NCBI GenBank assembly: GCA_049199595.1
Contig: JBMCYV010000003.1
Span: forward strand, 28,421 to 92,420
Reading direction: 5' to 3'
DNA length: 64,000 nucleotides
DNA from: Candidatus Nitrosomirales archaeon
GTDB lineage: Archaea; Thermoproteota; Nitrososphaeria; Nitrososphaerales; UBA213
The notes beneath the pieces were generated by a model that saw nothing but the letters and a program-made list of their open reading frames with translations, searched no databases and was not told the origin of the DNA. The position numbers were made by a program, and so were the translations under genes. This document shows, piece after piece, positions 1 through 64,000 of the stretch; the stretch's first letter is position 1; the number at the start of each line of letters is the position of its first letter.

Positions 1-260
1 CCCTGCTCAAGATGGCAGGAAGATGCAAAGATTTCCTTCTCTGCATGTATCGTCTTTACTATATTTCCACTTCTGACTGTATTCATCGATATAGGATCTT
101 CACGTATCAAGGGGAACCTGCAGTCATCATATGCTGGAAGTCCTTCAACTCCAACAGCATATGCCTGATTCATAACAGGTTGTACAAGAATAACGCCCAT
201 TACTAGAACAATGCCTAATACTATTCCTGAGTACTCAAGTCTCTTAGCTTGGGTTTCCAT
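1..260 (-). CDS. Secreted Cys-patterned two-module protein, family copy 0 (5' part only; the rest lies beyond the window edge)
   Basis: Reverse-strand translation from the ATG at 258-260 gives METQAKRLEYSGIVLGIVLVMGVILVQPVMNQAYA/VGVEGLPAYDDC..REDPISMNTVRSGNIVKTIHAEKEIF. This is the same signal peptide and module-A motif as 427..1164. ORF-track entry 12..206(+) is its antisense shadow. The conserved promoter module lies upstream (288..350). Confidence 0.8.
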   Translation of the reverse strand, partial: METQAKRLEYSGIVLGIVLVMGVILVQPVMNQAYAVGVEGLPAYDDCRFPLIREDPISMNTVRSGNIVKTIHAEKEIFASSCHLEQ

Positions 261-287
261 CTCTTCATTCCCTTACAGCTTCATAGA

Positions 288-350
288 TTATAAACAGGTA
301 TGAAATATGCAGTGGGATATTCAGTATCCTATGTTATTAATTGGAAGTAT
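288..350 (-). promoter_or_regulatory. Family promoter module, copy 0: upstream box plus TATA-containing box
   Basis: In gene orientation: ATACTTCCAATTAATAACATAGGATACTGAA, then 14 nt, then TTTCATACCTGTTTATAA, then about 29 nt ending AGAG-ATG. The same architecture and spacing occur at four other family loci. Confidence 0.6.
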
Positions 351-426
351 GGTAAATTTGGTTTTGCTAGAAGGTTTGCCAGATGTAGAAAATTAAGGTA
401 AGATTTCCAAAATAATATTAGATCGT

Positions 427-1164
427 TTAGTTCTGGATTGTTGAGAACTGGCAGGTTTCTACTGTTGCGTCTCTCAGGTCATCAGTCTGGTCTGTAATCA
501 GAACCACGCATCGCATCGCATGGAATTGTACTTCATCAACAGTCTGCGTCGCCAGATTTTCGAATACTATGGTGAACGTGACAACATCAACTTTCTTAAC
601 CGCCAAGGTTAGTGTACAAAAGAAGACTTCCTTCTGCGTTTCTATTGTCGTTACAGTGATACCCTTGTTCACGGTATTCATTTCTTGAGGATGTTTTATA
701 GAACGTTCTCCTGTTCCCTCTTCACATCCGCTTCCTACAAATACTGGACTTGTTGGAGGTACATAGGACTCACAATCAATCACTGTACTAGTGTTTTCGT
801 CTTTCAGACAGGTTGTCACAACAGCTGACGAACTTAGAACTTCTCTGGTAACGATATTTTCATAAACTTCGATATATGTCGTGACATCTGCTATAACCTC
901 GAGTTCACCTTGGTCAAGATCACACCTAAAGATCTCTTTTTCTGCATGTATGGTCTTCACTATATTTCCACTTCTGACCGTATTCATCGAGATGGGATCC
1001 TCAGCCTGTGTAAGAGAGGGACGGCAAGTATCATAACCTGGGAGTCCTTCTACACCAACTGCGTTAGCCCTCTGCATTGTTGGTTGTACTAGAACAAATG
1101 CCATAACTAGAACAGCACCTAGTGCTATTCCTGAATACTGAAGTCGCTTAGCTTGGGTTTCCAT
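427..1164 (-). CDS. Secreted Cys-patterned two-module protein, family copy 1
   Basis: 245-aa ORF. It has a hydrophobic signal (GIALGAVLVMAFVLVQPTMQRANA), module A (EDPISMNTVRSGNIVKTIHAEKEIFRC), module B (HPQEMNTVNKGITVTTIETQKEVFFC) and the C-terminal VETCQFSTIQN. Eight Cys are conserved, and it is paralogous to six other loci in the window. Confidence 0.85.
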   Translation of the reverse strand: METQAKRLQYSGIALGAVLVMAFVLVQPTMQRANAVGVEGLPGYDTCRPSLTQAEDPISMNTVRSGNIVKTIHAEKEIFRCDLDQGELEVIADVTTYIEVYENIVTREVLSSSAVVTTCLKDENTSTVIDCESYVPPTSPVFVGSGCEEGTGERSIKHPQEMNTVNKGITVTTIETQKEVFFCTLTLAVKKVDVVTFTIVFENLATQTVDEVQFHAMRCVVLITDQTDDLRDATVETCQFSTIQN

Positions 1165-1190
1165 CTCTTACATGAGAAGTACGTTCGGTT

Positions 1191-1255
1191 GTTAAAAAAC
1201 ACCTATGAAAGATATATGATGATCTTCAGTATCTTGTGTTACTAATCGGAAGTAT
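1191..1255 (-). promoter_or_regulatory. Family promoter module, copy 1
   Basis: In gene orientation: ATACTTCCGATTAGTAACACAAGATACTGAA, then 14 nt, then TTTCATAGGTGTTTTTTAAC, then about 30 nt ending AGAG-ATG. It starts only about 5 nt after the stop codon of copy 2. Confidence 0.6.
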
Positions 1256-1260
1256 GTCGC

Positions 1261-2400
1261 TTAATCTTGTATTGCAGAAAATTGGCATGATTCTACCGAA
1301 GCCACAAAATCTTCTAGGTCCAGATCAAAAGGTGCAGAACCTAACCGTGTACCATCGCCATCGTCATCCACGATCATCCCAACTACGCATCGAAATACAA
1401 GAAATTCTTTCTTCACTACCGGGTTAGCTGGGAGCAGGCTCAAGTCTTCCCATATCTCCGTAAATGTTACAATGTCAACTTTCTTTTCGTACCCTGGAAA
1501 GACTATTAAAACTGATCCTACATCAATCACAAAATCGTTAGTTCCTTCAGTAAGAAAGTCAAGGTTGCATATGAAGATCTCTTTTTGAGCTTCTATAGTC
1601 TTCACGATGTTGCCTTTGTTCACTGTATTCATTTCTTGTGGATGATCTACGGGGAGTGGTATGTTAATTTCTGCAATTATATCTCCAGTAATGTCGCTCA
1701 CTATTGTTATGATGGGACTAGCAGCTTCAATGCAATTCCTGACAGGTACCGGACCTGTTGGTATTGGAGCACTCTGGCATCCAAGCACTTGACCGCTTCC
1801 CGGCCGTCCTACAAGACCATCTTCATCATCGACATCATCATCTTCACCATCAAGGACTAACCCGCCTCCTTCCTTAACGCATGTTACCACAAGAGCATTT
1901 TTGTTTATGATTGATTTTGTACTAATGTTTTCATAGACCTCACCAAAGACAGTGATATCGACTGTTATAGGTAAGCCACCTTGCGCAGTAGCGCAACTAA
2001 ATACTTCTTTTTCGGCATGTGTGGTCTTGATTATGTTTCCATTCCTTACAGTGGTCATTGATATGCCATCTTCAGGAATGTTACTAATTCCGAATACAAG
2101 CGCAAAAAAGAGATTAATATACAAAGATGAACATGTGTCATACTCGGGAATTCCTTCCACAGTAACATTTGATACACTTGTCTGGGCTTTATTGCTCCCT
2201 TGCTCTCTCAAGTGTTCAAGTTGATCCCTGATCTTCTGCTCATCCTCAGGAGACAAGTCGCCTGTATGTTCTTCAATCATTGCTATTACGTCATCATCGC
2301 TTAAACTCTCATACTGTGCTGTAACCTGAGTCGGTTGTACCAGAACGAACGCTAGCGTTAGAAGGGCAGCTAAACCTGTTCCCCAGTATTGTCTTTTCAT
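1261..2400 (-). CDS. Secreted Cys-patterned two-module protein, family copy 2 (expanded form)
   Basis: The ORF track gives 1261..2448. The ATG at 2398-2400 (MKRQYWGTGLAALLTLAFVLVQPT) aligns with the signal peptides of the other copies. The protein contains EDGISMTTVRNGNIIKTTHAEKEVFSC, HPQEMNTVNKGNIVKTIEAQKEIFIC and the C-terminal VESCQFSAIQD. It also has an acidic N-terminal extension and long acidic or Gly-rich loop insertions. Confidence 0.8.
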   Translation of the reverse strand: MKRQYWGTGLAALLTLAFVLVQPTQVTAQYESLSDDDVIAMIEEHTGDLSPEDEQKIRDQLEHLREQGSNKAQTSVSNVTVEGIPEYDTCSSLYINLFFALVFGISNIPEDGISMTTVRNGNIIKTTHAEKEVFSCATAQGGLPITVDITVFGEVYENISTKSIINKNALVVTCVKEGGGLVLDGEDDDVDDEDGLVGRPGSGQVLGCQSAPIPTGPVPVRNCIEAASPIITIVSDITGDIIAEINIPLPVDHPQEMNTVNKGNIVKTIEAQKEIFICNLDFLTEGTNDFVIDVGSVLIVFPGYEKKVDIVTFTEIWEDLSLLPANPVVKKEFLVFRCVVGMIVDDDGDGTRLGSAPFDLDLEDFVASVESCQFSAIQD

Positions 2401-2421
2401 CTCTGGTATCTTTCTTGTTAT

Positions 2422-2487
2422 GCGATTTAAGGCACTATGGATCAACACGAATAATTTTCAGTATCGTGTGTTACTAATCGGAAGTAT
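2422..2487 (-). promoter_or_regulatory. Family promoter module, copy 2
   Basis: In gene orientation: ATACTTCCGATTAGTAACACACGATACTGAA, then CCATAGTGCCTTAAATC (a weaker TATA-like box), then a spacer ending AGAG-ATG. Confidence 0.5.
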
Positions 2488-2548
2488 AGTAGATCTCTCC
2501 TTCTGATAACTTTAGCTAGTTAGTCAGTCAATATGCTCGGAATGACAG

Positions 2549-3886
2549 TTATCCTAGATATTTTTCTATAGCGACTTCGTCGGGAGGCACGTAAGTCAAT
2601 GTCTTGATCATTGCACTGATAGCGTGCTGTGTATAATCAACCCTTGCAGTAGTAGATCCAAGTTGATAAACGAATGCACCTAGAGGCTCTTCAGGATCCT
2701 GATATGCTCCAGTGTTCGCCTTTGTATGTTGCAGTTTCATGAGAAAATTTGACGCCAAAAGTATAGATTGCTTGTATCTCTCCGCTCTCTCTTCATATCC
2801 CAATTTCTTTGCCAACAGATAAGCATCGCTAACTCCTTCACTTCTAACACCTGCAGTTATGCCTGGTATGCTCATTGTTCCATAAGCACCCAAATAATCT
2901 GGTCTCGGTGCATTATCGAGGTACTGCTGGCTCGTTAACCAGTCTTCCATCTGAAACACATAGTCTGCATACTTTTGTTTTGGTGATACTTCATACAATC
3001 TCACAAATGCTTGTGCAGTCCATGGAGTAAACTCCGTTGTGGGATCTTCGGTGAATGCGATACTGTAATACTCGTATGCTTTTTCTAGAGATTCCAAATA
3101 TCTCTGATCCTCAAAGAGCGTGTAGGCACGTATCAAAGCAAGCATTGCCTCTCCAGGATATATGTAGGAATCTTCATCGATCTCATATTCTCCATTGTAA
3201 ATATAGTAACTTTTGTATTTTCCTGTATCCTCCTGCATGAAAAGAATGAAATTAGTTAAATCTTTTATAGTATCAAGATATTTTCCAGTTTTTTCAACGG
3301 TTTCCAATTCTACCAATGCGATAGTGGTAAGACCTGCGCCGCCTAGTTTTGCATCATTATCATGAAATATGTAAGCTGTATCATCGTCAATATGTTCAAG
3401 ATGTTGCAGTAGAAAATCAACACCTTTCTTTGCAGATTCAAGATATTTTGGTTCGTGACTGTATTCGTAAAGCAAAACCAGAGAGTATACAACACCAGCA
3501 TGCCGCAGCATATTGTTGTCCATGCTGTAACTGTCAGTTTCTGGATAGTATTCATATTCATAACTTCCATCTGGCTTCTGCATTCTCACAACAAAATCAC
3601 CTCCAGAAATGATTGAGTTGTGCAACGCTTTGCTCAGATCTGTCTTTAATTCGATACTTGTACTTGCGGGAAGCACGACTGCACCATTCTTATCATCTTG
3701 TGCACTGGAATCTGTGAAAATATTAGGAGCCTCTTTGTACATGAAATACGTCGTGATCAAAACCGAGATAATTATGACAGAAATGATTAGTGCTAATAAT
3801 TTTGCAGTCGTTAATGTTATGCGTTTTGAAAATATGTTCTTCGCTGCTGGCAAATCTTCTGCATCTGTTTTCTTATTTTCTTTCAT
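2549..3886 (-). CDS. Membrane-anchored extracytoplasmic protein, possibly alpha/alpha-toroid (six-hairpin-like) fold; function unknown
   Basis: 445-aa ORF with a single N-terminal TM segment (LLALIISVIIISVLITTYFMY). Repeated aromatic-rich helical hairpin patterns (YSLVLLYEYS, GEAMLALIRAY, WTAQAFVRLYE) are reminiscent of six-hairpin or terpenoid-cyclase-like toroids. No catalytic motif was recognised. Confidence 0.45.
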   Translation of the reverse strand: MKENKKTDAEDLPAAKNIFSKRITLTTAKLLALIISVIIISVLITTYFMYKEAPNIFTDSSAQDDKNGAVVLPASTSIELKTDLSKALHNSIISGGDFVVRMQKPDGSYEYEYYPETDSYSMDNNMLRHAGVVYSLVLLYEYSHEPKYLESAKKGVDFLLQHLEHIDDDTAYIFHDNDAKLGGAGLTTIALVELETVEKTGKYLDTIKDLTNFILFMQEDTGKYKSYYIYNGEYEIDEDSYIYPGEAMLALIRAYTLFEDQRYLESLEKAYEYYSIAFTEDPTTEFTPWTAQAFVRLYEVSPKQKYADYVFQMEDWLTSQQYLDNAPRPDYLGAYGTMSIPGITAGVRSEGVSDAYLLAKKLGYEERAERYKQSILLASNFLMKLQHTKANTGAYQDPEEPLGAFVYQLGSTTARVDYTQHAISAMIKTLTYVPPDEVAIEKYLG

Positions 3887-3948
3887 CTATATACTGTATG
3901 TTTTTGCCTGTAAGTATTAAATTTATTAGGGTTCTTGTAAGATAGTTT

Positions 3949-4350
3949 TCAGCTCTGTTTAGCAAGCTTCAGAGCTACAGAATTCATGCAATAGCGTTGT
4001 TGTGTCGGTGCTGGTCCGTCATCAAACACATGTCCAAGATGTGCACCGCATTTATTGCAGGTTACCTCTACCCTTATCATACCATAATTACCATCAGATT
4101 CTTTCTCAACGCTTTCCGCATTAATTGGCTCCCAGAAACTCGGCCATCCCGTACCCGAATCAAACTTTGTCTCTGAACTGAATAACTCATTGCCACAACA
4201 CACGCACGTGTAGATCCCTTTATCCTTGCAGTTATTGTATTCACCAGAGAAAGGTCTTTCCGTGCCTTTATTTCTGCAGATCTCATACTGTTCAGGTGTA
4301 AGCTCTCTCTTCCACTCTTCTTCTGATTTCACTAATTCTTTTTTTCCCAT
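3949..4350 (-). CDS. msrB: Peptide-methionine (R)-S-oxide reductase
   Basis: SelR/MsrB hallmarks are present: two CxxC zinc pairs ([21 protein letters not shown]), GTGWPSF, and the catalytic RYCMNS near the C-terminus. Confidence 0.93.
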
Positions 4351-4425
4351 GACTAAAATTAGCTAAACCAATATTAGAAGGTATTTCCAAAATCATATCT
4401 AAATCTTTTATAACTATCAAATGCT

Positions 4426-5157
4426 ATGTGTACCGTGGATAAAATCAGGCTGGTTGTTACTGGGATCGGCATAGCAGCTGTTGCTATAGGAATCTTTGGA
4501 TTTTATCTTGCCAATCAACAATCGGCAGAAAATGATTACGTCAGTGGCGTAAATAAGATTGTATACGCTCGAAGCCAGATCATTAGCGAGTTCATGAGTG
4601 ATCTCTTACCAAGATTGGAGACCAAACAGCTCTCCATAGCGGACGGCAAGTCCATGGTAGCATTGCGTGCAAACTATGCCGATGAATTGCATCAACAAGC
4701 CTTGGGCATGAATGTTCCAGACAGGTACAGATCATCTCACCCTCATTTCATACAGAGCCTTGATTACTTTGCCAGATCGATAGAATCTACAAGAGATGCG
4801 CTGCAATATACAGAGGATGCGTTACAAACAAGTGAACAGCTGCAGATACCTTCTAGCAATGTTATAGGAGCAATATTCGCGTTTGGCTCATTGCCAGACT
4901 CATCAGAAATGTCTGATCTGCGTTCCAAAACCGATGTTGCAAGAAATGCCTTTAACGAAGCAGTGCAGTATCTGCAGAAATCAGAAGAAGAATTAGGAAC
5001 TTTTTCTTCAACGTCGGACATTCAATTCAAGGATTCATCCGCTGGCACAGTAAGTCCAGATCAGTTGGAGGAATGCAGACAACTTGGTATCCCAGCATTC
5101 TCATGTAACGAAAAAGAGATACTCGACAAGAAGAAGCTTTTGAATACTGGCAAGTGA
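4426..5157 (+). CDS. Hypothetical N-terminally membrane-anchored protein
   Basis: 243-aa ORF with one N-terminal TM segment (VVTGIGIAAVAIGIFGFYLA) followed by a helical soluble region. No motif was recognised. Confidence 0.5.
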   Translation: MCTVDKIRLVVTGIGIAAVAIGIFGFYLANQQSAENDYVSGVNKIVYARSQIISEFMSDLLPRLETKQLSIADGKSMVALRANYADELHQQALGMNVPDRYRSSHPHFIQSLDYFARSIESTRDALQYTEDALQTSEQLQIPSSNVIGAIFAFGSLPDSSEMSDLRSKTDVARNAFNEAVQYLQKSEEELGTFSSTSDIQFKDSSAGTVSPDQLEECRQLGIPAFSCNEKEILDKKKLLNTGK

Positions 5158-5158
5158 T

Positions 5159-5902
5159 TCAAGTTATTGCGGGAATTTCTTCTAAACTGATATTTTTGAA
5201 GCCATTTATCGTGCTAGGCGATGCATTGTAGAGTTTAGATGCAGAAAATGTAGACAACCATTCGAGAAGCTGCTTACCAACAGCCATCTTGGCAATCTTA
5301 AGTTTTTCATCCTTGACCTTTGTCTTTGAGTACCTACCAATCTTCTCTCCAAAATCCATTCCAACAAGTATTATATTGTTTGCCCCAAATTCACTTGCAA
5401 GAAACACAGCTCGATCTCCATCTGTGAAACCTCCAAAGTTGTAGACATTGTGCAATGGCTTTACCTGCGTTGTACCAATGCAGTTCTTCATCTTGGGCAC
5501 CAAGTTCCTCATCAAGTCTACATTGTCACCATGTGCATGCACGACCATTATTGAACCCATTTTGTTAGCCTGCAAGAGATGCTCATGGCTTCCATCCAGA
5601 TCCGTTACCACAATATCTGGCTTGATATTATTCTCTAGTAATGCTTGAGATGCTCCATCAGCAGCTATTATTGTAAACTGCTTTAACGAACTTAGCTTGG
5701 AAAGGTTATCTTCCAATGATGGACCTGCACCTACCACAAGAACGTTTTTGTTGGAGATCAAATTCGACAAGGTTTCCAAATCCACGCACTTGCCTTCTAG
5801 CAATTCACTCAAGAACCTAGCAGCATTCTGATCTTCCACAACACTGTATCCAAACTTTATTCTCAGCACATCGTACTGCTTTAACCATTCATTCAGCTGC
5901 AT
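5159..5902 (-). CDS. mptE: 6-hydroxymethyl-7,8-dihydropterin pyrophosphokinase, archaeal MptE (DUF115) type
   Basis: The DUF115/MptE pattern is present: VLVVGAGPSLEDN, IIAADGAS, PDIVVTDLDG, VVHAHGDN. Dihydropteroate synthase lies nearby at 9421. Confidence 0.7.
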   Translation of the reverse strand: MQLNEWLKQYDVLRIKFGYSVVEDQNAARFLSELLEGKCVDLETLSNLISNKNVLVVGAGPSLEDNLSKLSSLKQFTIIAADGASQALLENNIKPDIVVTDLDGSHEHLLQANKMGSIMVVHAHGDNVDLMRNLVPKMKNCIGTTQVKPLHNVYNFGGFTDGDRAVFLASEFGANNIILVGMDFGEKIGRYSKTKVKDEKLKIAKMAVGKQLLEWLSTFSASKLYNASPSTINGFKNISLEEIPAIT

Positions 5903-6151
5903 GGCGCACCTTTCTAGCGCACTATTCTAACATATCAAGTGTGCTGGTTATTCCCATCATCGCGCTACCAAGCTTTAGATTTGACCATGTTAGCCTACCT
6001 AAAGAAAACGTGCTTTGGTTGTTATATAAAGTCGGTATACGCATAGCAGGAAAATACGAATTTACAAACCATAATGTAGAAAAATTTTCATCAATATTAA
6101 GGAACATTGAATCCACAACCCTTATTAGTTTTAGTGGGGTTCGAGCCTTGA

Positions 6152-8899
6152 ATGGCGCATAGACTACTCTTTACATTTGTACTGGTAACAGTCCTGTCTA
6201 GCGTTATCTCATTCTCTTCAATAGATTATGCATATTCAAAGGAAAGTAAATCGAGCCAAGACGGGGAAGTAGAGATGCAGGGACAATCTAGTGATAATAA
6301 CTCAAAAAGCCAGAAGGATTCAGATAAAAACAAGATAGTTGACGCGCTCGATGAAGAAATTAAGAACAAGTCAGATAGTTACAAGAAAGATGTAATAGCT
6401 TTACTAAATCTCCCAAGCGACCAAGCAGGAGGGAAAGTGAAGTTACTTAAGAAATTCCTTGGTGAATTTGAGATAGATGATGTTTATTCAGTAATACCTG
6501 GATTTTCTGCAACAATGACCAAGAAACAGATCCTTGCACTGGCAGCACTTAGTGACACTCTTCAAATCGAACCTGATCTTGAGGTCCACGCATTCTTGGA
6601 CGAATCTACTGTATGGTTTGGGGTACAGCAGGCTAGGACTGATTTAGGCGTTGATGGTAATGCTGATGGAAATCCAACTGTGTATAGCAAGGATGACATA
6701 GTCATTGCAGTAGTAGATACTGGCATAAATCCAAATCATCTGGATCTTGATTCTGGCAAGATCATAGCATGTAGGGACTTTGTCAACGGTGGAACAGTTT
6801 GCATGGATGATAATGGTCATGGAACTCATGTTGCAAGCATCGCCGCTGGTGAGGGTCAGGCAAACCCTGCATATGCTGGTGTGGCTCCAAGGGCTGCATT
6901 GGTAGGAGTCAAAGTATTGAACTCTGCTGGATCTGGCTCTACAAGCACGGTCATAAGCGGAGTGAACTGGGTTGTGCAAAACAAGGCACTGTATGGTATT
7001 GAGATCATGAATCTTAGCTTGGGTAGCACTGGTTGTTCAAATGGTAGTGACAGCCTCAGTTTAGCTATAAACAGTGCAGTAAATAATGGAATAGTAGTTA
7101 CTGTTGCTGCTGGTAACAGCGGACCCAAAACTTGCACCATAGGCTCACCAGGTGCGGCGCAAAACGCTATAACAGTTGGTGCAATGGCTGACGTAGGCGA
7201 ATTGGGATTCTCGATAGCATACTTTTCAAGCAGAGGTCCAACAGCCGACAATAGAATCAAGCCTGACATTGTTGCGGCAGGAGTTTCAATAACCGCGGCA
7301 CAAAGTGGTACCACTACTGGCTATACAACTCTTAGCGGAACAAGTATGGCCACTCCATTCGTTGCAGGTGTAGCTGCGCTTATGCTGGACGCAAACCCAT
7401 CACTGACACCTGCTGATGTGAAGGCTAGGATCATGAACACAGCTATAGATTGGGGTCCGGCGGGTATCGATGTTGATTATGGTGCTGGGCGTCTTGATGC
7501 TTACGAGGCTGTCAACAACGCACTATCGGTAGCATCTCTTGGAAACATAGCTGTACCAACTCATACCTTCATCTCTGATAGTCTGGGAGCAACTGGTTCG
7601 ACTGACACTTGGAGTATTGATGTTGCAGATACATCATATCCAATCTCCATAGCAATGATTATGACATCATGGTCTTCTTCAAGTTCCCCTGATTTTGATA
7701 TTGAACTTTACAGCCCCAGTAGTACATTAATTGCGATTTCTGACGGGACAACTAGGCAGGAGACCATAAAGGCATCGGTTTCTACAACAGGGATCTATAC
7801 GTTGGAAGTTTATTCATACACAGGAAGCGGTCCTTACTTCGTGGATCTTTCCTCAGGAAGCGCACCTCCGCCTCCACCAAATAATGCTCCAGTAGCAGTA
7901 GATGACTCTGCAACAACAGAGGAGGACGTATCTGTAATTGTCAATGTTCTAGCAGGTGACAGCGATCCGGATTTTGATACGTTAACTGTTACGTCAGTCT
8001 CAGCACCATCTAAAGGTGTGGCAACTAACAATGGAGACGGAACCGTAACATACAATCCAAATCTAAACTCGAATGGAGCAGATAGCTTTACTTATACAAT
8101 ATCAGATGGAAAAGGAGGAACCGATACGGGATCTGTAAGCATCACTGTTAACGCTATAAACGATGCACCGGTATCAAATAATCAATCTGTCACAACTACC
8201 AAAGATACACCAGTTGCTATCACTTTAGCAGGTAGCGACGTGGATGGGGGTGCACCGATATACTCTGTAGTCGTCGGACCAACAAATGGCGTCCTGTCGG
8301 GAATTGCTCCAAGCCTAACCTACACACCAAATACTAATTTCGTCGGTCTTGACAGTTTTACTTTCAAGGCTAATGATGGTTCGTTGGACAGCAATATTGC
8401 TATGGTAGACATAACAGTGAACCCTCCAGTAGAGCAGATATTTTCCGATGATTTCCCCAACTTTGCTAAATGGACAGAATCCAACGAGTTCGACTGGAAT
8501 GTTGAGAAATTCGCGGAAAAGAATGTTCCAGGACATACCGCATCGAATTTGGTTGCACATGCCGATAGATGCACTTCTTCTACCGGTTGCATACTCACGA
8601 GTAATGCTGTCGATTTGAGTGGTTATCAAAGTGCAACACTCACGTTCTGGAGATATGTAGATAATGACTTGGATAATAATGAATTTTTGAGAGTGCAGAT
8701 ATTTGACGGAACGAACTGGAATACGATATTTTCCTGGACAAACAGAAGCGGCGATGATGACACATGGCATCAGGAAACCTTTAACCTGTCAGGGTATCTT
8801 AATTCAGGCTTCAATCTGAGATTTGTGTCTAAACAAAGTTCTTCAAGCGAAGATACAGAAATAGATGATGTCTTGATTTCTGGCGTTCCTAAGATCTGA
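6152..8899 (+). CDS. Secreted multidomain subtilisin-like serine protease (S8) with I9-like propeptide, two cadherin/Ig-like repeats and a C-terminal jelly-roll-like domain
   Basis: It has a signal peptide and the catalytic triad motifs VVDTGINPNH (Asp), HGTHVASIAAG (His) and SGTSMATPFVAGVAALML (Ser). A PPPPP linker follows. Two roughly 95-aa repeats of the form NxAPVAVDD...DSFTYTISDG...VNAINDAPV come next. The C-terminal domain of about 160 aa has no motif I recognise. Confidence 0.9.
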   Translation: MAHRLLFTFVLVTVLSSVISFSSIDYAYSKESKSSQDGEVEMQGQSSDNNSKSQKDSDKNKIVDALDEEIKNKSDSYKKDVIALLNLPSDQAGGKVKLLKKFLGEFEIDDVYSVIPGFSATMTKKQILALAALSDTLQIEPDLEVHAFLDESTVWFGVQQARTDLGVDGNADGNPTVYSKDDIVIAVVDTGINPNHLDLDSGKIIACRDFVNGGTVCMDDNGHGTHVASIAAGEGQANPAYAGVAPRAALVGVKVLNSAGSGSTSTVISGVNWVVQNKALYGIEIMNLSLGSTGCSNGSDSLSLAINSAVNNGIVVTVAAGNSGPKTCTIGSPGAAQNAITVGAMADVGELGFSIAYFSSRGPTADNRIKPDIVAAGVSITAAQSGTTTGYTTLSGTSMATPFVAGVAALMLDANPSLTPADVKARIMNTAIDWGPAGIDVDYGAGRLDAYEAVNNALSVASLGNIAVPTHTFISDSLGATGSTDTWSIDVADTSYPISIAMIMTSWSSSSSPDFDIELYSPSSTLIAISDGTTRQETIKASVSTTGIYTLEVYSYTGSGPYFVDLSSGSAPPPPPNNAPVAVDDSATTEEDVSVIVNVLAGDSDPDFDTLTVTSVSAPSKGVATNNGDGTVTYNPNLNSNGADSFTYTISDGKGGTDTGSVSITVNAINDAPVSNNQSVTTTKDTPVAITLAGSDVDGGAPIYSVVVGPTNGVLSGIAPSLTYTPNTNFVGLDSFTFKANDGSLDSNIAMVDITVNPPVEQIFSDDFPNFAKWTESNEFDWNVEKFAEKNVPGHTASNLVAHADRCTSSTGCILTSNAVDLSGYQSATLTFWRYVDNDLDNNEFLRVQIFDGTNWNTIFSWTNRSGDDDTWHQETFNLSGYLNSGFNLRFVSKQSSSSEDTEIDDVLISGVPKI

Positions 8900-8950
8900 T
8901 AAGACTTCATCACAAAAGATTTATCACCATGAATTTTAGACAATGCGAAG

Positions 8951-9394
8951 ATGGCAAATCACAAGAATGAGATCAAGAAGATCTTGGTTCCTATAGACGG
9001 TTCAGAAACATCGTTCAACACTGCCAGGCATGCACTTACACTGGCAGACGAAAAGGGTGCATCGATAACGTTGTTGCACGTTAGCGACATCCCACCCTTG
9101 CCATTACATGCAGGGCATCTAGAGAAATACTACGAAGAAGTTCGCCAGGAAGCTGACGAGTGGTTCAAGAAGATAAAGAACTTTCCGGAGAGCAAGGGCG
9201 TTGACATAAAGACCAAGGTAATCACTGCTGCAATGTCCGTTGTAGGCTCCATAGTGAAGTTTGCAGAAGACGAAGATATGGATCTGATAGTCATTGGCAC
9301 GAGGGGCAGATCCATGTTTACAAAAATGCTTCTTGGAAGCGTTACGAGCGGTGTTACCGCACATGCTACCTGCCCTGTTCTAGTGGTAAGGTAA
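8951..9394 (+). CDS. Universal stress protein (UspA family), paralog 1
   Basis: KKILVPIDGSETS ... DLIVIGTRGRS ... LLGSVTSGVTAHATCPVLVV. Close paralog of 38179..38631. Confidence 0.9.
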   Translation: MANHKNEIKKILVPIDGSETSFNTARHALTLADEKGASITLLHVSDIPPLPLHAGHLEKYYEEVRQEADEWFKKIKNFPESKGVDIKTKVITAAMSVVGSIVKFAEDEDMDLIVIGTRGRSMFTKMLLGSVTSGVTAHATCPVLVVR

Positions 9395-9420
9395 TATTTG
9401 CAGATGGCGGATGATAGTTT

Positions 9421-10281
9421 ATGAAGATCAAAGGGTTAATGGGCAGTGTTCCAGTTGGCGATAAAACAAGAATAATGGGCGTGATCAACGTCAGCCCTGA
9501 ATCTTTCTACAAGCAATCAGTGAAAGTTTCTGCAAGAGAAATAGCAAAGACAGCGGAACAAATGGAAGAGCAAGGCGCAGACTTTATAGATATAGGGGCA
9601 ATGTCAACCGCGCCGTACCTGAAGACCATGATATCCATCGAAAAAGAGATCGAGAGGCTCAAGCATGCTGTCAGGATTGTCAAACATGCATGCAGTTTAC
9701 CAATATCTGTTGACACACCAAGATCAAAAACTGCAGAAGAAGCACTGAACCTTGGAGCTGATATAATCAACGATGTAACTGGTCTAAAGTATGACTCAGA
9801 AATGGCAAGAATCGTTGCAGATCATGGGGCATCTGTGATTCTCTCTGCATATGAAAAGCATATTGTATCCGGAAATGCCGTAAGGACAACTATTCAGGCA
9901 TTAAAAAATAGCATCAGGATAGCAGGCAATGTTGGAATAAGATCAAACAAGATAATCGTAGATCCTGCTATAGGCTTCTTCAGAGCGAAGGGCAATAATC
10001 CATTCTTCACTAGGATGAAGGGAAAATGGCTGGATAGAGATCTGATCTTGATTGGAAGACTGAAAGATCTGCAAATCCTTCGCAAACCTATCTGCATCTC
10101 TGTATCAAGAAAGTCGTTCATAGGTAAGATTCTGAATATAGAAAACCCAGGAGATAGATTGTTTGGCTCATTAGCTGCTGAAACTATATGTGCACTCAAT
10201 GGGGCTCACATAATAAGAACTCACAATGTTTCTTCGACAGTGCAGGCAGTAAAGATTGCTAAAGCTTTAATGCGACGTTAA
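9421..10281 (+). CDS. folP: Dihydropteroate synthase (pterin-binding enzyme)
   Basis: Pterin-binding motifs are present: GVINVSPESF, GADFIDIGAMST, ISVDT, GADIINDVTG, DPAIGF, SRKSFIG, GAHIIRTHNV. Confidence 0.9.
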   Translation: MKIKGLMGSVPVGDKTRIMGVINVSPESFYKQSVKVSAREIAKTAEQMEEQGADFIDIGAMSTAPYLKTMISIEKEIERLKHAVRIVKHACSLPISVDTPRSKTAEEALNLGADIINDVTGLKYDSEMARIVADHGASVILSAYEKHIVSGNAVRTTIQALKNSIRIAGNVGIRSNKIIVDPAIGFFRAKGNNPFFTRMKGKWLDRDLILIGRLKDLQILRKPICISVSRKSFIGKILNIENPGDRLFGSLAAETICALNGAHIIRTHNVSSTVQAVKIAKALMRR

Positions 10282-10301
10282 GACTTGCGCCCAAAAGCTC
10301 T

Positions 10302-10694
10302 ATGTATGCGTCCCTTGCTATTTGCATCGTGAGCAAGAAGATAGCAAGGAACGAAGATGAAATAATTCCAGCAGAAAAATGGCTAGTATCGTTTAGAAAG
10401 AACGGAAGGTCGTTCATACGCCAGTTCAGAGCAGAAGGTTACTACGAGGCGTACAATACCGTACTCACGTATGCTGAAAAGCGCAAATCAGAAGTTTTAT
10501 GGTTCAAGGAGAAGCGAAACTGCGATCAGCATCTTAACAGAAACTATCCCGAACTTGAGACTATTTGTGTCTACTGCCGTGCGATCTTCAATGAAAAAGA
10601 ACCTATTCCATGTTACGATGAAAATTGCAAAGCAATCTTTTGTTCGAAGAGCTGCATGCAGGAACATTACAAATTTAGACACAAGCGTGCATAA
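10302..10694 (+). CDS. Hypothetical protein with C-terminal HIT/MYND-like cross-braced zinc finger
   Basis: 130-aa ORF. The C-terminus reads CVYC-x11-CYDENC-x4-CSKSC-x3-H-x4-H, which gives eight potential Zn ligands. Confidence 0.45.
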   Translation: MYASLAICIVSKKIARNEDEIIPAEKWLVSFRKNGRSFIRQFRAEGYYEAYNTVLTYAEKRKSEVLWFKEKRNCDQHLNRNYPELETICVYCRAIFNEKEPIPCYDENCKAIFCSKSCMQEHYKFRHKRA

Positions 10695-10747
10695 AGCAAA
10701 CTGAAAGATTTAAGAGATTCTTAACGTGATAATCATACTTGCAAAAT

Positions 10748-11125
10748 ATGTATAGATTCTTGATAATACTAACAATTGCAGTATCGTTCTTCTTACCATC
10801 AATAGCAAATGTATATGCTGCTGAAGAAGTGCCAACCTTCACAGCCAACGTTGGAGAACTCAAAAAGATTACTTTCAAACTAGCAATTCCTGCGAAAACG
10901 CCGGAGGAATTTGCATACGCCATCCAAGTGAAGGACGGGGAGGGTTTTACCGATCAACTTTCTCTGGTTCAAGGCAGCTTGGAAGCGGGGGACTACACTC
11001 CACAACAGAGCTGGATACCAGAGAAACCGGGAGAATGCCTTGTAGAAATATTTGTATTCTATTGCTTAGACTGTCACCATCCGTTGATGTCTCCTTTAAC
11101 TATGAAGGTAATTGTTGAAGAATAA
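10748..11125 (+). CDS. Small secreted hypothetical protein
   Basis: An ATG at 10748 gives MYRFLIILTIAVSFFLPSIANVYA/AEE, a signal peptide with an AxA-type site. The ORF track starts at TTG 10739. No motif was recognised. Confidence 0.5.
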   Translation: MYRFLIILTIAVSFFLPSIANVYAAEEVPTFTANVGELKKITFKLAIPAKTPEEFAYAIQVKDGEGFTDQLSLVQGSLEAGDYTPQQSWIPEKPGECLVEIFVFYCLDCHHPLMSPLTMKVIVEE

Positions 11126-11194
11126 TTGCTGTCAGAATTAGAAAATAAGGCAAAGGCTTATAATACTTATTTTGAATTACTAGCGAGGGATTAG

Positions 11195-12628
11195 TTGGAT
11201 ATTAAGGAAGGACTGACATTCGACGACGTGCTTCTAGTCCCGAAGCGCTCTAACGTAATTTCTAGATCACAGACTAATCTAAAAACAAAACTATCTCGCA
11301 AGATCAGCCTCAACATACCCATGGTGAGCGCAAACATGGATACGGTTACTGAATCAAACATGGCCATAGCGCTTGCGAGAGAGGGAGGCATAGGCATAAT
11401 CCACAGGTTCATGACGATTGAGCAGCAAGTAGAAGAGGTGCAGAAGGTGAAACGTTCCGAAAGTATAATCATCGAACAGCCTTACACTATAACACAGAAC
11501 CAGACGGTAAAGGATGCTCTTGACCAGATGAGCAAGCGAGGAATTTCTGGTTTGCTGGTCATTGAAGATGGCAGCAAGCTTGTTGGCATAGTGACTGGCA
11601 GGGACATTGAATTCGAGAACAATTTGAACAGGAAGGTTTCGGACATCATGACCAGAAATGTTGTGACAGCAAAGTATGGTATTACAATCGAGGATGCCAA
11701 GGAGCTCCTGCACAAATATAGAATCGAAAAGTTGCCGTTGGTCGATGAGGAGAAGCGTGTCAAGGGTTTGATTACGCGCAAGGACATTACCAAAATGGAG
11801 CAGCATCCTTTTGCGTCAAAGGACAAGAAGGGCAGGTTGCTTGTGGGAGCAGCAGTTGGTGTCAAAGGTGATTTTATGGACAGAACTGAAGCCTTGATGG
11901 AGGCTGGTGCTGATACTATTGTCGTTGATATCGCTCATGGGCATAGCGAGAATGCTATCAGGACGGTGCATATGATCAAGAAAGCATTTCCAGACTGCGA
12001 GCTTATTGCTGGCAATGTTGCAACTCCAGAAGGTGCTAAAGATCTCATTGAAGCTGGTGTAGACGCTATGAAAGTTGGTGTTGGTTCGGGTTCGATATGC
12101 ATAACAAGGATAGTAACAGGTTCTGGCGTACCCCAACTAACGGCCATAATGGACTGTGCGAAGGCTGCCAAGGACCATGATATCCCTCTGATAGCAGATG
12201 GAGGCATAAGAAATGCTGGCGATATTACGAAGGCATTGGCTGCGGGCGCATCGACAGTAATGATAGGCAGTCTGCTTGCCGGTACTGACGAAAGCCCTGG
12301 TGCGAATCTGACCAAGAATGGCAAGAGATACAAGATCTACAGAGGGATGGCCTCGTTCTATGCATCCTTGGGAAGAAAGTTCAGGGAGGAGGGTGGATTA
12401 ACTATCGAAGATGATCTTAATGATTATGTTCCTGAAGGCGTTGAAGCTCTGGTAGAATACAAGGGAAGTGTAGTTGAGATTGTAAGACAGCTAGCGGGAG
12501 GTTTACGTTCTGGGTTGAGCTACTGCGGTGCAAGCACGATACCTGAAATGCAGAAGAATGCGGAGTTCATCAAGATAACTACGGCAGGCTTCATGGAAAG
12601 CATGCCGCATGATGTGGATGTAATGTGA
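11195..12628 (+). CDS. guaB: IMP dehydrogenase
   Basis: It begins [10 protein letters not shown], carries an inserted CBS pair, and has the catalytic loop [11 protein letters not shown] along with [17 protein letters not shown]. It appears to use a TTG start. Confidence 0.95.
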
Positions 12629-12793
12629 TTTTTCATAAGATTTGGTACGGGTTGTAACTCAAGTTATAGATTCTAGCAATAGAATCTGTTGTATGGTTTT
12701 ATGGTTTTCAAGTCATAGTAATGATGACATGGATAATTGTAAAGCAAATTACATACAGCTTAATAGCCTAGCGTGATTTTACTGTTCTCAGAG

Positions 12794-13645
12794 ATGGAAA
12801 CGTACGCTAAGAGACTAAAGTACTCAGGAATAAGTCTGGGTGCTGTATTGATCATGGCATTTGTTCTAGTTCAACCTATAATGAATCAAGCATACTCTGT
12901 TGGTGTACAAGGACTTCCAGCCTATGATGATTGTGAGTTGAGAGGAGTAACAGAAATAATTAATGGTGGGAGTAAACCAACCCAGCCCGAAGATCCAATA
13001 TCAATGAATACTGTTAGAAACCAGAATATTGTGAAGACTATACATGCAGAGAAGGAGATCTTTGACTGCAGATTAAACCAAGGAAATCTACGTGTGATAG
13101 TTGATGTTACCACCTATATTGAATTATACGAAAATATTGCTGATAGAGAAGTTATAGCTTCAAGCGCTGTAGCAGTAACATGTATCAAGGATGAAGGTAC
13201 TGCCACAGTGATTGATTGCGAGTCAAAACCAATTTCGTCAAGCCCGGTACCTGTTGGGAGTGACTGCGTAGAATTGAACTATATCACGCATCCACAAGAA
13301 ATGAATACGGTGACCAAAGGTGCAACAGCAAAGACAATAGAGGCACAGAAAGAAGTATTCATCTGCCCGCTAGGGGATCCGATAAGAGAGCTGGGAGTAG
13401 ACGCACAAGGGGAAGTATGTGGCGATGCCATTCCATTCGAGTGTTTCCCAACGCTTAAGAAAGTAGAGGTAATCCTATTCACTGAAGTATACGAGAACTT
13501 AGCAACACAGACAGTTACAGAAGTGCAGTTCCATTCTATGCGATGTGTAGTCTTGATCACTAACGATCACTTTAATGAAGATCCAGAGGACGATGTCCAA
13601 GACGCAACGGTGGAATCATGCAAGTTATCAACCATCGAAAACTAA
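12794..13645 (+). CDS. Secreted Cys-patterned two-module protein, family copy 3
   Basis: The ORF track starts at 12773. The ATG at 12794 (METYAKRLKYSG..) aligns with the family starts and is preceded by AGAG. It contains module A (EDPISMNTVRNQNIVKTIHAEKEIFDC), module B (HPQEMNTVTKGATAKTIEAQKEVFIC) and the C-terminal VESCKLSTIEN. A 28-aa loop insertion adds two extra Cys. Confidence 0.85.
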   Translation: METYAKRLKYSGISLGAVLIMAFVLVQPIMNQAYSVGVQGLPAYDDCELRGVTEIINGGSKPTQPEDPISMNTVRNQNIVKTIHAEKEIFDCRLNQGNLRVIVDVTTYIELYENIADREVIASSAVAVTCIKDEGTATVIDCESKPISSSPVPVGSDCVELNYITHPQEMNTVTKGATAKTIEAQKEVFICPLGDPIRELGVDAQGEVCGDAIPFECFPTLKKVEVILFTEVYENLATQTVTEVQFHSMRCVVLITNDHFNEDPEDDVQDATVESCKLSTIEN

Positions 13646-13662
13646 TACGACAATCCAAAACC

Positions 13663-14211
13663 CTATTTTTGCGCATATAACCTTACAATGTCCGCAACAG
13701 TAGCATTACTTTTTCCTTGGCTGATCAATTCTATTGTATCGCCAGCTCCAACCATACCTTCCCGCAATACTGCCAGATAAAACCCAGTGCGACCACTGGC
13801 CAAAAAACGTTTGACCATATCAGCTCGTCCGAATTTGATCCCTAGCTTGTAGCACGGCAGTCTTGGTTGTGTAACTTTCAGTTCAGCAGTTCCTATGCGA
13901 AAACGATCGCCAATCTTAACTTTATCTTCCATCAATCCTTCTGTTGTAAAGTTTTCCCCGAACATCCCCCATGGTAGTTTCATGTTAGGTAATTTCTGTC
14001 GCCAGTATTCGTAATGTTCTTTAGGATACACGTATACGGCTTTGTCGGCACCTCCATGCACAGACAGATCTGCTTGCTTATCACCATCAATGTTGAGTCT
14101 ACGCAGCATGACTCGTCCTTTAACTGGTTCTTTGAAGATCCCCGTTGTTATGGTTCTGTTTTTCAAGGTCACTTCGCGTGGAGTTCCTACATTAAGGGAA
14201 ACAAGTTTCAT
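13663..14211 (-). CDS. MOSC domain protein (YiiM-like)
   Basis: MKLVSLNVGTPREV ... DLSVHGGADKAVYVYP ... GENFTTEGL ... VTQPRLPCYKLG. The ORF track extends to 14247, but the internal ATG at 14211 fits family N-termini. Confidence 0.85.
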   Translation of the reverse strand: MKLVSLNVGTPREVTLKNRTITTGIFKEPVKGRVMLRRLNIDGDKQADLSVHGGADKAVYVYPKEHYEYWRQKLPNMKLPWGMFGENFTTEGLMEDKVKIGDRFRIGTAELKVTQPRLPCYKLGIKFGRADMVKRFLASGRTGFYLAVLREGMVGAGDTIELISQGKSNATVADIVRLYAQK

Positions 14212-14378
14212 TGTAGATAATGTATTATGGTCCCCACTAACTTGCATGCTATTGCTTATGCTATATACGTTAAATTTGTTTTTCTAATTCTGTTCCATTT
14301 AGCGAGAATCATTGAGCATGCACCGAATGAGAAACTCAGAAGATATTAATAAGATGTTACACACATAGAGTTTTAGCA

Positions 14379-14936
14379 ATGATAATGTCTTTGAATAAAA
14401 AAGGTAGTCCAATGAAAATAGTTCTTGGAATGATTGCATCGGTATTGCTTCTATCTGTCTTTACAGTTCCGGCCTTTGCACACCATGCAGACGATAGTAA
14501 CAAGCCGACGATCAACATACCTTCCGATGGTTCCCATTATCTCCTAGATATCAACGGCGTAGCGCACATAGTTGGAACTCCTGATTATAAACCAGTTTCG
14601 GGTAAGCTGGAATGGGTTGTTGTAAGCGTTAAAACTTATGGCGTGCCGCAGTTCGGCTTTCAGCTTGTCTCTGGTGAGCTAACGATGGACGATACTACTT
14701 ATTCTTTGGACAGAGGAGTAATGAATATTCAAGTACAACGGATTCTATTGGAAGCTGCCGGAAGCGAATTGCACGATTTAGACATGTTTGCAACACTAGC
14801 AGGTCCTCTGCCGCTGTCTACGGAAGATGAGCCAGTAGTGGTTGTACCAGGTCAGGACAGGAAATCGGCAACGATGCGGATCGGAGCAGATAACTGGATA
14901 CTGGATTTTGACGCTACAATTGCTATGACGGCATAA
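14379..14936 (+). CDS. Secreted hypothetical protein
   Basis: 185-aa ORF with a signal peptide (MKIVLGMIASVLLLSVFTVPAFA/HH). No motif was recognised. Confidence 0.5.
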   Translation: MIMSLNKKGSPMKIVLGMIASVLLLSVFTVPAFAHHADDSNKPTINIPSDGSHYLLDINGVAHIVGTPDYKPVSGKLEWVVVSVKTYGVPQFGFQLVSGELTMDDTTYSLDRGVMNIQVQRILLEAAGSELHDLDMFATLAGPLPLSTEDEPVVVVPGQDRKSATMRIGADNWILDFDATIAMTA

Positions 14937-15080
14937 CCTGAACGCCAGCCGCGCGAACTAGAATATTTTTTAACGATAGTTAGTTGTGTAACTCACTGCT
15001 AGGTTATGGAAGCCGATTTGGCATGGAATTGGATAACATTTGGGGAAATCATTAAATCCCTAAATCAGAAACTAGGAACC

Positions 15081-15554
15081 ATGAAGAAAAAAATAATCGC
15101 ACCAATAATTGCAGCGATAGTGGTGATAGCTACATATCCACTATATTCACCGCTGTTCATAAATGCAGTAGTTGACGAACCATTACCGGAAAAGATGACG
15201 GCAACTGAACCTACTACAGCATTGAGAGGAAACTTTGTAGGAGTAAATGACGGAATACACAATGCTGAAGGCATAGCGAAGATACTTACGGCAAGTGACG
15301 ATCAAACCATGCATCGAGTACTGCGCTTAGAGAACTTCAAGGCAACCAACGGTCCTGATCTATATGTGTACCTGTCCAAAGATGGAACAAGCATAAACGA
15401 TGGATACGTTAACTTGGGAAGACTGAAGGGCAACATTGGAAATCAGAACTACGACATACCGGAGGATGCTAATCTAGAGGAATATGACAATGTACTGATA
15501 TGGTGCAAGATGTTTTCTGTGCTGTTTGGCCACGCAGAGTTGAAAGCCGCATAA
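15081..15554 (+). CDS. DM13 domain protein, N-terminally anchored
   Basis: MKKKIIAPIIAAIVVIA anchor, then a DM13-like pattern: G.F.GVNDGIHNAEG ... LENFKATNGPDLYVYLS ... LG.LKGNIGNQNYDIP ... VLIWCKMFSVLFGHA. The ORF track starts upstream at 15006. Confidence 0.7.
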   Translation: MKKKIIAPIIAAIVVIATYPLYSPLFINAVVDEPLPEKMTATEPTTALRGNFVGVNDGIHNAEGIAKILTASDDQTMHRVLRLENFKATNGPDLYVYLSKDGTSINDGYVNLGRLKGNIGNQNYDIPEDANLEEYDNVLIWCKMFSVLFGHAELKAA

Positions 15555-15556
15555 CC

Positions 15557-15563
15557 TTTTTTT
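15557..15563 (+). terminator. Oligo-T tract after the DM13 gene
   Basis: A T7 run lies 3 nt after the stop codon. Archaeal RNA polymerase terminates at oligo-T tracts (established knowledge). Confidence 0.35.
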
Positions 15564-15661
15564 CTTACTTGCGGCAGATCATGGAGACCATCAAGATTTG
15601 GGTCAGATCTGGACAAAAGATGGAAAAATGAATTTAACTTATCCATAGCGAACTAGCAGGC

Positions 15662-15844
15662 ATGACAAGCATGATGGATGAGATAATTGAAGAAGCTGCG
15701 AAGAGGTACAGCAAAATGCCCTTAATAGAGTTACTCGCGGAAGAGAACCTGATGGCAAGATTGTTGTATATAGGAAGGCATGATAATACGGCGAAGAGAT
15801 TGCATACAATACTACGTTCAGAGTTAGAACGTAAGCTACGCTAG
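15662..15844 (+). CDS. Small hypothetical protein, paralog A of a 60-65 aa pair
   Basis: YSKMPLIELLAEENLMARL...LRSELERKLR aligns with YRKMSLTELLTEENTVQRA...LHKELDKKLR of 19312..19509. Conservation between the two supports that both are coding. Confidence 0.45.
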   Translation: MTSMMDEIIEEAAKRYSKMPLIELLAEENLMARLLYIGRHDNTAKRLHTILRSELERKLR

Positions 15845-15956
15845 ATGGAGGAAGAGAATCTAAATTGAGATGCCTTTCACGTGTAGGATCGATATCTAAG
15901 CAAATGTTGGATCAGAAGAAGATTAGTGTAAGTTATGGTATAGATCTAATGGGTGC

Positions 15957-17573
15957 TTGGAAGTGACAGACGGAAGAAAGTACTTTATGCTAGGTTTCGC
16001 GGTAGGAGGCGTATCCCTCATAATCTCATTTCTTCTTAGAGTCTTTGCTGGGGGGTTATTCATTCCTGAGCTTGCTGCTCAGACCATATTCTCGCTAATG
16101 CCTGGAGTGTTAGAGTCCCAGGCAGTGGAGACATTGGGGCCTTTGGCAAAACAACTGACATTCGCAGGTGCGATCGTCGGTAACCTGTTTCTTTACGGAG
16201 AGCTTGGTGTATTACTGCATGGAACATATAGGAAACTAGCTGACAAAGGATATTTTGTAAATATCGTACAATTGTCACTCTTATCATATTTGGTTCTATT
16301 TGCAATAGCCGGAATAATGTTGGAGGTTACACAATTTCAAAGCCAACCTCTTCCTATTTCTCTTATAGCTCTTTACTTACTTCCGCCACACATTGCCTTT
16401 GGTTTCATCTTGTATTTGAAGTTCCGACGAGAAATTGCTAGATCAGAATCTATCAAACAAATAAGCACTGGATTGCAAAGTGAAACTGATCTTGGAAGAA
16501 GAAAATTCCTTAACATAGCTGTAGCAGGTGCGGTTGGAGCGGCAATCCTGTTTTTTGGAGCCGGTTTTCTGTTTCCCAAATCTGCGAAATCGCCAGATCA
16601 AGGATCTCAGCAGGCAGAACCTTCCAATTCTGAGGATAAATCTGAAAACGTGGCTCTTGCCTCGCTTCTTGTTTCGGAAGTTACTCCCACTGATCGGTTC
16701 TACAGAGTGGATGTGAATATTTTAACTCCAGCCATTAACGGTAATGCTTGGAAGCTTAGCATCAGAGGGTTGGTAAACAATCCTTTGGAGGTTGCATATG
16801 AAGAGTTAAAGTCACTACCTGCTGTAGAAGAGTACGCTACCCTCGAATGCATTAGCAACAAGATAGGAGAAGATCTGATTAGTACTGCTCAATGGAGAGG
16901 CGTTCCCCTGAAAACTATACTTGAGAAGGTTCAGGTTAGACCTGAAGCAACTTACGTTGTCTTCAAATGTTATGATGGCTACGATGTAGGAATACCTCTA
17001 GAGCGAGCTGAAGGAACTATTTTGGCTTACGAAATGAATGCGGTCGCTCTTCCCCAAGCACATGGATTTCCATTGAGAGCTGTTGTTCCTGGTCTCTACG
17101 GGATGATGAATGCAAAATGGATAACGGATATAGAACTGGTCGACATGGTCTATGAAGGATTCTGGCAGAGGCAAGGGTGGGCCAACAACGCTGAATATCA
17201 AATACATTCTACAATAGTTAGTCCTGGGCGAGCTCTAACAGCACGGTTCGGCGACCTTAGCTCCTCAAAACTTGTGCTTGGAGACAAAGTGCCGATAGCT
17301 GGCATAGCTTTTGCGGGAGATAAAGGTATATCAAAAGTAGAGCTTAGCATGGATGAAGGAAAGACTTGGGAAGCAGCTAGAATAACGGAATCGCTTTCAA
17401 AGAACACTTGGGTTCTATGGAGCACTGAATGGAGTCCGCCAGCTGCAGGAAAATATAGGATCGTTGTTAGGGCAACTGACGGAACTGGAAAGCTTCAGAA
17501 ATCAGAACTTCAAAACCCATTTCCAAGCGGTTCAACAGGTTATCACGGAGTCAATATAACGGTAGAAGCATAG
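15957..17573 (+). CDS. Sulfite-oxidase-family molybdopterin oxidoreductase (MsrP/YedY-like) fused to an N-terminal polytopic membrane domain
   Basis: The C-terminal part carries Mo-domain motifs: FYRVD, TLECISN, WRGVPL, HGFPLRAVVPGLYGMMNAKW and a dimerisation/Ig-like tail. The N-terminal ~180 aa contain about five hydrophobic segments. These are followed by an internal twin-arginine-like motif, GRRKFLNIAVAGAVGAA. Confidence 0.85.
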   Translation: MEVTDGRKYFMLGFAVGGVSLIISFLLRVFAGGLFIPELAAQTIFSLMPGVLESQAVETLGPLAKQLTFAGAIVGNLFLYGELGVLLHGTYRKLADKGYFVNIVQLSLLSYLVLFAIAGIMLEVTQFQSQPLPISLIALYLLPPHIAFGFILYLKFRREIARSESIKQISTGLQSETDLGRRKFLNIAVAGAVGAAILFFGAGFLFPKSAKSPDQGSQQAEPSNSEDKSENVALASLLVSEVTPTDRFYRVDVNILTPAINGNAWKLSIRGLVNNPLEVAYEELKSLPAVEEYATLECISNKIGEDLISTAQWRGVPLKTILEKVQVRPEATYVVFKCYDGYDVGIPLERAEGTILAYEMNAVALPQAHGFPLRAVVPGLYGMMNAKWITDIELVDMVYEGFWQRQGWANNAEYQIHSTIVSPGRALTARFGDLSSSKLVLGDKVPIAGIAFAGDKGISKVELSMDEGKTWEAARITESLSKNTWVLWSTEWSPPAAGKYRIVVRATDGTGKLQKSELQNPFPSGSTGYHGVNITVEA

Positions 17574-17580
17574 AAATTAT

Positions 17581-26227: not shown

Positions 26228-27205
26228 TTAATGATTTCGAGGTACTATGGTTCTAATTTTTTTGATTCGTGCAGCCAGAACGATAAAGGCAACCAATCCG
26301 GTCATAGTCAAGATAGCAAACGGAAATTCAGGAACTACAGTCACCCCGAACTCCAAGTTTTCTCCAGTGTTGTTCAAGTTTTCAATTCTAATGATTATAG
26401 GACCTTTCTGTTCTTCCGTAAAGGTGTATTCGTGTATGTGAGAAGGCGAGTCATGAGATTCTCTCAGGATCTCATTTCCGTTGCTTATAATAACAAGCTC
26501 ATGTGGTGCTTTTTCAAGAAGATCGCCTGTCACTGCATCGCTGATCTTTAGCCAAAGTTTTGCCGGCACATCAGGCTCAAATTCAGACCTATCAGTAAGT
26601 AGTTCCACATGAAGACCAGCAACAGTTTTTGATCCGTGTAGCCGCATCCCAGTTTCTTCCCCAATGGGAACTTGGATTTCATATTTTATCGGTTCATTCA
26701 ACAAAGTCTTGTCATTATCTATGGAAAATATCTCAATTATGAAATCGTAAATGCCGTTAGTCATCAATAATGGACCCTCGATTAGTACGGGACTTGAACC
26801 ATCCTTCATATAGGCATTGAGCGTAGGTTCCTTCACACCGTATACCTTAGTCTGGTTTGTATCCTTGGGTCTTATAGTAAAGGGAAGATCGCCTTCATGA
26901 TCGTGGAACCATTCCTTTAGCAAAACACTCCCAGCATTTTTTATCGTGACAAAATAAGTCACATGTTGAATCGCTTCTTTCGTATCATCGTTAATTAGCC
27001 TGAGATGGCCCGAATATTCAGTAGTTTCGCCAGCAACAGGTTCTATGTTTAAAGAAACTGTCAACTTTCTGTCACCAACAATCGCTGGTGGAGGCTCATG
27101 TCCATGTTGAGCAAACGCATCATACGAAACTAAAGGAGCAAGTATCAGCGCAAGAAATATTACAATTATCTTTTTTACAGTCATTTCCATGCCCGATATC
27201 GGCAT
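26228..27205 (-). CDS. Secreted protein with PEFG-CTERM-like C-terminal sorting/anchor signal
   Basis: It has an N-terminal signal (KKIIVIFLALILAPLVSYDAFA). The C-terminus is VVPEFPFAILTMTGLVAFIVLAARIKKIR, i.e. a PEF motif, a TM helix and a basic tail. Confidence 0.55.
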   Translation of the reverse strand: MPISGMEMTVKKIIVIFLALILAPLVSYDAFAQHGHEPPPAIVGDRKLTVSLNIEPVAGETTEYSGHLRLINDDTKEAIQHVTYFVTIKNAGSVLLKEWFHDHEGDLPFTIRPKDTNQTKVYGVKEPTLNAYMKDGSSPVLIEGPLLMTNGIYDFIIEIFSIDNDKTLLNEPIKYEIQVPIGEETGMRLHGSKTVAGLHVELLTDRSEFEPDVPAKLWLKISDAVTGDLLEKAPHELVIISNGNEILRESHDSPSHIHEYTFTEEQKGPIIIRIENLNNTGENLEFGVTVVPEFPFAILTMTGLVAFIVLAARIKKIRTIVPRNH

Positions 27206-27280
27206 ATTTTGTTCTGTATGATAAATACTTAATGATTCTACTCCCTAAAGTAAAAATTGTACTCTGTCTTTCGATTTGAC

Positions 27281-28393
27281 ATGAATAAAACTGTGGTCCG
27301 TTATGGAGCTGCTATTGCAGCTGTAATAGCTGTTGCAGTTATACTTGTGTCATTTCCTACTACTCCAGTGCCATTACCAACTCCAGAACAGGTACATGCA
27401 ACGGGGATCGAAGTAGTTGCTTCAAATCTTGAGGTGCCATGGGCTATAGATTTTGCTGATGATGGAAGAATATTCTTCACTGAACGTGTTGGAAGGGTCA
27501 GGGTAATAGATGATGGTAAGTTGATCGACGAACCAGTCTTTACCAAAGAAGTTGCTAGAGTGAGCGAGGCTGGCATGCTGGGATTAGCTCTAGATCCTAA
27601 TTTTGTCGAGAACGAGCAGATCTATGTTTATTACACTTACGAGAATAATGGCAAACTCTGGAATAGGCTGTCAAAGTTTGCGAAATCTGGTTCTGGTGGT
27701 TATAACGAGCAAACCTTGATTGACAACATTCCAGCTTCAGGAATACATGATGGCGGCAGGATAAAGTTTGGTCCAGACGGAAAGTTGTACATAACTACTG
27801 GTGATGCAGCGCTTCCAGATCTAGCTCAAGATAAAACTTCGCTGGCAGGCAAGATCCTGCGAATAAATTCAGATGGTTCGATACCTGAAGATAATCCTTT
27901 TCCGAATTCGCCTGTTTATTCATACGGACATAGAAACCCACAGGGTCTAGCATGGCATCCAGTAACAAAGGAATTGTACGCAACTGAACATGGCCCCACT
28001 GGAAATGATGAGATCAATATCATAAAGGCTGGAGGAAATTACGGCTGGCCGCTGGAGCAATGCCCAAAGTCAGAATTTGAGGAGTATATAGACGCAGTCG
28101 TATGCTATCAGGTTAGCGTGGCACCCTCTGGCGCAGCATTTTATTCCTCAGATAAACTTCCATACATCAATGACCTATTCTTTGGAACTTTACGGGGAGC
28201 GCATGTCGAACATGTGATCTTTGAGTCAGGTAAAGTTAAGAAATTCGACAACTTCTTGGAAGGGTTTGGCAGGATACGGGACGTTGTTGAAGGGCCTGAC
28301 GGATATCTGTACATAGCTACCAGCAACAGGGATGGAAGAGGAGAACCAGCATCTGACGATGATAAGATTTTAAGGATAACCAAGCCTAGGTGA
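27281..28393 (+). CDS. PQQ-dependent sugar dehydrogenase-like beta-propeller (soluble aldose/sorbosone dehydrogenase family)
   Basis: LEVPWAIDFADDGRIFFTERVGRVRVI, GMLGLALDPNF, HDGGRIKFGPDGKLYITTGDA, LAGKILRINSDGSIPEDNPF, YSYGHRNPQGLAWHP, EHGPTGNDEINIIKAGGNYGWP. An N-terminal anchor begins at the ATG at 27281. Confidence 0.85.
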   Translation: MNKTVVRYGAAIAAVIAVAVILVSFPTTPVPLPTPEQVHATGIEVVASNLEVPWAIDFADDGRIFFTERVGRVRVIDDGKLIDEPVFTKEVARVSEAGMLGLALDPNFVENEQIYVYYTYENNGKLWNRLSKFAKSGSGGYNEQTLIDNIPASGIHDGGRIKFGPDGKLYITTGDAALPDLAQDKTSLAGKILRINSDGSIPEDNPFPNSPVYSYGHRNPQGLAWHPVTKELYATEHGPTGNDEINIIKAGGNYGWPLEQCPKSEFEEYIDAVVCYQVSVAPSGAAFYSSDKLPYINDLFFGTLRGAHVEHVIFESGKVKKFDNFLEGFGRIRDVVEGPDGYLYIATSNRDGRGEPASDDDKILRITKPR

Positions 28394-29658
28394 TGCAATT
28401 GAAGAGCACGATACCAAAGTTTTACGAAATGAGTCTTGAGCAGAGGTTAAAGTTTGTGAAAAACTTCGCAAAATTAAGTGGCAATGATGTAAAGACGCTC
28501 AAAAATCTTGGAGGGTTGTCGTATAGCACCGCAAACAGCATGGTAGAGAATGCAATCGGCGCAATATCATTTCCGCTAGGTATTGCAACAAACTTCCTGA
28601 TAAATAGCAAGGATTACCTGATCCCGATGGCAATAGAAGAACCTTCTGTAATTGCAGCTGCCAGTAAGGCAGCAAAAATTGCAAGAGAAAAAGGCGGTTT
28701 TGTAGCAAGCGCTGATAAATCGCTGATGATCGGGCAGATCCAAGTTATTGGTTTGATAGAACCGTTTTCTGCTGGTCAGAAGGTCTTGAACGCTAAAGCG
28801 AGAATTCTCAAAATGGCAAACGAGAAGAGCAGAACTCTGACAAAGGCTGGTGCAGGTACCAAAGACATCTCATTTCGTGTTCTTGGGACAGAACTAGGAA
28901 ATATGCTCATCGTTGAACTGATAATTGATGTCAAGGATGCAATGGGTGCCAACATTGTAAATACGATGTGCGAAGCGGTTGCTCCATTGATTGAAGAGAT
29001 AACTGGAGGAAGAGTGTTGTTAAGGATACTCTCTAACTATGCAACAAAGAGGCTGGCAAAGGCAAGGGCTATCTTCAGCAAGGAAGAACTTGGAAAGGAT
29101 GTAGTTGACGGCATCTTGCTTGCCCACGCGTTTGCTTCTTCAGATCAGTATAGGTGCACTACACATAACAAGGGTACGATGAACGGAATTATCGCTGTTG
29201 CAAATGCAACTGGTCAGGACACTAGGGCAATTGAAGCTGGAGCGCATTCTTATGCAAGCAGAAATGGGAGGTACATGTCGCTAACGGAATGGAGTAAGAA
29301 CAAAGATGGAGATTTGGTTGGTAGCATAGAATTGCCATTAGCAGTTGGTATAGTTGGAGGCATTGCATCGGCGCACCCTTTGGCAAAGGCGTGCCTGAAG
29401 ATCTTACGCGTCAAAAGTGCAGGGGAACTTGCATATGTTATTGCATCGGTGGGTCTGGCACAAAATCTGGCGGCTTTGCGTGCTTTAGTTTCTGAAGGAA
29501 TTCAGAAAGGACATATGAGATTACATGCAAGAAATGTTGCAATGATGGCAGGCGCTGACGGGAAGTTGATAAACACTGTTGCAAAACAAATTGCGGACGA
29601 ACACAATATTACTGTCCAAAGAGCTAAACAAGTGTTAAAAGAAGTTAAAAAACGCTGA
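28390..29658 (+). CDS. hmgA: HMG-CoA reductase, class II type
   Basis: MAIEEPSVIAAAS (class II ENVIG-region equivalent), DAMGANIVNT, HNKGTMNGI, and ALVSEGIQKGHMRLH near the C-terminus. The start overlaps the stop of the upstream gene. Confidence 0.9.
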   Translation: MMQLKSTIPKFYEMSLEQRLKFVKNFAKLSGNDVKTLKNLGGLSYSTANSMVENAIGAISFPLGIATNFLINSKDYLIPMAIEEPSVIAAASKAAKIAREKGGFVASADKSLMIGQIQVIGLIEPFSAGQKVLNAKARILKMANEKSRTLTKAGAGTKDISFRVLGTELGNMLIVELIIDVKDAMGANIVNTMCEAVAPLIEEITGGRVLLRILSNYATKRLAKARAIFSKEELGKDVVDGILLAHAFASSDQYRCTTHNKGTMNGIIAVANATGQDTRAIEAGAHSYASRNGRYMSLTEWSKNKDGDLVGSIELPLAVGIVGGIASAHPLAKACLKILRVKSAGELAYVIASVGLAQNLAALRALVSEGIQKGHMRLHARNVAMMAGADGKLINTVAKQIADEHNITVQRAKQVLKEVKKR

Positions 29659-30084
29659 GCGAGGATTCGCTATCACGTCAGTCACGAATCTAACTTAACC
29701 CCATGACCATGACACCTGCAAGTACACCAAGAATATACACAAGACTCGTGATTGCTCTTCTTACATGGTTCGCTTTCTACTTGCACTATCATTTCCCTCC
29801 TACTAAATGTTGTAGAAAGTAATAAGCAGCTATGGAATAACTGTAATTGTTTTCTGTGTGGTTAACGGACTTACACTGTAACTTAATTGATAGATCTAGT
29901 TCTGGTTAGTTATGGAGCGCATTTTTCATGTTTTAATCACGTGGTGATACTATAGAATTATCAGATATCTGTATGATGCTGATTGTTGACAACCCTCTTC
30001 TCATCGATATTCCCAGATATTCAACACTTTAGCAAATCTTATGATAAAGGAATATATCCTAACCCAATCAATGAAGTGCGAGAT

Positions 30085-31062
30085 ATGGTCAGTGTAAAGT
30101 TTGCCATACCAAAGGGTAGCATCGAGGAGGCTACCTTCAGGTTTATCGAACAGGCATATTTCAGCGTGCATGGCAAGGGTCGAACTTACCGTGTAACCAT
30201 TAACGATCCAGACATTCATATGAAACTCCTAAGACCACAAGAGATTCCAACATATGTGCAGGAAGGTCTTTACGATGTTGGCATAACTGGTAAGGACTGG
30301 ATACGGGAGACGAACGCAGATGTCAAGACGCTTGCAGATCTGGAGTACGGATGGGTCAAACTGATAATAGCTGTACCAAAGGTAGCAACATACAATTCGC
30401 TTTCGGATATGATAAACTACTTTGTAACTAATGGCAAAACACTAAGAATATCAACGGAGTATCTGAGGATATCTGCGTCTCACATACAGCAGAATGACGC
30501 ATATAGGAAACACTTTGGCGACATGGAGCCAACTGTGATAACCCCTTGGGCAAGAAATGGCAAGAACGACAAAGTTCAGATATTCTTGTCATTCGGTGCC
30601 ACCGAAGCAAAACCTCCAGAGGATACAGATGCGATTATAGATATCACTGAAACAGGAACTACACTGGAGCAGAACAACCTTAAGCCTATAGAAACCATAA
30701 TGGAGTCTACGGCGGTTCTGATAGCAAACAAGAAATCACTGCAGGACAGCAGAAAGAAGGAGAAGATCTACGACATACTTTCGCTTCTGAAGGGCGTCGT
30801 TGATAGCCGCAAGAAGCTGCACATATTTGTAAATGTCAAAAAAGAATACCTTAACGAATTGATGAGCAGCCTTCCTGCACTGAAGAGACCAACTGTAAGC
30901 CCGCTGAGCGAGGAGGGATGGTACAGCGTAAATACTATCATAAACAAGGATGAATTTGTGAAGATAATCCCAACGCTAAGAAGGCTTGCACAGGGTTTGG
31001 TGGTTCATGAACCAAGACAGATCCTTGCCCTCGAGGAGATCAAACAGGATGAAGAGAGTTAA
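30085..31062 (+). CDS. hisG: ATP phosphoribosyltransferase
   Basis: VKFAIPKGSIEEAT, LLRPQEIPTYVQEGLYDVGITGKDWI, DITETGTTLEQN. The ORF track starts at 29983, but ATG 30085 (MVSVKFAIPKG) fits family N-termini. Confidence 0.88.
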   Translation: MVSVKFAIPKGSIEEATFRFIEQAYFSVHGKGRTYRVTINDPDIHMKLLRPQEIPTYVQEGLYDVGITGKDWIRETNADVKTLADLEYGWVKLIIAVPKVATYNSLSDMINYFVTNGKTLRISTEYLRISASHIQQNDAYRKHFGDMEPTVITPWARNGKNDKVQIFLSFGATEAKPPEDTDAIIDITETGTTLEQNNLKPIETIMESTAVLIANKKSLQDSRKKEKIYDILSLLKGVVDSRKKLHIFVNVKKEYLNELMSSLPALKRPTVSPLSEEGWYSVNTIINKDEFVKIIPTLRRLAQGLVVHEPRQILALEEIKQDEES

Positions 31063-32341
31063 TGTTCGAATTATCACGATCGATGATCCAGCCAAAAACG
31101 CTCAAAATCTTCGCGCAAAAACATCGATCAGTGATGAACAGGTAAGTAAAGTTAAAGCAATAATGGATAGCGTTGCGAGAGATGGCGACAAAGCACTAAT
31201 AGATTATACATTAAACTTTGATGGCATCAAGCTGGATTCAATTCGAGTTGCAAGCAACGAGATTGATAATGCCTACAAATTGGTCAGCAAGGAACAGTTG
31301 AGAGCGCTCAGAGAAATAAAGCGAAGATTAGAGACCGCGGAAAAAGCGGTATTAAACAAATTAAAGAAAATCGAAGTCAGATTTGATGGCGCCAAGATCA
31401 GCAAACTCCTCAAACCTGTTGAAAGCGTTGGGTGTTACGTCCCAGGAGGAAAAGCAAGGTATCCAAGCACAGCCATAATGTGCGCTGTGCCCGCAAAGGT
31501 TGCTGGCGTAAAGAGAATAGTTGTATGTACGCCGCCAACTAAAGATGGAAGTGTTGATCCCATGACACTAGTGGCAGCGGATCTTTGTGGTGTAAACGAA
31601 ATTTACAAGGTGGGAGGTGCCCAATCAATAGCTGCGATGGCATATGGGACTGAAACCATAAAACCAGTTAGCAAGATCGTCGGTCCCGGAGGAACGTTTG
31701 TAACTATAGCAAAGGTTCTTGCCTCTAGTAGAGTCTCGATAGACATGCTTGCTGGACCAACGGAACTTCTGGTATTGGCAGACGAATCTGCGGATCCTTT
31801 AAGTTTGGCACTTGATATAGTAGCGCAGTCAGAGCACAGCGTCGATACCTTCTGCGGTCTTGTAACATGCTCTAAGAAACTTGCAGACAGTGTTGCTAAC
31901 GAATTATCAAATGCTGTTAGCAGTATCGATAGAAGCGAAATAGTTAGCAAGAGTTTGGAGCAAAATGGGTTCATAGCGTTGTGCAAGAATTACAACGATG
32001 CTGTAAGGTTCACCAACGAACTTGCCCCAGAACACCTACAGCTGATGACTAAAGATGCTCGAAAACTCGTTGGCAAGATAGAGTCCGCAGGGCTTATACT
32101 TGTTGGAGCATACACTCCTTCAGCTGCAAGTGATTACGGTTTTGGCTCGAACCATGTTTTGCCAACACTTGCGTTTGCAAGATCGAGGGCATCATTGTCA
32201 TCTCTGGACTTTGTTAAACTGGTCAGCGTGGTTGAAAGCAGCAAGGAAGGTCTGAAGAAGATTGCTGGATTGGTAAAATTGATGAGCGAATCCGAGGATC
32301 TGCCGAACCATTACAGGGCAATAAAGGCGAGGTTGGATTAA
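31049..32341 (+). CDS. hisD: Histidinol dehydrogenase
   Basis: GCYVPGGKARYPST, VGGAQSIAAMAYGT, IVGPGGTFV, AGPTELLVLAD, SEHS, LAPEHLQL. The start overlaps the hisG stop. Confidence 0.92.
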   Translation: MKRVNVRIITIDDPAKNAQNLRAKTSISDEQVSKVKAIMDSVARDGDKALIDYTLNFDGIKLDSIRVASNEIDNAYKLVSKEQLRALREIKRRLETAEKAVLNKLKKIEVRFDGAKISKLLKPVESVGCYVPGGKARYPSTAIMCAVPAKVAGVKRIVVCTPPTKDGSVDPMTLVAADLCGVNEIYKVGGAQSIAAMAYGTETIKPVSKIVGPGGTFVTIAKVLASSRVSIDMLAGPTELLVLADESADPLSLALDIVAQSEHSVDTFCGLVTCSKKLADSVANELSNAVSSIDRSEIVSKSLEQNGFIALCKNYNDAVRFTNELAPEHLQLMTKDARKLVGKIESAGLILVGAYTPSAASDYGFGSNHVLPTLAFARSRASLSSLDFVKLVSVVESSKEGLKKIAGLVKLMSESEDLPNHYRAIKARLD

Positions 32342-33402
32342 TGAGCAGATGGTTAAAGTCCAGAGTATCATCGTTATCTAGAATATCAGGCTACCAGAAA
32401 CCTGAAAGGTACGGCAATGTTTTGAGAATGGATACAAACGAGAACCTTGCCTTGCCCAAGAAATTTGTTTCAAATATAATGATGGAGGCATCACGAAGGA
32501 CAGATCTTAGGGAATATCCAGCGGAACAGTTTGATGAGTTGAGAAGTAAGCTAAGCAGCTATCTCAACGTTCCAAAGGAGTGCATTGCTGCAGGTAGCGG
32601 CTCAGACCAGATCCTAGATCTTTTGTTGTCAACATTTGCTGGTGATGGGACAGCAACTGTTACCGTAAGGCCAACTTTCACGTTCTACAATGACAGGTGC
32701 AACCTGCATTCGATAAAGATGAAGGAGATTGAACTTAATCATGATTTTTCACTAAACACAAAAAAACTGCTATCTACAAGGGGTGCAAAGATATGCTACA
32801 TATGTTCTCCTAACAACCCAACTGGAAACCAGTTCAGCAGAAAAACACTGCTTGAAGTAATACGATCGTTCAATGGCCTTGTAATAGTTGATGAAGCATA
32901 TGTTGAATTCGCAGATTATTCATTGAAGGATCTTGTAAGAAAGTATGACAATCTAGTTGTGTTACGAACAATGTCAAAGGCGTTCGGTCTTGCAGGTGCA
33001 AGAATTGGCTATATGGTCGCAAACAGAAAGATAGCAGATCTGTTTGTTAACACGATACAGTATCCGTACCCTATGAGCAGTCTATCGTTAAAGACCGCAA
33101 GCATAGCACTTTCAAAACTGAATTACGTTAGATCTATAATAAGACAGGTTAGGAAGGAACGCGAACGAGTTTATGTTGGTATTAATGCTTTGGGCCTAAC
33201 AGCGTTCAGATCCGATGCCAACTTTGTTTTGTTTGAGGTTGGCAGCAGGTACAAGACTGTCTATAAAAAACTGATCAGAAAAGGTGTTCTTGTTAGAGAT
33301 ATTGGAAGCATAGGTTCTCACAAAGGATGTTTAAGAGTTAGTATTGGAACCAAGTTCATGAATAACAAATTTTTACGGGCATTGAAAGTGGTCTGCAGAT
33401 GA
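32341..33402 (+). CDS. hisC: Histidinol-phosphate aminotransferase
   Basis: Class II aminotransferase: LRMDTNENL, YICSPNNPTGN, IVDEAYVEF, and the PLP lysine in RTMSKAFGLAGARIGY. It overlaps hisD by TAATG. Confidence 0.9.
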   Translation: MSRWLKSRVSSLSRISGYQKPERYGNVLRMDTNENLALPKKFVSNIMMEASRRTDLREYPAEQFDELRSKLSSYLNVPKECIAAGSGSDQILDLLLSTFAGDGTATVTVRPTFTFYNDRCNLHSIKMKEIELNHDFSLNTKKLLSTRGAKICYICSPNNPTGNQFSRKTLLEVIRSFNGLVIVDEAYVEFADYSLKDLVRKYDNLVVLRTMSKAFGLAGARIGYMVANRKIADLFVNTIQYPYPMSSLSLKTASIALSKLNYVRSIIRQVRKERERVYVGINALGLTAFRSDANFVLFEVGSRYKTVYKKLIRKGVLVRDIGSIGSHKGCLRVSIGTKFMNNKFLRALKVVCR

Positions 33403-34424
33403 GTAAGTATAGGAAGATTGCCTATAACATATCGGTCAATGAGGATAGTTTGTCGAAATTCAAGAGTCTGCAGTGTGCAATTTTTGATTGCGATGGCACG
33501 CTCGTCAACATCAATAATTCATACAATGCTTGCATAAAGAAGACAGTTGGGTTCATGCTCGAACGTCTCATTGGCGGGAAACAATGGTACGATCTAGTCA
33601 GTGATGAGTTGATACTGAAATTCAGGATGTCTGGCGGGTTCAACAACGATACAGATACAAGTTACGCCTGTATACTTTCAGCGCTTGCATCAGGAGGCAA
33701 GGACATTGACACGGCAAGAAACTTTGCTCTGCACGTTGCAACTAAAGCGAACTACCTAGGGATTAGATCCGTCGAGGAGTATCTTGCAAAATCTGGCAAT
33801 GGTGACGCGGTTAAGAAAGCAAGAAATGATCTCAATTATCCCGGTCTTGTAGGTTCAAGCATATTGAGCACGGCTTTTGACGAATTCTTCTACGGTAAGG
33901 ATTTGTTTCTAAAAACCCATCGCATGCAGCCCAGATTCAATAATTCGCATGGGTTCATCGATAATGACGAAGTCGTGATTTCTGATGATACCGTCCATGA
34001 TCTCTCAAAACTATTCAGGAAAAAGATGGCAATAGTCTCTGGCAGATCAAGGTTTGCAACAGAATACTCGCTAAAAAAAATGCTACACAATTTCAATCTG
34101 GACGCCTCTGTATTCATCGAAGATGAAGAGAAAGAGGTAATTGCAAATAACTTGAAGATAAGAGTGAATAAACCCGAGCCTTATGCGTTGCTAAAAGCAA
34201 TGAAAGCATTGAACGCAAGGAGTGCGATCAGTGTTGGTGATTCTGCCGAAGACATAATAATGTCTATGAAAGTTGGAGAGAAATATCCGATCGTGTTTTG
34301 TGGTGTGTATGGTACTGGCATTGATAGCGAAGCGCAATACAAAATGTTTGTAGATAGAGGTGCTGATGCAATAATCGAGAATGTAAACCTCTTACCACAT
34401 CTGTTAGGATCACTAAATCGTTGA
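33399..34424 (+). CDS. HAD-superfamily hydrolase with large cap insertion, embedded in the his operon (candidate histidinol-phosphate phosphatase)
   Basis: HAD motif I is AIFDCDGTLVN. Motif IV is the late GDSAEDI. The gene overlaps hisC by ATGA and lies 38 nt upstream of hisB. Confidence 0.6.
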   Translation: MSKYRKIAYNISVNEDSLSKFKSLQCAIFDCDGTLVNINNSYNACIKKTVGFMLERLIGGKQWYDLVSDELILKFRMSGGFNNDTDTSYACILSALASGGKDIDTARNFALHVATKANYLGIRSVEEYLAKSGNGDAVKKARNDLNYPGLVGSSILSTAFDEFFYGKDLFLKTHRMQPRFNNSHGFIDNDEVVISDDTVHDLSKLFRKKMAIVSGRSRFATEYSLKKMLHNFNLDASVFIEDEEKEVIANNLKIRVNKPEPYALLKAMKALNARSAISVGDSAEDIIMSMKVGEKYPIVFCGVYGTGIDSEAQYKMFVDRGADAIIENVNLLPHLLGSLNR

Positions 34425-34462
34425 ATCTATCTCCAAATGCTTTTTAGTGGGATTTCACAGCA

Positions 34463-35053
34463 TTGAAACGTTTGAGAAAGAGCAAGGTCGAAAGAGCAAC
34501 CAAGGAGACCTCGGTTAGGGTAGAGTTGAATATAGATGGAAATGGTAAAACCGTAATAAATACAACGATACCATTCCTTGATCATTTGGTAACTGCGATA
34601 GCAAAGCATGGTATGATGGATCTTAAGATAGTGGCAAAGTCAAAAGATCGAATAGTGCATCACATTGCAGAAGATGTTGCGATTACATTTGCAAATGCCA
34701 TGGATAAAGCATTAGGAAAAAGAGAAAGGATTGTGCGTTTCGGTCATGCGATTGTTCCAATGGACGATTCGCTGGCATTTGCTGCAGTGGATCTTGTAAA
34801 GCGGGAATACTACAATGTCGATTTAAAGTTGAGCAGGATGAACATTGAAGGCATGTCAAAGGAAGATCTGGAACACTTCTTCCGCACCTTCGCGCAGAAC
34901 ATCAACGCATGTACACATGTGGTTGTTCAATACGGGAACAACGATCATCATAAAGTAGAGGCTGCAACGAAAGCGATGGCAGTGGCACTAAGAGAAGCGG
35001 TAAGTATGGATAAGAAGGGAAGAGGAGTTCCGAGCACCAAGGGTGCTATGTAA
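34463..35053 (+). CDS. hisB: Imidazoleglycerol-phosphate dehydratase
   Basis: ERATKETSVRVELNIDG, FLDHL, HHIAEDVAI, VPMDDSLA, NDHHKVEAATKA. TTG start. Confidence 0.92.
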   Translation: MKRLRKSKVERATKETSVRVELNIDGNGKTVINTTIPFLDHLVTAIAKHGMMDLKIVAKSKDRIVHHIAEDVAITFANAMDKALGKRERIVRFGHAIVPMDDSLAFAAVDLVKREYYNVDLKLSRMNIEGMSKEDLEHFFRTFAQNINACTHVVVQYGNNDHHKVEAATKAMAVALREAVSMDKKGRGVPSTKGAM

Positions 35054-35658
35054 TGGTACGTGTTGCAATATTTGATTACGGCTCAGGCAACCTGTTCAGT
35101 TTGAAGGCTGCACTTGAACGTCTGGGCGCTAGCGTTGAAATAATAACCAAACTAGAAAATCTTGACAGGTTCGACGGGCTGATTTTGCCAGGAGTCGGAA
35201 ATTTCGATCCCGCTATCAAAAGCATAAAGAATTACAGACAGCAGCTCGATAAGGCAATAGAATCTGGCATGCCAATGCTCGGCATCTGTCTGGGCATGGA
35301 GATGCTCTTCAACAGAAGCGAAGAGGGCAAGCTAAAAGGATTGAGTATACTTGATGGCGACGTTGTCATGCTGCCAAAAAAGGTCAAGATACCACACATG
35401 GGATGGAACAATCTGAGTATCGTGGGAAAGAGCAAGTTGCTGCAAGGTCTAAAGGATAATGCTTGGGTTTATTTCGTGCACTCTTATCGCGCAAAACCGA
35501 AGGACAGGAATATTGTGGTTGCAAATTCCGAGTACGGTACAGAGTTTCCTGCCGTGATCGAGCGTGAGAACCTGTTTGGAACTCAGTTCCATCCAGAAAA
35601 GTCTAGCGATGTTGGCGCTGTCATGCTGAAAAACTTTCTGCGCGAGTGCGAGAGATGA
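35053..35658 (+). CDS. hisH: Imidazole glycerol phosphate synthase, glutamine amidotransferase subunit
   Basis: LILPGVGNF, catalytic GICLGMEMLF, VHSY, QFHPEKS. It overlaps hisB by TAATG. Confidence 0.92.
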   Translation: MVRVAIFDYGSGNLFSLKAALERLGASVEIITKLENLDRFDGLILPGVGNFDPAIKSIKNYRQQLDKAIESGMPMLGICLGMEMLFNRSEEGKLKGLSILDGDVVMLPKKVKIPHMGWNNLSIVGKSKLLQGLKDNAWVYFVHSYRAKPKDRNIVVANSEYGTEFPAVIERENLFGTQFHPEKSSDVGAVMLKNFLRECER

Positions 35659-36368
35659 AAATAATTCCTGCAGTGGATCTCCTTGATGGCAAGGTCGTTA
35701 GGCTTGTAAAAGGAGATCCAAAGAACAAGATAGTTTACAGCGACGATCCTGTAGGAACGGCAAAGAAATGGGAGCATGAAGGTGCAGATGCCTTGCATAT
35801 AGTAGATCTCGATGCAACTCTTACGCGTGGAAGTAATGCCAGTATTGTAAACAAAATAACTGAGCAGGTAAGCATTCCGGTTCAGGTAGCAGGTGGAATC
35901 AGAAGCATTGATCTTGCGCAGGAACTGCTGAAGAATGTAGATAAAGTTGTGCTTGGAACGCTGGCATACAAAGATCCAGAGTCTGTTGAAAAACTTGTTA
36001 ATGAATTTGGGGCAGACAAGATTGTAATTGCCATAGATCAGATGCATGGCAAGGTAATGATTGACGGCTGGAGAAAATCTTCTGGGATGGATATGCTTGA
36101 TGCAATCGAGAAGTTCAAACAGGTAGGCGTAAATTATTTCCTGCTTACAAGCATAGATCGCGATGGCACGCTAAGCGGTCCGGATATTGACGTGTTAAAT
36201 AAGGCCTGCGGTAAGAATGTGAACATAATTGCGAGTGGAGGTATTTCGAAGAACGAAGATATCAGCAAAGTCAAGCAGACGGGTGCTTATGCGGTAATAC
36301 TTGGCAAGGCACTTTATGATGGAAAGGTAGACATCAAGCATGCCAAAGAGATTGTGAAAATAGATTAG
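35655..36368 (+). CDS. hisA: ProFAR isomerase
   Basis: MKIIPAVDLLDGKVVRLVKGD, LHIVDLDA, VQVAGGIRS, TSIDRDGTLSGPD, ASGGIS. It overlaps the end of hisH. Confidence 0.92.
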   Translation: MKIIPAVDLLDGKVVRLVKGDPKNKIVYSDDPVGTAKKWEHEGADALHIVDLDATLTRGSNASIVNKITEQVSIPVQVAGGIRSIDLAQELLKNVDKVVLGTLAYKDPESVEKLVNEFGADKIVIAIDQMHGKVMIDGWRKSSGMDMLDAIEKFKQVGVNYFLLTSIDRDGTLSGPDIDVLNKACGKNVNIIASGGISKNEDISKVKQTGAYAVILGKALYDGKVDIKHAKEIVKID

Positions 36369-36498
36369 ACAAGAAATCATTTGCATTGCTTAGAAGTGCA
36401 TAATTGTTAGGATGTACAAATTGACAAGAAGTACTTAGTGTTGATTAGAATTTCTAGAAATACTTATAGCAAGCTTGACAACATGATGCAACTGCATC

Positions 36499-37107
36499 AT
36501 GAGTGACGATCATAGCGAAAAGATGATTATCGAAGATTCAGAAAAGCCAAGGAAAACTCGCAGTGTTACTTTTAGAATAGATTCTTCGGTAGTTGATGAT
36601 CTGCAGAAGGAAGCTGATGGAAAGGAGGTATCACTTAATGTTTTGGCAAACCAAGTTCTAAAGCGATTCGCGGAATGGGGTAGATACGAAAACAAATTGG
36701 ACATGATGCCGGTACCAAAAATGATGCTTACATCTTTGATAGATGAAGCTGTAACTCTAGCAAAGAAGGGTGGGATTAAAGACATTGATCCTTACAGAAA
36801 TGAAATCATTAAGCATGCTGCTAGGCTTGCGTTCAATATCCTCAAGGATTCTGTACTGTATATGAAGAAAAACTACAACCTGTGGGTAGTATTATCTGTC
36901 CTGCAGGAATACATGAAGGTGTCAGGAATAAATGCCGATCACGTAATTGAAGGAAGAAAACACATCTTCATAATACAGCATGAACTCGGGGAAAACTGGT
37001 CGTTATTCACTCAAGAACTGCTGAAATTGATCTTCGAAGAATTGGCTAAGGTTAGGATTGAAACCAGTATTACTGCAAAGACGACAAAGGCTGAGGTAAT
37101 ACTTTAG
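36499..37107 (+). CDS. Hypothetical protein with N-terminal ribbon-helix-helix (CopG/Arc-like) motif
   Basis: RSVTFRIDSSVVDDLQKEADGKEVSLNVLANQVLKRFAEW fits a beta-strand, helix, helix pattern. The rest is uncharacterised. Confidence 0.45.
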   Translation: MSDDHSEKMIIEDSEKPRKTRSVTFRIDSSVVDDLQKEADGKEVSLNVLANQVLKRFAEWGRYENKLDMMPVPKMMLTSLIDEAVTLAKKGGIKDIDPYRNEIIKHAARLAFNILKDSVLYMKKNYNLWVVLSVLQEYMKVSGINADHVIEGRKHIFIIQHELGENWSLFTQELLKLIFEELAKVRIETSITAKTTKAEVIL

Positions 37108-37123
37108 GTAGCTATTGATGAAC

Positions 37124-37531
37124 TCACATAAACTCAATGTGAAGCGTCTTGATCCTTCCCTCTAAATCTGAATTATGTTCTGTATCGAACTTGAATGTAA
37201 ACTTGCCCTGAAGTTTGTCTCCCTTTTCGAACGTGACAAGAGCCGTAACCTGATTGCCTTCTCTGCTCTCTTGTCTCTTTCCAGTAACAATAGTATGTTT
37301 TAGTTTGTCGTTAGCCATCAGCACGACTCTAAGAAAGGGTTCGATGGCTGACTTGCCTCGCAACCCGTAATCAGATTTGCTAAATGGTTCGTAAATAACA
37401 GCATCCTCGGCGAAGAGGTTCAGGAGTGCGTCAACATCCTTCTTCGTAACGAGTTTAAAATATTCTGATATTATGTCCTCTTCAGATACAACTGTTTTCT
37501 CTTTGCGCGTTTTCACCAAAGCATCAACCAT
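37124..37531 (-). CDS. NTF2/SnoaL-like fold protein
   Basis: 135 aa. DVDALLNLFAEDAVIYEP is typical of SnoaL/ketosteroid-isomerase-like N-termini. Confidence 0.5.
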   Translation of the reverse strand: MVDALVKTRKEKTVVSEEDIISEYFKLVTKKDVDALLNLFAEDAVIYEPFSKSDYGLRGKSAIEPFLRVVLMANDKLKHTIVTGKRQESREGNQVTALVTFEKGDKLQGKFTFKFDTEHNSDLEGRIKTLHIEFM

Positions 37532-37654
37532 CTTCCATTCTACCGAACTGATAGTTAATCATTAACTATGATTGATAAGTAACATGTTTGCAGTGTCTTG
37601 CAGAGAAGGCAACTGCCTGTGGTTGCGGACACACTTTCTAAATAATCTGCAGAC

Positions 37655-38086
37655 ATGATATCAGCCATGGCATTAGAAACCGTGTTGGAAAACATGCAGC
37701 AAGTAGAACAATCCGTCCTTCAGGAACCAAAGTCGCGAGAATGTGGGACAAGTCAGCAAGTAAGGTTCATAGGCGATTCTCAACTGAAGGAAGCTGATAT
37801 CCTGCAGGTAATAGGAGATGAGTACGCGAGAGCAATACTCTTGTCAATAATAGATAATCCCAAATCTGCCATAGACATCGCAAGAGAACAGAAAATTCCC
37901 ATCAGTTCCATATATAGAAAAATACATTGGCTGGAAAATGCACGCCTGATAAAGGTAAAGGGTTTTGTTATTACAGGCGATGGAAAGAAGTATCATCTAT
38001 ATCAGAGCAGGATCAGAACAATCCAGATATCACTACCAAAGTACGAGATCAAGGTAGAATTCGTGAACAACAATGGCTCAAGGTAG
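37655..38086 (+). CDS. ArsR-like winged-helix transcriptional regulator
   Basis: ILQVIGDEYARAILLSIIDNPKSAIDIAREQKIPISSIYRKIHWLENARLIKV is an HTH plus wing. Confidence 0.6.
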   Translation: MISAMALETVLENMQQVEQSVLQEPKSRECGTSQQVRFIGDSQLKEADILQVIGDEYARAILLSIIDNPKSAIDIAREQKIPISSIYRKIHWLENARLIKVKGFVITGDGKKYHLYQSRIRTIQISLPKYEIKVEFVNNNGSR

Positions 38087-38178
38087 TCGCAGGCGCACAA
38101 GCACAAGCATATGCATTTTTGTCTCTAGTTGAATTAGATATGTGCTCCTAATATATTAAAGAGAGTCGCAAAGAGAAT

Positions 38179-38631
38179 GTGAATAGTATGGTGGCGGACA
38201 AACCTGACATAAAGAAAATATTGGTTCCTCTAGATGGTTCCGAAACATCGTTCAAGACTGCAAGGCACGCACTTGCACTAGCGAAGAAGGAAAACGCGGC
38301 GGTAATGCTGTTGCACGTTAGTCAGATCCCACCATTTCCTAAATATCTGAAATCGCTCGATAAGTACCAGAAAGAAGTTCGAAGCCGTGCGGAGGAATGG
38401 TTCAGCAAGATAATGAACTTTCCAGAAAGTGCTGGTGTTGACATTAAGACCAGAGTTATTACTGCAGCCACATCAATTATAGGAACCATAGCAGAGGTTG
38501 CTGAAAATGAAGATATCGATCTTATCGTCATGGGTCCAAGAGGTATATCCAAGTTCTCAAAGTTATTACTGGGAAGCGTAACTAGTGGCGTTGTGAACCA
38601 TGCTCCATGTTCTGTTCTGGTTGTAAAGTAA
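38179..38631 (+). CDS. Universal stress protein (UspA family), paralog 2
   Basis: KKILVPLDGSETSFKTARHALALA ... DLIVMGPRGIS ... LLGSVTSGVVNHAPCSVLVV. It is collinear with 8951..9394 over its full length. Confidence 0.9.
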   Translation: MNSMVADKPDIKKILVPLDGSETSFKTARHALALAKKENAAVMLLHVSQIPPFPKYLKSLDKYQKEVRSRAEEWFSKIMNFPESAGVDIKTRVITAATSIIGTIAEVAENEDIDLIVMGPRGISKFSKLLLGSVTSGVVNHAPCSVLVVK

Positions 38632-38699
38632 TACCAGTTTGATTATCAGAATTAAAAATCGTATCGTGTCGTTAAATATAATGCAAAACAAACTATAAC

Positions 38700-39554
38700 A
38701 TGCAACAGTATTTGGAACTCAAAGCAAAGGACGTGAGCAGGAAACCGATCAAGCTTGAACCAAACAAGACTCTTTATGATGCACGCAATGCCATGCTCAG
38801 ATACAATATCAGTAGAATTGTGATTGCCAAGGATAGCAAGCCCTTGGGAATCATTACAGAGAAGGATATTGCAAGATTTCTATACAGAGAAACTCCAAAC
38901 AGAAGGCTTGACGAGATCAGGCTAGACCAGGCTATGAGTACAGATTTGATAACTGTTGATGAGGATAGTGACCTGAGAAAATGTGCAAAGTTGATGCTAG
39001 ACAAAGAGATCAGCTCTCTAATCGTTACAAATAACAAAGGCATGCTCAAGGGCATACTCACTAAAAGTGATCTTGCAGATACGTATGCGAGACATTATGT
39101 GGGGAAGAATTTGGTTTCAGATTACATGATTAGACCTGTCCACACCGTAGCACCAGACGAGACAACTCATATGGTCCTGACGCTAATGACCAACAATAAC
39201 GTGTCAAGGGTCGTGGTAGTAAGAAACAAGAAACCAGTTGGAATCATTACAGGACGTGATTTGCTACCGATGAGCGCATTATTGGGCGCAGACACATATG
39301 AAACAATCAGGAAAGCATTTCGTTCAACCAGGCAGGGGGAGATGATTGTGCCTTCGGGAATCAGCGCAGTCTTCCTCGCAAGGGATGTTATGAAACACGA
39401 TCCAATAACGATTAGCAAAGACTCTGACTTGGCCGAAGCCGCACAAATAATGACAACAAATAGAATAAGCGGACTTCCAGTTGTAGATTCCAACGATCAG
39501 TTGGTCGGTATAGTTACAAAAACTGACATAGTTAGAGCATTAGCTAATAAGTAA
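38700..39554 (+). CDS. Four-CBS-domain protein
   Basis: Four CBS repeats end in RIVIAKDSKPLGIITEKDI, SLIVTNNKGMLKGILTKSDL, RVVVVRNKKPVGIITGRDL and GLPVVDSNDQLVGIVTKTDI. Confidence 0.85.
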   Translation: MQQYLELKAKDVSRKPIKLEPNKTLYDARNAMLRYNISRIVIAKDSKPLGIITEKDIARFLYRETPNRRLDEIRLDQAMSTDLITVDEDSDLRKCAKLMLDKEISSLIVTNNKGMLKGILTKSDLADTYARHYVGKNLVSDYMIRPVHTVAPDETTHMVLTLMTNNNVSRVVVVRNKKPVGIITGRDLLPMSALLGADTYETIRKAFRSTRQGEMIVPSGISAVFLARDVMKHDPITISKDSDLAEAAQIMTTNRISGLPVVDSNDQLVGIVTKTDIVRALANK

Positions 39555-39577
39555 GAGGAAAAAATTAGTTTCACACA

Positions 39578-39865
39578 CTAAGGTTGTGCAACAATTGTGG
39601 CTTCATACATTCCTTTTTGGAACTTGACTGTAACCTTGCTTCCTTCTTGTATATCACAGTCCTTAACGGTCTTTGGAATCTCATCTGGAGTTTCAACAAC
39701 ACACTGGCCATTGGAGCTGTTTAGAATAGTGCCCTCTGCTGTTACTGTTTCCCTGATAAGATTAGATCCAGGAAATACAACAAGAGCCATGAATATAGCA
39801 GCACCGCCTGCAAGTATACCAAATAGCACAACTAGGCTTTTCGTGCTTGTAGTTTCAAATGACAT
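39578..39865 (-). CDS. Small N-terminally anchored hypothetical protein
   Basis: 95 aa. A TM segment (LVVLFGILAGGAAIFMALVVF) is followed by a short beta-rich domain with two Cys. Confidence 0.45.
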   Translation of the reverse strand: MSFETTSTKSLVVLFGILAGGAAIFMALVVFPGSNLIRETVTAEGTILNSSNGQCVVETPDEIPKTVKDCDIQEGSKVTVKFQKGMYEATIVAQP

Positions 39866-39947
39866 ATGTAGTGATTTACAGTTCCATACCTTTTAAATCA
39901 ACCATACAATTCTCAAGTGTGAAATTGAAACACCTCGGCAGTCAACG

Positions 39948-40118
39948 TTAGAAGTTCTCTGTTCCGTCTTGCAAGTCACTATGGCAACGAATGCACACAC
40001 CGCACCAGCCGCATACTTCCGGCGTTGTTTTACCGCACTTACTGCAGACACTGTCTTGATCATGCGTCTCAGGTTCATGATATGAATGAGGTGCTCGGAG
40101 TCTGACCATATAACTCAT
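39948..40118 (-). CDS. Possible 56-aa Cys-rich micro-protein (below the ORF-track cutoff)
   Basis: Hand translation gives MSYMVRLRAPHSYHEPETHDQDSVCSKCGKTTPEVCGWCGVCIRCHSDLQDGTENF, i.e. CxxC-x6-CxxCxxCxxCH. An A/T-rich TATA-like TTTTTTAAC lies about 20 nt upstream of the ATG. It overlaps, in another frame, the low-complexity track ORF 39893..40078. Confidence 0.3.
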   Translation of the reverse strand: MSYMVRLRAPHSYHEPETHDQDSVCSKCGKTTPEVCGWCGVCIRCHSDLQDGTENF

Positions 40119-40240
40119 CTATTACCTTTGGGTTAAAAAACACAACCACGATTTCTGGATTTGGTAATGGATATTCTGGGTTAGTGCAGATTCTTGCAGT
40201 GAATACATACACGCTTTATATCTTCACATCCTTGAAATGA

Positions 40241-40366
40241 TAGCAACGGCGCAACCTCGCAAGATACCCACCCGATCGGCATACGTCGGGAGTATTGTAC
40301 TGCTGTGACGCGGGCACGCAAGTAAACTCGGATAGTCCTCCGTGCCTGCGTCATCGGCCGTTGCTA
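40241..40366 (+). ncRNA. Candidate structured non-coding RNA of unknown class (~126 nt, GC-rich island)
   Basis: A 10-bp closing stem pairs TAGCAACGGC (40241-50) with GCCGTTGCTA (40357-66). An internal 12-14-bp helix pairs 40307-18 with 40341-52, including one G-U pair. A 5-bp helix pairs 40271-75 with 40286-90. A TATA-like CTTTATAT box at 40214-21 lies about 22 nt upstream, and a T5 run at 40390-94 lies downstream. No ORF is present. The strand assignment is tentative. Confidence 0.4.
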
Positions 40367-40443
40367 CTCTAGCCATTAACGCATTCTCATTTTTGAAAAT
40401 CATGTATAGTGTTTAAACGAAACTAATTCCAATACTCTGCAGA

Positions 40444-40812
40444 ATGAGTAGTACAAAAACACAGTTGACAAGCAGGTCAGTTCATGCAGAATTGATGAAC
40501 GCGTACAGAGATTTGTTAGAAAAGATCAAAAAAGACTTGCCAAACGTGGATCCAGAGCCGGTAATCAATTTGTTACGATACCAAACAAACTATCCTGAAA
40601 ATATTCCATGGATCAGACTTGAAATTACCTATAAACCATCCACAGAACCAAAGGCTAAGAAAGATAAACTAATCGAGAAAACTGGCAGATGTGCGGAGAT
40701 CAGGCATGGGAATGTCCTTGTAATAGATCATAGCATGACACTTAAGGATTTAGAGGAAATTGCAAGAGATGATGACGTGGAATACATCGTCGCAGACGTT
40801 CCCCCTTGTTAA
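40444..40812 (+). CDS. Hypothetical protein
   Basis: 122-aa ORF with normal composition. No motif was recognised. Confidence 0.45.
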   Translation: MSSTKTQLTSRSVHAELMNAYRDLLEKIKKDLPNVDPEPVINLLRYQTNYPENIPWIRLEITYKPSTEPKAKKDKLIEKTGRCAEIRHGNVLVIDHSMTLKDLEEIARDDDVEYIVADVPPC

Positions 40813-40971
40813 TTCCATATGATATAGCTTTCGTTGCAGAAGGAAACTGATCGATGATCTATACTTTTTCGCTAGCTAGACATCATCTTTCTCAAAAATG
40901 AGAATCAGCTTTGATAATCCTCTCTCCGTTTTAAATGTGCGTTTGACGAATAAAGTGCCGAGGTGTAAAAA

Positions 40972-41343
40972 GTGTCCAAGATCGAAAGTGTTAAGGAAGG
41001 ATTCAACGTACCTTCTGATCTATCCCTAGCGGGTGGAATAATCATAGTGCTAGCGGGAATAGCTTCATGGATTTGGCACACAGCATTCTTTTCGCAGATG
41101 AGTTGGATGATGGGCGGACCATGGTTCAACGCCATGATCGCAGGTACTTCCATAATTGGAATAGTTTCTGGCACACTGGTGATATTAGGTGCTCTCATGA
41201 TCGGTTTTAGGCCGCATGAAAGCCACATGTGGGGAGTAATGGTGCTGGTATTCTCCCTGCTTAGTATATTCGGAATGGGAGGTTTCTTGGTAGGTGCAGT
41301 TCTAGGGATAATAGGAGGTTCAATAGCGCTGACAAAGCGCTAA
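40972..41343 (+). CDS. Small integral membrane protein (about four TM segments)
   Basis: Four hydrophobic stretches are present (GGIIIVLAGIASWIW; AMIAGTSIIGIVSGTLVILGALMIGF; WGVMVLVFSLLSIF; FLVGAVLGIIGGSIAL). GTG start. Confidence 0.5.
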   Translation: MSKIESVKEGFNVPSDLSLAGGIIIVLAGIASWIWHTAFFSQMSWMMGGPWFNAMIAGTSIIGIVSGTLVILGALMIGFRPHESHMWGVMVLVFSLLSIFGMGGFLVGAVLGIIGGSIALTKR

Positions 41344-41364
41344 CCCATATTTTTTGGTGATAAT

Positions 41365-41658
41365 ATGTCATTGAAGCATGAAAGAGAACCATTGATGGAT
41401 GTAATTAGTTTAGATGATGCAGTTATAGTCATAGCCGAAATTCCAAGTGTCAGCAAGGAACACATCAGGGTCACTGCAACAGAAAATAATATTACTCTAG
41501 ATACAGAAACTCCCGAAAGAAAGTATCATAAGGAAACTGAATTGCCAGAAGCAATAGAACCAAACAGTGCCAAATCGACTTACAGGAATGGTATATTAGA
41601 AATAACTTTTAAGAGAAGGAAGAAGAAAGAATCAGGTGTATCAATCAAGGTTGAGTGA
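41365..41658 (+). CDS. Short Hsp20/alpha-crystallin-domain protein
   Basis: DVISLDDAVIVIAEIPSVSKEHIRVTATENNITLD...YHKETELPEAIEPNSAKSTYRNGILEITFKRRKK matches the ACD pattern (V..dLPG......I.v......L.I......F.r...LP..vd....a.y.nGvL.i..pK). Confidence 0.65.
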   Translation: MSLKHEREPLMDVISLDDAVIVIAEIPSVSKEHIRVTATENNITLDTETPERKYHKETELPEAIEPNSAKSTYRNGILEITFKRRKKKESGVSIKVE

Positions 41659-41843
41659 GTTGAGTACAGCTAGTGTGGACGTCGTACAGACGGGAAGTAT
41701 AACAGGCAAGTCACCATATATTCTGATTGGACGCCAAACCCTTCCTCCTTCAAAGTCGTCCGAATATTGTTCACAACAGTATCTACATCCTTGCTAGTTT
41801 CTACTGTACGGTCAAATGAATCACTTGACATACGGATCACAAA

Positions 41844-43313
41844 CTATTCTTCAAGTTCCTGTATGAACTGGCCATGCCACCAGTGGTACCATATGTCTCC
41901 AGTGAAGCCATTTACACTAAGCATGCCAGATATCTTTCCATCCTTTTCCGTATGCACCGTATAGTATCCATAGAACTGATCAACATCTTCTACGCTAGTT
42001 CCTGCAAAGTTTGTGTCAAGATATGATTGAGCTAAAGACTCAGCTTTATCTTTTGTTATTGTCATTCCTGTTGTTAGCTGGAACTGCATCATGCTATACT
42101 TTGCGTTCCACATCATGTTCGGTCCTGGTTCAGGATGCATTATACCAGTCATCATTGCTCCTGCGGTATCTTTCCACACAACCATCTCGAATGCTCCTAC
42201 GTTAGTATCCTTCTCATATACTATGAAGTAAAAATTCCTCTCGAACTCCAGAATGTCCTTAATTGCAAGATTTGGATCATTAAGTGTCTGGACAAAGTCC
42301 TCTGCTTCTTTCTTAACATTTTCAATTGTTAATGGTTGCACTGTCTGTATGTTCATCATTCCCATAGAACCCATCGGCCATGTTTGATTCCACATCATCG
42401 ATCCCATCATTACAGGACCCATTCCCTTCCATCCCATCATTCCGGGCCCCATCATGCCTTGACCCATCATGGGTCCCATCATCTGTCCCATCATGGGACC
42501 TTGCATCATGTCTTGGCCAGCAAATGGACCCATCATCATCGGACCCATAAAGCCGAATCCACCTCCACCCATCATTGGTTCCATACCCATCATGCCTTGC
42601 GCCTGGTGCATGCTTGACATGTATTTCTGCATCAGTGCCATACCTTGACTCATGTTATTGATTCCCTGCATCATCATGGGCATATTTTGTTGACCCATCA
42701 TTCCTTGATTTTGCATATTCATCATCGTCTGCCTTCCCTGCATCATTGCATTTGCAGCATCAAGCATGTTTTGACGAGATTGCATCATGTTGTTGAAGCC
42801 CTGCATCATTGGGTCGCTAGCAGAAGGTGGCAGCTGCATCTGCTGCATCCCGTTCGATCCTTGTTGCATCATATCAAAGCCCTGCTGCATCATAGTAGAA
42901 CCTAAATTCATCATAGCATTTCCTCGCGTTGCATTCTGTGCCATCATATCTTGCGCTTGCAACATCATGTTTGATCCTTGTTGCATCATGGCCGCTCCCT
43001 GCATGAACGAAGACGAAGACTGTGTAAAACCCATCATGGATTCAAGAGTTGGAGTACCCGAAGTTTGAGTACCAGTTGTAGCTTTCAAACTGGCAACCTC
43101 AGCCTGCAACGAGTTTATCTGGTTCTGCTGATTTTGTAATTGTTGCTGTAGAGGTACACTAAGAATACCATATCCAATTCCCAAACCTATAAGGAATACA
43201 CCTACAGCAATTCCGATTATTAGCCCCTTGTTATTCACGGTGTCTTTTGAACTAATAATAGGTATTAAACTTATTCCACGTTTTTTAATACTGGTAATTG
43301 CATTTTTCATCAA
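41844..43313 (-). CDS. Membrane-anchored, extremely Met/Gln/Gly-rich protein with two C-terminal PepSY-like domains
   Basis: 489-aa ORF. It has an N-terminal TM segment (LIIGIAVGVFLIGLGIGYGIL) and a Q-rich coiled segment. Residues 91-320 contain 68 Met by hand count, mostly as MM dipeptides (MMQQG, MMGP, PMMM). The C-terminal ~165 aa hold two PepSY-like units (..AFEMVVWKD..; ..GMLSVNGFTGDIWYH). Confidence 0.8.
   Translation of the reverse strand: MMKNAITSIKKRGISLIPIISSKDTVNNKGLIIGIAVGVFLIGLGIGYGILSVPLQQQLQNQQNQINSLQAEVASLKATTGTQTSGTPTLESMMGFTQSSSSFMQGAAMMQQGSNMMLQAQDMMAQNATRGNAMMNLGSTMMQQGFDMMQQGSNGMQQMQLPPSASDPMMQGFNNMMQSRQNMLDAANAMMQGRQTMMNMQNQGMMGQQNMPMMMQGINNMSQGMALMQKYMSSMHQAQGMMGMEPMMGGGGFGFMGPMMMGPFAGQDMMQGPMMGQMMGPMMGQGMMGPGMMGWKGMGPVMMGSMMWNQTWPMGSMGMMNIQTVQPLTIENVKKEAEDFVQTLNDPNLAIKDILEFERNFYFIVYEKDTNVGAFEMVVWKDTAGAMMTGIMHPEPGPNMMWNAKYSMMQFQLTTGMTITKDKAESLAQSYLDTNFAGTSVEDVDQFYGYYTVHTEKDGKISGMLSVNGFTGDIWYHWWHGQFIQELEE
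42354..43040 (-). repeat. Low-complexity ATG-rich coding tract (Met-rich region of 41844..43313)
   Basis: Dense ATGATG / CATCAT content generates the His-rich antisense ORFs in the track (42336..42617, 42645..42905, 42787..43068). Confidence 0.8.
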
Positions 43314-43490
43314 TACTCTTTGATTGATAGTCTAGCGCTAACATAGTTTTCAATAGTGAAAATCGTGTCAGGATTAATTAGAAGGACAACGAAATAAGTG
43401 GTGTTGCAAGAACATCGACGAATTCAAAATGAGCTCTGCCAATTGCACATCGATAATCTTAAGACATAGTAAAACAGGATGAAATGTTGT

Positions 43491-43946
43491 ATGTACAAAA
43501 AGATCCTTGTTCCAATAGATGGTTCTAAAATGGCACATAAAGCATTCAAGCATGCATTGTCTATTGCCAAAGCATTCAATGCACAGATTATTTTGCTGAC
43601 GGTAATTCCAGAAAATGTCGTACCTGCGGGTGCTTATAGGACATGGACCCATCCATCAATGGTAAGGCGCAGTGTACATGAAATAATAACAATAGCACGA
43701 GAGGAAGCTACCGACTTTCTGACCGAAAGTATGAAAGAATGTGAGAAGAGAGAAGTGAAGGCATCATATAAAATATCCACGGGCGATACTGCGTCAATAA
43801 TAATCGAAACTGCTGACAAGAAAAAAGTAGATTTGGTTGTTATGGGGAGTGTTGGATTAACAGGTATTAAAAAATTCAAAGCTTTGGGAAGTGTCTCTAG
43901 GAAAGTATCTGAGAATGTGTCATGTCCTACACTTATAGTTCGCTAG
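43491..43946 (+). CDS. Universal stress protein (UspA family), paralog 3
   Basis: MYKKILVPIDGSKMAHKAFKHAL ... DLVVMGSVGLTG ... LGSVSRKVSENVSCPTLIV. Confidence 0.85.
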   Translation: MYKKILVPIDGSKMAHKAFKHALSIAKAFNAQIILLTVIPENVVPAGAYRTWTHPSMVRRSVHEIITIAREEATDFLTESMKECEKREVKASYKISTGDTASIIIETADKKKVDLVVMGSVGLTGIKKFKALGSVSRKVSENVSCPTLIVR

Positions 43947-43957
43947 TTACTATAGCC

Positions 43958-44299
43958 ATGATCCGAATTGATATGACCACTAATAACGATGCTAAAACAA
44001 ACCCGTCACGTTTTGAGGTTATACTATTCTTAGGCGCTATGGTTCCTGGGGTTCTGATGTTCTGGTTTTTTGATCTTCCAGAAGCAATAGGTTCTAACCC
44101 AGCCTATACCACTCAACGTGTTGCATTATTCTCGGTAGTAGTAATTACGCTTGCAATAGCAATTATTGATTTCTTGGGAACGAAGCATCATCCATCACTT
44201 AGATCAGTAATGAGAACAATAACTGCAATAGTTTATGGACTTGACATAGGTGGAGGATTTGTTTTTGCAGTTACTATACTGCAAAGTTTGGGTCTTTAG
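43958..44299 (+). CDS. Small integral membrane protein
   Basis: Three to four hydrophobic segments are present (VILFLGAMVPGVLMFWFF; VALFSVVVITLAIAIIDFLG; ITAIVYGLDIGGGFVFAVTIL). The start is uncertain: the track ORF starts at 43922 and overlaps the usp gene. Confidence 0.4.
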   Translation: MIRIDMTTNNDAKTNPSRFEVILFLGAMVPGVLMFWFFDLPEAIGSNPAYTTQRVALFSVVVITLAIAIIDFLGTKHHPSLRSVMRTITAIVYGLDIGGGFVFAVTILQSLGL

Positions 44300-44335
44300 T
44301 TGCATTTATAAATTTATTATGCTAATATTAAACAG

Positions 44336-45193
44336 ATGAAAGACAAAATATGTCTTGTAACTGGTGCTAATTCCGGCATCGGCAAGGCGACTGCTCTTGG
44401 ACTGGCCAAGATGGGTGCTACTGTTGTGATGGTTTGTCGCGACCGTACGCGCGGGGAGGAAGCACGCACTGAAATCAAGAATGCCAGTAATAACCCATCG
44501 ATTGACTTGATGCTAGCCGATCTTTCTTCGCAAGCCGCTGTCCGTCAACTTGCGCAAGATTTCCGAGAGAAGTATCAGCAATTGCATGTGCTGGTGAACA
44601 ATGCTGGCGTGGCTCCGATGAAGCGTTCCTTGACCGTGGACGGACTTGAAACAACATTTGCGGTGAACCATCTGGCTCCTTTTCTTCTCACTAACTTGCT
44701 TTTGGATGTGATCAAGGCTAGCGCTCCGTCCAGGATTGTCAACGTCTCATCATCGGCACATACGCGTATGAAGATGGACTTCGATGACTTGCAGGGGGAG
44801 AAGAATTTTGGCATGTTTCGCGCGTACAGCCAATCCAAGTTGGCGAATGTTCTCTTTACATATGAGCTTGCTAGGAAATTAGAGGGAACAGGAGTTACTG
44901 TCAACGCTCTCCATCCGGGCGTTGTAAGGACGAATTTGGGACGAGACAGCACTGGCATCGTTCGCTTGGGCTTTTTGGCAATGGGACCATTCATTAGAAC
45001 ACCGGAACAAGGCGCGGCAACCTGCATTTACTTGGCATATTCTCCAGAAGTTGAGAATGTGAGCGGCAAATATTTTGTCAACAAAAAGGAAGTACCATCG
45101 TCCAAAGAATCGTATGAGGAAGCAGTTGCACAGCGTCTTTGGGAAGTAAGCGAGCAGTTGACACAGCTTGCCTCAACCCACAGTACAAGGTAG
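44336..45193 (+). CDS. Short-chain dehydrogenase/reductase (classical SDR, retinol-dehydrogenase-like)
   Basis: It has the cofactor motif TGANSGIGKATA, plus NNAG and the catalytic YSQSKLANV. Confidence 0.9.
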   Translation: MKDKICLVTGANSGIGKATALGLAKMGATVVMVCRDRTRGEEARTEIKNASNNPSIDLMLADLSSQAAVRQLAQDFREKYQQLHVLVNNAGVAPMKRSLTVDGLETTFAVNHLAPFLLTNLLLDVIKASAPSRIVNVSSSAHTRMKMDFDDLQGEKNFGMFRAYSQSKLANVLFTYELARKLEGTGVTVNALHPGVVRTNLGRDSTGIVRLGFLAMGPFIRTPEQGAATCIYLAYSPEVENVSGKYFVNKKEVPSSKESYEEAVAQRLWEVSEQLTQLASTHSTR

Positions 45194-45245
45194 CAGCAAA
45201 ATGGAAAAAGACATGAAACCAAGATCTTCGCTAGAATGATCAGAG

Positions 45246-47270
45246 CTACACTTTGGTCAGATTAACGGCCGTCCATTTGTAGCAAGGGGTCTTGGCCGAC
45301 GAATCTAGGCAACCACCGGTGACATAGTTGACTTTACCACCGTGCATAGGCGCAAAAAACATGCCCTTTCTCACCGCATTGGTTATCTTTACATTCAGAA
45401 CAACCTGACCAAACCTTGATTTCATTAGAGCATGATCTCCTTCTTTCAATCCTATATTTTCCGCATCATCAGGATTTACTTCCACATAATTTATGTCCGT
45501 CCCAGGAATAAGAAGACGTTCAGATTTGCTAGTCATTATATCAGTATTGTACCTAGAGATGACCCTACCCGTTGTAAGCACAAAAGGAAACTCGTCTGTA
45601 GTGAGTTGAACAGGTAAGTACTCTACTGCAGTGAATTTGGCTCTACCATCCGGAGTATGAAATCTTTCCGTAAAGAGCACATCGGTGCTACTACCATCAA
45701 CAAGAGGATAACGAACCTCAGAATTTCTTGACAGTATATCCCAAGTAATGCCAGAATAAGGTTTTACAACGTGACTAATTTCCTCCAGAACATCTCGCGG
45801 TGAAGCATAATTGAATTCATGGTATCCAAAGTATTTCGCTAGCTCAATCAGGATCCGCCAATCGGGCTTAGTTTCGCTTACGGGATCCAACAACTGTCTT
45901 CTCCATTGCACGGTTCTGTCCATGTTCGTCATAGAACCTTCTCTTTCCAACCAAGAGGCGGCGGGAAGAACGTAGTGAGCCATTGCAGCCGTAGCACTCA
46001 TGAAGATATCCTGAACAACCAAAAGTTCAAGCGATGACATGGCCTTTTCTGTTACTGTTCTATTAGGAAGGCTGTGAATTGGATTGAATCCCATAATGTA
46101 TAAGCCCTTGATTTCACCGTCAACAGCTTTCGAGATCATTTCCATCATAGTGATTCCCATCTTACTAGGAACTTTGAAACCCCAAATTTCTTCAAGGGCT
46201 TTTGCGTTAGTTTGATCTACTGGCATCCCACCGGGAAAGAATTCCGAAGAAGCACCAACATCACCTGCACCCTGTACATTAGCTTGACCTCTTAGTGGAC
46301 AAACTCCTGTACCAACCCTCCCATAATTTCCTGTTAGCAGCGCAAGATTGATAGCTGCTGCAACCGCGTCAGTTCCTTGGGCTTGTTCTGTAATGCCAAT
46401 TCCCACAAGAATCAATGAACCTCCGGAGGTGGCGTAAAGTCTTGCAGCCTGTAGAACAAGAACAGGTTCGATCTCGATTATCTTTGCTACCTTCTCAGGA
46501 GTGTATTTCTCTACTGAATTCCGAAACTCTTCATAATCATTCGTTCTCTTGTTAATGAACTCCTTATTCTCAAGACCTTCGTTAATAATCACATTTGCAA
46601 TGGCATTTAATAACGCTATGTCAGTGCCAGGCGCAACCTTGAGGTGAAGATCTGCAAATTTAGCAAATGATGGACCTCTAGGATCTACGTCGATCACCTT
46701 TGCACCTCTGTTCTTGGCTTCCATAACATATTGAGTAAGAATTGGGTGAGAGTCAGCCAAACTTGAACCGATGAAGAGAAGCAACTTCGAATCCTTCATG
46801 CTGCTCATTGTAGTGCTAGCCGCACCAAATCCTACCGCGCGCTTGAGTGCGTGAACAGAGGGTTGATGGCAGAGCCTTGCACAACTTTCCACATTGTTAG
46901 TGCCAATCCTCCTCGCTAATTTCTGAATCAGATAATTTTCTTCATTGGTACACAAACAGCCTCCGGAGAAACCTAGAGCATCTGCGCCATGCTTCTCTAT
47001 AATTTTTTTGATATGTGAAGCTATTTCTGATAAAGCTTCAGACCATGATGTTCTCTCGAAGGAATCACCTCTTCTTTTCAAAGGATGGGTCAATCGGTCT
47101 TTTGAACGAAGTATATCAAGAGCTGCAAATCCTTTTGCACAAAGATGTCCCCTACTTACGGGGTGGTCCTTCACTCCCCTGACTTTTGTAGGCACACCAT
47201 CAGAAATTGTAATAGTGATTCCACAACCCACACCACAATATGGACACACAGTTTCTTCTTCTCTCATCAT
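45246..47270 (-). CDS. Molybdopterin (bis-MGD) oxidoreductase, formate-dehydrogenase-alpha-like, Cys type, no Tat signal
   Basis: An N-terminal 4Fe-4S motif is present: CPYCGVGCG...C(AKG). The Cys-His pair in CARLCHQPSV aligns with the SeCys/Cys-His of FdhF-type enzymes. A C-terminal molydopterin-dinucleotide-binding beta-barrel is present (GDHALMKSRFGQV). No adjacent partner subunits were found. Confidence 0.8.
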   Translation of the reverse strand: MMREEETVCPYCGVGCGITITISDGVPTKVRGVKDHPVSRGHLCAKGFAALDILRSKDRLTHPLKRRGDSFERTSWSEALSEIASHIKKIIEKHGADALGFSGGCLCTNEENYLIQKLARRIGTNNVESCARLCHQPSVHALKRAVGFGAASTTMSSMKDSKLLLFIGSSLADSHPILTQYVMEAKNRGAKVIDVDPRGPSFAKFADLHLKVAPGTDIALLNAIANVIINEGLENKEFINKRTNDYEEFRNSVEKYTPEKVAKIIEIEPVLVLQAARLYATSGGSLILVGIGITEQAQGTDAVAAAINLALLTGNYGRVGTGVCPLRGQANVQGAGDVGASSEFFPGGMPVDQTNAKALEEIWGFKVPSKMGITMMEMISKAVDGEIKGLYIMGFNPIHSLPNRTVTEKAMSSLELLVVQDIFMSATAAMAHYVLPAASWLEREGSMTNMDRTVQWRRQLLDPVSETKPDWRILIELAKYFGYHEFNYASPRDVLEEISHVVKPYSGITWDILSRNSEVRYPLVDGSSTDVLFTERFHTPDGRAKFTAVEYLPVQLTTDEFPFVLTTGRVISRYNTDIMTSKSERLLIPGTDINYVEVNPDDAENIGLKEGDHALMKSRFGQVVLNVKITNAVRKGMFFAPMHGGKVNYVTGGCLDSSAKTPCYKWTAVNLTKV

Positions 47271-47319
47271 ACTACATCAAATTTGGAGCGTTGTCCATTA
47301 AGCTTTCTTTCCCTTACTG

Positions 47320-47640
47320 TCACTTACTTTGCGTTCGTTGCAACATGGATAGACCCAGTTCTGTTAGCTTCACCTTGCTATTCAGGAAACTAAAGTAATA
47401 ATCACCGCTAGCAATCGTTCGATATTCATCAGTTGGCTGTTGTTCTGGACTTTTATCAAATCTAATTATACCATTAGCAAGAGCATGATTGACTTCCTTC
47501 CTTGTTATGCCATACTCCAGCAATTCAAGTATTGAAAGGCTAGCCTTATCGATAATCTTGACCATCCTAGTTACGCTACTGTCGGTCAGCAGTTCCTTGA
47601 TTTGTTCATCAGCATATTTATTTATCATAGTATTAACCAT
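47320..47640 (-). CDS. Small hypothetical protein (possible winged-helix)
   Basis: 106 aa. ASLSILELLEYGITRKEVNHALANGIIRF is HTH-like. Support is weak. Confidence 0.4.
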   Translation of the reverse strand: MVNTMINKYADEQIKELLTDSSVTRMVKIIDKASLSILELLEYGITRKEVNHALANGIIRFDKSPEQQPTDEYRTIASGDYYFSFLNSKVKLTELGLSMLQRTQSK

Positions 47641-47711
47641 CCTTCAAATATCTTATAACTATTGGATACAATTTCCATCGTTGGTAACAAGCTTTCAAAG
47701 CAAGATCAGGG

Positions 47712-48212
47712 TTATGTTCTATGCGGCTCCGGCCAGACACCCATACCCACCATTTCGAATTCAAATCTTTCTATTAACTGCTTTGGGATCTGGGACGCTC
47801 CCGCAATTTCTTGGATCGATTGTATGTTTCGCAAAACATGTTTGAAGATATCTTTTTCCGTAATGATGCCTACCAGTTTTTCATTTTCAACAACAGGGAG
47901 GTGATTTATGTTCTTTGATGACATCAGATTTAGTACTGTTGACAGGGATGAAGCAGAGCTCACTGTGACAAGTGGGCTGCTCATTACTGATCCCAACCGT
48001 AGCATCAGTGGTCGCTCACGTTCAGATACGATCCTTATCGCGTCCTTCTCCGTAAGAATACCTACTGGCTTGTTCCGTTCATCAACAATTACAACACTGC
48101 TTATCTTATGCTTGGCCATGAGACCAATTGCATATAGAACAGGTTCTGAATCCTTTGCCTGTTTCACATCTCGTATCATTATTTCCGACACAAGTATTGT
48201 TGACAGTGACAT
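47712..48212 (-). CDS. CBS-pair protein
   Basis: Two CBS repeats are present (ISSVVIVDERNKPVGILTEKD; INHLPVVENEKLVGIITEKD). Confidence 0.8.
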   Translation of the reverse strand: MSLSTILVSEIMIRDVKQAKDSEPVLYAIGLMAKHKISSVVIVDERNKPVGILTEKDAIRIVSERERPLMLRLGSVMSSPLVTVSSASSLSTVLNLMSSKNINHLPVVENEKLVGIITEKDIFKHVLRNIQSIQEIAGASQIPKQLIERFEFEMVGMGVWPEPHRT

Positions 48213-48213
48213 G

Positions 48214-48471
48214 CTACTCTTTCTCCCTGTTGATGCGCAGGGGGATAGGTTTTATCACCTTGCTTGCCTGTGATGCTAAATATACTATACCCAAGACAGT
48301 TGTCACAAGCAGCCATAGAAGTAAAAGTACTACAAAGATCGATATATTACTAGAGAGCGAACTTTCTCCATTGCGTGCAGTTGTTGTCAATAAGACTACA
48401 GATCCTACAGCAACGCCTAGCAACGCTAACCAGAAACCTTTCATTTGTGCTAGTATCTCTGATTTGTTCAT
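48214..48471 (-). CDS. Small two-TM membrane protein
   Basis: 85 aa with two hydrophobic helices. Its stop is 1 nt from the start of the downstream CBS gene, which suggests a likely operon. Confidence 0.4.
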   Translation of the reverse strand: MNKSEILAQMKGFWLALLGVAVGSVVLLTTTARNGESSLSSNISIFVVLLLLWLLVTTVLGIVYLASQASKVIKPIPLRINREKE

Positions 48472-48596
48472 TCCTATATCCCTGCAGGTTATGTTTCGTT
48501 AGAATGCGCTTTAAAGCCAGCACACGTTTTCCAGCGTTGATAATCATCTCTGAAAATTACGGAGATTTTATTAGTTCCATTCATACACAATACGTG

Positions 48597-48968
48597 ATGG
48601 CAACACAGGATGTAGATTCAGAATCTTGGGAGAGCAAGGTGGTCAAGTCAGACTTGCCTGTCGTTGTTAACTTCTGGGGTCCTCGTTGCGGGTTCTGCAA
48701 ATGGCTCGAACCGTTATATGAGAAGCTTTCAAATGAATACAGTGGGAAGATCGTATTTCTGAAACTCAATGTGGACGATGAACGTACCCATGGAGTATTG
48801 CATCATGTATCGATCGAAGGAACGCCCACACTGAAATTTTACTGCAAGGGAAGAGAAGTTGGCGAACATGTGGGTTACGCGGTTGAACCAGTCCTGAAAA
48901 AGAAGATAGATTTGATGCTGCAGGAAATGGAATCATGTTTAAAGAACAGCACGCCTCTGAAACGTTAA
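48597..48968 (+). CDS. Thioredoxin
   Basis: From ATG 48597: MATQDVDSESWESKVVKSDLPVVVNFWGPRCGFCKWLEP...KLNVDD...GTPTLKFY. The active site is CGFC. The track ORF starts far upstream at 48375. Confidence 0.85.
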   Translation: MATQDVDSESWESKVVKSDLPVVVNFWGPRCGFCKWLEPLYEKLSNEYSGKIVFLKLNVDDERTHGVLHHVSIEGTPTLKFYCKGREVGEHVGYAVEPVLKKKIDLMLQEMESCLKNSTPLKR

Positions 48969-48972
48969 CGAT

Positions 48973-49560
48973 CTAGGTTCGAAATATCTTGAAACTCTTT
49001 ATCTTATTTGTCTCAAGGAACAGTTTTATTTCATCGATTATGCCAGACAGCGGTTTGAAAGGTTTCTTCGCAGAATCATCATGTACAAAGATATTGAATC
49101 CTTCAAACGCTTCAGTTATGGCAAGATAGTGTCCGAAAACCAACCATATATTGTTCTTGTTAGGCTGCGCTCGTAGTAGCCTTTCCATATGCACGCTCAT
49201 ATAATTTCGATCGACAGATTTTAAGAAAGATATTACCAGTGCTCGTTTTGGGTCTGTCTTCAATTGCTTCAGAGTAGGTATGACAAGATCGATTTCTATA
49301 TCACTATCACATTTTACCTTACGTTCACTGGGTATCATGGTTACAGTAAGCAGGTAATGCATAAGCGCTTCAGCAAGATCGCCGTGTACCTTGGTCTTAT
49401 CGTAGTCCCCCTGCGAACCTAGTAACTGGACACACCCATCGAATATTTCTTTGATTATCGAGGAAATTTGTGAAGGATTGGAAACAATTGTCGATTCAAG
49501 TTTGTTCTTGTTCATTTTGGTTAATGTAGAATATAGAATTTCTTTTGCGTCGATCTCCAT
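48973..49560 (-). CDS. Hypothetical protein downstream of a stand-alone cyclase (weak PD-(D/E)xK-like pattern)
   Basis: 195-aa ORF starting 34 nt downstream of the cyclase stop. GDLAEALMHYLL ... CDSDIEIDLVIP ... ALVISFLKS loosely resembles a nuclease-fold core. This resemblance is not verified. Confidence 0.5.
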   Translation of the reverse strand: MEIDAKEILYSTLTKMNKNKLESTIVSNPSQISSIIKEIFDGCVQLLGSQGDYDKTKVHGDLAEALMHYLLTVTMIPSERKVKCDSDIEIDLVIPTLKQLKTDPKRALVISFLKSVDRNYMSVHMERLLRAQPNKNNIWLVFGHYLAITEAFEGFNIFVHDDSAKKPFKPLSGIIDEIKLFLETNKIKSFKIFRT

Positions 49561-49594
49561 ACATAACCTCCACTTGTTATACTTATTAGCTTAT

Positions 49595-50308
49595 TTATAG
49601 CGTGGAATAGAGTTTATACAAATTTCCAGTTGTCGGATCTTTATAGTTCCAAACACGGGGATCCAGTTCAAACTCCACAAATTCTTTCCTAACATTGGAA
49701 TCACATACCTCGTACACATCTTGCCCAATCATTATTTGACCAGGGCTTGCAATCCCAGTTATTTTTGCTGCTATGCTAATAGCCGAACCTACTATGTCTA
49801 TGTAGGACCTTGTCGGATCTCTTCCATAGAGTACTACCAAATTCTCACCAAAGTCTATCCCAACCTTGATTCCGATTTTGGGCAACGCATTATCAATGAA
49901 CGCTGGGTTAAGGCCCTCAGCTATGACCTTCATCATGGAACGCGCACACTTCACGGCATTTGTACATGCCTTCTTGCTATCAAATTCACCTGGGAAAAAT
50001 GCTATAACAGCATCGCCAACGTACTTCAGAACATAACCTCCATAACTCGTGGTTAACATCGCCATTTCCTGCGAAAAGACTTGGACTATGGAGGCGAGTG
50101 CTTGAGTTGGAATTGTCATACTCATCCTTGTAGAGCCTTCAATGTCAGCGTAAAGGATGACGAGTTTTACTCTGCTGTTCACATGTCTGCGAAGAAACTT
50201 TTCAGCGAGTTCTGTTGAAGTCTCAAACTGCAACCCCTTCTGCAGGGTTTGAGAAACTCTAACCCTTATCCCTCTAATTGTCGTCTCGTCTGTGTCAGTT
50301 AGTTCCAT
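49595..50308 (-). CDS. Stand-alone class III nucleotidyl cyclase homology domain protein
   Basis: VILYADIEGST (metal Asp 1), LKYVGDAVIAFF (metal Asp 2), KVGIDFGE, DIVGSAISIAAKITGIASPGQIMIG. Confidence 0.8.
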   Translation of the reverse strand: MELTDTDETTIRGIRVRVSQTLQKGLQFETSTELAEKFLRRHVNSRVKLVILYADIEGSTRMSMTIPTQALASIVQVFSQEMAMLTTSYGGYVLKYVGDAVIAFFPGEFDSKKACTNAVKCARSMMKVIAEGLNPAFIDNALPKIGIKVGIDFGENLVVLYGRDPTRSYIDIVGSAISIAAKITGIASPGQIMIGQDVYEVCDSNVRKEFVEFELDPRVWNYKDPTTGNLYKLYSTL

Positions 50309-50413
50309 GAGTTTCAGGTATCTTCATCATGATGGGCTTATTATTTCAATGTATAGCCTTTCATTCAGTCGCTAATAAAAAACTGTGACAAATAAAAATA
50401 GTTCTACAAAGCT

Positions 50414-51025
50414 TCAGGTTTCTTTTGAGTGTCTGGCTCTTCGCGTGATCACAAATTCACAGTGCTTCCCACCAGCTGCCATGCACATTGTTTCTACGCA
50501 GTTATACCCTTCTCCCAGCAATCCCTCAATTATTCCCGCAAGTATTCCAGCGATCATAAAACATCTTGGCTCTTCAGCTTTTTTGCCGTTTGGAGTTGCG
50601 AAGAAGTTATCTTCTAAAGTTACCTTGAGGTCTTCTGTTAAATGTCCCATCGATAGTTTGATCGCAGAGGCTTTTAACTTTCCCCACCCAGCTAGCAAGC
50701 CATAGATCTCTAGAAATTTAACAGCCTCGTCAATGTTCTGTTTCAACTCTCTGGCTCTGGAGCCTACAGTATAACCAAACTCCAGTCCCATCTGATACAG
50801 TATTACAGCAGCGCCAGATTTGAATAAGGAGAACAGTCCCTCCTGCATTGTAGACCAGAATTCTTCGTTAGTTAAAATGGCCCTGCAGTTAAAGACCATA
50901 TCATTAGCTTTGTTGGTCGTTGGGTCGAACTGAAAGAACGAATTAAGATAATCCTCAGTATCCGGAGGACCTTTCCTAAAACTATCCCTCTCAATTCTTT
51001 TCCTTGGGTCGCTTGGATCTAGCAT
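50414..51025 (-). CDS. V4R (4-vinyl reductase) domain protein
   Basis: The C-terminus PRCFMIAGILAGIIEGLLG..YNCVETMCMAAGGKHCEFVI matches the V4R Cys/Glu pattern (C..G...G......E..C...G...C.F.I). Confidence 0.65.
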   Translation of the reverse strand: MLDPSDPRKRIERDSFRKGPPDTEDYLNSFFQFDPTTNKANDMVFNCRAILTNEEFWSTMQEGLFSLFKSGAAVILYQMGLEFGYTVGSRARELKQNIDEAVKFLEIYGLLAGWGKLKASAIKLSMGHLTEDLKVTLEDNFFATPNGKKAEEPRCFMIAGILAGIIEGLLGEGYNCVETMCMAAGGKHCEFVITRRARHSKET

Positions 51026-51215
51026 TGATCAACCAACATGTAAAATTCTAGCGTTATTGTATAAAAGGGCTAGTAAGTGTTGGTTATGACATTCCCTAAA
51101 ATGACAATTCAATGTTTGTATGTTTTGTATTGTAATGGTTACAGGGAATGTGTTTTCTCGAAATAAGGGAACATATTAAAACTGCAGCATGGTCTAGCAA
51201 TGCTGGTGTATAGCT

Positions 51216-52019
51216 GTGACATTAGCTAAGCGAATTATTCCGTGCTTGGATGTTGATAATGGAAGGGTTGTAAAAGGGACGCATTTTCTTGACATAAGGG
51301 ACGCTGGAGATCCAGTGTTGCTTGCAGAAAGGTACAGCAAGGAGGGCGCAGACGAACTTGTATTCTTGGACATAACAGCATCACAGCAGGGACGGGAGAC
51401 TATGAAGAACGTTGTCAAGGAAGTTGCAAAGGTGATCGATATTCCATTTACCGTTGGAGGCGGCGTGAGAACAATGGGTGATGCTAGAGATGTACTGCTC
51501 AGCGGCGCGGACAAAGTTTCCATCAACACTGCTGCTGTGAATGACCCATCACTGATAACGAAACTCATGAAGATATTTGGGAAGCAGTGCGTAGTAGTTG
51601 CTATAGATGCAAAACGTAATTACAAGACCATGAAAGGAAAGCATGTTGTGAAAGTAGGCAGCAAGAGATGCTGGTATGAAGTTTATGTTTATGGTGGCAA
51701 GAAAGCAACCGGTATGGATGCAATTGCTTGGGCAAAAAAGGCAGCAGAGCTTGGTGCTGGTGAGATTCTTCTTACAAGTATAGACATGGACGGGACGCAG
51801 AATGGATATGATATAGAACTTACAAAGGCCATAAGCAATTCCGTTAACGTCCCAGTGATAGCATCTGGAGGTTGTGGAGAACCAAAGCATATGCTTGACG
51901 TCTTCAGGTTTGGCGATGCGGATGCGGCTTTGGCAGCATCAATATTCCATTACGAAAAGTATCCAGTTCCACATGTGAAGCATTATTTGAGCAAGAACGG
52001 TGTCAGCGTTAGAATTTAG
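51216..52019 (+). CDS. hisF: Imidazole glycerol phosphate synthase, cyclase subunit
   Basis: RIIPCLDVDNGRVVKG, RDAGDPV, GADELVFLDITAS, TVGGGVR, LTSIDMDGT, ASGG. GTG start. Confidence 0.93.
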   Translation: MTLAKRIIPCLDVDNGRVVKGTHFLDIRDAGDPVLLAERYSKEGADELVFLDITASQQGRETMKNVVKEVAKVIDIPFTVGGGVRTMGDARDVLLSGADKVSINTAAVNDPSLITKLMKIFGKQCVVVAIDAKRNYKTMKGKHVVKVGSKRCWYEVYVYGGKKATGMDAIAWAKKAAELGAGEILLTSIDMDGTQNGYDIELTKAISNSVNVPVIASGGCGEPKHMLDVFRFGDADAALAASIFHYEKYPVPHVKHYLSKNGVSVRI

Positions 52020-52089
52020 TATAATATAATACAGACATGGTTCTTTTTTGATAATCATAGGCATGAGGGGTTAGAATTTTGTTCACAAA

Positions 52090-52104
52090 TTTCAAAATTT
52101 GAAC
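52090..52104. repeat. 15-nt repeat TTTCAAAATTTGAAC, copy 1 (contains palindrome TTCAAA-N-TTTGAA)
   Basis: It is identical to 54460..54474. The two copies lie in the two intergenic regions flanking the beta-helix fusion gene that separates hisF from hisI. Confidence 0.6.
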
Positions 52105-52324
52105 CTTTAGCAAAGCATATTCAAAATGTTAACGTATACCTAGTATGTCATGAAAAAAGATCAAGCTACAGCTTGAATGATACAATGTAACATAAAGAAC
52201 AGATTTCTTGTCTTTCAGCTCTATATCAAATATTACAGGTTAAGAACATAGTAATGTGCTACCCTAAAATTTCTGCTGAAGATCCTTACGGCTTTATTAA
52301 GAATAAATCACAATCTACGAAGGA

Positions 52325-54343
52325 ATGAAAGTAGCGATAGGGATAGCTATACTGCTCATAGCATCTATCTTTGCATATTCACCTGTGTCAGTACAGGCAG
52401 AGGATGACGAGTTTGAGGCAGCAGCTGAGGATGAAGATCCTGGTAAGGTTGAAGGCACAGGTACGCATTTTGAAGTTACCAATAGCAGATACCTGAACGT
52501 TATCCTTGATAGTTCTGAGACTATTACTCTGGAGCTTGAATCAGTGCCCGAAATGGTAATTATGCATATTGGACCAGTCTCTGCTTCCTCTGCAACTATA
52601 ACTATCAGTGGATTTGCTCCAGAAACCACTTACCACACGTATGAAGATAGTTATGAGAATCATGTAGACTATACAACTGATTCAAGTGGAAGTTATACCT
52701 ACACTCAGGATCTGTCAGTGTCGCATCTAATATTCATACAGCCCAGAGAGAGTACGAAGATCTTAAAGGATGATGCTACTGGAGGAGATTGCACTTTGAT
52801 AGGAACTTGGGATGATACAAATAACATCTGCACTCTTACAACTAATGTAACAGAGACTATTGAAATACAGGATGATGGCATCACGCTAGACTGTGATGGA
52901 CATACAATAACTGGAACTGGTACAGGGAGTGGAGTATTTCTTAATGCAGTAGATAATGTCACTGTAAAGAACTGTACTATTACTAACTTTAGTGATGGAA
53001 TTCTCCTGTTTGATTCTGACAATAACAAAATTATGAATAACAAAATAAACGATGTTAATGACGATGGAATAGACGTTGGTGACGACTCCGATGATAACGA
53101 GATCAAAGGCAACACCGTCACACGTGCTGGTGACGATGGTATTACGCTTGACGATGAGTCCGATGATAACACCGTCGAAGGCAACACCATACGCAACTCG
53201 GGTAGTGATGGAATTTTTGTTGAAGACGACTCCGATGATAACGACATCCTCAACAATATAATCTTCGACTCTGGTGACGATGGAATGGAGCTAGATGACG
53301 ACTCCAGCGATGATGATAATAACACCATCGAGGGCAACTGCATCATTAACACTGATAGCGATGGAATCGACCTTGATGACGAAAACGAAGATAACACCAT
53401 CAAGAACAACACTATCATAAATGCTGACGATGGAATCGACTTTACCGACGATGACAACTTCGATAACGACATAGAGGGCAACACTATCATAGGTATTAGT
53501 AGTGGTGGAATCGAAATTGATTCCGATAATACAGGTAACGAAATCTTCAACAACAACTTCATCAATGCTGGTGACCCTTTTGATGATGACGGCAATAACG
53601 AGTTCGATAGACCTCTACCGATTGGAGGCAACTTCTGGTCCCAGTTCAATGAACCAAGTGAGGGATGCTTCAACACTAGTCCAGCAGATAGGTTCTGTGA
53701 CGATCCTTATGTCTTCTCTGGAAATCAGGATGACTTTCCCTACACCATACCTATAGGATCAACATGTTACTTCCAAGATACGCAGCCTGAAGATCCGATT
53801 TCAATGAATACCGTCAGGAACAATGGAATAGCCAAGACAATACATGCAGAGAAGCAGATCTTCAGCTGCTTCCTAGAGCAAGGTGACATACCGGTTATTG
53901 TTGATCTAACGATAGTTGCAGAGATTTATGAAGACATGAACACGCAGTCAATAATAAAGAAAGATGTCTTGGCATTAACCTGTATAAAGATTGCAACTTC
54001 AGCCAGTGTGTTGGAATGCGAAAGCTCAACACCTACAAGTGACGTAGCACCTGTAAAGCATTGCAGTGAAGAATCTATTGAACACCCTCAAGAGATGAAT
54101 ACGGTTAACAAGGGTAGTCTAGTAAAAACCATAGAATCACAGAAAGAGGTCTTTCTGTGTAATCTTGATAACAAAGGGGTATTTGACAAGAAGGTAGATC
54201 TGGTGTTATTCACAGAGATATGGGAGAATCTAAACAAGCTTCCAGATCCAATAGTCAAGAAGACATTCCTTTCATTCCGTTGTGTAGTGAACTTAGATGC
54301 AGCTGAAGTTGAGTCATGCAAGTTCTCTGACATAACCGACTAG
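52325..54343 (+). CDS. Secreted NosD-like parallel beta-helix repeat protein fused to a C-terminal copy of the two-module Cys-patterned family domain (family copy 4)
   Basis: It starts with a signal peptide (MKVAIGIAILLIASIFAYSPVSVQA). PbH1-type coils follow (ITLDCDGHTITGTG..GVFLNAVDNVTVKNCTITNFSDGILL). About ten acidic coils come next (DDGIDVGDDSDDNEIKGNTV...). From about aa 490 the family domain appears: EDPISMNTVRNNGIAKTIHAEKQIFSC, HPQEMNTVNKGSLVKTIESQKEVFLC and the C-terminal VESCKFSDITD. Confidence 0.85.
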   Translation: MKVAIGIAILLIASIFAYSPVSVQAEDDEFEAAAEDEDPGKVEGTGTHFEVTNSRYLNVILDSSETITLELESVPEMVIMHIGPVSASSATITISGFAPETTYHTYEDSYENHVDYTTDSSGSYTYTQDLSVSHLIFIQPRESTKILKDDATGGDCTLIGTWDDTNNICTLTTNVTETIEIQDDGITLDCDGHTITGTGTGSGVFLNAVDNVTVKNCTITNFSDGILLFDSDNNKIMNNKINDVNDDGIDVGDDSDDNEIKGNTVTRAGDDGITLDDESDDNTVEGNTIRNSGSDGIFVEDDSDDNDILNNIIFDSGDDGMELDDDSSDDDNNTIEGNCIINTDSDGIDLDDENEDNTIKNNTIINADDGIDFTDDDNFDNDIEGNTIIGISSGGIEIDSDNTGNEIFNNNFINAGDPFDDDGNNEFDRPLPIGGNFWSQFNEPSEGCFNTSPADRFCDDPYVFSGNQDDFPYTIPIGSTCYFQDTQPEDPISMNTVRNNGIAKTIHAEKQIFSCFLEQGDIPVIVDLTIVAEIYEDMNTQSIIKKDVLALTCIKIATSASVLECESSTPTSDVAPVKHCSEESIEHPQEMNTVNKGSLVKTIESQKEVFLCNLDNKGVFDKKVDLVLFTEIWENLNKLPDPIVKKTFLSFRCVVNLDAAEVESCKFSDITD

Positions 54344-54373
54344 GGTAGAGTAACTTTACAAGGCGCAAAATCC

Positions 54374-54380
54374 TTTTTTT
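54374..54380 (+). terminator. Oligo-T tract after the beta-helix fusion gene
   Basis: A T7 run lies 30 nt after the stop codon. Confidence 0.35.
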
Positions 54381-54459
54381 GAACCTATAGCGTCACTGAA
54401 ACCACCGAGCTCGCTACGTTAGCTGTTCTTATTCGATTTAATCATAATAATCGCTAATC

Positions 54460-54474
54460 TTTCAAAATTTGAAC
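54460..54474. repeat. 15-nt repeat TTTCAAAATTTGAAC, copy 2
   Basis: It is identical to 52090..52104 and lies 100 nt upstream of hisI. Confidence 0.6.
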
Positions 54475-54574
54475 TTACTAAGAACCTCTTCCCAAAAGTA
54501 ACAAGGTTATTTGTTAAATTGCATCTATCCACGTAGATACTATAATATATTGAATTTAGCAGCATTATACCATC

Positions 54575-54901
54575 ATGGACAAGGTGCTTGAAGATATAGA
54601 CTTCAAGAAGGAAGGCGGTCTGATACCCGTTATAATGCAGGATATCAAGACCAAAGATGTTCTCATGCTTGCATATGCAAACAAGGAAGCCTTGGAGCGT
54701 ACAGTAAAAAGCGGCAAGGCATGGTTCTGGAGCAGATCAAGAAACAAGCTATGGATGAAGGGCGAAGAGTCAGGGAATTTTCAGCAGGTCAAGAAGATAA
54801 TGGTAGACTGTGATTCTGACGCGCTAGTATATCTGGTAGAACCTGCAGGACCGGCATGCCACACTGGAAACAGAACTTGCTTCCACAATGACTTGAAGTA
54901 G
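54575..54901 (+). CDS. hisI: Phosphoribosyl-AMP cyclohydrolase
   Basis: GLIPVIMQD, VLMLAYANKEAL, WFWSRSRNKLWMKGEESGN, VDCDSDAL, GPACHTGNRTCF. Confidence 0.9.
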   Translation: MDKVLEDIDFKKEGGLIPVIMQDIKTKDVLMLAYANKEALERTVKSGKAWFWSRSRNKLWMKGEESGNFQQVKKIMVDCDSDALVYLVEPAGPACHTGNRTCFHNDLK

Positions 54902-55390
54902 AATCAAAATCAAAAGTTTTGATCTAGAATTATTTCGCTGTTCCATTCATGTTCTTAATGAGCAAATCCCGAAGCATATGAACCTCCAGGTTTGTCTTGT
55001 TGACAAAATTATAGCAAAGCAGACAGTATTGCCCTATAACCACTTTGTGCCCAAGGAAGTCTACAGTAGCATCTACCATGGGAACTTCTTTTACATGTTT
55101 CTTGCAGTTCATGTCCAATTCTAGACGAACCCGAATGATAAGCGCGTGTATGTAACATGTGTGACAAATCTATATTGATAGTCCATTAACCAACTATAGG
55201 ATACTTCGCATTCACTGATAATCATAATGCAGATCCTCTCAACCACATTCCAAAAATACACTAGCCCGCAAGGAAGATTATGCCCTACAAAGAAAAGACG
55301 TAACTAGCACATCACGATTTGCAGACGAAACAAATTCGGGTCTAGCTTTCATGAACCACACCCGTAGGAATCCAGTCATTTCACGTTATG

Positions 55391-55452
55391 TACGTTCGAT
55401 TAGTAACACGAGTTACTGAAAATTATCCCAGATACTTCATGCCTGTTTATAG
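55391..55452 (+). promoter_or_regulatory. Family promoter module, copy 5
   Basis: GTACGTTCGATTAGTAACACGAGTTACTGAA, then 14 nt, then CTTCATGCCTGTTTATAG, then about 28 nt ending AGAG-ATG. Confidence 0.6.
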
Positions 55453-55479
55453 ACTACGAGCGAAAGATCAAGGTCAGAG

Positions 55480-56229
55480 ATGGAAATGAACACAACAAAC
55501 AGACTAGAGAAACCAAAGTACTTAGCAATAAGTGCAGCAGCACTACTTGTCACAGCATTCGTTCTGGTACAGCCAACTATGCAGACAGCATACGCTGTTG
55601 GTATAGAGGGACTTCCAGCCTATGACAACTGTGCTCCTCGACACGAAACTTTACCTGAAGATCCAATATCCATGAACACCGTAAGGAACAAAGACGTGGT
55701 GAAGACCATACACGCAGAGAAGGAAATCTTCGACTGCCTCCTGACTCAGGGCGCACTCCGAGTCATAGTTGATCTGACAACATACTTGGAAGTATACGAG
55801 AACATTACTTCACAAGAAGTCATAGCGACAAATGCCTTCGCGACAACCTGTATGAAAGACCAAAATACTGCTACAGTAATAGACTGCGAATCAGCTGATG
55901 TGGAATCGAGTCCAGTCTTTGTAAACAACTGCGTCGAAGTAACAAGCTTCGAATTCACGCACCCACAAGAGATGAACACAGTGAACAAGGGCAAAATCGC
56001 AAAGACAATAGAAGCACAGAAAGAGGTCTTCTTCTGTCACCTCAATGATGGTACTCTAAAGAAAGTAGACATTGTACTATTCACAGAGGTATATGAAGAT
56101 CTGAACACACAGACAACATTCCCAGTACAATTCCTTTCAGCAAGATGTGTAGTGCTCGTTACTGACAATGGCGGAGATCTACAAGACGGCGAAGTAGAGT
56201 CCTGCATCTTCAGCGAGATCGAGAACTAA
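55480..56229 (+). CDS. Secreted Cys-patterned two-module protein, family copy 5 (near-minimal form)
   Basis: It has a signal/anchor (YLAISAAALLVTAFVLVQPTMQTAYA), module A (EDPISMNTVRNKDVVKTIHAEKEIFDC), module B (HPQEMNTVNKGKIAKTIEAQKEVFFC) and the C-terminal VESCIFSEIEN. Confidence 0.85.
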   Translation: MEMNTTNRLEKPKYLAISAAALLVTAFVLVQPTMQTAYAVGIEGLPAYDNCAPRHETLPEDPISMNTVRNKDVVKTIHAEKEIFDCLLTQGALRVIVDLTTYLEVYENITSQEVIATNAFATTCMKDQNTATVIDCESADVESSPVFVNNCVEVTSFEFTHPQEMNTVNKGKIAKTIEAQKEVFFCHLNDGTLKKVDIVLFTEVYEDLNTQTTFPVQFLSARCVVLVTDNGGDLQDGEVESCIFSEIEN

Positions 56230-56253
56230 GTACAAAATAACGTAAACACCCCC

Positions 56254-56267
56254 TTTTTCTTTTTTTT
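56254..56267 (+). terminator. Oligo-T tract (TTTTTCTTTTTTTT) after family copy 5
   Basis: It lies 25 nt after the stop codon and is preceded by a C-rich stretch. It is consistent with oligo-T archaeal termination. Confidence 0.4.
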
Positions 56268-56751
56268 AAATCTATAATTGGTAATACCCAGCTTTTGTTA
56301 CTTTGGACAGTATAGCCTATGACATTACATTAACCCGACAACGGTGATACCACAACAAGGAGGGACTCCATCTCTCCTTCTTTTCTGTATAGCATGGGTC
56401 GGGAGTTCTCAGCCAAGTCTAATGCAACGAAACTGCCCAGCTATCCCTAACCCCTCTTTACCTTGATTTCATATACTATGCAGAATGAGAGGTTCCAAAA
56501 AAGAAATACCTTGAACTCTTTCGAATTATCGGATAGATCAGAAACCCCTATTTCATATCTGATAAAAATTTGATAAAGCTGTTGATATTTCTTATAATAA
56601 ATACAAAAAGACAACAGGTTCGACCAGATCGTATAATGTTCGAGATGATTCATGTTATTTATTGTCACCATACAAGAACAGATAAAAGTTAAGTAATACT
56701 AAACTTTATCTTAGCGACCTTTATCTAATATTTTACACACGTGAACTTGTT

Positions 56752-57966
56752 ATGGGAGTTGTTAGAGCGCTAAAGTGTAGAGAATGCGGGAAGGATTACG
56801 AGCCAAGACTGAAGTATGTTTGTGACGATTGTTTTGGCCCGCTGGACGTTGTTTATGGCAGCATCAAGGTTAGCAGGGAAACTTTTGCATCAAGAGAGAA
56901 GACATACTGGCGCTACTTCGAATTATTGCCGATTGCAGACAAAGCTAATATCGTTAGCCTAAGTGCTGGTTTTACACCGCTGCAGAAGGCAGACAGGCTT
57001 GCAACTGAATTAGGGCTGAAAAACCTTTACATTAAAAATGACAGCGTTAATCCAACATTTTCGTTCAAGGACAGACCAGCTGGTGTTGCTGTTTCAAAAG
57101 CCAAGGAGATAAAACTAAGTTCAGTTGGCTGCGCTTCCACAGGCAACTTGGCAAGCGCCACTGCAGCACATGCTGCAAAGGCTGGTCTGCCATGTTATAT
57201 CTTTGCACCGAATGATATCGAACCTGCTAAAATATCGCAGGCCTTGGCATATGGCGCGGAGTTCATTGGCGTCGACGGAACGTATGACGATGCAAACAGA
57301 TTAGCTACGCAGATCGCGGACAGTAAGGGCATGGGTATAGTCAATGTTAACATGCGGCCATACTATGTTGAAGGTTCGAAGACCCTTGCGTTTGAAGTTG
57401 CGGAACAACTGGATTGGCAGGTGCCTGATCATCTCGTGATCCCGGTTGCGAGCGGCGCTATGCTAAACTCAATATGCAAGGGATTTGAGGAACTCCATGA
57501 GCTTAACCTGTTAAACGGCATATCTGACCTGAAGGTTACGGCTGCGCAGGGAAAGGGATGCGCTCCCATAGTGGACGCTTTCAAGCGTAATAGCGATGAG
57601 ATAATACCTGTAGAGCATCCGGAAACCATTGCGAAAAGCTTAGCAATAGGAGACCCTGGCGACGGTTTATACGCATTGAGAAGGATAAGACAGTATCACG
57701 GCTTTGCCGAGGATCCTGGTGATAAGGAGATTATAGATGCCATAATACTTCTTGCAAAGACTGAAGGCATCTTCACCGAACCTGCTGGAGGCGTTGCTGT
57801 GGCAGCGTTAAGAAGACTAGTGGAAGAGGGCAAGATAGATAAGAACGAATCTGTGATCTGTTATGTAACTGGCAACGGACTAAAGGCAACGGAAGCTATA
57901 ATGGGTGCTATACCGAAGCCCAAGATAGTAAGGCCAGACATAACTCAGGTGTTAGCACTGTGGTAG
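56752..57966 (+). CDS. thrC: Threonine synthase (PLP fold-type II) with N-terminal zinc ribbon
   Basis: CRECG..x..CDDCFG is a zinc ribbon. The PLP lysine lies in NPTFSFKDRPAG, and CASTGNLA and TGNGLK are present. The stop is 8 nt before the Ubl-E1 gene. Confidence 0.85.
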   Translation: MGVVRALKCRECGKDYEPRLKYVCDDCFGPLDVVYGSIKVSRETFASREKTYWRYFELLPIADKANIVSLSAGFTPLQKADRLATELGLKNLYIKNDSVNPTFSFKDRPAGVAVSKAKEIKLSSVGCASTGNLASATAAHAAKAGLPCYIFAPNDIEPAKISQALAYGAEFIGVDGTYDDANRLATQIADSKGMGIVNVNMRPYYVEGSKTLAFEVAEQLDWQVPDHLVIPVASGAMLNSICKGFEELHELNLLNGISDLKVTAAQGKGCAPIVDAFKRNSDEIIPVEHPETIAKSLAIGDPGDGLYALRRIRQYHGFAEDPGDKEIIDAIILLAKTEGIFTEPAGGVAVAALRRLVEEGKIDKNESVICYVTGNGLKATEAIMGAIPKPKIVRPDITQVLALW

Positions 57967-57974
57967 GTGAGCAC

Positions 57975-59300
57975 ATGGCAAAAGTAGAGTTTGTTATTCC
58001 ATCTGTCTTGAACAAGGGAGAGGGAGAGAAGAAGGTAAGCGTTGATGCCAGTACATTGAACGATGCAATCAACGACATTGTATCAAAGTTCGGCGAGGAC
58101 TTTTCCAGAAGGATATTGGATACAAACGGCAAGCCGAGGTCGCTTATCAACATCTACATTAATGGAAAGAACATGCGTTTCACTGGAGGAATGACGACAT
58201 TGCTGAAGGACGGTGATCAGATAATTATTCTGCCAGCGGTTGCTGGAGGTTCTGACTTTAACAACCATGAGCTTGAAAGATATTCTAGGCAGATAATGCT
58301 TGAGGGTATAGGCTATGATGGGCAGCTAAAGTTGCGAGATGCGAAGATCTGTGTTGTTGGCGTAGGCGGTCTTGGCACTCCAATAGTATCACAACTTACT
58401 GCCATGGGCGTTGGCCATCTCAGGATAGTTGATCGTGACGTCGTGGAACTCTCCAATCTTCACAGGCAGACAATATACAACGATTCTGATATAGGACAAG
58501 TAAAGGTCGAGGTTGCTGCCAAGAAACTGAAAGCAATGAATCCCAACATAGAGGTCGAACCATTGCCAGTCTCCATCAACGATTACACAGCTCCGAAGAT
58601 TATTCAGGGTTGCGATGTTGTGATTGATGGTTTGGATAGCGTCATGGCAAGGTACGCGCTTAACGATGCCTGCTTGCAGCTAAAGATACCATACGTTTAT
58701 GGCGGCGCGATTAGCCTTCTAGGTTCTGCATGTACTATAATTCCTGACGAGACCGCGTGCTTGCGCTGCATATTCCCGAGCCTTGCTGAGGATGATATGC
58801 CTACCTGCAGCACTGAAGGTATTCATCCTTCCGTTCTTTCAGTAATTGCTGGCACCGAAGTTTCAGAGGCTGTGAAGATCATAGTGGGGCAGAAACCCAA
58901 ACTCTTAAACAAGTTACTGTACTTTGATCTTGCTGACCTTACCTTTGATCTTATAGAAATAAAACGCAACCCAGAATGCACTTCATGCGGTAACGGCAAG
59001 AAGGAGGTGCAGCCAGCCCTGAAGGATAACTTGTTTGTTGAAGAATTATGTGGAAGGGATAGAGGTAAGCGAACTTTTTCGATAACACCTGCTGGTTTGC
59101 TGAGCATTGATGTAAAGACGGTGCAGAACAAGGCTGCCAAAAGCGGGTTTAACATTGAGAGTAATGGGTCAATGGGAGTAACAATGAAACAAAATGGAAA
59201 GCTTTCGTTTAGTCTTTTGCAGAGTGGGGCAGCAGTTATCGTTGGAGCGAAAGACGAGAAGGATGCTTTGAGCATATACAAAGAGTTTGTGACCATATAG
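57975..59300 (+). CDS. Fusion protein: MoaD/ThiS/SAMP-like ubiquitin-fold domain ending in Gly-Gly, joined in frame to an E1-like (ThiF/MoeB/UbaA) adenylyltransferase plus an extra C-terminal domain
   Basis: The N-terminal 92 aa (MAKVEFVIPS...INGKNMRFTGGMTTLLKDGDQIIILPAVAGG) fit the MoaD pattern, including a diglycine at 58245-58250. Next come ERYSRQIMLEGIGYDGQ, the nucleotide loop VVGVGGLGTPI, RIVDRDVVELSNLHRQ, and two CxxC pairs (CLRC, CTSC). About 90 further residues are of unknown fold. Confidence 0.85.
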   Translation: MAKVEFVIPSVLNKGEGEKKVSVDASTLNDAINDIVSKFGEDFSRRILDTNGKPRSLINIYINGKNMRFTGGMTTLLKDGDQIIILPAVAGGSDFNNHELERYSRQIMLEGIGYDGQLKLRDAKICVVGVGGLGTPIVSQLTAMGVGHLRIVDRDVVELSNLHRQTIYNDSDIGQVKVEVAAKKLKAMNPNIEVEPLPVSINDYTAPKIIQGCDVVIDGLDSVMARYALNDACLQLKIPYVYGGAISLLGSACTIIPDETACLRCIFPSLAEDDMPTCSTEGIHPSVLSVIAGTEVSEAVKIIVGQKPKLLNKLLYFDLADLTFDLIEIKRNPECTSCGNGKKEVQPALKDNLFVEELCGRDRGKRTFSITPAGLLSIDVKTVQNKAAKSGFNIESNGSMGVTMKQNGKLSFSLLQSGAAVIVGAKDEKDALSIYKEFVTI

Positions 59301-59428
59301 CGTTATTTTCATTTCTAGTTAGCATCATTATGTTATGTAACAATTCGCAGCATTTGAGCTGCGTTTGTCAATTCTGCACGCACGCTCAAACGATCTGATT
59401 TTATACACATAATAGAAATTACTGCTGA

Positions 59429-59743
59429 TTGAGTTTAGATAAAGCTACAATAGAAAAAAGAATTACAGCCCACATCAAGTTAACAGAACATGCGAGGCTC
59501 GCAATGAGGGATGACAATTTAACTACTGTTGACGTTTTGGAAGCTATACAGAATTTCGAAATAATGGAAGAGTATCCCAACTCTAAACCCTTCCCGTCAT
59601 GTTTACTGTTGTGTTGGCTGAAAGGAAAGAATCCTTTGCATTTAGTGTGTGCACTGCCAAAACATGTAGATATGTTAATAATTGTGACTTTGTATATACC
59701 TTCGAAAGAGGAGTGGCCAGATTACAGGAGACGAAGGAAATGA
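59429..59743 (+). CDS. DUF4258-family putative toxin
   Basis: ITAHIKLTEHARLAMRDDNLTTVDVLEAIQNFEIMEEYPNSKPFPSCLLLCW..GKNPLHLVCA...IVTLYIPSKEEW matches the DUF4258 pattern. TTG start. The stop overlaps the next ATG (ATGA). Confidence 0.7.
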   Translation: MSLDKATIEKRITAHIKLTEHARLAMRDDNLTTVDVLEAIQNFEIMEEYPNSKPFPSCLLLCWLKGKNPLHLVCALPKHVDMLIIVTLYIPSKEEWPDYRRRRK

Positions 59744-59988
59744 AGCTTGGCGTATGTCCTATTTGTAGCGGAAAAACTGCAAGAAAGCGCGTAGATCTAA
59801 CAGAGTCAGTAAAGGGCAGACTGGTTGTCATAAAGAGCGTTAAAGCGGAGGTATGTTCGCAATGTGGTGAACGCCTGTACTCGCAAGATGAAATGCAAAA
59901 AATTGATGCATTTCTGCGGAAAGTGAAAACAGGATCTGTAAAACCCAGAAGTAGAAAGCAGGTTGAAGTATACTCACTTGGTTACTAA
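59740..59988 (+). CDS. YgiT/MqsA-type zinc-ribbon putative antitoxin
   Basis: From ATG 59740: MKLGVCPICSGKTARKRVDLTESVKGRLVVIKSVKAEVCSQCGERLYSQDEMQKID. This is the typical CxxC...CxxCGE YgiT-type finger. The track ORF 59599..59988 includes a spurious 5' extension. Confidence 0.7.
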   Translation: MKLGVCPICSGKTARKRVDLTESVKGRLVVIKSVKAEVCSQCGERLYSQDEMQKIDAFLRKVKTGSVKPRSRKQVEVYSLGY

Positions 59989-60000
59989 ATGTGAGCGTAA

Positions 60001-60132
60001 ATGAAGAAGGTAAAAGATCCAGTCCAAGCAATGAGAGGTTTATTCAAAGGAAAGACCAAGAGATCGTCGGTAGAGTTGGTTAGACAATTAAGAGAGGAAT
60101 GGGAAAGAGACTTGGAAAACGAGCTGAAATGA
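60001..60132 (+). CDS. Possible 43-aa VapB-like antitoxin micro-ORF
   Basis: Hand translation gives MKKVKDPVQAMRGLFKGKTKRSSVELVRQLREEWERDLENELK. It resembles the C-terminal parts of archaeal type II antitoxins. It is followed immediately by a PIN-like remnant. Confidence 0.35.
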   Translation: MKKVKDPVQAMRGLFKGKTKRSSVELVRQLREEWERDLENELK

Positions 60133-60249
60133 ATCCTTATCGATAGAGGAATATTTGTTAACGTTCTGAACGAAGAATCAGATTCAGAATCATCGGCAAG
60201 GCTATGTAATAAATGTCACTCCGGTTATGCGCTGAGGGTTGTTGGTTAA
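60133..60249 (+). pseudogene. Probable remnant of a PIN-domain (VapC-like) toxin gene
   Basis: The reading frame after the micro-ORF stop gives ILIDRGIFVNVLNEESDSESSARL.., like the N-terminus of PIN toxins (xLIDTxIFI with the first acidic residue). However, it has no in-frame ATG (the overlapping ATGA start is in another frame and stops after 5 codons), and it terminates after 38 codons. Confidence 0.3.
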
Positions 60250-60426
60250 CGTATAAGGCGCATCAGAACTCTACAACAAAGGCTCGATTTGTCTTGATAA
60301 CTATGTGCTAAAGCGATATACCGAACGACACCATTTCGAGTTTAATATCATTGACTATCCATACTATAGCTACAAAGAAAAATATCTATAAGTCAAGTTA
60401 CAATTAGGATAAATATCAATTCAGAG

Positions 60427-61422
60427 ATGAATATTCGGATGCAATTAAAATCACCTCTCGCGTACATTCTCCTCATTATTCTCAGCCTTGGCGCCGTATC
60501 ATACGGTTTCTTAGCTGGAGATGATCTTGGTAGGGCAGTCGATGTTTATGGCTTATCCTTGACAGATGATGATCAAGGTGATGATGATCAGGGTGATAAT
60601 GAAGACGATCATGATGATGACGAAGATGGTGATGAAATTCCAGATAACGAAGATCCTGACGATGATAATGATGGTATTGATGATATAGACGAAGACGACG
60701 ATAATGATCAGGTACCAAACAATGAAGACGAAGACGACGACGGCGATGGCGTCTTGGACCCCGATGAAGATGATGATGAGGATGGTCTGCCAAACAATGA
60801 AGACCCAGATGACGACGGCGACGGTCTTAACGACGTGGATGAAGACGAGGATAATGATCAGGTACCAAACAATGAAGACCCAGACGATGATGGCGATGAT
60901 ACATCGGATGCAAAGGAGGACGATGATGATGACGATATACCTGACATAGATGATCCTGACGACGATGGCGACGGTCTTCCAGATGTTGATGAAGATGATG
61001 ATGGCGATGGCGTACCAAACAATGAGGATAATGATGACGATGGTGATGGAACGGAGGACGAAGACGAGGGAAGTCCTAACGACGATGAAATAATAGGCAC
61101 CAAGGGAGCTGATACAATATCAGGGAGTGCAGGAGATGACTCTCTGGACGGCGCAAATCGCAAGGACACGATCAATGGAGGCGACGGTGACGATACAATA
61201 TTTGGAGGCAATGGAAAGGACATACTATCTGGCGGCAATGGTGATGATACAATCGATGGCGGTAATGGGAGGGACACGATCGATGGAGGCGACGGTGACG
61301 ATACAATATTTGGAGGCAATGGAAAGGACACTATCGATTGTGGTGATGGGAATGATACGGCAGATGGCGGCCGTGGAAATGATATCTTCATAAACTGTGA
61401 AACCATAATTGATGAAACTTAA
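60427..61422 (+). CDS. Secreted, highly acidic calcium-binding repeat protein: thrombospondin type-3-like repeats followed by RTX (hemolysin-type) nonapeptide repeats
   Basis: It has a signal/anchor (LAYILLIILSLGAVSYGFLAG). About eight D-rich units follow (NNEDPDDDGDGLNDVDEDEDNDQVP). About nine GGxGxD-type repeats come next (GGDGDDTIFGGNGKDILSGGNGDDTIDGGNGRDTIDGG...). Confidence 0.8.
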   Translation: MNIRMQLKSPLAYILLIILSLGAVSYGFLAGDDLGRAVDVYGLSLTDDDQGDDDQGDNEDDHDDDEDGDEIPDNEDPDDDNDGIDDIDEDDDNDQVPNNEDEDDDGDGVLDPDEDDDEDGLPNNEDPDDDGDGLNDVDEDEDNDQVPNNEDPDDDGDDTSDAKEDDDDDDIPDIDDPDDDGDGLPDVDEDDDGDGVPNNEDNDDDGDGTEDEDEGSPNDDEIIGTKGADTISGSAGDDSLDGANRKDTINGGDGDDTIFGGNGKDILSGGNGDDTIDGGNGRDTIDGGDGDDTIFGGNGKDTIDCGDGNDTADGGRGNDIFINCETIIDET

Positions 61423-61518
61423 CTTCTGCTTCAACTAAGCTTTTGTAACTGCGATCATTGGCGCATGCCTAAAGCAAGTTAAGAAAGGTTAAATACGTTC
61501 TGGGAACTTTTTTCACTT

Positions 61519-62157
61519 GTGAATTCTAGGTCGCTCGTTATTGGTTCGATAGCTGTGGGCATAGCGATAGGATACATAGCTGGCTTTCTTACATACTACA
61601 ACGCATTGAGCGACGTGGAGAGCACGAATGCTACTGCGATGCAGAGCGAACTTGATAACCTGAAGGGCGAACTCGAAAAATCCAATGTGCGCTTGTCGGT
61701 ATTGAACGATGACAACGAAAAACTAAGGACAAGTCTGTCACAAATACGCGCAGATAACGAAGCTCTGCGGAAGAGCGTCGATTCCTTGCAAAAATCTATC
61801 GAGCCTAACGGTTCGCTGGCAAGGATCGAGCGCGGCATGAACTTGCTTTACATGGCATCCGAGCCCATGCCTTTTGCCGGTCAGGAACTCGTCGCCTGGC
61901 GACTATCGGTAGTTAACGAAACCGCGAAACTTGATCCAGCACTAGTGCCTACCATGCTTACTCTAGTCGACGCATGGTCCGACATAGTGCAGTTCGAGGA
62001 GAACGAGCCGGAACCCGATACGGATGCATGGAACCAATGGAATATCGAATGGCAGGTCAAGGCCCTGAAGTATATAGCAGCATACAATTCTGCCGTGTCA
62101 CAGATAATTGCGGTAATAATTCACGATGTAGATTCGCTGAAGGCTTCCCTTCCCTAG
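61519..62157 (+). CDS. N-terminally anchored coiled-coil hypothetical protein
   Basis: It has a TM segment (LVIGSIAVGIAIGYIAGFLTY) and heptad-like LDNLKGELEKSNVRLSVLNDDNEKLRTSLSQIRADNEALRKSVDSLQKS. GTG start. Confidence 0.45.
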   Translation: MNSRSLVIGSIAVGIAIGYIAGFLTYYNALSDVESTNATAMQSELDNLKGELEKSNVRLSVLNDDNEKLRTSLSQIRADNEALRKSVDSLQKSIEPNGSLARIERGMNLLYMASEPMPFAGQELVAWRLSVVNETAKLDPALVPTMLTLVDAWSDIVQFEENEPEPDTDAWNQWNIEWQVKALKYIAAYNSAVSQIIAVIIHDVDSLKASLP

Positions 62158-62951
62158 TCTTTTCTGAAAGCACTTGAAGCCATGTCAAAGTATCCCATCC
62201 TTGCAAGTGTTATGATTGCTGCAGTAATTGCAATGGGAATAATGATTATTGCCCCAAGGCTTGCCGTAAATACTATTATCGATACCATCAAGACAGACAA
62301 TGCTACAGGTATGGAAGATGCATAGCTAAGGTTCTTTGCGCTGCTTATGGCAGAGGAGGCAATGAATAATGACAGCGCATACAGGGGCAATGATACAACA
62401 TAACTATGCTCTAGTTCATTGAGCAACGAAAACGCTACTACAGGAACCGTTGCTATTGATATTCCAGACGCCAATGCAAGCATTCCGTGTCCAGGTTTTG
62501 CGCCAGCAGCTATGCTCAATCCTTCTGCTGCCAATACTGATAAAACCCATCCTAAACCAATTGATTCAGCAATACCTCCATGGTTTACCGGGAGCATGAT
62601 CAACTGTCCTGAGTTTGCATATAGGATAATGTAGAGCTGCAGAACAGCAAGTATAGTTATTATCGATGTATACTTGCTGCGCATTGCAGGCATGATGAAG
62701 GAAGCATACCATGATTGTTTTGGCAGTTGAATGATATTCTTGGTTGCATAAGCCTCATGACCCTTTGCGGAGAGCAGGTAACGCTTCTGCTCGTCCTGTG
62801 TCAAGTACTCGTTCAATTTCGAAAGGTGATGATATAATGATCCAGTGCTCATGCCTGTTTCTTGTTTAAGGTCCTTGATCGTGATCGGGCCTTTTTTGCC
62901 GATTAATTCAAGCAACTTCTGCCTCGGATTCTCCTGGGTTACTGTCAACAA
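62154..62951 (-). CDS. Winged-helix DNA-binding domain fused to a polytopic membrane domain
   Basis: The N-terminus is LLELIGKKGPITIKDLKQETGMSTGSLYHHLSKL (ArsR-like HTH). Five to six TM segments follow. It is divergently oriented to family copy 6. Confidence 0.6.
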   Translation of the reverse strand: MLTVTQENPRQKLLELIGKKGPITIKDLKQETGMSTGSLYHHLSKLNEYLTQDEQKRYLLSAKGHEAYATKNIIQLPKQSWYASFIMPAMRSKYTSIITILAVLQLYIILYANSGQLIMLPVNHGGIAESIGLGWVLSVLAAEGLSIAAGAKPGHGMLALASGISIATVPVVAFSLLNELEHSYVVSLPLYALSLFIASSAISSAKNLSYASSIPVALSVLMVSIIVFTASLGAIIIIPIAITAAIITLARMGYFDMASSAFRKD

Positions 62952-63037
62952 CAGATCTTGCTCTGCTGTGATTAAAAACGTGTCGTAAATTTTAGTTACT
63001 ATGGATCTTTAAGACCACACGAAGCCATCAAGATCTA

Positions 63038-63100
63038 TACGTCGGACTAGTAACATGGATTCCTGAATATCGTAGGACATCTTTCATACCTGTTTATAAC
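63038..63100 (+). promoter_or_regulatory. Family promoter module, copy 6
   Basis: ATACGTCGGACTAGTAACATGGATTCCTGAA, then 13 nt, then CTTTCATACCTGTTTATAAC, then 26 nt ending AGAG-ATG. Confidence 0.6.
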
Positions 63101-63126
63101 TCATGAAATAACATACATTCAAAGAG

Positions 63127-63984
63127 ATGGAAGTCAGAGCAAGGAGACTAAAGTACTCGGGAATAGCTTTAGGTGCAGTATTGATAATGGCGTTCGTTCT
63201 AGTGCAACCAACAATGCAGACAGCCAAAGCAGTAGGTGTAGAAGGACTTCCAGCATATGATGATTGCTACTTGAGCGGAGTAACACTTGGGGGTACAGTA
63301 ACTTCAACCACGACAACAACAACGACAACAACTACAACGACTACAACTACGATGGGGCAGCCTGAAGATCCAATATCAATGAACACTGTCAGAAATGGGA
63401 ACATTGTAAAGACCATTCATGCGGAGAAAGAGATCTTCACATGCCATCTTGACCAAGGTGATCTACCAATCATAGTAGATGTTACAACATATCTGGAGAT
63501 ATACGAAAACATTGCTGATAGAGAAGTCGTAGAAACCAACGCTATAGCAGTGACCTGTCTTAAGGATGAATTCACTGCAGCAGTGATTGACTGCGAATCA
63601 TATGAAGTCCCGACAACTCCAGTGCCAGTAGGTAGCAACTGCGAAGAGCTTGACTATATCACACACCCGCAAGAGATGAACACAGTTAACAAGGGCAAGA
63701 TCGCAAAGACAGTAGAATCACAGAAAGAGGTATTCTTATGTTTGCTGGATGGTGAGGTGATCTGCTTTACAAAACTAGTACAATGCACTAACACAATCAA
63801 GAAAGTAGATGTAATCCTGTTCACTGAAACATACGAGGATCTAGCAACACATGAAATAACAGATGTGCAATTCCAGTCAGCGCGATGTGTAGTTTTGATT
63901 ACTGACGAGCAGCTACAGGAGCCTGACAACGACTTGAGAGACGCCACAGTCGAGACCTGCCAGTTCTCAAGCATCGAAAACTAA
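63127..63984 (+). CDS. Secreted Cys-patterned two-module protein, family copy 6 (with poly-Thr linker)
   Basis: It has the signal GIALGAVLIMAFVLVQPTMQTAKA and a T-S-T15 linker. Module A is EDPISMNTVRNGNIVKTIHAEKEIFTC and module B is HPQEMNTVNKGKIAKTVESQKEVFLC. A loop insertion with two extra Cys is present, and the C-terminus is VETCQFSSIEN. Confidence 0.85.
   Translation: MEVRARRLKYSGIALGAVLIMAFVLVQPTMQTAKAVGVEGLPAYDDCYLSGVTLGGTVTSTTTTTTTTTTTTTTTMGQPEDPISMNTVRNGNIVKTIHAEKEIFTCHLDQGDLPIIVDVTTYLEIYENIADREVVETNAIAVTCLKDEFTAAVIDCESYEVPTTPVPVGSNCEELDYITHPQEMNTVNKGKIAKTVESQKEVFLCLLDGEVICFTKLVQCTNTIKKVDVILFTETYEDLATHEITDVQFQSARCVVLITDEQLQEPDNDLRDATVETCQFSSIEN
63301..63351 (+). repeat. Poly-threonine coding tract (ACN codons)
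   Basis: act tca acc acg aca aca aca acg aca aca act aca acg act aca act acg. Synonymous codons are mixed, so the repeat is maintained at the protein level rather than as a pure trinucleotide microsatellite. Confidence 0.85.
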
Positions 63985-64000
63985 TTTTACAATAACTTTG

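Follow-up and report, generated by a model that had tools for sequence, protein, structure and literature searches.

A previously uncharacterised family of exported two-module proteins and its upstream promoter element in Nitrosomirales

Latexin (2bo9_B, 1wnh) is composed of two cystatin-like subdomains, each of which wraps a sheet around an alpha helix. It resembles the proteins described here in its length of about 220 amino acids and in its origin from an internally duplicated, beta-rich subdomain of about 100 amino acids, but each of its subdomains has a helix, which the modules of the family lack, and there is no common cysteine pattern. An assignment to the latexin- or cystatin-like proteins was rejected because DSSP found no helix in a curved antiparallel sheet in either of two structural models. 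The fungal effectors SnTox3 (6wes) and Fusarium protein D (9fei) are likewise exported, all-beta, and equipped with several disulfides, but they are single-domain, eukaryotic proteins without sequence similarity to the family, and structural matches to them reach E values of at least 0.039 and TM-scores of at most 0.31. CBM- or lectin-like C-terminal modules follow beta-helix, protease, and Ig-like stalk domains and also occur alone, as does the beta-rich unit of about 190 amino acids in this family. This likeness is one of mode of action only; the unit has a duplicated architecture with four predicted disulfides and falls outside these sequence families because none of the Pfam and NCBIfam models, among them those for CBMs, matches it.

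Hydrophobins are defined by eight cysteines in a C-CC-C-C-CC-C pattern within about 100 amino acids and share with the family the eight conserved cysteines and the occurrence as exported, multi-paralog sets; among the chaplins of Streptomyces, short free-standing and longer fused forms coexist, as they do here. However, the eight cysteines of the family are distributed 4+4 over two modules of about 90 amino acids and are never adjacent, which excludes it from the fungal hydrophobins, and the proteins are twice as long as hydrophobins and chaplins, very acidic (pI about 4.2), and not notably hydrophobic. Ammonia-oxidising archaea, in which the family is expanded, are responsible for a key step in nitrogen cycling; to our knowledge, little is known of their cell surface beyond the S-layer.

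Family members and their architecture

The window, i.e., the entire 64,000-nt stretch of DNA that was analysed, comes from an ammonia-oxidising archaeon and encodes a previously uncharacterised family of exported proteins (Table 1); we have very little doubt about the reality of the family, its architecture, and its promoter. All seven copies reported in an earlier note are present at their positions, and the family profile detected exactly these seven and no extra fragments in the six-frame translation. The full-length counterpart of the truncated copy c1 is the third gene in the same tandem order on an independent metagenome contig (L045). Copy c3 is divergent: its signal peptide is followed by an acidic helical insert and its Cys1 by a hydrophobic one, and its loops carry long inserts. 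This subtype is found also elsewhere (P0069, P0080, P0088, P0131). Its true start codon is the ATG at position 2400, which has AGAG and the promoter ahead of it; the GTG at 2448 is only the end of the open frame. The start of c4 is at 12794. The additional cysteine pair of c4 is located in a loop of module B; c7 has a run of 15 threonines after Cys1 and an ortholog in the same neighbourhood in GCA_040961615.1 (L005).

Table 1. Family genes and promoter features in the window (E values from hmmsearch with the family profile against the six-frame translation)
Feature	Position (nt)	Strand	Basis
c1, N-terminal 86 codons, truncated by window edge	1..260	-	translation; profile positions 1-87, E 6e-35
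c2, free-standing, 245 aa, 8 Cys	427..1164	-	family profile, E 7e-117; first structure model made from c2
c3, divergent free-standing copy, 379 aa	1261..2400	-	family profile, E 5e-83
c4, free-standing, 283 aa, 10 Cys	12794..13645	+	family profile, E 6e-122
c5, fusion protein, 672 aa	52325..54343	+	Pfam matches; family profile, E 4e-73 (C-terminus)
c6, free-standing, 249 aa, 8 Cys, second N-terminal type (..KPKYLAISAAALLVTAFVLVQP..)	55480..56229	+	family profile, E 1e-121
c7, free-standing, 285 aa, 10 Cys	63127..63984	+	family profile, E 9e-121
Upstream element of c1 (CAATTAATAACATAGGATACTGAA)	320..343	-	alignment; 3 mismatches to consensus, against a chance expectation of 0 matches
Upstream element of c2 (CGATTAGTAACACAAGATACTGAA)	1225..1248	-	motif scan and alignment
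Upstream element of c3 (CGATTAGTAACACACGATACTGAA)	2457..2480	-	motif scan and alignment
Degenerate element remnant ahead of c4	12714..12739	+	alignment
Upstream element of c6 (CGATTAGTAACACGAGTTACTGAA)	55397..55420	+	motif scan and alignment
Upstream element of c7 (GGACTAGTAACATGGATTCCTGAA), more diverged version	63044..63067	+	alignment
TATA-box region of c1 (..TTTATAA..)	286..298	-	about 27 nt ahead of AGAG-ATG
TATA-box region of c2	1191..1204	-	equivalent to c1 box
TATA-box region of c3	2423..2435	-	equivalent to c1 box
TATA-box region of c4	12756..12768	+	equivalent to c1 box
TATA-box region of c6	55442..55454	+	equivalent to c1 box
TATA-box region of c7	63089..63101	+	equivalent to c1 box

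Each unit consists of two homologous modules of about 90 amino acids with four cysteines each, placed behind a Sec-type N-terminus. The ancient internal duplication postulated earlier was borne out by an alignment of module A with module B (hhalign; probability 99%, E 3.3e-18, 30% identity), in which all four cysteines are in register, and by the most distant bacterial relatives, which also keep two modules. The window copies have eight conserved cysteines, to which c4 and c7 add a pair within a single loop; among 104 full-length relatives, 76 have eight, 25 have ten, and three have nine cysteines. The even number in 101 of the 104 proteins supports the view that the cysteines form disulfides, as had been suspected.

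The N-terminus comprises a basic n-region and a hydrophobic stretch of about 17 amino acids followed by QP and AxA/AQ, which supports the earlier view that the proteins are secreted. Its description as a nearly invariant signal or anchor holds for the core AF(V/I)L(V/L)QP, with Q27 invariant and P28 present in 98% of 104 relatives, but not for the N-terminus as a whole, which occurs in two types (ME..KRL.YSGI.. and MEMN..KPKYLAISAA..). Archaeal type IV pilin-like proteins keep their N-terminal helix in the mature form, and their class III signal peptides combine a short basic N-terminus with a K/R-G/A site for prepilin peptidase immediately ahead of the hydrophobic helix. In the family, the hydrophobic stretch precedes a motif typical of signal peptidase I, and the residue ahead of it varies (position 12 is alanine in 51% of the 104 relatives and glycine in c2). 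An ordinary cleaved signal peptide does not account for the unusually conserved AFVLVQP motif with its invariant glutamine, and a membrane-anchored form may exist.

The window copies are old paralogs, because synonymous sites are saturated in pairwise comparisons (pS 0.6-0.9; pN 0.2-0.35); they are not assembly duplicates, as had been judged by eye. The dN/dS ratio between copies, proposed earlier as a check, is about 0.2 (range about 0.1-0.25). The core is nearly invariant along the strands; almost all substitutions and insertions, the extra cysteine pair among them, fall within five loops. Hot spots of entropy and indels are at positions 48-54, 122/123, 150-155, 187/188 (inserts of 7.6 residues on average and 56 at most), and 226/227. 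A comparison of close pairs gave a pN/pS of 0.20 for the core and an overall value of 0.59 for the loops, and since the latter is below 1, it fits relaxed constraint as well as diversification and does not demonstrate positive selection on the loops. The DSSP strings of the c2 model suggest that, in a beta meander, one end of module B would bear both loop 185-188 and loop 226-233.

Distribution, fusion partners, and predicted fold

The earlier note did not recognise the module as any characterised domain, and searches of family, sequence, and fold databases agree. With a match above the gathering or curated threshold as the criterion for membership, Pfam-A 2025, NCBIfam 20.0, PHROGs v4, and PADLOC 2.0 gave no match to the two-module unit for six window proteins, 10 distant members, and all 104 aligned members, and the latter had no consistent family match even at E values up to 1. 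A sequence-profile search of the PDB returned no matches to solved structures. A paper on Nitrosomirales (PMC10811736) does not describe the family and is silent on cysteines, secreted proteins, and gene families, and a literature search for cysteine-rich paralogs in ammonia-oxidising archaea found nothing relevant.

The family comprises about 280 representatives at 50% identity, all of them unnamed or annotated as “hypothetical”, and the domain merits a curated family entry that would link hundreds of such proteins. It is expanded in Nitrosomirales and other MAGs of ammonia-oxidising archaea, with at least 17 copies in one MAG, and ranks among the most expanded exported gene sets of this recently described order. 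Distant members are present in MAGs of Nitrososphaeraceae and in bacteria, e.g., Candidatus Acetothermia, and one of them sits in a bacterial gene neighbourhood. The suspected lineage specificity thus applies to the large expansion, which is confined to ammonia-oxidising archaea, but not to the family itself. A scan of GTDB species representatives returned only two loci because the peptide patterns used were strict, and its result says nothing on how widely the family is distributed.

All window copies end with the module, and the unit invariably takes the extreme C-terminal position in multidomain proteins of archaea; 21 fusions end 0-17 residues past it. The partners include NosD/beta-helix, SpaA-like, Big_9/cadherin/PKD, and subtilase S8 (P0160) domains, which makes the unit a C-terminal mark of surface enzymes and adhesin-like proteins of several classes. 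The fusion to a beta-helix protein recognised earlier in c5 is real and represents one of these recurrent architectures: an ordinary signal peptide is followed by a NosD/right-handed beta-helix region (PF05048, 3e-30; PF13229, 2e-28) and the two-module unit (about nt 53750-54343). Within the 678-aa stop-to-stop open frame (nt 52307-54340), the profile matches residues 485-677, which correspond to about 479-671 in the 672-aa protein. In the bacterial proteins P0320 and P0231, one of which is from Candidatus Acetothermia, the unit is N-terminal to a CHU_C tail for T9SS sorting (31.9 bits vs a cut-off of 27 in P0320; 26.9 bits, just under it, in P0231); such a CHU_C/Por-type sorting domain is absent from all window copies. 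The two-module unit is an autonomous folding domain, which occurs alone, at the C-terminus of archaeal proteins, and as an N-terminal passenger in bacteria.

Structure prediction, which the earlier note had proposed, gave confident all-beta models. The AlphaFold model of c2 (pLDDT 88.5, pTM 0.79) has a helix at residues 12-37, which is of low confidence (pLDDT about 56-60), followed by 12 strands; a second, independent model (pLDDT 90) has the same topology of an N-terminal helix and 6+6 beta strands. In both models, DSSP assigned only strands within the modules, and the sole long helix is that of the N-terminal signal region; each module is predicted to form a six-stranded antiparallel beta unit. 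Foldseek searches of the PDB with both models and of BFVD yielded only insignificant matches, which leaves a confidently predicted fold without a detectable structural relative. The top PDB matches of the first model were the latexin chains (E 0.037, probability 0.23, TM 0.16-0.18), which were absent from the top 50 matches of the second model; the weak top matches of the latter were the fungal proteins 9fei (E 0.039), which ranked 7th for the first model, and 6wes (E 0.17).

Promoter and upstream element

A 24-nt element and a TATA box precede five of the six free-standing copies. The element is an imperfect palindrome located about 20 nt upstream of the BRE/TATA region. The shared promoter postulated earlier is thus present at c1, c2, c3, c6, and c7 and degenerate at c4, but absent from the fusion gene c5; each free-standing gene has its own predicted promoter. 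The spacing between TATA box and ATG implies, by the general geometry of archaeal promoters, that the mRNAs are probably leaderless or have very short leaders.

In a metagenome scan, 14 of 66 motif sites precede a family gene at canonical spacing, and the only two further sites with the full TATA and AGAG-ATG context are followed by a disrupted start (L016) or a contig end (L050); none of the 66 sites has the full promoter context ahead of a different gene. In the scans made, the promoter appears to be specific to the family, and this compact element may provide a handle on archaeal gene activation.

Possible functions

Based on architecture and conservation pattern, the reading that we favour, though only tentatively, is that the family may represent an exported, disulfide-locked binding module. 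The proteins would be exported and cleaved at the QP...AxA site, four (or five) disulfides would lock an acidic beta scaffold, and the variable loops would form a ligand-binding surface. The paralogs would be co-regulated binding proteins that differ in specificity, switched on together by a dimeric transcription factor at the upstream element. A protein with HTH and membrane parts encoded at 62154..62951 is a first candidate for a factor that binds this element. In fusions, the unit would keep its partner (a protease, a beta-helix enzyme, or an Ig-like stalk) attached to the target, which probably belongs to the cell envelope or extracellular matrix (S-layer, glycan, or EPS). Free-standing copies without an attached effector are not predicted for a pure anchoring domain, and sequence, profile, and Foldseek searches found no ligand, binding pocket, or structural relative. 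Knowledge of the ligand would reveal how these uncultured archaea adhere to surfaces, retain exoenzymes, or deal with their neighbours.

It seems rather unlikely that the unit is a new fold that serves a dedicated, jointly regulated cell-surface system of ammonia-oxidising archaea. If so, the free-standing paralogs could be kept in the membrane by the invariant AFVLVQP helix and, together with the C-terminally tagged protease, beta-helix, and adhesin proteins, would form a variable surface repertoire or engage in module-to-module docking, with the entire set turned on by one transcription factor at the family-specific element.

We also regard it as doubtful that the unit is a self-associating structural or docking module, whose units bind each other as might be expected of a pseudo-symmetric duplicated domain. 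Free-standing copies would assemble into a coat or matrix at the surface, or serve as membrane-anchored docking sites if the N-terminal helix remains uncleaved, and fusions would be recruited via their C-terminal unit in a cohesin/dockerin- or chaplin-like manner. Such a role would agree with the ordinary signal peptides of the fusions vs the special AFVLVQP N-terminus of the free-standing copies, with the strictly C-terminal position of the unit in archaeal fusions, with the many paralogs that share a promoter type, as would be expected of parts produced jointly, and with the continuous N-terminal helix of the AlphaFold model. However, that helix is the low-confidence part of the model, the hydrophobic stretch is followed by a helix-breaking proline and a signal-peptidase-I-type AxA/AQ even in distant members, and the bacterial members resemble single-copy passengers and are equipped with ordinary signal peptides.

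Compared with a binding module, a secreted latexin- or cystatin-like inhibitor of own or foreign exoproteases, acting intramolecularly in the S8 fusion, is improbable. The latexin chains among the Foldseek matches, the internal duplication common to both, the subtilase fusion, and the subtilase gene in the window would fit such a function, but the structural similarity is insignificant and specific to the first model, the modules lack the helix of cystatin-like domains, and most fusion partners are not proteases. Even less credible is a repertoire of secreted toxins or antimicrobials directed against competitors. Although fungal disulfide-rich effectors appear among the matches of both models, and the exported paralogs have variable loops, TM-scores are low, the core is under strong purifying selection, PADLOC and PHROGs gave no matches, and the copies adjoin housekeeping genes rather than cognate immunity genes or dedicated exporters. 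Assembly or binning duplications and spurious ORFs are refuted by the saturated synonymous sites, the dN/dS values, the profile matches, the tandem order on contig L045, and hundreds of homologs in independent data sets.

The copies sit among unrelated housekeeping and toxin-antitoxin genes (c4 downstream of an IMP dehydrogenase gene, c5 between hisF and a hisI-like ORF), and the genomic context therefore gives no functional hint. Rfam and tRNA scans detected no RNA genes in the window. The adjacent 445-aa membrane protein (2549..3886) was rejected as a functional partner; it has no homology to the 446-aa protein beside a copy in another genome (L007), and its presence beside the array in L056 reflects plain synteny between relatives. 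Likewise, a beta-helix gene beside a copy in L007 does not permit a Rosetta-stone inference, because the two beta-helix proteins share only generic repeat similarity. The window also encodes a large secreted subtilase (6152..8899).

Seven old paralogs built on an internal duplication

A profile built from 104 relatives identifies exactly seven family copies in the six-frame translation of the window (E-values from 6e-35 to 6e-122) and no additional fragments; ORF listing and translation likewise recover all seven copies described in the earlier note. The six alignable copies show 49–69% identity to c2 and share 71 invariant columns, the eight cysteines among them. Synonymous divergence between copies is saturated (pairwise pS 0.6–0.9), pN is low (0.2–0.35), and dN/dS is about 0.1–0.25 in pairs where dS can be estimated, which shows the copies to be old paralogs and refutes an assembly artefact, as the earlier note had judged by eye.

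Copies of the family (c1–c7) and neighbouring genes in the window
Feature	Coordinates	Strand	Description
c1	1..260	-	truncated by window edge
c2	427..1164	-	245 aa
c3	1261..2400	-	start at ATG 2400, behind promoter and AGAG; open frame extends to GTG at 2448
Membrane protein	2549..3886	-	445 aa; N-terminal membrane span
Subtilase	6152..8899	+	915 aa; secreted (Peptidase_S8)
c4	12794..13645	+	free-standing
Thioredoxin-fold protein	48375..48968	+	GTG start possibly not real
hisF	51216..52019
c5	final ~190 codons of 52325..54343	+	fusion protein
HisI-like ORF	54575..54901	+	108 aa; resembles phosphoribosyl-AMP cyclohydrolase by eye
c6	55480..56229	+	free-standing
RTX protein	60427..61422	+	331 aa; exported
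HTH-membrane protein	62154..62951	-	265 aa; divergent from c7
c7	63127..63984	+	free-standing

Profile–profile comparison matches module A to module B with all four cysteines of each in register (99% probability, E-value 3.3e-18, 30% identity), so the internal duplication proposed previously is real; both modules are present even in the most distant relatives, and the duplication therefore predates the spread of the family. The mature part is acidic (median pI 4.19), and the cysteine counts of the 104 relatives (8 in 76 proteins, 10 in 25, and 9 in 3) would fit four or five disulfides.

At the N-terminus, basic residues are followed by a hydrophobic segment of about 17 aa and then by QP and AxA or AQ, a layout that we take to be a Sec signal peptide cut by signal peptidase I. 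Gln27 is invariant and Pro28 present in 98% of the 104 sequences, a conservation equal to that of the cysteines. Outside the family, AF(V/I)L(V/L)QP is missing from all ORFs of the window and the fetched archaeal loci, and fusion proteins and bacterial members have ordinary signal peptides instead. There are two N-terminal types, each joined to differing bodies; L062 encodes a c6-type N-terminus on a c4-type body, and the signal region of that pair differs far more than the core (pN 0.31 vs 0.03), which suggests recombination between paralogs.

Some copies carry distinctive inserts. In the c3 subtype, the signal peptide is followed by about 50 aa of acidic, helix-like sequence and Cys1 by 13 hydrophobic residues (LYINLFFALVFGI), and a module A loop holds a poly-acidic insert (GEDDDVDDEDG). 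The relatives P0080 and P0088 share all three inserts, and P0131 shares the first of them. In c7, a run of 15 threonines (codons ~60–76) separates Cys1 from module A; it is encoded by mixed ACN codons without a perfect repeat and could be an O-glycosylated linker. The module-A segment of another family member carries a long insert rich in Thr and Val at this position.

Predicted fold, distribution, and domain partners

Structures were predicted for c2 with 104 close relatives (model 1; pLDDT 88.5, pTM 0.79) and for P0192, a distant member from archaea, with an alignment of 72 diverse sequences (model 2; pLDDT 90.0, pTM 0.81). Both models agree in topology: a low-confidence N-terminal helix is followed by six strands per module, each of about 15 residues, with no helices within the modules. 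The near-invariant strands are KTIHAEKEIF.C, VIVDVTTY.EVYENI, HPQEMNTV.KG..KT.E.QKEVF.C, and KKVD..FTE, whereas substitutions and indels cluster at five sites (positions 48–54, 122/123, 150–155, 187/188, and 226/227). Site 187/188 takes up the extra cysteine pair of c4 and c7 and has inserts of 7.6 residues on average (maximum 56); in a strand meander, loops 185–188 and 226–233 would share one end of module B. Compared across seven close pairs of genes, the core has a pN/pS of 0.20 and the loops one of 0.59; the loops are relaxed or diversifying, and a value below 1 gives no sign of positive selection.

As the earlier note had surmised, the unit formed by the two modules matches no characterised domain. 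There is no match among the Pfam-A, NCBIfam, PHROGs, and PADLOC models, none of the family profile among PDB sequences, and nothing at E ≤0.001 in Foldseek searches of PDB (both models) and BFVD. The paper describing Nitrosomirales (PMC10811736) does not mention the family.

In a collection of 5.8 billion proteins, the profile has 257 matches, the best 120 of them all with E <1e-85, and the only name they bear is "hypothetical protein". Those with a named source come from "Candidatus Nitrosomirales archaeon" (HMLIMOIP tags) or MAGs of "Nitrososphaerales archaeon". The window proteins are encoded on a contig of 153,887 bp, apparently together with three further named copies (HMLIMOIP_000444–446); the ten named HMLIMOIP copies and the seven in the window amount to at least 17 in one MAG, if the window belongs there. 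In a second genome (GCA_040961615.1), family genes are spread over three contigs or more. An exhaustive search of 1.84 billion cluster representatives yielded 281 at E ≤1e-3 and 190 at E ≤1e-10. Seeding with distant members returned 71 proteins, each "hypothetical", whose named sources include a Nitrososphaeraceae archaeon and a Candidatus Acetothermia bacterium; the genes around one distant member, among them those for a transglycosylase, SurA, SPOR, and a sortase, are clearly bacterial. Lineage specificity, which the earlier note considered possible, thus holds for the expansion, which is specific to ammonia-oxidising archaea, but not for the family itself, whose distant members occur beyond them.

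In all 21 archaeal multidomain proteins examined, the unit forms the extreme C-terminus, with 0–17 residues beyond it. Its partners are NosD/right-handed beta-helix domains (P0135 and c5, the surface beta-helix fusion recognised from the outset), SpaA-type prealbumin-like domains (P0136, P0141, P0152), Big_9/cadherin-like/PKD domains (P0145), and a subtilase (P0160, "S8 family peptidase [Nitrososphaerales archaeon]"). P0320 is arranged the other way round, with the unit first and a CHU_C type IX secretion tail after it, and so, at borderline score, is P0231 (Candidatus Acetothermia bacterium); this makes the unit an extracellular domain in its own right rather than a secretion signal. The subtilase of the window has Big_9/cadherin-like repeats and a weak MAM-like C-terminus at the place where related archaeal subtilases of the P0160 type carry the eight-cysteine unit.

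The family is thus a predicted exported, disulfide-rich, internally duplicated all-beta domain family with an invariant scaffold and variable loops, its own promoter element, and recurrent C-terminal fusions to surface enzymes and adhesin-like proteins. The earlier reading was essentially right, and the finding is real: the domain family is well delimited and uncharacterised, and its regulatory signature is unusual. By analogy with other binding modules that are appended to proteins, the unit may tentatively be regarded as a binding module whose loops would set specificity; the free-standing paralogs would then make up a repertoire under joint regulation, and a fused unit would tether its enzyme or stalk to an envelope or matrix target. 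It is rather unlikely that the proteins associate with one another as a coat or docking system, anchored by a conserved N-terminal helix that is not removed. A latexin-like protease inhibitor is improbable: latexin is the best Foldseek match of model 1, albeit not significant (E 0.037, TM 0.16–0.18), is absent from the top 50 matches of model 2, and has subdomains of a type that contains a helix, whereas the family modules have none. Slightly less probable still is a toxin-like effector, to which the best matches of model 2 might point (Fusarium protein D, E 0.039; SnTox3, E 0.17, TM 0.31); neither is significant, and Fusarium protein D (9fei) recurs weakly for model 1 (rank 7, E 0.26).

A promoter element dedicated to the family

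Of the six free-standing copies, five (c1, c2, c3, c6, and c7) have three upstream features in common: a 24-nt element (CGATTAGTAACACnnGATACTGAA) 60–90 nt upstream of the ATG, a conserved TTCATACCTGTTTATAA region with a TATA box that stops ~27 nt short of the ATG, and AGAG immediately 5' of the ATG. Within the window, the element has four matches with three or fewer mismatches (0.00 expected), and each of these precedes a family copy; the version upstream of c7 is more diverged, that upstream of c4 is degenerate, and the fusion c5 has none. Its retention while synonymous sites of the same genes are saturated suggests that it is under selection. The element is an imperfect inverted repeat (TTAGTAAC...GATACTGAA), compatible with a putative dimeric regulator, and the TATA-to-ATG spacing predicts leaderless or near-leaderless mRNAs.

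An identical layout precedes both copies at L005, the locus of the second genome that holds the c7 ortholog. Scanning the metagenome collection with ATTARTAACAYNNGWTACTGAA yielded 66 sites on 65 contigs, 14 of which precede a family gene at canonical spacing. Two further sites have the full TATA and AGAG-ATG context; one stops at the contig edge (L050), and the other faces a disrupted start (L016). The remaining ~50 sites, mostly on low-GC contigs, lack this context and are chance matches or another palindrome. No non-family gene lies behind a full promoter context at any of the 66 sites, which bears out the dedicated promoter postulated earlier. The complete promoter on L016 (3514..3650) has no family reading frame downstream and probably marks a disrupted copy.

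On five low-GC metagenome contigs (L018, L023, L024, L030, and L064), a near-perfect palindrome core, GTAACATATGTTAC, lies inside TTAGTAACATATGTTACTGAA, ~80 nt upstream of a gene starting with MKKIIIS.. in unrelated organisms (26–29% GC); its likeness to the archaeal element is one of sequence only. The protein encoded divergently from c7 has an N-terminal winged HTH (weak HTH_11/HTH_24/HTH_5 matches) and a long multi-span hydrophobic region, and is a candidate membrane-bound regulator of the element. A 265-aa ORF at the equivalent position of L005 (5601..6398) resembles it in length and place.

Genomic setting

The copies are scattered among housekeeping genes, and no neighbour is consistently tied to them across the genomes compared. 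Copy c4 lies downstream of IMP dehydrogenase, c7 behind ThiF/ThiS-type genes, and c5 apparently within a histidine-biosynthesis cluster, as it is flanked by hisF and the HisI-like ORF. Metagenome contig L045 has the same c3-c2-c1 tandem; on L056, two copies of another subtype come after the ortholog of the 445-aa membrane protein. The array is thus subject to turnover through gene birth and death. The membrane protein itself, directly upstream of the array, has weak alpha/alpha-toroid matches (C5-epimerase C-terminus, pectic acid lyase) and is unrelated to a 446-aa neighbour on L007.

Beside c4 (15006..17573, +; 13663..14247, -) are genes for a DM13-domain protein, a molybdopterin oxidoreductase (Oxidored_molyb and Mo-co dimerisation domain), and a MOSC-domain protein. 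The thioredoxin-fold protein, which has ~75 extra residues ahead of its domain if the GTG start is the true one, may be relevant to thiol-disulfide chemistry in a genome rich in exported disulfide-rich proteins. The RTX protein has extremely acidic Asp/Glu-rich repeats and, behind them, RTX nonapeptides (HemolysinCabind, 1.8e-19), calcium-binding repeats that are unusual for an archaeon.

Follow-up and report, generated by a model that had tools for sequence, protein, structure and literature searches.

Methionine-only sites, or sites that combine Met, His and Trp, bind Cu(I) and Ag(I) in CusF, CusB, CusA, CopC/PcoC and Ctr1, and sites of this type function in oxidising compartments. The Met-rich inserts of CueO and PcoA reach a local Met density of ~30%, the disordered periplasmic proteins SilE and PcoE depend on HxxM/MxxH motifs, and the copper storage proteins Csp1 and Csp3 are four-helix bundles with a Cys-lined core. 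Metal binding is also described for tandem PepSY proteins: UipA from Microbacterium, a membrane-anchored protein that binds U and Fe, is encoded beside the UipRS two-component system (Gallois et al. 2021, as summarised in PMC8963506), whilst LanP (lanpepsy) of Methylobacillus flagellatus is a periplasmic, lanthanide-binding protein with two PepSY domains (PMC11845868).

The gene described here lies on the minus strand of the window, by which we mean the whole 64,000-nucleotide stretch of archaeal DNA analysed, and encodes a protein in which a Met-rich region and a PepSY tandem occur together; the ORF is present as originally claimed.

41844-43313, minus strand: maximal ORF of 489 codons, TTG start at 43313
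41844-43238, minus strand: most likely CDS, 464 aa from GTG 43238, stop at 41844-41846
43155-43223, minus strand: single N-terminal TM anchor LIIGIAVGVFLIGLGIGYGILSV, ORF residues 31-53, a helix in the AF2 model
43044-43157, minus strand: Gln-rich coiled segment and Thr/Gly/Ser spacer, ORF residues 53-90, helix to about residue 76
42594-43043, minus strand: tract A, Met/Gln-rich MM-x5 heptad repeat, residues 91-240, 38 Met in 150 aa
42354-42593, minus strand: tract B, Gly/Pro/Met low-complexity linker (GPMMG, MMGQ), residues 241-320, 30 Met in 80 aa
42126-42338, minus strand: PepSY-like unit 1, residues ~326-396, one helix and 3-4 strands, AF2 pLDDT 91
42105-42134, minus strand: hallmark motif PEPGPNMMWN between the PepSY units, with M400, M401, W402 and N403 invariant
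41847-42065, minus strand: PepSY-like unit 2, residues 417-489, placed by AF2, Foldseek and alignment

A single TM helix (residues 31-53) followed by a Gln-rich coil (53-90) had been read from the letters alone and was recovered by our analysis, the coil giving only weak, sub-threshold matches to the coiled regions of GspM, DivIC and TolA in profile scans. Signal peptides or a lipobox occupy the position of the anchor in relatives, and the Sec or lipobox signals of the bacterial relatives, taken with the single N-terminal anchor here, support the proposed location of the Met-rich tract outside the cell. The gene product is best explained as a type-II membrane-anchored protein whose functional part would lie wholly outside the archaeal membrane. 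Over the TM segment only, the anchor also resembles ORF 61519-62157 of the window.

The hand count of 68 Met in residues 91-320 was reproduced exactly by computation (68 of 230, 29.6%), and the same residues include 1 His and 0 Cys, in line with the claim that both are almost absent; the entire 489-residue protein contains 80 Met, 0 Cys and 5 His, with 29 Met runs of the type MM or MMM. Met averages 2.68% in the other 65 ORFs of the window, and the binomial probability of at least 68 Met in 230 residues is 4e-50. This density had been called far beyond that of ordinary copper proteins, yet at ~30% it equals the inserts of CueO and PcoA; what is unusual is the length of 230 aa and the total of 68 Met. 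The region is Met-rich throughout but is not the single tract originally described, consisting instead of two unlike parts, one helical and built on heptads, the other a disordered GPMMG tract.

In tract A, Met residues recur at lag 7 (autocorrelation z = 5.5) and lag 14 (z = 3.3), whilst lags 2-5 are depleted (z -1.9 to -2.7), making MxxM and MxxxM spacings rarer. The AF2 model contains four long helices (pLDDT ~70-80) packed like an up-down four-helix bundle, and Foldseek matched four-helix bundles with TMt up to 0.7, so that a bundle is predicted with moderate confidence. Met columns are 86% conserved vs 69% for other residues, and a dN/dS of 0.087 (0.113 in the PepSY domain) indicates purifying selection on tract A. 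Searched alone against 1.84 billion representatives, tract A matched its own ortholog cluster only, and the helical Met module is thus not a domain reused elsewhere. Given the depletion of MxxM/MxxxM, the 1 His and the 0 Cys, any metal sites in tract A would be inter-helical and thioether-only. Tract B, in contrast, is predicted to be disordered (AF2 pLDDT 22-35), differs in length between orthologs through indels, and holds 8 MxxM and 12 MxxxM spacings in its 80 aa; a GMMG linker of this type is found in most family members. Tandem Repeats Finder detected only short DNA repeats of 12-24 bp, confined to tract B, and a recent DNA expansion was rejected as the origin of the Met tract.

Two globular PepSY-like units had been suggested after the Met tract, and both emerged from the fold prediction. 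The AF2 model of residues 321-489 (pLDDT 91.1, pTM 0.86) consists of two helix-plus-sheet units, for which the best Foldseek matches in the PDB were 4exr, a tandem-PepSY lipoprotein (prob 0.96), and 5boi, the C-terminal PepSY of YpeB (prob 0.99), with FoxB also among the matches; global TM-scores were low (~0.3), as the two units are arranged differently. Neither the window protein nor its C-terminal domain matched a Pfam PepSY model, even at E <= 10; against Pfam and NCBIfam they gave only sub-threshold coiled-coil matches (GspM, DivIC). Across an alignment of 41 diverse relatives (42-80% identity), 18 sequences matched PF03413 (PepSY; best E = 3.5e-9) and 13 matched PF14620 (YPEB_PepSY), whilst the profile of this alignment, run at E <= 10 on the sequences of all PDB chains, hit one unrelated ribosomal protein and no PepSY structure. 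Membership of the PepSY superfamily is therefore supported by transitive homology and predicted fold. Judged on the same 41 relatives, unit 2 carries the invariant motifs FYGYY (447-451), GMLS (463-466) and H477-x-W479-H480.

The family is large, spanning no fewer than 1478 clusters and at least 595 species-level genomes, in which loci were retrieved with the PEPGPNMMWN motif, and it occurs mainly in Bathyarchaeia, Chloroflexota, Methanoperedens and Nitrososphaerota. Orthologs at 68-79% identity retain the Met tract, which answers the concern, raised with the original prediction, that relatives might lack it; judged from this conservation, the gene is real and under selection. A Met-rich segment is present in 94 of 119 relatives, the remaining 25 keeping the PepSY motifs alone, and Met-rich inserts occur at three independent points, each adjoining the invariant PEPGPNMMWN. 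As read from the aligned sequences, the general plan of the family combines a signal or anchor with a Met/Gly-rich arm and a PepSY tandem that bears invariant MMW, GMLS and HxWH motifs, and the window protein is best explained as a lineage-specific, expanded member. Literature searches (PepSY with methionine-rich and copper; methionine-rich with Nitrososphaera; DUF6114) found no description of the family, which is large, has no name and was not previously described in the literature searched.

Compared with the described systems, the architecture is closest to UipA, in that both have a single-pass anchor (here TM 31-53) and an extracellular, C-terminal PepSY tandem (here 326-489), and an OmpR-type two-component system adjoins the gene in 16-17 of 80 relatives' loci, mostly of Chloroflexota. 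In this window, however, no two-component system lies next to the gene, nor anywhere within the 36-49 kb region. Sequence similarity to UipA was not detected (alignment profile vs PDB), UipA fell outside the top 50 Foldseek matches, and where UipA uses an acidic face to bind hard cations, the residues conserved in this family are Met, His, Trp, Tyr and Glu, with no acidic patch, and Met-rich arms are present. LanP likewise has two PepSY domains and is an extracytoplasmic metal binder, as the present protein may be, but it is soluble, ~19 kDa in size, lacks a Met-rich tract, uses Glu/Asp ligands for Ln3+ and gave no sequence match to the family found here. Thioether-rich extracytoplasmic segments are shared with CusF/CopC/PcoC, the CueO/PcoA/CopA inserts and Ctr1, tract B having the MxxM/MxxxM spacing of Mets motifs, and the invariant MMW and HxWH recall, by analogy, the His/Met/Met/Trp site of CusF; relatives are encoded within Cus-like operons or adjoin Cu-ATPases. 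The family nevertheless has no homology to any of these Met-rich copper binders, its tract, with 68 Met over 230 aa, is several-fold longer than known inserts, tract A with its MM-x5 heptad is depleted in MxxM, and the single His of the tract sets it apart from SilE/PcoE, where HxxM/MxxH is needed. Tract A may also be likened to Csp1/Csp3, both being up-down four-helix bundles, here by prediction, in which core-facing residues are nearly all one sulfur amino acid, although it would offer Met thioether in place of Cys thiolate and has no sequence relationship to them. A bundle with a sulfur-lined core suggests a possible capacity for multiple Cu(I), and copper storage by tract A is, on this analogy, a purely hypothetical function.

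To place the gene in context we examined the best 80 of the 595 loci by tblastn, for which raw counts are given, without a matched random-gene baseline. In these 80 loci the neighbours were SHOCT proteins (31), OmpR response regulators (17), histidine kinases (16), DUF6114 proteins (15) and ArsR regulators (up to 26, from two clusters of 19 and 7 that may overlap), and at least one recurrent partner was found in 70. P1B-type ATPases were present in nine loci, seven of them with CPC and MxxSS and six of those seven with a YHS N-terminus, and stand-alone YHS proteins in three; in a Nitrososphaera MAG the family gene has a YHS protein nearby as well as a YHS-P1B ATPase in divergent orientation. 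In Poribacteria and Rokubacteria the family gene sits within OEP/CusB/CusA-like operons, and in Methanoperedens and a thaumarchaeon it is followed by an ArsR HTH_5 regulator. MMG-rich loops also occur in partner proteins. No cultured ammonia oxidiser was among the best 80 of 595 loci. One of the recurrent partners is encoded close to the gene in the window:

40972-41343, plus strand: DUF6114 small multi-pass membrane protein with a Met-rich loop SQMSWMMGGPWFNAM, Pfam E = 2.4e-8

This DUF6114 gene lies downstream of the Met-rich gene in convergent orientation, with Hsp20 (41365-41658) between them, whilst in the 15 of 80 loci with DUF6114, including five of six from Nitrososphaerota, it is usually immediately downstream on the same strand. 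DUF6114 is thus a likely functional partner of the Met-rich protein. The immediate neighbours in the window are Hsp20, Usp, SDR and DUF6114, with no copper gene among them. The original prediction supposed a probably copper-dependent core metabolism, but neither amo nor blue-copper genes appeared among the matches listed (25 of 59 Pfam families window-wide) or in the individually scanned ORFs. Hsp20 and Usp were rejected as functional partners, as they do not recur beside relatives. Stress genes surround the locus: besides Hsp20 there are three Usp genes and, at 48375-48968, a thioredoxin.

We suggest, tentatively and at a little less than an even chance, that the protein is an extracytoplasmic binder or buffer of the soft metals Cu(I)/Ag(I), a reading based on the metal genes near relatives, the Met-rich segment as a family trait and the precedent for metal binding by PepSY proteins. 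A Cu(I) buffer or chaperone had been proposed from the sequence, and the neighbourhoods of relatives, with Cu-type P1B ATPases/YHS, CusBA-like RND, ArsR/SmtB and OmpR-type genes, favour this idea, although the window itself has no adjoining copper gene. The thioether-rich arms would capture soft monovalent ions, namely Cu(I) and probably Ag(I), and either buffer them or deliver them to the PepSY tandem at its conserved Met/His/Trp site, from which they could be handed on to membrane partners, DUF6114 here and SHOCT proteins, Cu-ATPases, CusBA pumps, ArsR or two-component sensors in relatives. In the soil Nitrososphaerales clade the arm would have grown to a Met-lined helical module of ~150 aa and a disordered GPMMG tract of 80 aa. 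Further points against this reading are the depletion of MxxM/MxxxM in tract A and the 25 of 119 relatives that keep the PepSY motifs without a Met-rich segment. The CxC motif of the ArsR neighbours is equally common in sensors of As, Cd and Pb, and copper and silver are therefore candidate metals. A SHOCT membrane protein is induced by silver in Haloferax (PMC10694973).

Should the protein bind Cu(I)/Ag(I), a widespread, unnamed component would be added to copper handling, covering groups in which little is understood of how copper is handled outside the cytoplasm (Bathyarchaeia, Methanoperedens, ANME-1 relatives, Chloroflexota and soil Nitrososphaerales), partners would be assigned to two domains of unknown function, the DUF6114 and SHOCT membrane proteins, and the metal-binding theme of PepSY tandems, so far one of hard cations (U, Fe, lanthanides), would widen to soft metals. 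If binding fails, what is left is a conserved low-complexity surface protein with no assigned role. A bolder proposal, which we regard as distinctly unlikely, is that tract A forms a Met-lined four-helix bundle storing or buffering many Cu(I) outside the cell, a thioether counterpart of Csp suited to an oxidising compartment, and that the conserved PepSY tandem, through its MMW/HxWH site, would mark out a new class of chaperone for extracytoplasmic Cu(I)/Ag(I), widespread and working with DUF6114 or SHOCT in archaea and in monoderm or diderm bacteria. The predicted Met-only helical bundle would be an unusual object of protein chemistry, a possible high-capacity scaffold of thioether ligands, of interest for metal recovery and for how Met-only cores fold.

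Regulation of surface proteins has been proposed as a role of PepSY domains, and the protein might instead be a signalling or regulatory accessory, its PepSY ectodomain modulating DUF6114, SHOCT, a sensor kinase or a membrane-anchored DUF7343 wHTH, with the Met-rich arm acting as a spacer or stress-sensing element and not as a metal store; were the signal a metal, this would overlap with the soft-metal binder. We consider it unlikely, though by no means fanciful. Of 25 Chloroflexota loci, 16 have an OmpR response regulator paired with a kinase, the divergent membrane wHTH DUF7343 is found in four of six Nitrososphaerota and seven of 35 Bathyarchaeia loci, ArsR-type regulators occur in up to 10 of 10 Methano-/Halo-euryarchaeal loci (two clusters of five, which may overlap), UipA adjoins UipRS (PMC8963506), and the domain persists in the 25 relatives without Met-rich arms. 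Regulation leaves unexplained, however, the selection for ~30% Met with Met columns the best conserved, as well as why Met-rich inserts recur, at three different sites, and no regulator adjoins the gene in the window.

The original prediction also offered a sacrificial antioxidant and pointed to msrB, a supposedly MsrP-like Mo enzyme and thioredoxins in the window. In such a role, surface Met would scavenge ROS, chloramines or reactive nitrogen species outside the cell and be recycled by Msr. The msrB gene, the Mo enzyme and a second Mo enzyme are located as follows:

3949-4350: msrB, 38 kb from the Met-rich gene, without a signal sequence
15957-17573: Oxidored_molyb enzyme with a Mo-co_dimer domain, 24 kb from the Met-rich gene
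45246-47270: bis-PGD/Fe4S4-type Mo enzyme next to the locus

Both msrB and a Mo enzyme are indeed within the window, tract B is rich in solvent-exposed Met, the locus stands among stress genes (Hsp20, three Usp, the thioredoxin), and OsmC (four of 80) and thioredoxin-like (five of 80) neighbours are seen in relatives. The fit with msrB and the Mo enzyme nevertheless failed on distance, msrB being cytoplasmic besides, and the Oxidored_molyb enzyme is sulfite-oxidase-like (SUOX) by its Mo-co dimerisation domain and not YedY/MsrP-like, whilst the enzyme next door is of another type; the MsrP-like linkage was rejected on these grounds. No Msr gene recurred beside family members in the 80 loci, and a scavenger needs neither the strict heptad order nor the purifying selection of tract A, which leaves this role highly improbable. 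Methionine bristles are known from the SRP54 M domain and the Met-rich helix of chloroplast sHsp, and an extracytoplasmic holdase or hydrophobic-ligand binder of that kind, whose flexible surface would bind surface proteins where they are unfolded or hydrophobic, is suggested by the amphipathic MM stripe on the predicted helices and by Hsp20 186 bp from the 3' end of the gene. A layer beneath the S-layer, either phase-separated or a matrix, is suggested by a Q/N/G/M-rich composition like that of prion-like low-complexity domains. Either is very doubtful given that Hsp20 is cytoplasmic, convergent and not recurrent in relatives, that the genes which do recur as neighbours are metal-related and regulatory, and that assembly of a layer found no support in this sequence analysis.

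Returning to the gene itself, GTG 43238 (codon 26) is probably the true start, a choice preferred because MNNKG opens the ortholog sequences and, upstream, a TTTAATA box is conserved; the equivalent MNNKG/VNNK position is the start in six orthologs. Between the window and one ortholog locus, both GTGAATAAC and the upstream box are kept, the TTTAATA being identical and at an equal distance before GTGAATAAC although the flanks differ.

43263-43270, minus strand: putative archaeal TATA box TTTAATAC, ~27-31 nt upstream of GTG 43238, read directly

We infer that TTTAATAC is a putative promoter element of the Met-rich gene, and its spacing of ~27-31 nt from GTG 43238 would imply a leaderless or short-leader mRNA; a sigma-70 promoter and terminator scan was uninformative on this archaeal sequence. 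In one oligo-dT soil metatranscriptome, small contigs 90-95% identical to the window cover 43065-43291 and the intergenic region and Usp start; these contigs, directionless, possibly DNA and derived from a relative, would be weak RNA evidence for the gene. The His-rich plus-strand ORFs beneath the Met tract were set aside as mirror artefacts of the ATG-rich coding strand, ATG backwards being CAT.

The reading frame at 41844..43313(-) is the sole long ORF at its position, and its 489-residue translation (the maximal ORF from a TTG, which sets the residue numbering used here) contains 80 Met, five His and no Cys. The methionine-rich tract of the original prediction was confirmed, with 68 Met across residues 91-320 (29.6%) accompanied by a single His and no Cys; 29 Met runs in the ORF are MM or MMM, the window's remaining 65 ORFs average 2.68% Met, and the binomial chance of such a content in residues 91-320 is ~4e-50. 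Antisense to the tract, the + strand has three ORFs of 86-93 aa rich in His and Cys (42336-42617, 42645-42905 and 42787-43068); these were rejected because they are the reverse complement of an ATG-rich coding strand (ATG reads as CAT) and, judged on sequence, should not be annotated as genes. The equivalent of codon 26 (MNNKG...) is the start in all six of six Nitrososphaerales MAG orthologs (68-79% identity over the alignment). In the window this codon is a GTG at 43238 with TTTAATAC at about -27 to -31 upstream, and the ortholog locus L001 carries TTTAATAT at an equal distance ahead of an identical GTGAATAAC, its farther upstream sequence being unrelated to the window. From the ortholog starts and this common upstream element, the CDS is likely 41844..43238 (464 aa), and its mRNA is likely leaderless or short-leader. 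The sole evidence of transcription is metatranscriptome matches to low-identity, directionless contigs.

The encoded protein is laid out as follows:
Residues 31-53, the one hydrophobic anchor of the protein
Residues 53-76, a helix rich in Gln, then a T/G/S spacer
Residues 91-240, tract A, containing 38 Met and 28 Gln; hydrophobics besides Met are very scarce
Residues 241-320, tract B, Gly/Pro/Met low complexity (GPMMG, MMGQ), pLDDT 22-35
Residues 321-489, the PepSY tandem, two helix-plus-sheet units, pLDDT 91, pTM 0.86

Tract A is unusual in carrying MM each seven residues with few other hydrophobics: its Met order has a period of 7 (lag 7, z = 5.5; lag 14, z = 3.3) with a deficit at lags 2-5, and every heptad holds a Gly or small residue. 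An AF2 model built with 15 orthologs gave four long helices (ORF 90-126, 128-157, 167-202 and 208-241; pLDDT about 70-80), which Foldseek matched at TMt 0.5-0.7 to up-down four-helix bundles, namely designed bundles and the ligand-binding domains of Tsr and PcaY. The tract may form a bundle whose core is all Met, or it may fold only upon ligand binding. Tract B, in which indels are abundant among orthologs and to which short DNA tandem repeats are confined, looks like a canonical Mets-motif arm. The top structural matches of the PepSY tandem model were 4exr and YpeB (5boi), both tandem-PepSY proteins; the window protein sequence did not match the Pfam PepSY model, which was matched by 18 of 41 aligned relatives. 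In the ortholog alignment of tract A, mean identity is 86% at Met columns vs 69% elsewhere, and dN/dS against the L001 ortholog is 0.087 for tract A, 0.108 for tract B and 0.113 for the PepSY domain, values that are approximate as dS is near saturation. The conserved Met columns and low dN/dS therefore mark the tract as constrained protein sequence rather than slippage debris.

A full-length protein search (E <= 1e-3) matched 1478 clusters, and past the close orthologs the region common to the family comprises the last 165 residues. When 41 diverse members were aligned, 25 columns proved invariant, including M400, M401, W402 and N403 of PEPGPNMMWN, F447, G449, Y450 and Y451 of FYGYY (Y448 nearly so), G463-M-L-S466, and H477, W479 and H480. 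Our literature searches found no description of this tandem-PepSY family. A genome scan with one genome per species detected at least 595 loci, chiefly in Bathyarchaeia, Chloroflexota, Methanoperedens and Methanophagales, and Nitrososphaerota. The best 80 of these by tblastn were kept, with one locus each from Rokubacteria, Sulfotelmatobacter (Acidobacteriota) and Rubrobacteraceae and none from cultured Nitrososphaera; the protein search added a Poribacteria member. Relatives are typically ~270-300 aa, with a signal peptide, lipobox or anchor leading into a G/M-rich linker and then the domain. The N-linker holds at least 8 Met in 86 of 119 relatives, and 94 of the 119 have a Met-rich segment at one or more of three sites (N-linker, PepSY1 hairpin insert and inter-PepSY loop), all adjoining the invariant MMW motif, whilst among 1.84 billion representatives the heptad tract A occurs only in the ortholog cluster of the window protein. 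The analysis establishes the Met-rich protein as a conserved, extracytoplasmic, membrane-anchored member of this unnamed family.

To count neighbours, those of the genome-scan loci were clustered and the cluster HMMs were run against all 80 loci:
SHOCT small membrane protein, 31/80
ArsR (HTH_5), up to 26/80 (two clusters, 19 + 7, which may overlap)
OmpR response regulator, 17/80
Histidine kinase, 16/80
DUF6114, 15/80
Membrane-anchored wHTH (DUF7343), 11/80
P1B ATPase, 9/80 (CPC + MxxSS in 7, 6 of these with a YHS N-terminus; one CPH-type; one partial)
Stand-alone YHS, 3/80
At least one recurrent partner, 70/80

The partner varies by lineage, with DUF6114 at 5 of 6 Nitrososphaerota loci, a two-component system at 16 of 25 in Chloroflexota, and an ArsR-type regulator at up to 10 of 10 Methano-/Halo-euryarchaeal loci (two clusters of 5, which may overlap). 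In Poribacteria and Rokubacteria the family gene sits within OEP/CusB/CusA-like operons, in a Nitrososphaera MAG the neighbours include a YHS mini-protein and, divergently, a YHS-P1B ATPase, Methanoperedens and another thaumarchaeon have the family gene followed by an ArsR regulator and a thioredoxin-like membrane protein, and in one bacterium a response regulator, kinase and SHOCT lie upstream. Family members habitually bear thioether-rich arms and adjoin metal-efflux and metal-regulatory genes; by rough reasoning, ~9 Cu-ATPases within 6 kb across 80 loci is far above the chance expectation (<1). The DUF6114 and SHOCT partners bear MMG-rich segments too. DUF6114 small membrane proteins, on which a literature search found nothing, are conserved archaeal neighbours of the family gene (in the window and at L014, L066, L074, L078 and L092) with their own Met/Gly-rich loop. 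Among the conserved neighbours of family genes, two more were unannotated: in Poribacteria (L008, 6977-7852) a secreted protein of 291 aa encoded between the PepSY gene and that for CusB, and in Methanoperedens (L004, 7206-7385) a 59-aa protein whose gene separates ArsR from the thioredoxin-like membrane protein.

In the window itself the Met-rich gene is flanked by:
40972-41343 (+), DUF6114 with an MMG-rich segment (SQMSWMMGGPWFNAM), convergent
41365-41658 (+), Hsp20, convergent
43479-43946 (+), Usp, divergent, intergenic distance 165-240 bp

Beyond Usp lie an SDR, a bis-PGD Mo enzyme, CBS proteins and a thioredoxin. Three Usp paralogs are scattered in the window (8951-9394, 38179-38631 and 43479-43946, all +), as are several CBS-domain proteins (25080-26174, 38700-39554 and 47712-48212).

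Where the compartment is oxidising, Met is the preferred Cu(I) ligand, examples being CusF, CusB, CusA, CopC/PcoC and Ctr1. For ArsR proteins that bear a CxC motif, the metals sensed also include As, Cd and Pb. The Cu(I) binding originally proposed is made plausible by the gene contexts of relatives, but no copper gene adjoins the Met-rich gene in the window. In such a scheme the arms and the invariant Met/His/Trp positions would bind Cu(I), and probably Ag(I), and the protein would then buffer the metal or hand it to membrane partners. Metal-binding PepSY tandems have precedents in UipA, which spans the membrane once, binds U/Fe and is encoded by a gene adjoining the UipRS two-component system (PMC8963506), and in the lanthanide binder LanP (PMC11845868); in Haloferax, a SHOCT membrane protein is induced by silver (PMC10694973). 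On this reading the Met-rich protein would be akin to two known kinds, the membrane PepSY proteins that bind metals and the Cu(I) binders rich in Met.

A regulatory accessory role is also compatible with the gene contexts, although it leaves the selection for Met unexplained, and for a holdase or matrix role the support is compositional only. The antioxidant link, first argued from msrB, an MsrP-like Mo enzyme and thioredoxins, is not supported, as msrB lies 38 kb and the Oxidored_molyb enzyme 24 kb from the Met-rich gene, the adjoining Mo enzyme is of the bis-PGD type, and recurrent Msr genes were not found near relatives. The Oxidored_molyb enzyme was first taken as MsrP-like, an identity we reject because its Mo-co dimerisation domain makes it sulfite-oxidase-like. 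Its cluster (13663-19122) has no link to the Met-rich gene:
13663-14247, MOSC protein
15006-15554, DM13 electron-transfer domain protein
15957-17573, membrane-anchored sulfite-oxidase-like Mo enzyme with the Mo-co dimerisation domain
17581-19122, thioredoxin/AhpC-like + NHL-repeat protein

Elsewhere in the window, a 212-aa protein (61519-62157(+)) has the N-terminal design of the Met-rich protein, an MN-x-[KR]-x-L-[IV]-IG...AVG anchor and then a coiled coil, with BLASTP similarity in the TM segment only (E = 0.002). A secreted protein at 60427-61422(+) carries RTX calcium-binding repeats after an Asp-rich, extremely acidic stretch. Four paralogous secreted proteins (427-1164(-), 12773-13645(+), 55480-56229(+) and 63127-63984(+)) have a common N-terminus, RLKYSGIALGAVLIMAFVLVQPTMQ ... 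GVEGLPAYD.C ... PEDPISMNTVRN..VKTIHAEKEIF.C. Individual scans of 427-1164 and 63127-63984 gave no Pfam match, and the latter contains a long poly-Thr run.

Follow-up and report, generated by a model that had tools for sequence, protein, structure and literature searches.

We analysed a 64,000-nt stretch of DNA (the window) from the 2.31-Mb genome of an archaeon of the lineage Candidatus Nitrosomirales (G000). The window carries several copies of a gene family predicted to encode Cys-rich secreted proteins. A Pfam search with the family proteins matched no family. A two-part upstream module precedes the gene of copy 6, and the earlier note had placed the same arrangement upstream of copies 0, 1, 2 and 5. 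We re-checked the five modules and found their positions correct. The distances from CTGAA to the ATG, which had been counted by hand as 59, 60, 56, 59 and 59 nt for copies 0, 1, 2, 5 and 6, were exact. The features are as follows.

63037..63067 (+): distal box of copy 6, 31 nt, ATACGTCGGACTAGTAACATGGATTCCTGAA; 34.5 bits with the distal-box PWM
63047..63054 (+): family-specific upstream half-site of copy 6, CTAGTAAC; conserved positions -21..-13 in 46 family upstream regions
63049-63064 (+): dyad AGTAAC-N4-GWTACT of copy 6, whose left half is the half-site CTAGTAAC
63061..63070 (+): left arm of the core operator of copy 6, TCCTGAATAT; class consensus TAYAGAAAAT; symmetry about +6.5 (r = 0.72)
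63079..63088 (+): right arm of the core operator of copy 6, ATCTTTCATA; class consensus ATnTTCCATA; ends 4 nt before the TATA box
63093..63099 (+): TATA box of copy 6, TTTATAA, 34 nt before the ATG
63123..63129 (+): AGAG-ATG of copy 6, transcript start region (about -4, predicted from the geometry) and start codon
63127-63984 (+): copy 6 gene, the ORF behind the module
55390..55479 (+): copy 5 module; arms 55414-55423 and 55432-55441, TATA box 55446-55452, ATG 55480
261..350 (-): copy 0 module; distal box 350-320, arms 326-317 and 308-299, TATA box 294-288, ATG 260
1165..1255 (-): copy 1 module; distal box 1255-1225, TATA-like TTTTTTAA 1199-1192, ATG 1164, GAA-to-ATG distance 60 nt
2401..2487 (-): copy 2 module; distal box 2487-2457, TCCATAG-type right arm, TATA box CTTAAAT 2431-2425, ATG 2400
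12654..12766 (+): degenerate arrangement of copy 3; dyad GTAACTCAAGTTAT 12654-12667, weak right arm and TATA box CTTAATA 12760-12766, ATG 12794
29820..29861 (-): non-family member of the promoter class; 32.3 bits, covariance model E = 3.1e-5

The dyad of copy 5, AGTAAC-ACGA-GTTACT, is a perfect palindrome (55402-55417). The pattern GTAAC-N3-GTTAC had one match within the window, which is the chance level. Copy 3 had been described as having degenerate boxes. Its upstream region scored 14.6 bits and the right arm is indeed weak, but the dyad GTAACTCAAGTTAT is kept about 140 nt before the ATG. The non-family member has a TATA-to-ATG distance of 34 nt, and its target is a 36-aa Cys/His-rich ORF (29682-29792, minus strand).

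Conservation and geometry of the module

The module was found upstream of 15 paralogs across the genome, and the 59-nt spacing was present in 13 of them. The PWM of the 31-nt distal box scored the 15 family sites at 34.5-46.9 bits; the next best matches reached 25.2 and 19.5 bits, and all the rest were below 16 bits. The two next-best matches (C6:89794 and C16:35082) have no TATA box at the right distance and are probably relics or chance. All 12 genomic occurrences of CATAC-N3-TTTATA precede family genes. The strict pattern TARTAACNNNNRNTACTGAA occurred 14 times in the genome, whereas its reversed control occurred 0 times. When 200 other genomes of the order were scanned, the strict pattern gave 10 single matches, as many as the control.

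The similarity among the copies could have been a by-product of duplication, and this had been named earlier as a point to check. In copies 0, 1, 2, 5 and 6, the upstream alignment extends over about 95 nt with its 3' end at AGAG-ATG and collapses 5' of the distal box. The mean pairwise identity among the 15 paralogs was 78% in the distal box and 83% in the proximal box; the spacer (59%), the stretch from the TATA box to the ATG (55%), the fourfold-degenerate sites (52%) and the far flank (32%) were less alike. The flanks beyond the boxes are thus at random-level identity, and the boxes, being conserved far above fourfold-degenerate sites and far flank, were kept by selection rather than left over from duplication. 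In one subgroup (C43:5890, C43:8111, C11:356 and C13:31526), identical sequence reaches past the box, which points to recent duplication or conversion there and would suit a functionless similarity, whether a passive remnant of segmental duplication or a product of gene conversion among paralogs. We consider this very improbable for the module as a whole. A passive remnant is contradicted by the conservation of the boxes above spacer, fourfold-degenerate sites and flanks, by the same core standing at fixed spacing before unrelated genes, and by its presence at orthologous promoters of other genera.

The preferred position of TATA-like hexamers in this genome is 30 nt upstream of the start codon (range 28-34 nt), and TTTATA(A/G) lies 34 nt before the ATG in 13 of the 15 family copies. 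The earlier proposal that the TATA box is placed as expected for a leaderless or near-leaderless mRNA therefore agrees with the geometry. Judged from these distances, the module is predicted to be a promoter with an archaeal TATA box whose mRNA has either no leader or one of 3-4 nt. The spacing had been called fixed. This applies to the distance from the distal box to the TATA box, which measured 25 nt in almost every one of 53 upstream regions, but the TATA-to-ATG distance ranges between 31 and 37 nt. AGAG adjoins the ATG even as the latter distance shifts; therefore, it is not simply an initiator element. In ordinary promoters of the genome (n = 230), the share of A is 39-49% at positions -6 to -3 from the TATA box, and CATAC is missing. 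The family promoters carry CATAC-CTG at the BRE position, which is not the purine- or A-rich composition of a BRE.

A conserved stretch of this kind might also be transcribed and act as an RNA element, such as a structured 5' UTR or a small RNA, and its short palindrome could form a 5-bp hairpin. This explanation is the least probable of those we considered. RNAalifold returned -0.92 kcal/mol with no compensatory pairs, no Rfam match was obtained at E <= 1, and the element is followed by the TATA box, whose distance to the ATG is that of a leaderless gene.

Core operator and the wider promoter class

The two boxes of the earlier note are largely the arms of one inverted repeat of the form 10-8-10, TAYWGAAWAT-N8-ATnTTYCATA. 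This core operator is 28 bp long, with two 10-bp arms, an 8-bp spacer and a 4-nt gap to the TATA box. The two arm matrices correlated at r = 0.72 about the true centre (+6.5) and at no more than 0.32 about shifted centres. The arm cores are 21 bp apart, about two helical turns, and therefore lie on the same face of the DNA. The 4-nt gap to the TATA box means that the right arm occupies the upstream portion of the BRE position. The left arm of the family promoters, TACTGAAWAT, matches the right arm at 6 of 10 symmetric positions, which is poorer than the non-family consensus.

The family promoters have an added half-site, TTAGTAAC, which is separated by 4 nt from the left arm on its upstream side. 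The result is a second dyad, AGTAAC-N4-GWTACT, by which the family promoters stand out as a sub-class of their own. The small palindrome TTAGTAA, which had been singled out in the upstream box, is not the relevant symmetric element; the dyad AGTAAC-N4-GWTACT takes its place.

At the native spacing, a PWM derived from the family promoters detected 32 non-family sites above 16 bits in the genome, and 18 of these also exceeded 20 bits. When the spacer was altered by 1 to 5 nt in either direction, 0-5 sites exceeded 16 bits and none exceeded 20 bits. Above 15 bits, the real genome contained 50 sites, compared with 1 in a Markov-simulated genome. Furthermore, a PWM built from the non-family sites alone recovered 16 family promoters, and copy 2 was the copy that scored highest with it (33.2 bits). 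Selection of the non-family set by PWM inflates the information content of its columns; the spacing control is free of this weakness. These results suggest that about 30 non-family promoters and the family promoters form one regulon-like class of about 45 promoters.

The half-site region was weakly conserved in 29 non-family sites, and the upstream half-site TTAGTAAC is the sole family-specific part of the module. The view that the module is dedicated to the family thus applies to this half-site, but the part from GATACTGAA-WAT through TTYCATA to the TATA box is common to the roughly 30 non-family promoters. The same division applies to the question of whether the box is restricted to the family genome-wide: the distal-box PWM picks out the 15 family sites, but the core is present at those non-family promoters. 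The reading of the upstream box as a transcription-factor site is consistent with dyad symmetry, fixed spacing and conservation in homologs of only 33-45% protein identity and in another genus, and the regulon that it suggests would be wider than the family.

For most targets, the distance from the TATA box to the start codon was 26-40 nt once TTG and GTG starts were allowed, and for three (C2:82169, C15:25575 and C42:6764) it was 41-53 nt. The targets of the class are mostly genes of exported or envelope proteins and include two PGI/PMI genes. An N-terminal signal or membrane segment was present in 15 of the 19 non-family targets of at least 150 aa, compared with 26% of 1,665 genes (P = 1.7e-6).

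Metagenomic homologs whose proteins are 33-73% identical retain the module blocks, and so does a second genus, G001, in which protein identity is about 43%; in both cases, the block-to-TATA distance is 25 nt. When 120 genomes of the order were scanned with the loose exact pattern GAANAT-N12-TYCAT-N6-TTW, counts outside G000 stayed at the control level apart from a small surplus in G002, which makes this pattern too weak for cross-genome use. A sequence-only covariance model performed better. At E <= 0.01, it found 44 operator sites in G000, 11 in G001, 4 in G002, 1 in G003 and 3 in G004, and none in G005-G008. The operator occurs at the PGI/PMI promoter in G000 (two paralogs), G001 and G002, and at the promoter of a xylose-isomerase-like TIM-barrel gene in G000 and G003. 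A PGI/PMI promoter is located at C7:82714. Among 41 relatives and 9 genomes of the taxonomic family, only G001 was positive for the Cys-rich family, and a protein-based contig scan found no relatives. The copy number of the Cys-rich family is about 25 in G000, 12 in G001 and 0 in G002.

Candidate regulator and mode of action

Two wHTH proteins were compared as candidates for the factor that binds the operator. The earlier note had named as a candidate a membrane-bound wHTH protein (62154-62951), which would bind the distal box and control the family. On the opposite strand, the start of this protein is 175 nt away from copy 6, the distal box is located in the shared region, and a weak wHTH match was found at residues 10-50. 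However, this protein does not track the system. It has a single-copy ortholog (60-73% identity) in seven of nine genomes of the taxonomic family, among them G006, G007 and G008, where neither the protein family nor operator sites (E <= 0.01) were found, and G002 and G003, both of which are without the Cys-rich family. In G001, it is encoded on contig C76, which holds no family gene. In addition, it adjoins only one of about 20 family promoters. We therefore regard it as an improbable regulator.

The second candidate is a family of small wHTH proteins of 65-87 aa, which have no BLASTP similarity to the membrane-bound protein. There are five copies in G000, three in G001, three in G002 and one in G003; none was found in G004-G008. 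The G000 copies are encoded at C4:38558-38800, C36:278-520, C2:80955-81185, C1:3942-4154 and C25:19974-20165. G004, a genome that is 76% complete, has three operator sites, and the small wHTH was not detected there. Operator sites are located upstream of two small wHTH genes in G000 and one in G002, and on contig C14 of G001 two small wHTH copies lie between family genes and operator sites. At the two G000 genes, the site is about 86 nt before the ATG and therefore not at the leaderless distance. Phyletic pattern, adjacency and own-gene sites, which are correlative links, point to the small wHTH family as the likely switch.

An AlphaFold model of the small wHTH (pLDDT 85) is a winged helix with the topology H-b-H-H-b-b-H, and its top Foldseek matches were HsmR, NadR, ZitR, AdcR, MarR, OhrR and AspA, with a probability of 1.00 each. 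The sequence scores were below the cut-offs, namely 17.7-21.8 bits against Pfam MarR (cut-off 24.6) and about 20 bits against NCBIfam Sta1 and Lrs14 (cut-offs 80-90). When 204 ORFs (minimum length 70 aa) were compared all-vs-all by BLAST, the recurrent neighbours of the G000 family genes were only other surface-protein families. The small wHTH genes, which were found via the operator, are absent from that neighbour search.

We assign a probability of roughly 60% to the reading that the module is a working promoter of the Cys-rich secreted-protein family, with an upstream operator of the small wHTH, and that it belongs to the wider regulon-like class. The promoter would consist of the TATA box 34 nt before the ATG and a putative transcription-factor operator directly upstream, whose promoter-proximal arm would take the place of the usual A-rich BRE. 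The binder would be a dimer or higher oligomer of the small winged-helix protein, which is specific to the lineage, 65-87 aa long and present as five paralogs in G000, and this binder may activate transcription by contacting TFB/TBP. Our assessment leans slightly towards activation as the mode of action, given an operator-to-TATA distance that admits no variation and a BRE that departs from the canonical form.

Characterised MarR-type winged-helix proteins are mostly autoregulated repressors. The same operator could accordingly be a repressor site at which the factor covers the BRE position, excludes TFB and keeps the secretome genes off until a signal arrives. The overlap of the proximal arm with the BRE position fits repression equally well, the candidate has a MarR-like winged-helix fold, and operator sites precede its own genes. 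Nevertheless, a steric block rarely needs base-pair-exact spacing, and here a change of 1 nt loses nearly all matches. Moreover, these promoters are without a good BRE, like the activator-dependent archaeal promoters for which GvpE provides the precedent (PMC2241852). We hold repression to be the less probable mode.

The invariant spacing between arm and TATA box could also have another origin. Ammonia-oxidising archaea have several TFB paralogs, and the TTYCATA arm may be the variant BRE of one of them, with the upstream arm as an extended promoter element, in a regulon resembling that of an alternative sigma factor. The proximal arm is exactly at the BRE position, where it replaces the A-rich BRE, and a class of about 45 promoters is large. 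However, the site is a symmetric inverted repeat with its distal arm 30 bp upstream of the TATA box, which argues for a dimeric site-specific binder rather than the single helix-turn-helix of TFB, and the operator follows the small wHTH family in phyletic pattern and gene position. We consider an alternative basal factor unlikely.

The activator reading can be extended, tentatively, to a combinatorial code in which small wHTH paralogs and operator variants together control the exported proteome and envelope supply of this archaeal lineage. Its targets would be RTX, BNR and NHL proteins, an S8 protease, proteins that carry the PESPIG sorting tag, and PGI/PMI, which may feed glycosylation. One wHTH paralog, specialised for promoters with the added TTAGTAAC half-site, might drive the expanded Cys-rich family, and regulator and target would have expanded together (wHTH/family copies of 5/~25 in G000, 3/12 in G001 and 3/0 in G002). 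The factor would recruit TFB to promoters without a normal BRE. We rate the complete code as speculative.

Ammonia-oxidising archaea carry out a key step of the nitrogen cycle, and to our knowledge almost none of their gene switches have been characterised. On the sequence evidence, the conserved core marks a wider, undescribed gene-control circuit of such an archaeon that acts mostly on cell-surface genes. A promoter that seemed private to one gene family would then be a specialised branch of a broader circuit. Now that an operator of exact geometry, a set of about 45 target promoters, mostly of genes for surface and secreted proteins, and a candidate regulator family have been defined, control of the cell-surface programme in these hard-to-grow archaea becomes directly testable. 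If the factor replaces the function of the BRE, the system would be a clear natural example of activator-dependent archaeal promoters.

Comparison with known systems

The module resembles the GvpE-dependent gas-vesicle promoters of haloarchaea in that a two-part element with a fixed internal spacer adjoins the BRE/TATA region on its upstream side. The GvpE UAS, TGAAACGG-n4-TGAACCAA, is located beside the BRE and is described as a pair of similar 8-nt portions with 4 nt between them (PMC2241852). The arms of the present module, in contrast, are 10 nt long, inverted and 8 nt apart, and no GvpE homolog is implicated. Both systems are rigid in their spacing from the core promoter: experiments on GvpE-activated promoters showed that activation is lost whenever the UAS-BRE distance is altered (PMC2241852), and here matches are lost at a shift of 1 nt in either direction. 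The host also differs, being an ammonia-oxidising archaeon, in which activation is proposed from the promoter architecture.

The candidate winged-helix protein is similar to the MarR/Lrs14/Sta1 regulators (Lrs14 review, PMC11841832) in being small, in having several paralogs and in having sites at its own genes. Its Foldseek TM-score to MarR-type regulators, normalised to the query, was 0.66-0.78, AspA was also among its best structural matches, and its profile matches to Sta1, Sul12a and Lrs14 were weak. Unlike members of these families, it scores far under the curated cut-offs. With 65-87 aa, compared with about 140 aa for MarR, it is without N- and C-terminal dimerisation helices, and the target-normalised TM-score was 0.4-0.5. 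In a typical MarR operator, the half-sites are closer together than the 21 bp seen here.

Shared upstream motifs are also known from a soil ammonia-oxidising archaeon, Nitrososphaera viennensis, in its response to Cu. One set of these motifs lies before genes of cell-surface and Ca-binding proteins and is conserved in related species (PMC7785015). The motifs associated with Cu limitation, TTCSGSMTTTGWACYANT and RATTTAAABATAGATTTAAATAATAAS (PMC7785015), differ in sequence from the operator described here, and that study proposes neither a dyad with an 8-nt spacer nor a regulator. Finally, the module agrees with the standard archaeal leaderless promoter in the position of TTTATAA, about 30-34 nt before the start codon. 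It departs from the standard BRE/TATA promoter in that the arm TTYCATA(C/G) replaces the A-rich BRE and a second arm is located 25 nt upstream of the TATA box.

The operator and its distance from the TATA box

A conserved dyad operator lies at an invariant distance from the TATA box upstream of about 45 genes; we refer to the promoters that share its core as the class. The best-defined members precede the Cys-rich family, whose proteins are exported, contain two repeated four-cysteine modules and gave no match in a Pfam search. The source genome, G000 (2.31 Mb, 63 contigs, 42% G+C; the window is C3:28421-92420), has about 25 family copies by tblastn, several of them attached to the C-terminal ends of larger proteins. 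The upstream regions of window copies 0, 1, 2, 5 and 6 could be aligned over about 95 nt up to AGAG-ATG, and the alignment broke down 5' of the distal box (the 31-nt upstream box). The CTGAA-to-ATG spacings counted by hand in the earlier note (59, 60, 56, 59 and 59 nt) were exact. Genome-wide, the module precedes 15 stand-alone paralogs, at 59 nt in 13 of them. A position weight matrix (PWM) of the distal box scored 15 family sites at 34.5-46.9 bits; the next sites scored 25.2 and 19.5 and the remainder below 16. All 12 genomic occurrences of CATAC-N3-TTTATA lie upstream of a family gene. The strict pattern TARTAACNNNNRNTACTGAA was found 14 times in G000 compared with 0 for the reversed control, and gave 10 single matches, the control level, in 200 other genomes of the order.

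Recent segmental duplication had been named as a possible source of this similarity. We computed the mean pairwise identity by region.

Mean pairwise identity among 15 paralogs
Far flank (-91 to -32 from the box end): 32%
Fourfold-degenerate sites: 52%
TATA box to ATG: 55%
Spacer between the boxes: 59%
Distal box: 78%
Proximal box (the TTYCATA-type stretch before the TATA box): 83%

The flanks are not conserved like the boxes, which rules out a duplication remnant as the explanation of the module. In a subgroup of four copies, identical sequence reaches past the box, a sign of recent duplication or gene conversion among these four. The same blocks are kept in metagenomic homologs (43 retrieved) with 33-73% protein identity, and in the copies of a second genus, G001 (about 43% protein identity). 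An RNA explanation for the module was rejected, given no Rfam match, no covariation and a consensus folding energy of -0.92 kcal/mol.

A core PWM running from the right part of the distal box across the spacer and proximal box into the TATA box (positions -10 to +31, 0 being the first base after GAA) was built from 46 diverse family upstream regions. Above 15 bits, it found 50 sites in the real genome versus 1 in a Markov-simulated genome. As a spacing control, both blocks were kept and the central spacer was altered by 1 to 5 nt either way. Non-family matches above 16 bits fell from 32 at native spacing to 0-5, and those above 20 bits from 18 to 0. A PWM from the non-family sites alone picked up 16 family promoters. 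The claim that the module is dedicated to the family was not supported: the core PWM recovers, besides the family promoters, about 30 unrelated ones. Only the extra half-site TTAGTAAC is family-specific; its position is conserved only weakly at the non-family sites.

The non-family consensus reads TAYAGAAAAT (-7 to +2), N8, ATnTTCCATA (+11 to +20), G, N3, TTTATWA. Its two arms are inverted copies (arm matrices r = 0.72 about +6.5 and <=0.32 about shifted centres), so that the two boxes of the earlier note are largely the arms of a single 10-8-10 inverted repeat. The arm cores are 21 bp apart, on the same helix face, and the proximal arm abuts the TATA box. The half-site TTAGTAAC forms a second dyad with the left arm, AGTAAC-N4-GWTACT. 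Among 53 upstream regions, the distance from the distal-box end to the TATA box is almost invariant at 25 nt and that from TATA to ATG ranges over 31-37 nt; it is thus relative to the core promoter, not to the start codon, that the geometry is constrained.

TATA-like hexamers cluster genome-wide at 28-34 nt upstream of the first ATG in long ORFs (peak 30 nt), which is the signature of leaderless transcripts. The family TATA box begins 34 nt before the ATG, and transcription of family genes is predicted to begin inside AGAG, about 4 nt upstream of the ATG. Since AGAG keeps adjoining the ATG when the TATA distance shifts, a simple initiator role does not account for it. In ordinary G000 promoters, positions -6 to -3 relative to the TATA box are rich in A and CATAC is lacking, and the family TTYCATAC-CTG is therefore a specific element at the BRE position.

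Genes downstream of the operator

Most non-family targets start 26-40 nt after the TATA box once TTG/GTG starts are allowed; three start at 41-53 nt (C2:82169, C15:25575, C42:6764). An N-terminal signal or membrane segment was present in 15 of the 19 targets of at least 150 aa versus 26% of 1,665 genes (Fisher P = 1.7e-6). By sequence, the exported targets include RTX-type Ca-binding repeat proteins, BNR-repeat proteins, one protein with NHL repeats, a subtilisin-like protease of 1,515 aa, two proteins whose C-termini carry a PESPIG sorting tag and a fusion protein bearing the family module. The cytoplasmic targets comprise two paralogs of PGI/PMI and a TIM-barrel protein resembling xylose isomerase (Pfam confirmed both assignments), and several small ORFs.

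Many class genes appear to use TTG/GTG starts at leaderless distance, 29-39 nt after TATA (for example C4:62041, C9:33128, C12:2026, C19:7822 and C29:10226 in G000). The extension supplies the signal peptide, and ATG-only ORF calling would truncate such genes. Two further sites of G000 lie outside the window. At C2:82169-82260, the promoter of the NHL-repeat gene is followed by CAGAG-ATGGAGACA and an 8-codon ORF, METTLRLC*, overlapping the real start codon; this resembles the remnant 5' end of a family gene that was captured along with its promoter. At C1:73833-73900 (-), three tandem 13-nt repeats, CATGGA(T/A)(T/G)T(T/C)ACG, immediately precede the class operator in front of an 87-aa coiled-coil ORF.

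Other elements in the window
29820-29861, - strand: non-family class site before a 36-aa Cys/His-rich ORF, 32 bits
29682-29861, - strand: this ORF, MIVQVESEPCKKSNHESCVYSWCTCRCHGHGVKLDS, with its promoter, between an HMG-CoA reductase-like gene and the next gene
12654-12690, + strand (region): dyad GTAACTCAAGTTAT of copy 3
52090-52104 and 54460-54474: repeat TTTCAAAATTTGAAC, flanking the NosD-fusion gene

GGAGGG stands immediately 5' of the ATG of the 36-aa ORF, which may encode a small metal-binding peptide. The copy 3 dyad is about 140 nt upstream of the ATG, rather than about 80 nt, and is followed by an 8-bp hairpin-forming repeat, AGATTCTA-GCAA-TAGAATCT; the arrangement resembles an older copy of the promoter that an insertion of about 57 nt has pushed away. 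Compared with the Cu-limitation motif of N. viennensis, TTCSGSMTTTGWACYANT (PMC7785015), TTTCAAAATTTGAAC matches in TTC...TTTGAAC but not at the SGS positions.

Distribution and candidate regulators

A sequence-only covariance model of the class was run on nine genomes of the taxonomic family (G000-G008).

Operator sites at E <= 0.01 and small wHTH genes (65-87 aa) per genome
G000: 44 sites, mostly training sequences; 5 small wHTH copies
G001: 11 sites, 3 of them training sequences; 3 copies
G002: 4 sites; 3 copies
G003: 1 site; 1 copy
G004 (only 76% complete): 3 sites; no copy detected
G005-G008: no site; no copy detected

The Cys-rich family was absent from G002, G003 and G004, so the operator either predates the family or is independent of it. 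Orthologous promoters keep it, at the PGI/PMI gene in G001 and G002 and at the TIM-barrel gene in G003. In three genera the operator stands before the PGI/PMI (SIS-domain) gene (G000 C25:12654 and C7:82714; G001 C14:4709-6649; G002 C19 about 485500-488300), and in G001 and G002 an undecaprenyl-diphosphate synthase-like gene lies beside it. This neighbourhood suggests co-regulation of the secreted proteins with the supply of sugar and carrier lipid for surface glycosylation.

The membrane-bound wHTH protein (62154-62951) proposed earlier as regulator is an unlikely one. It is single-copy, occurs in seven of the nine genomes, including G006, G007 and G008, where neither a family protein nor an operator site at E <= 0.01 was found, and adjoins only one family promoter. 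The distribution of the small wHTH genes parallels the operator counts, except in the incomplete G004. Three have operator sites upstream (G000 C4:38939 and C36:144; G002 C19), and three further G000 copies lie beside a family-fusion gene or class target (C2:80955, C1:3942, C25:19974). On G001 C14, two copies have family genes, the PGI/PMI gene and four operator sites as neighbours; the third, on C50, adjoins a family gene. The structure model is a winged helix (pLDDT 85) with MarR-type regulators and AspA as best matches; sequence profiles gave sub-threshold matches only (MarR, HTH_34, Sta1, Sul12a, Lrs14), and BLASTP showed no similarity to the membrane-bound protein. These correlations make the small wHTH family the better candidate regulator.

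Proposed mode of action and known systems

Both arms would be bound by the small wHTH protein, as a dimer or in a higher oligomeric state. We favour activation, in which the bound factor would contact TFB/TBP, because the usual BRE is absent and the spacing does not tolerate a 1-nt change. Repression, with the bound factor occluding TFB, is a serious alternative. That a TFB paralog defines the class is a lesser one, given the symmetry of the element and its reach of 30 bp upstream of the TATA box.

A literature search did not find the operator sequence, the regulon or the candidate regulator. Hardly any regulator of ammonia-oxidising archaea has been characterised, and the predicted operator and regulator are directly testable. 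The Cu-responsive motifs of N. viennensis differ in sequence from the class operator. The kind of system is already known, namely an archaeal promoter with a transcription-factor site beside the BRE/TATA region. The precedent for activation is the GvpE UAS, which no longer activates once its distance from the BRE is altered in any way (PMC2241852); strict spacing was experimentally shown there, whereas here it is inferred from matches.
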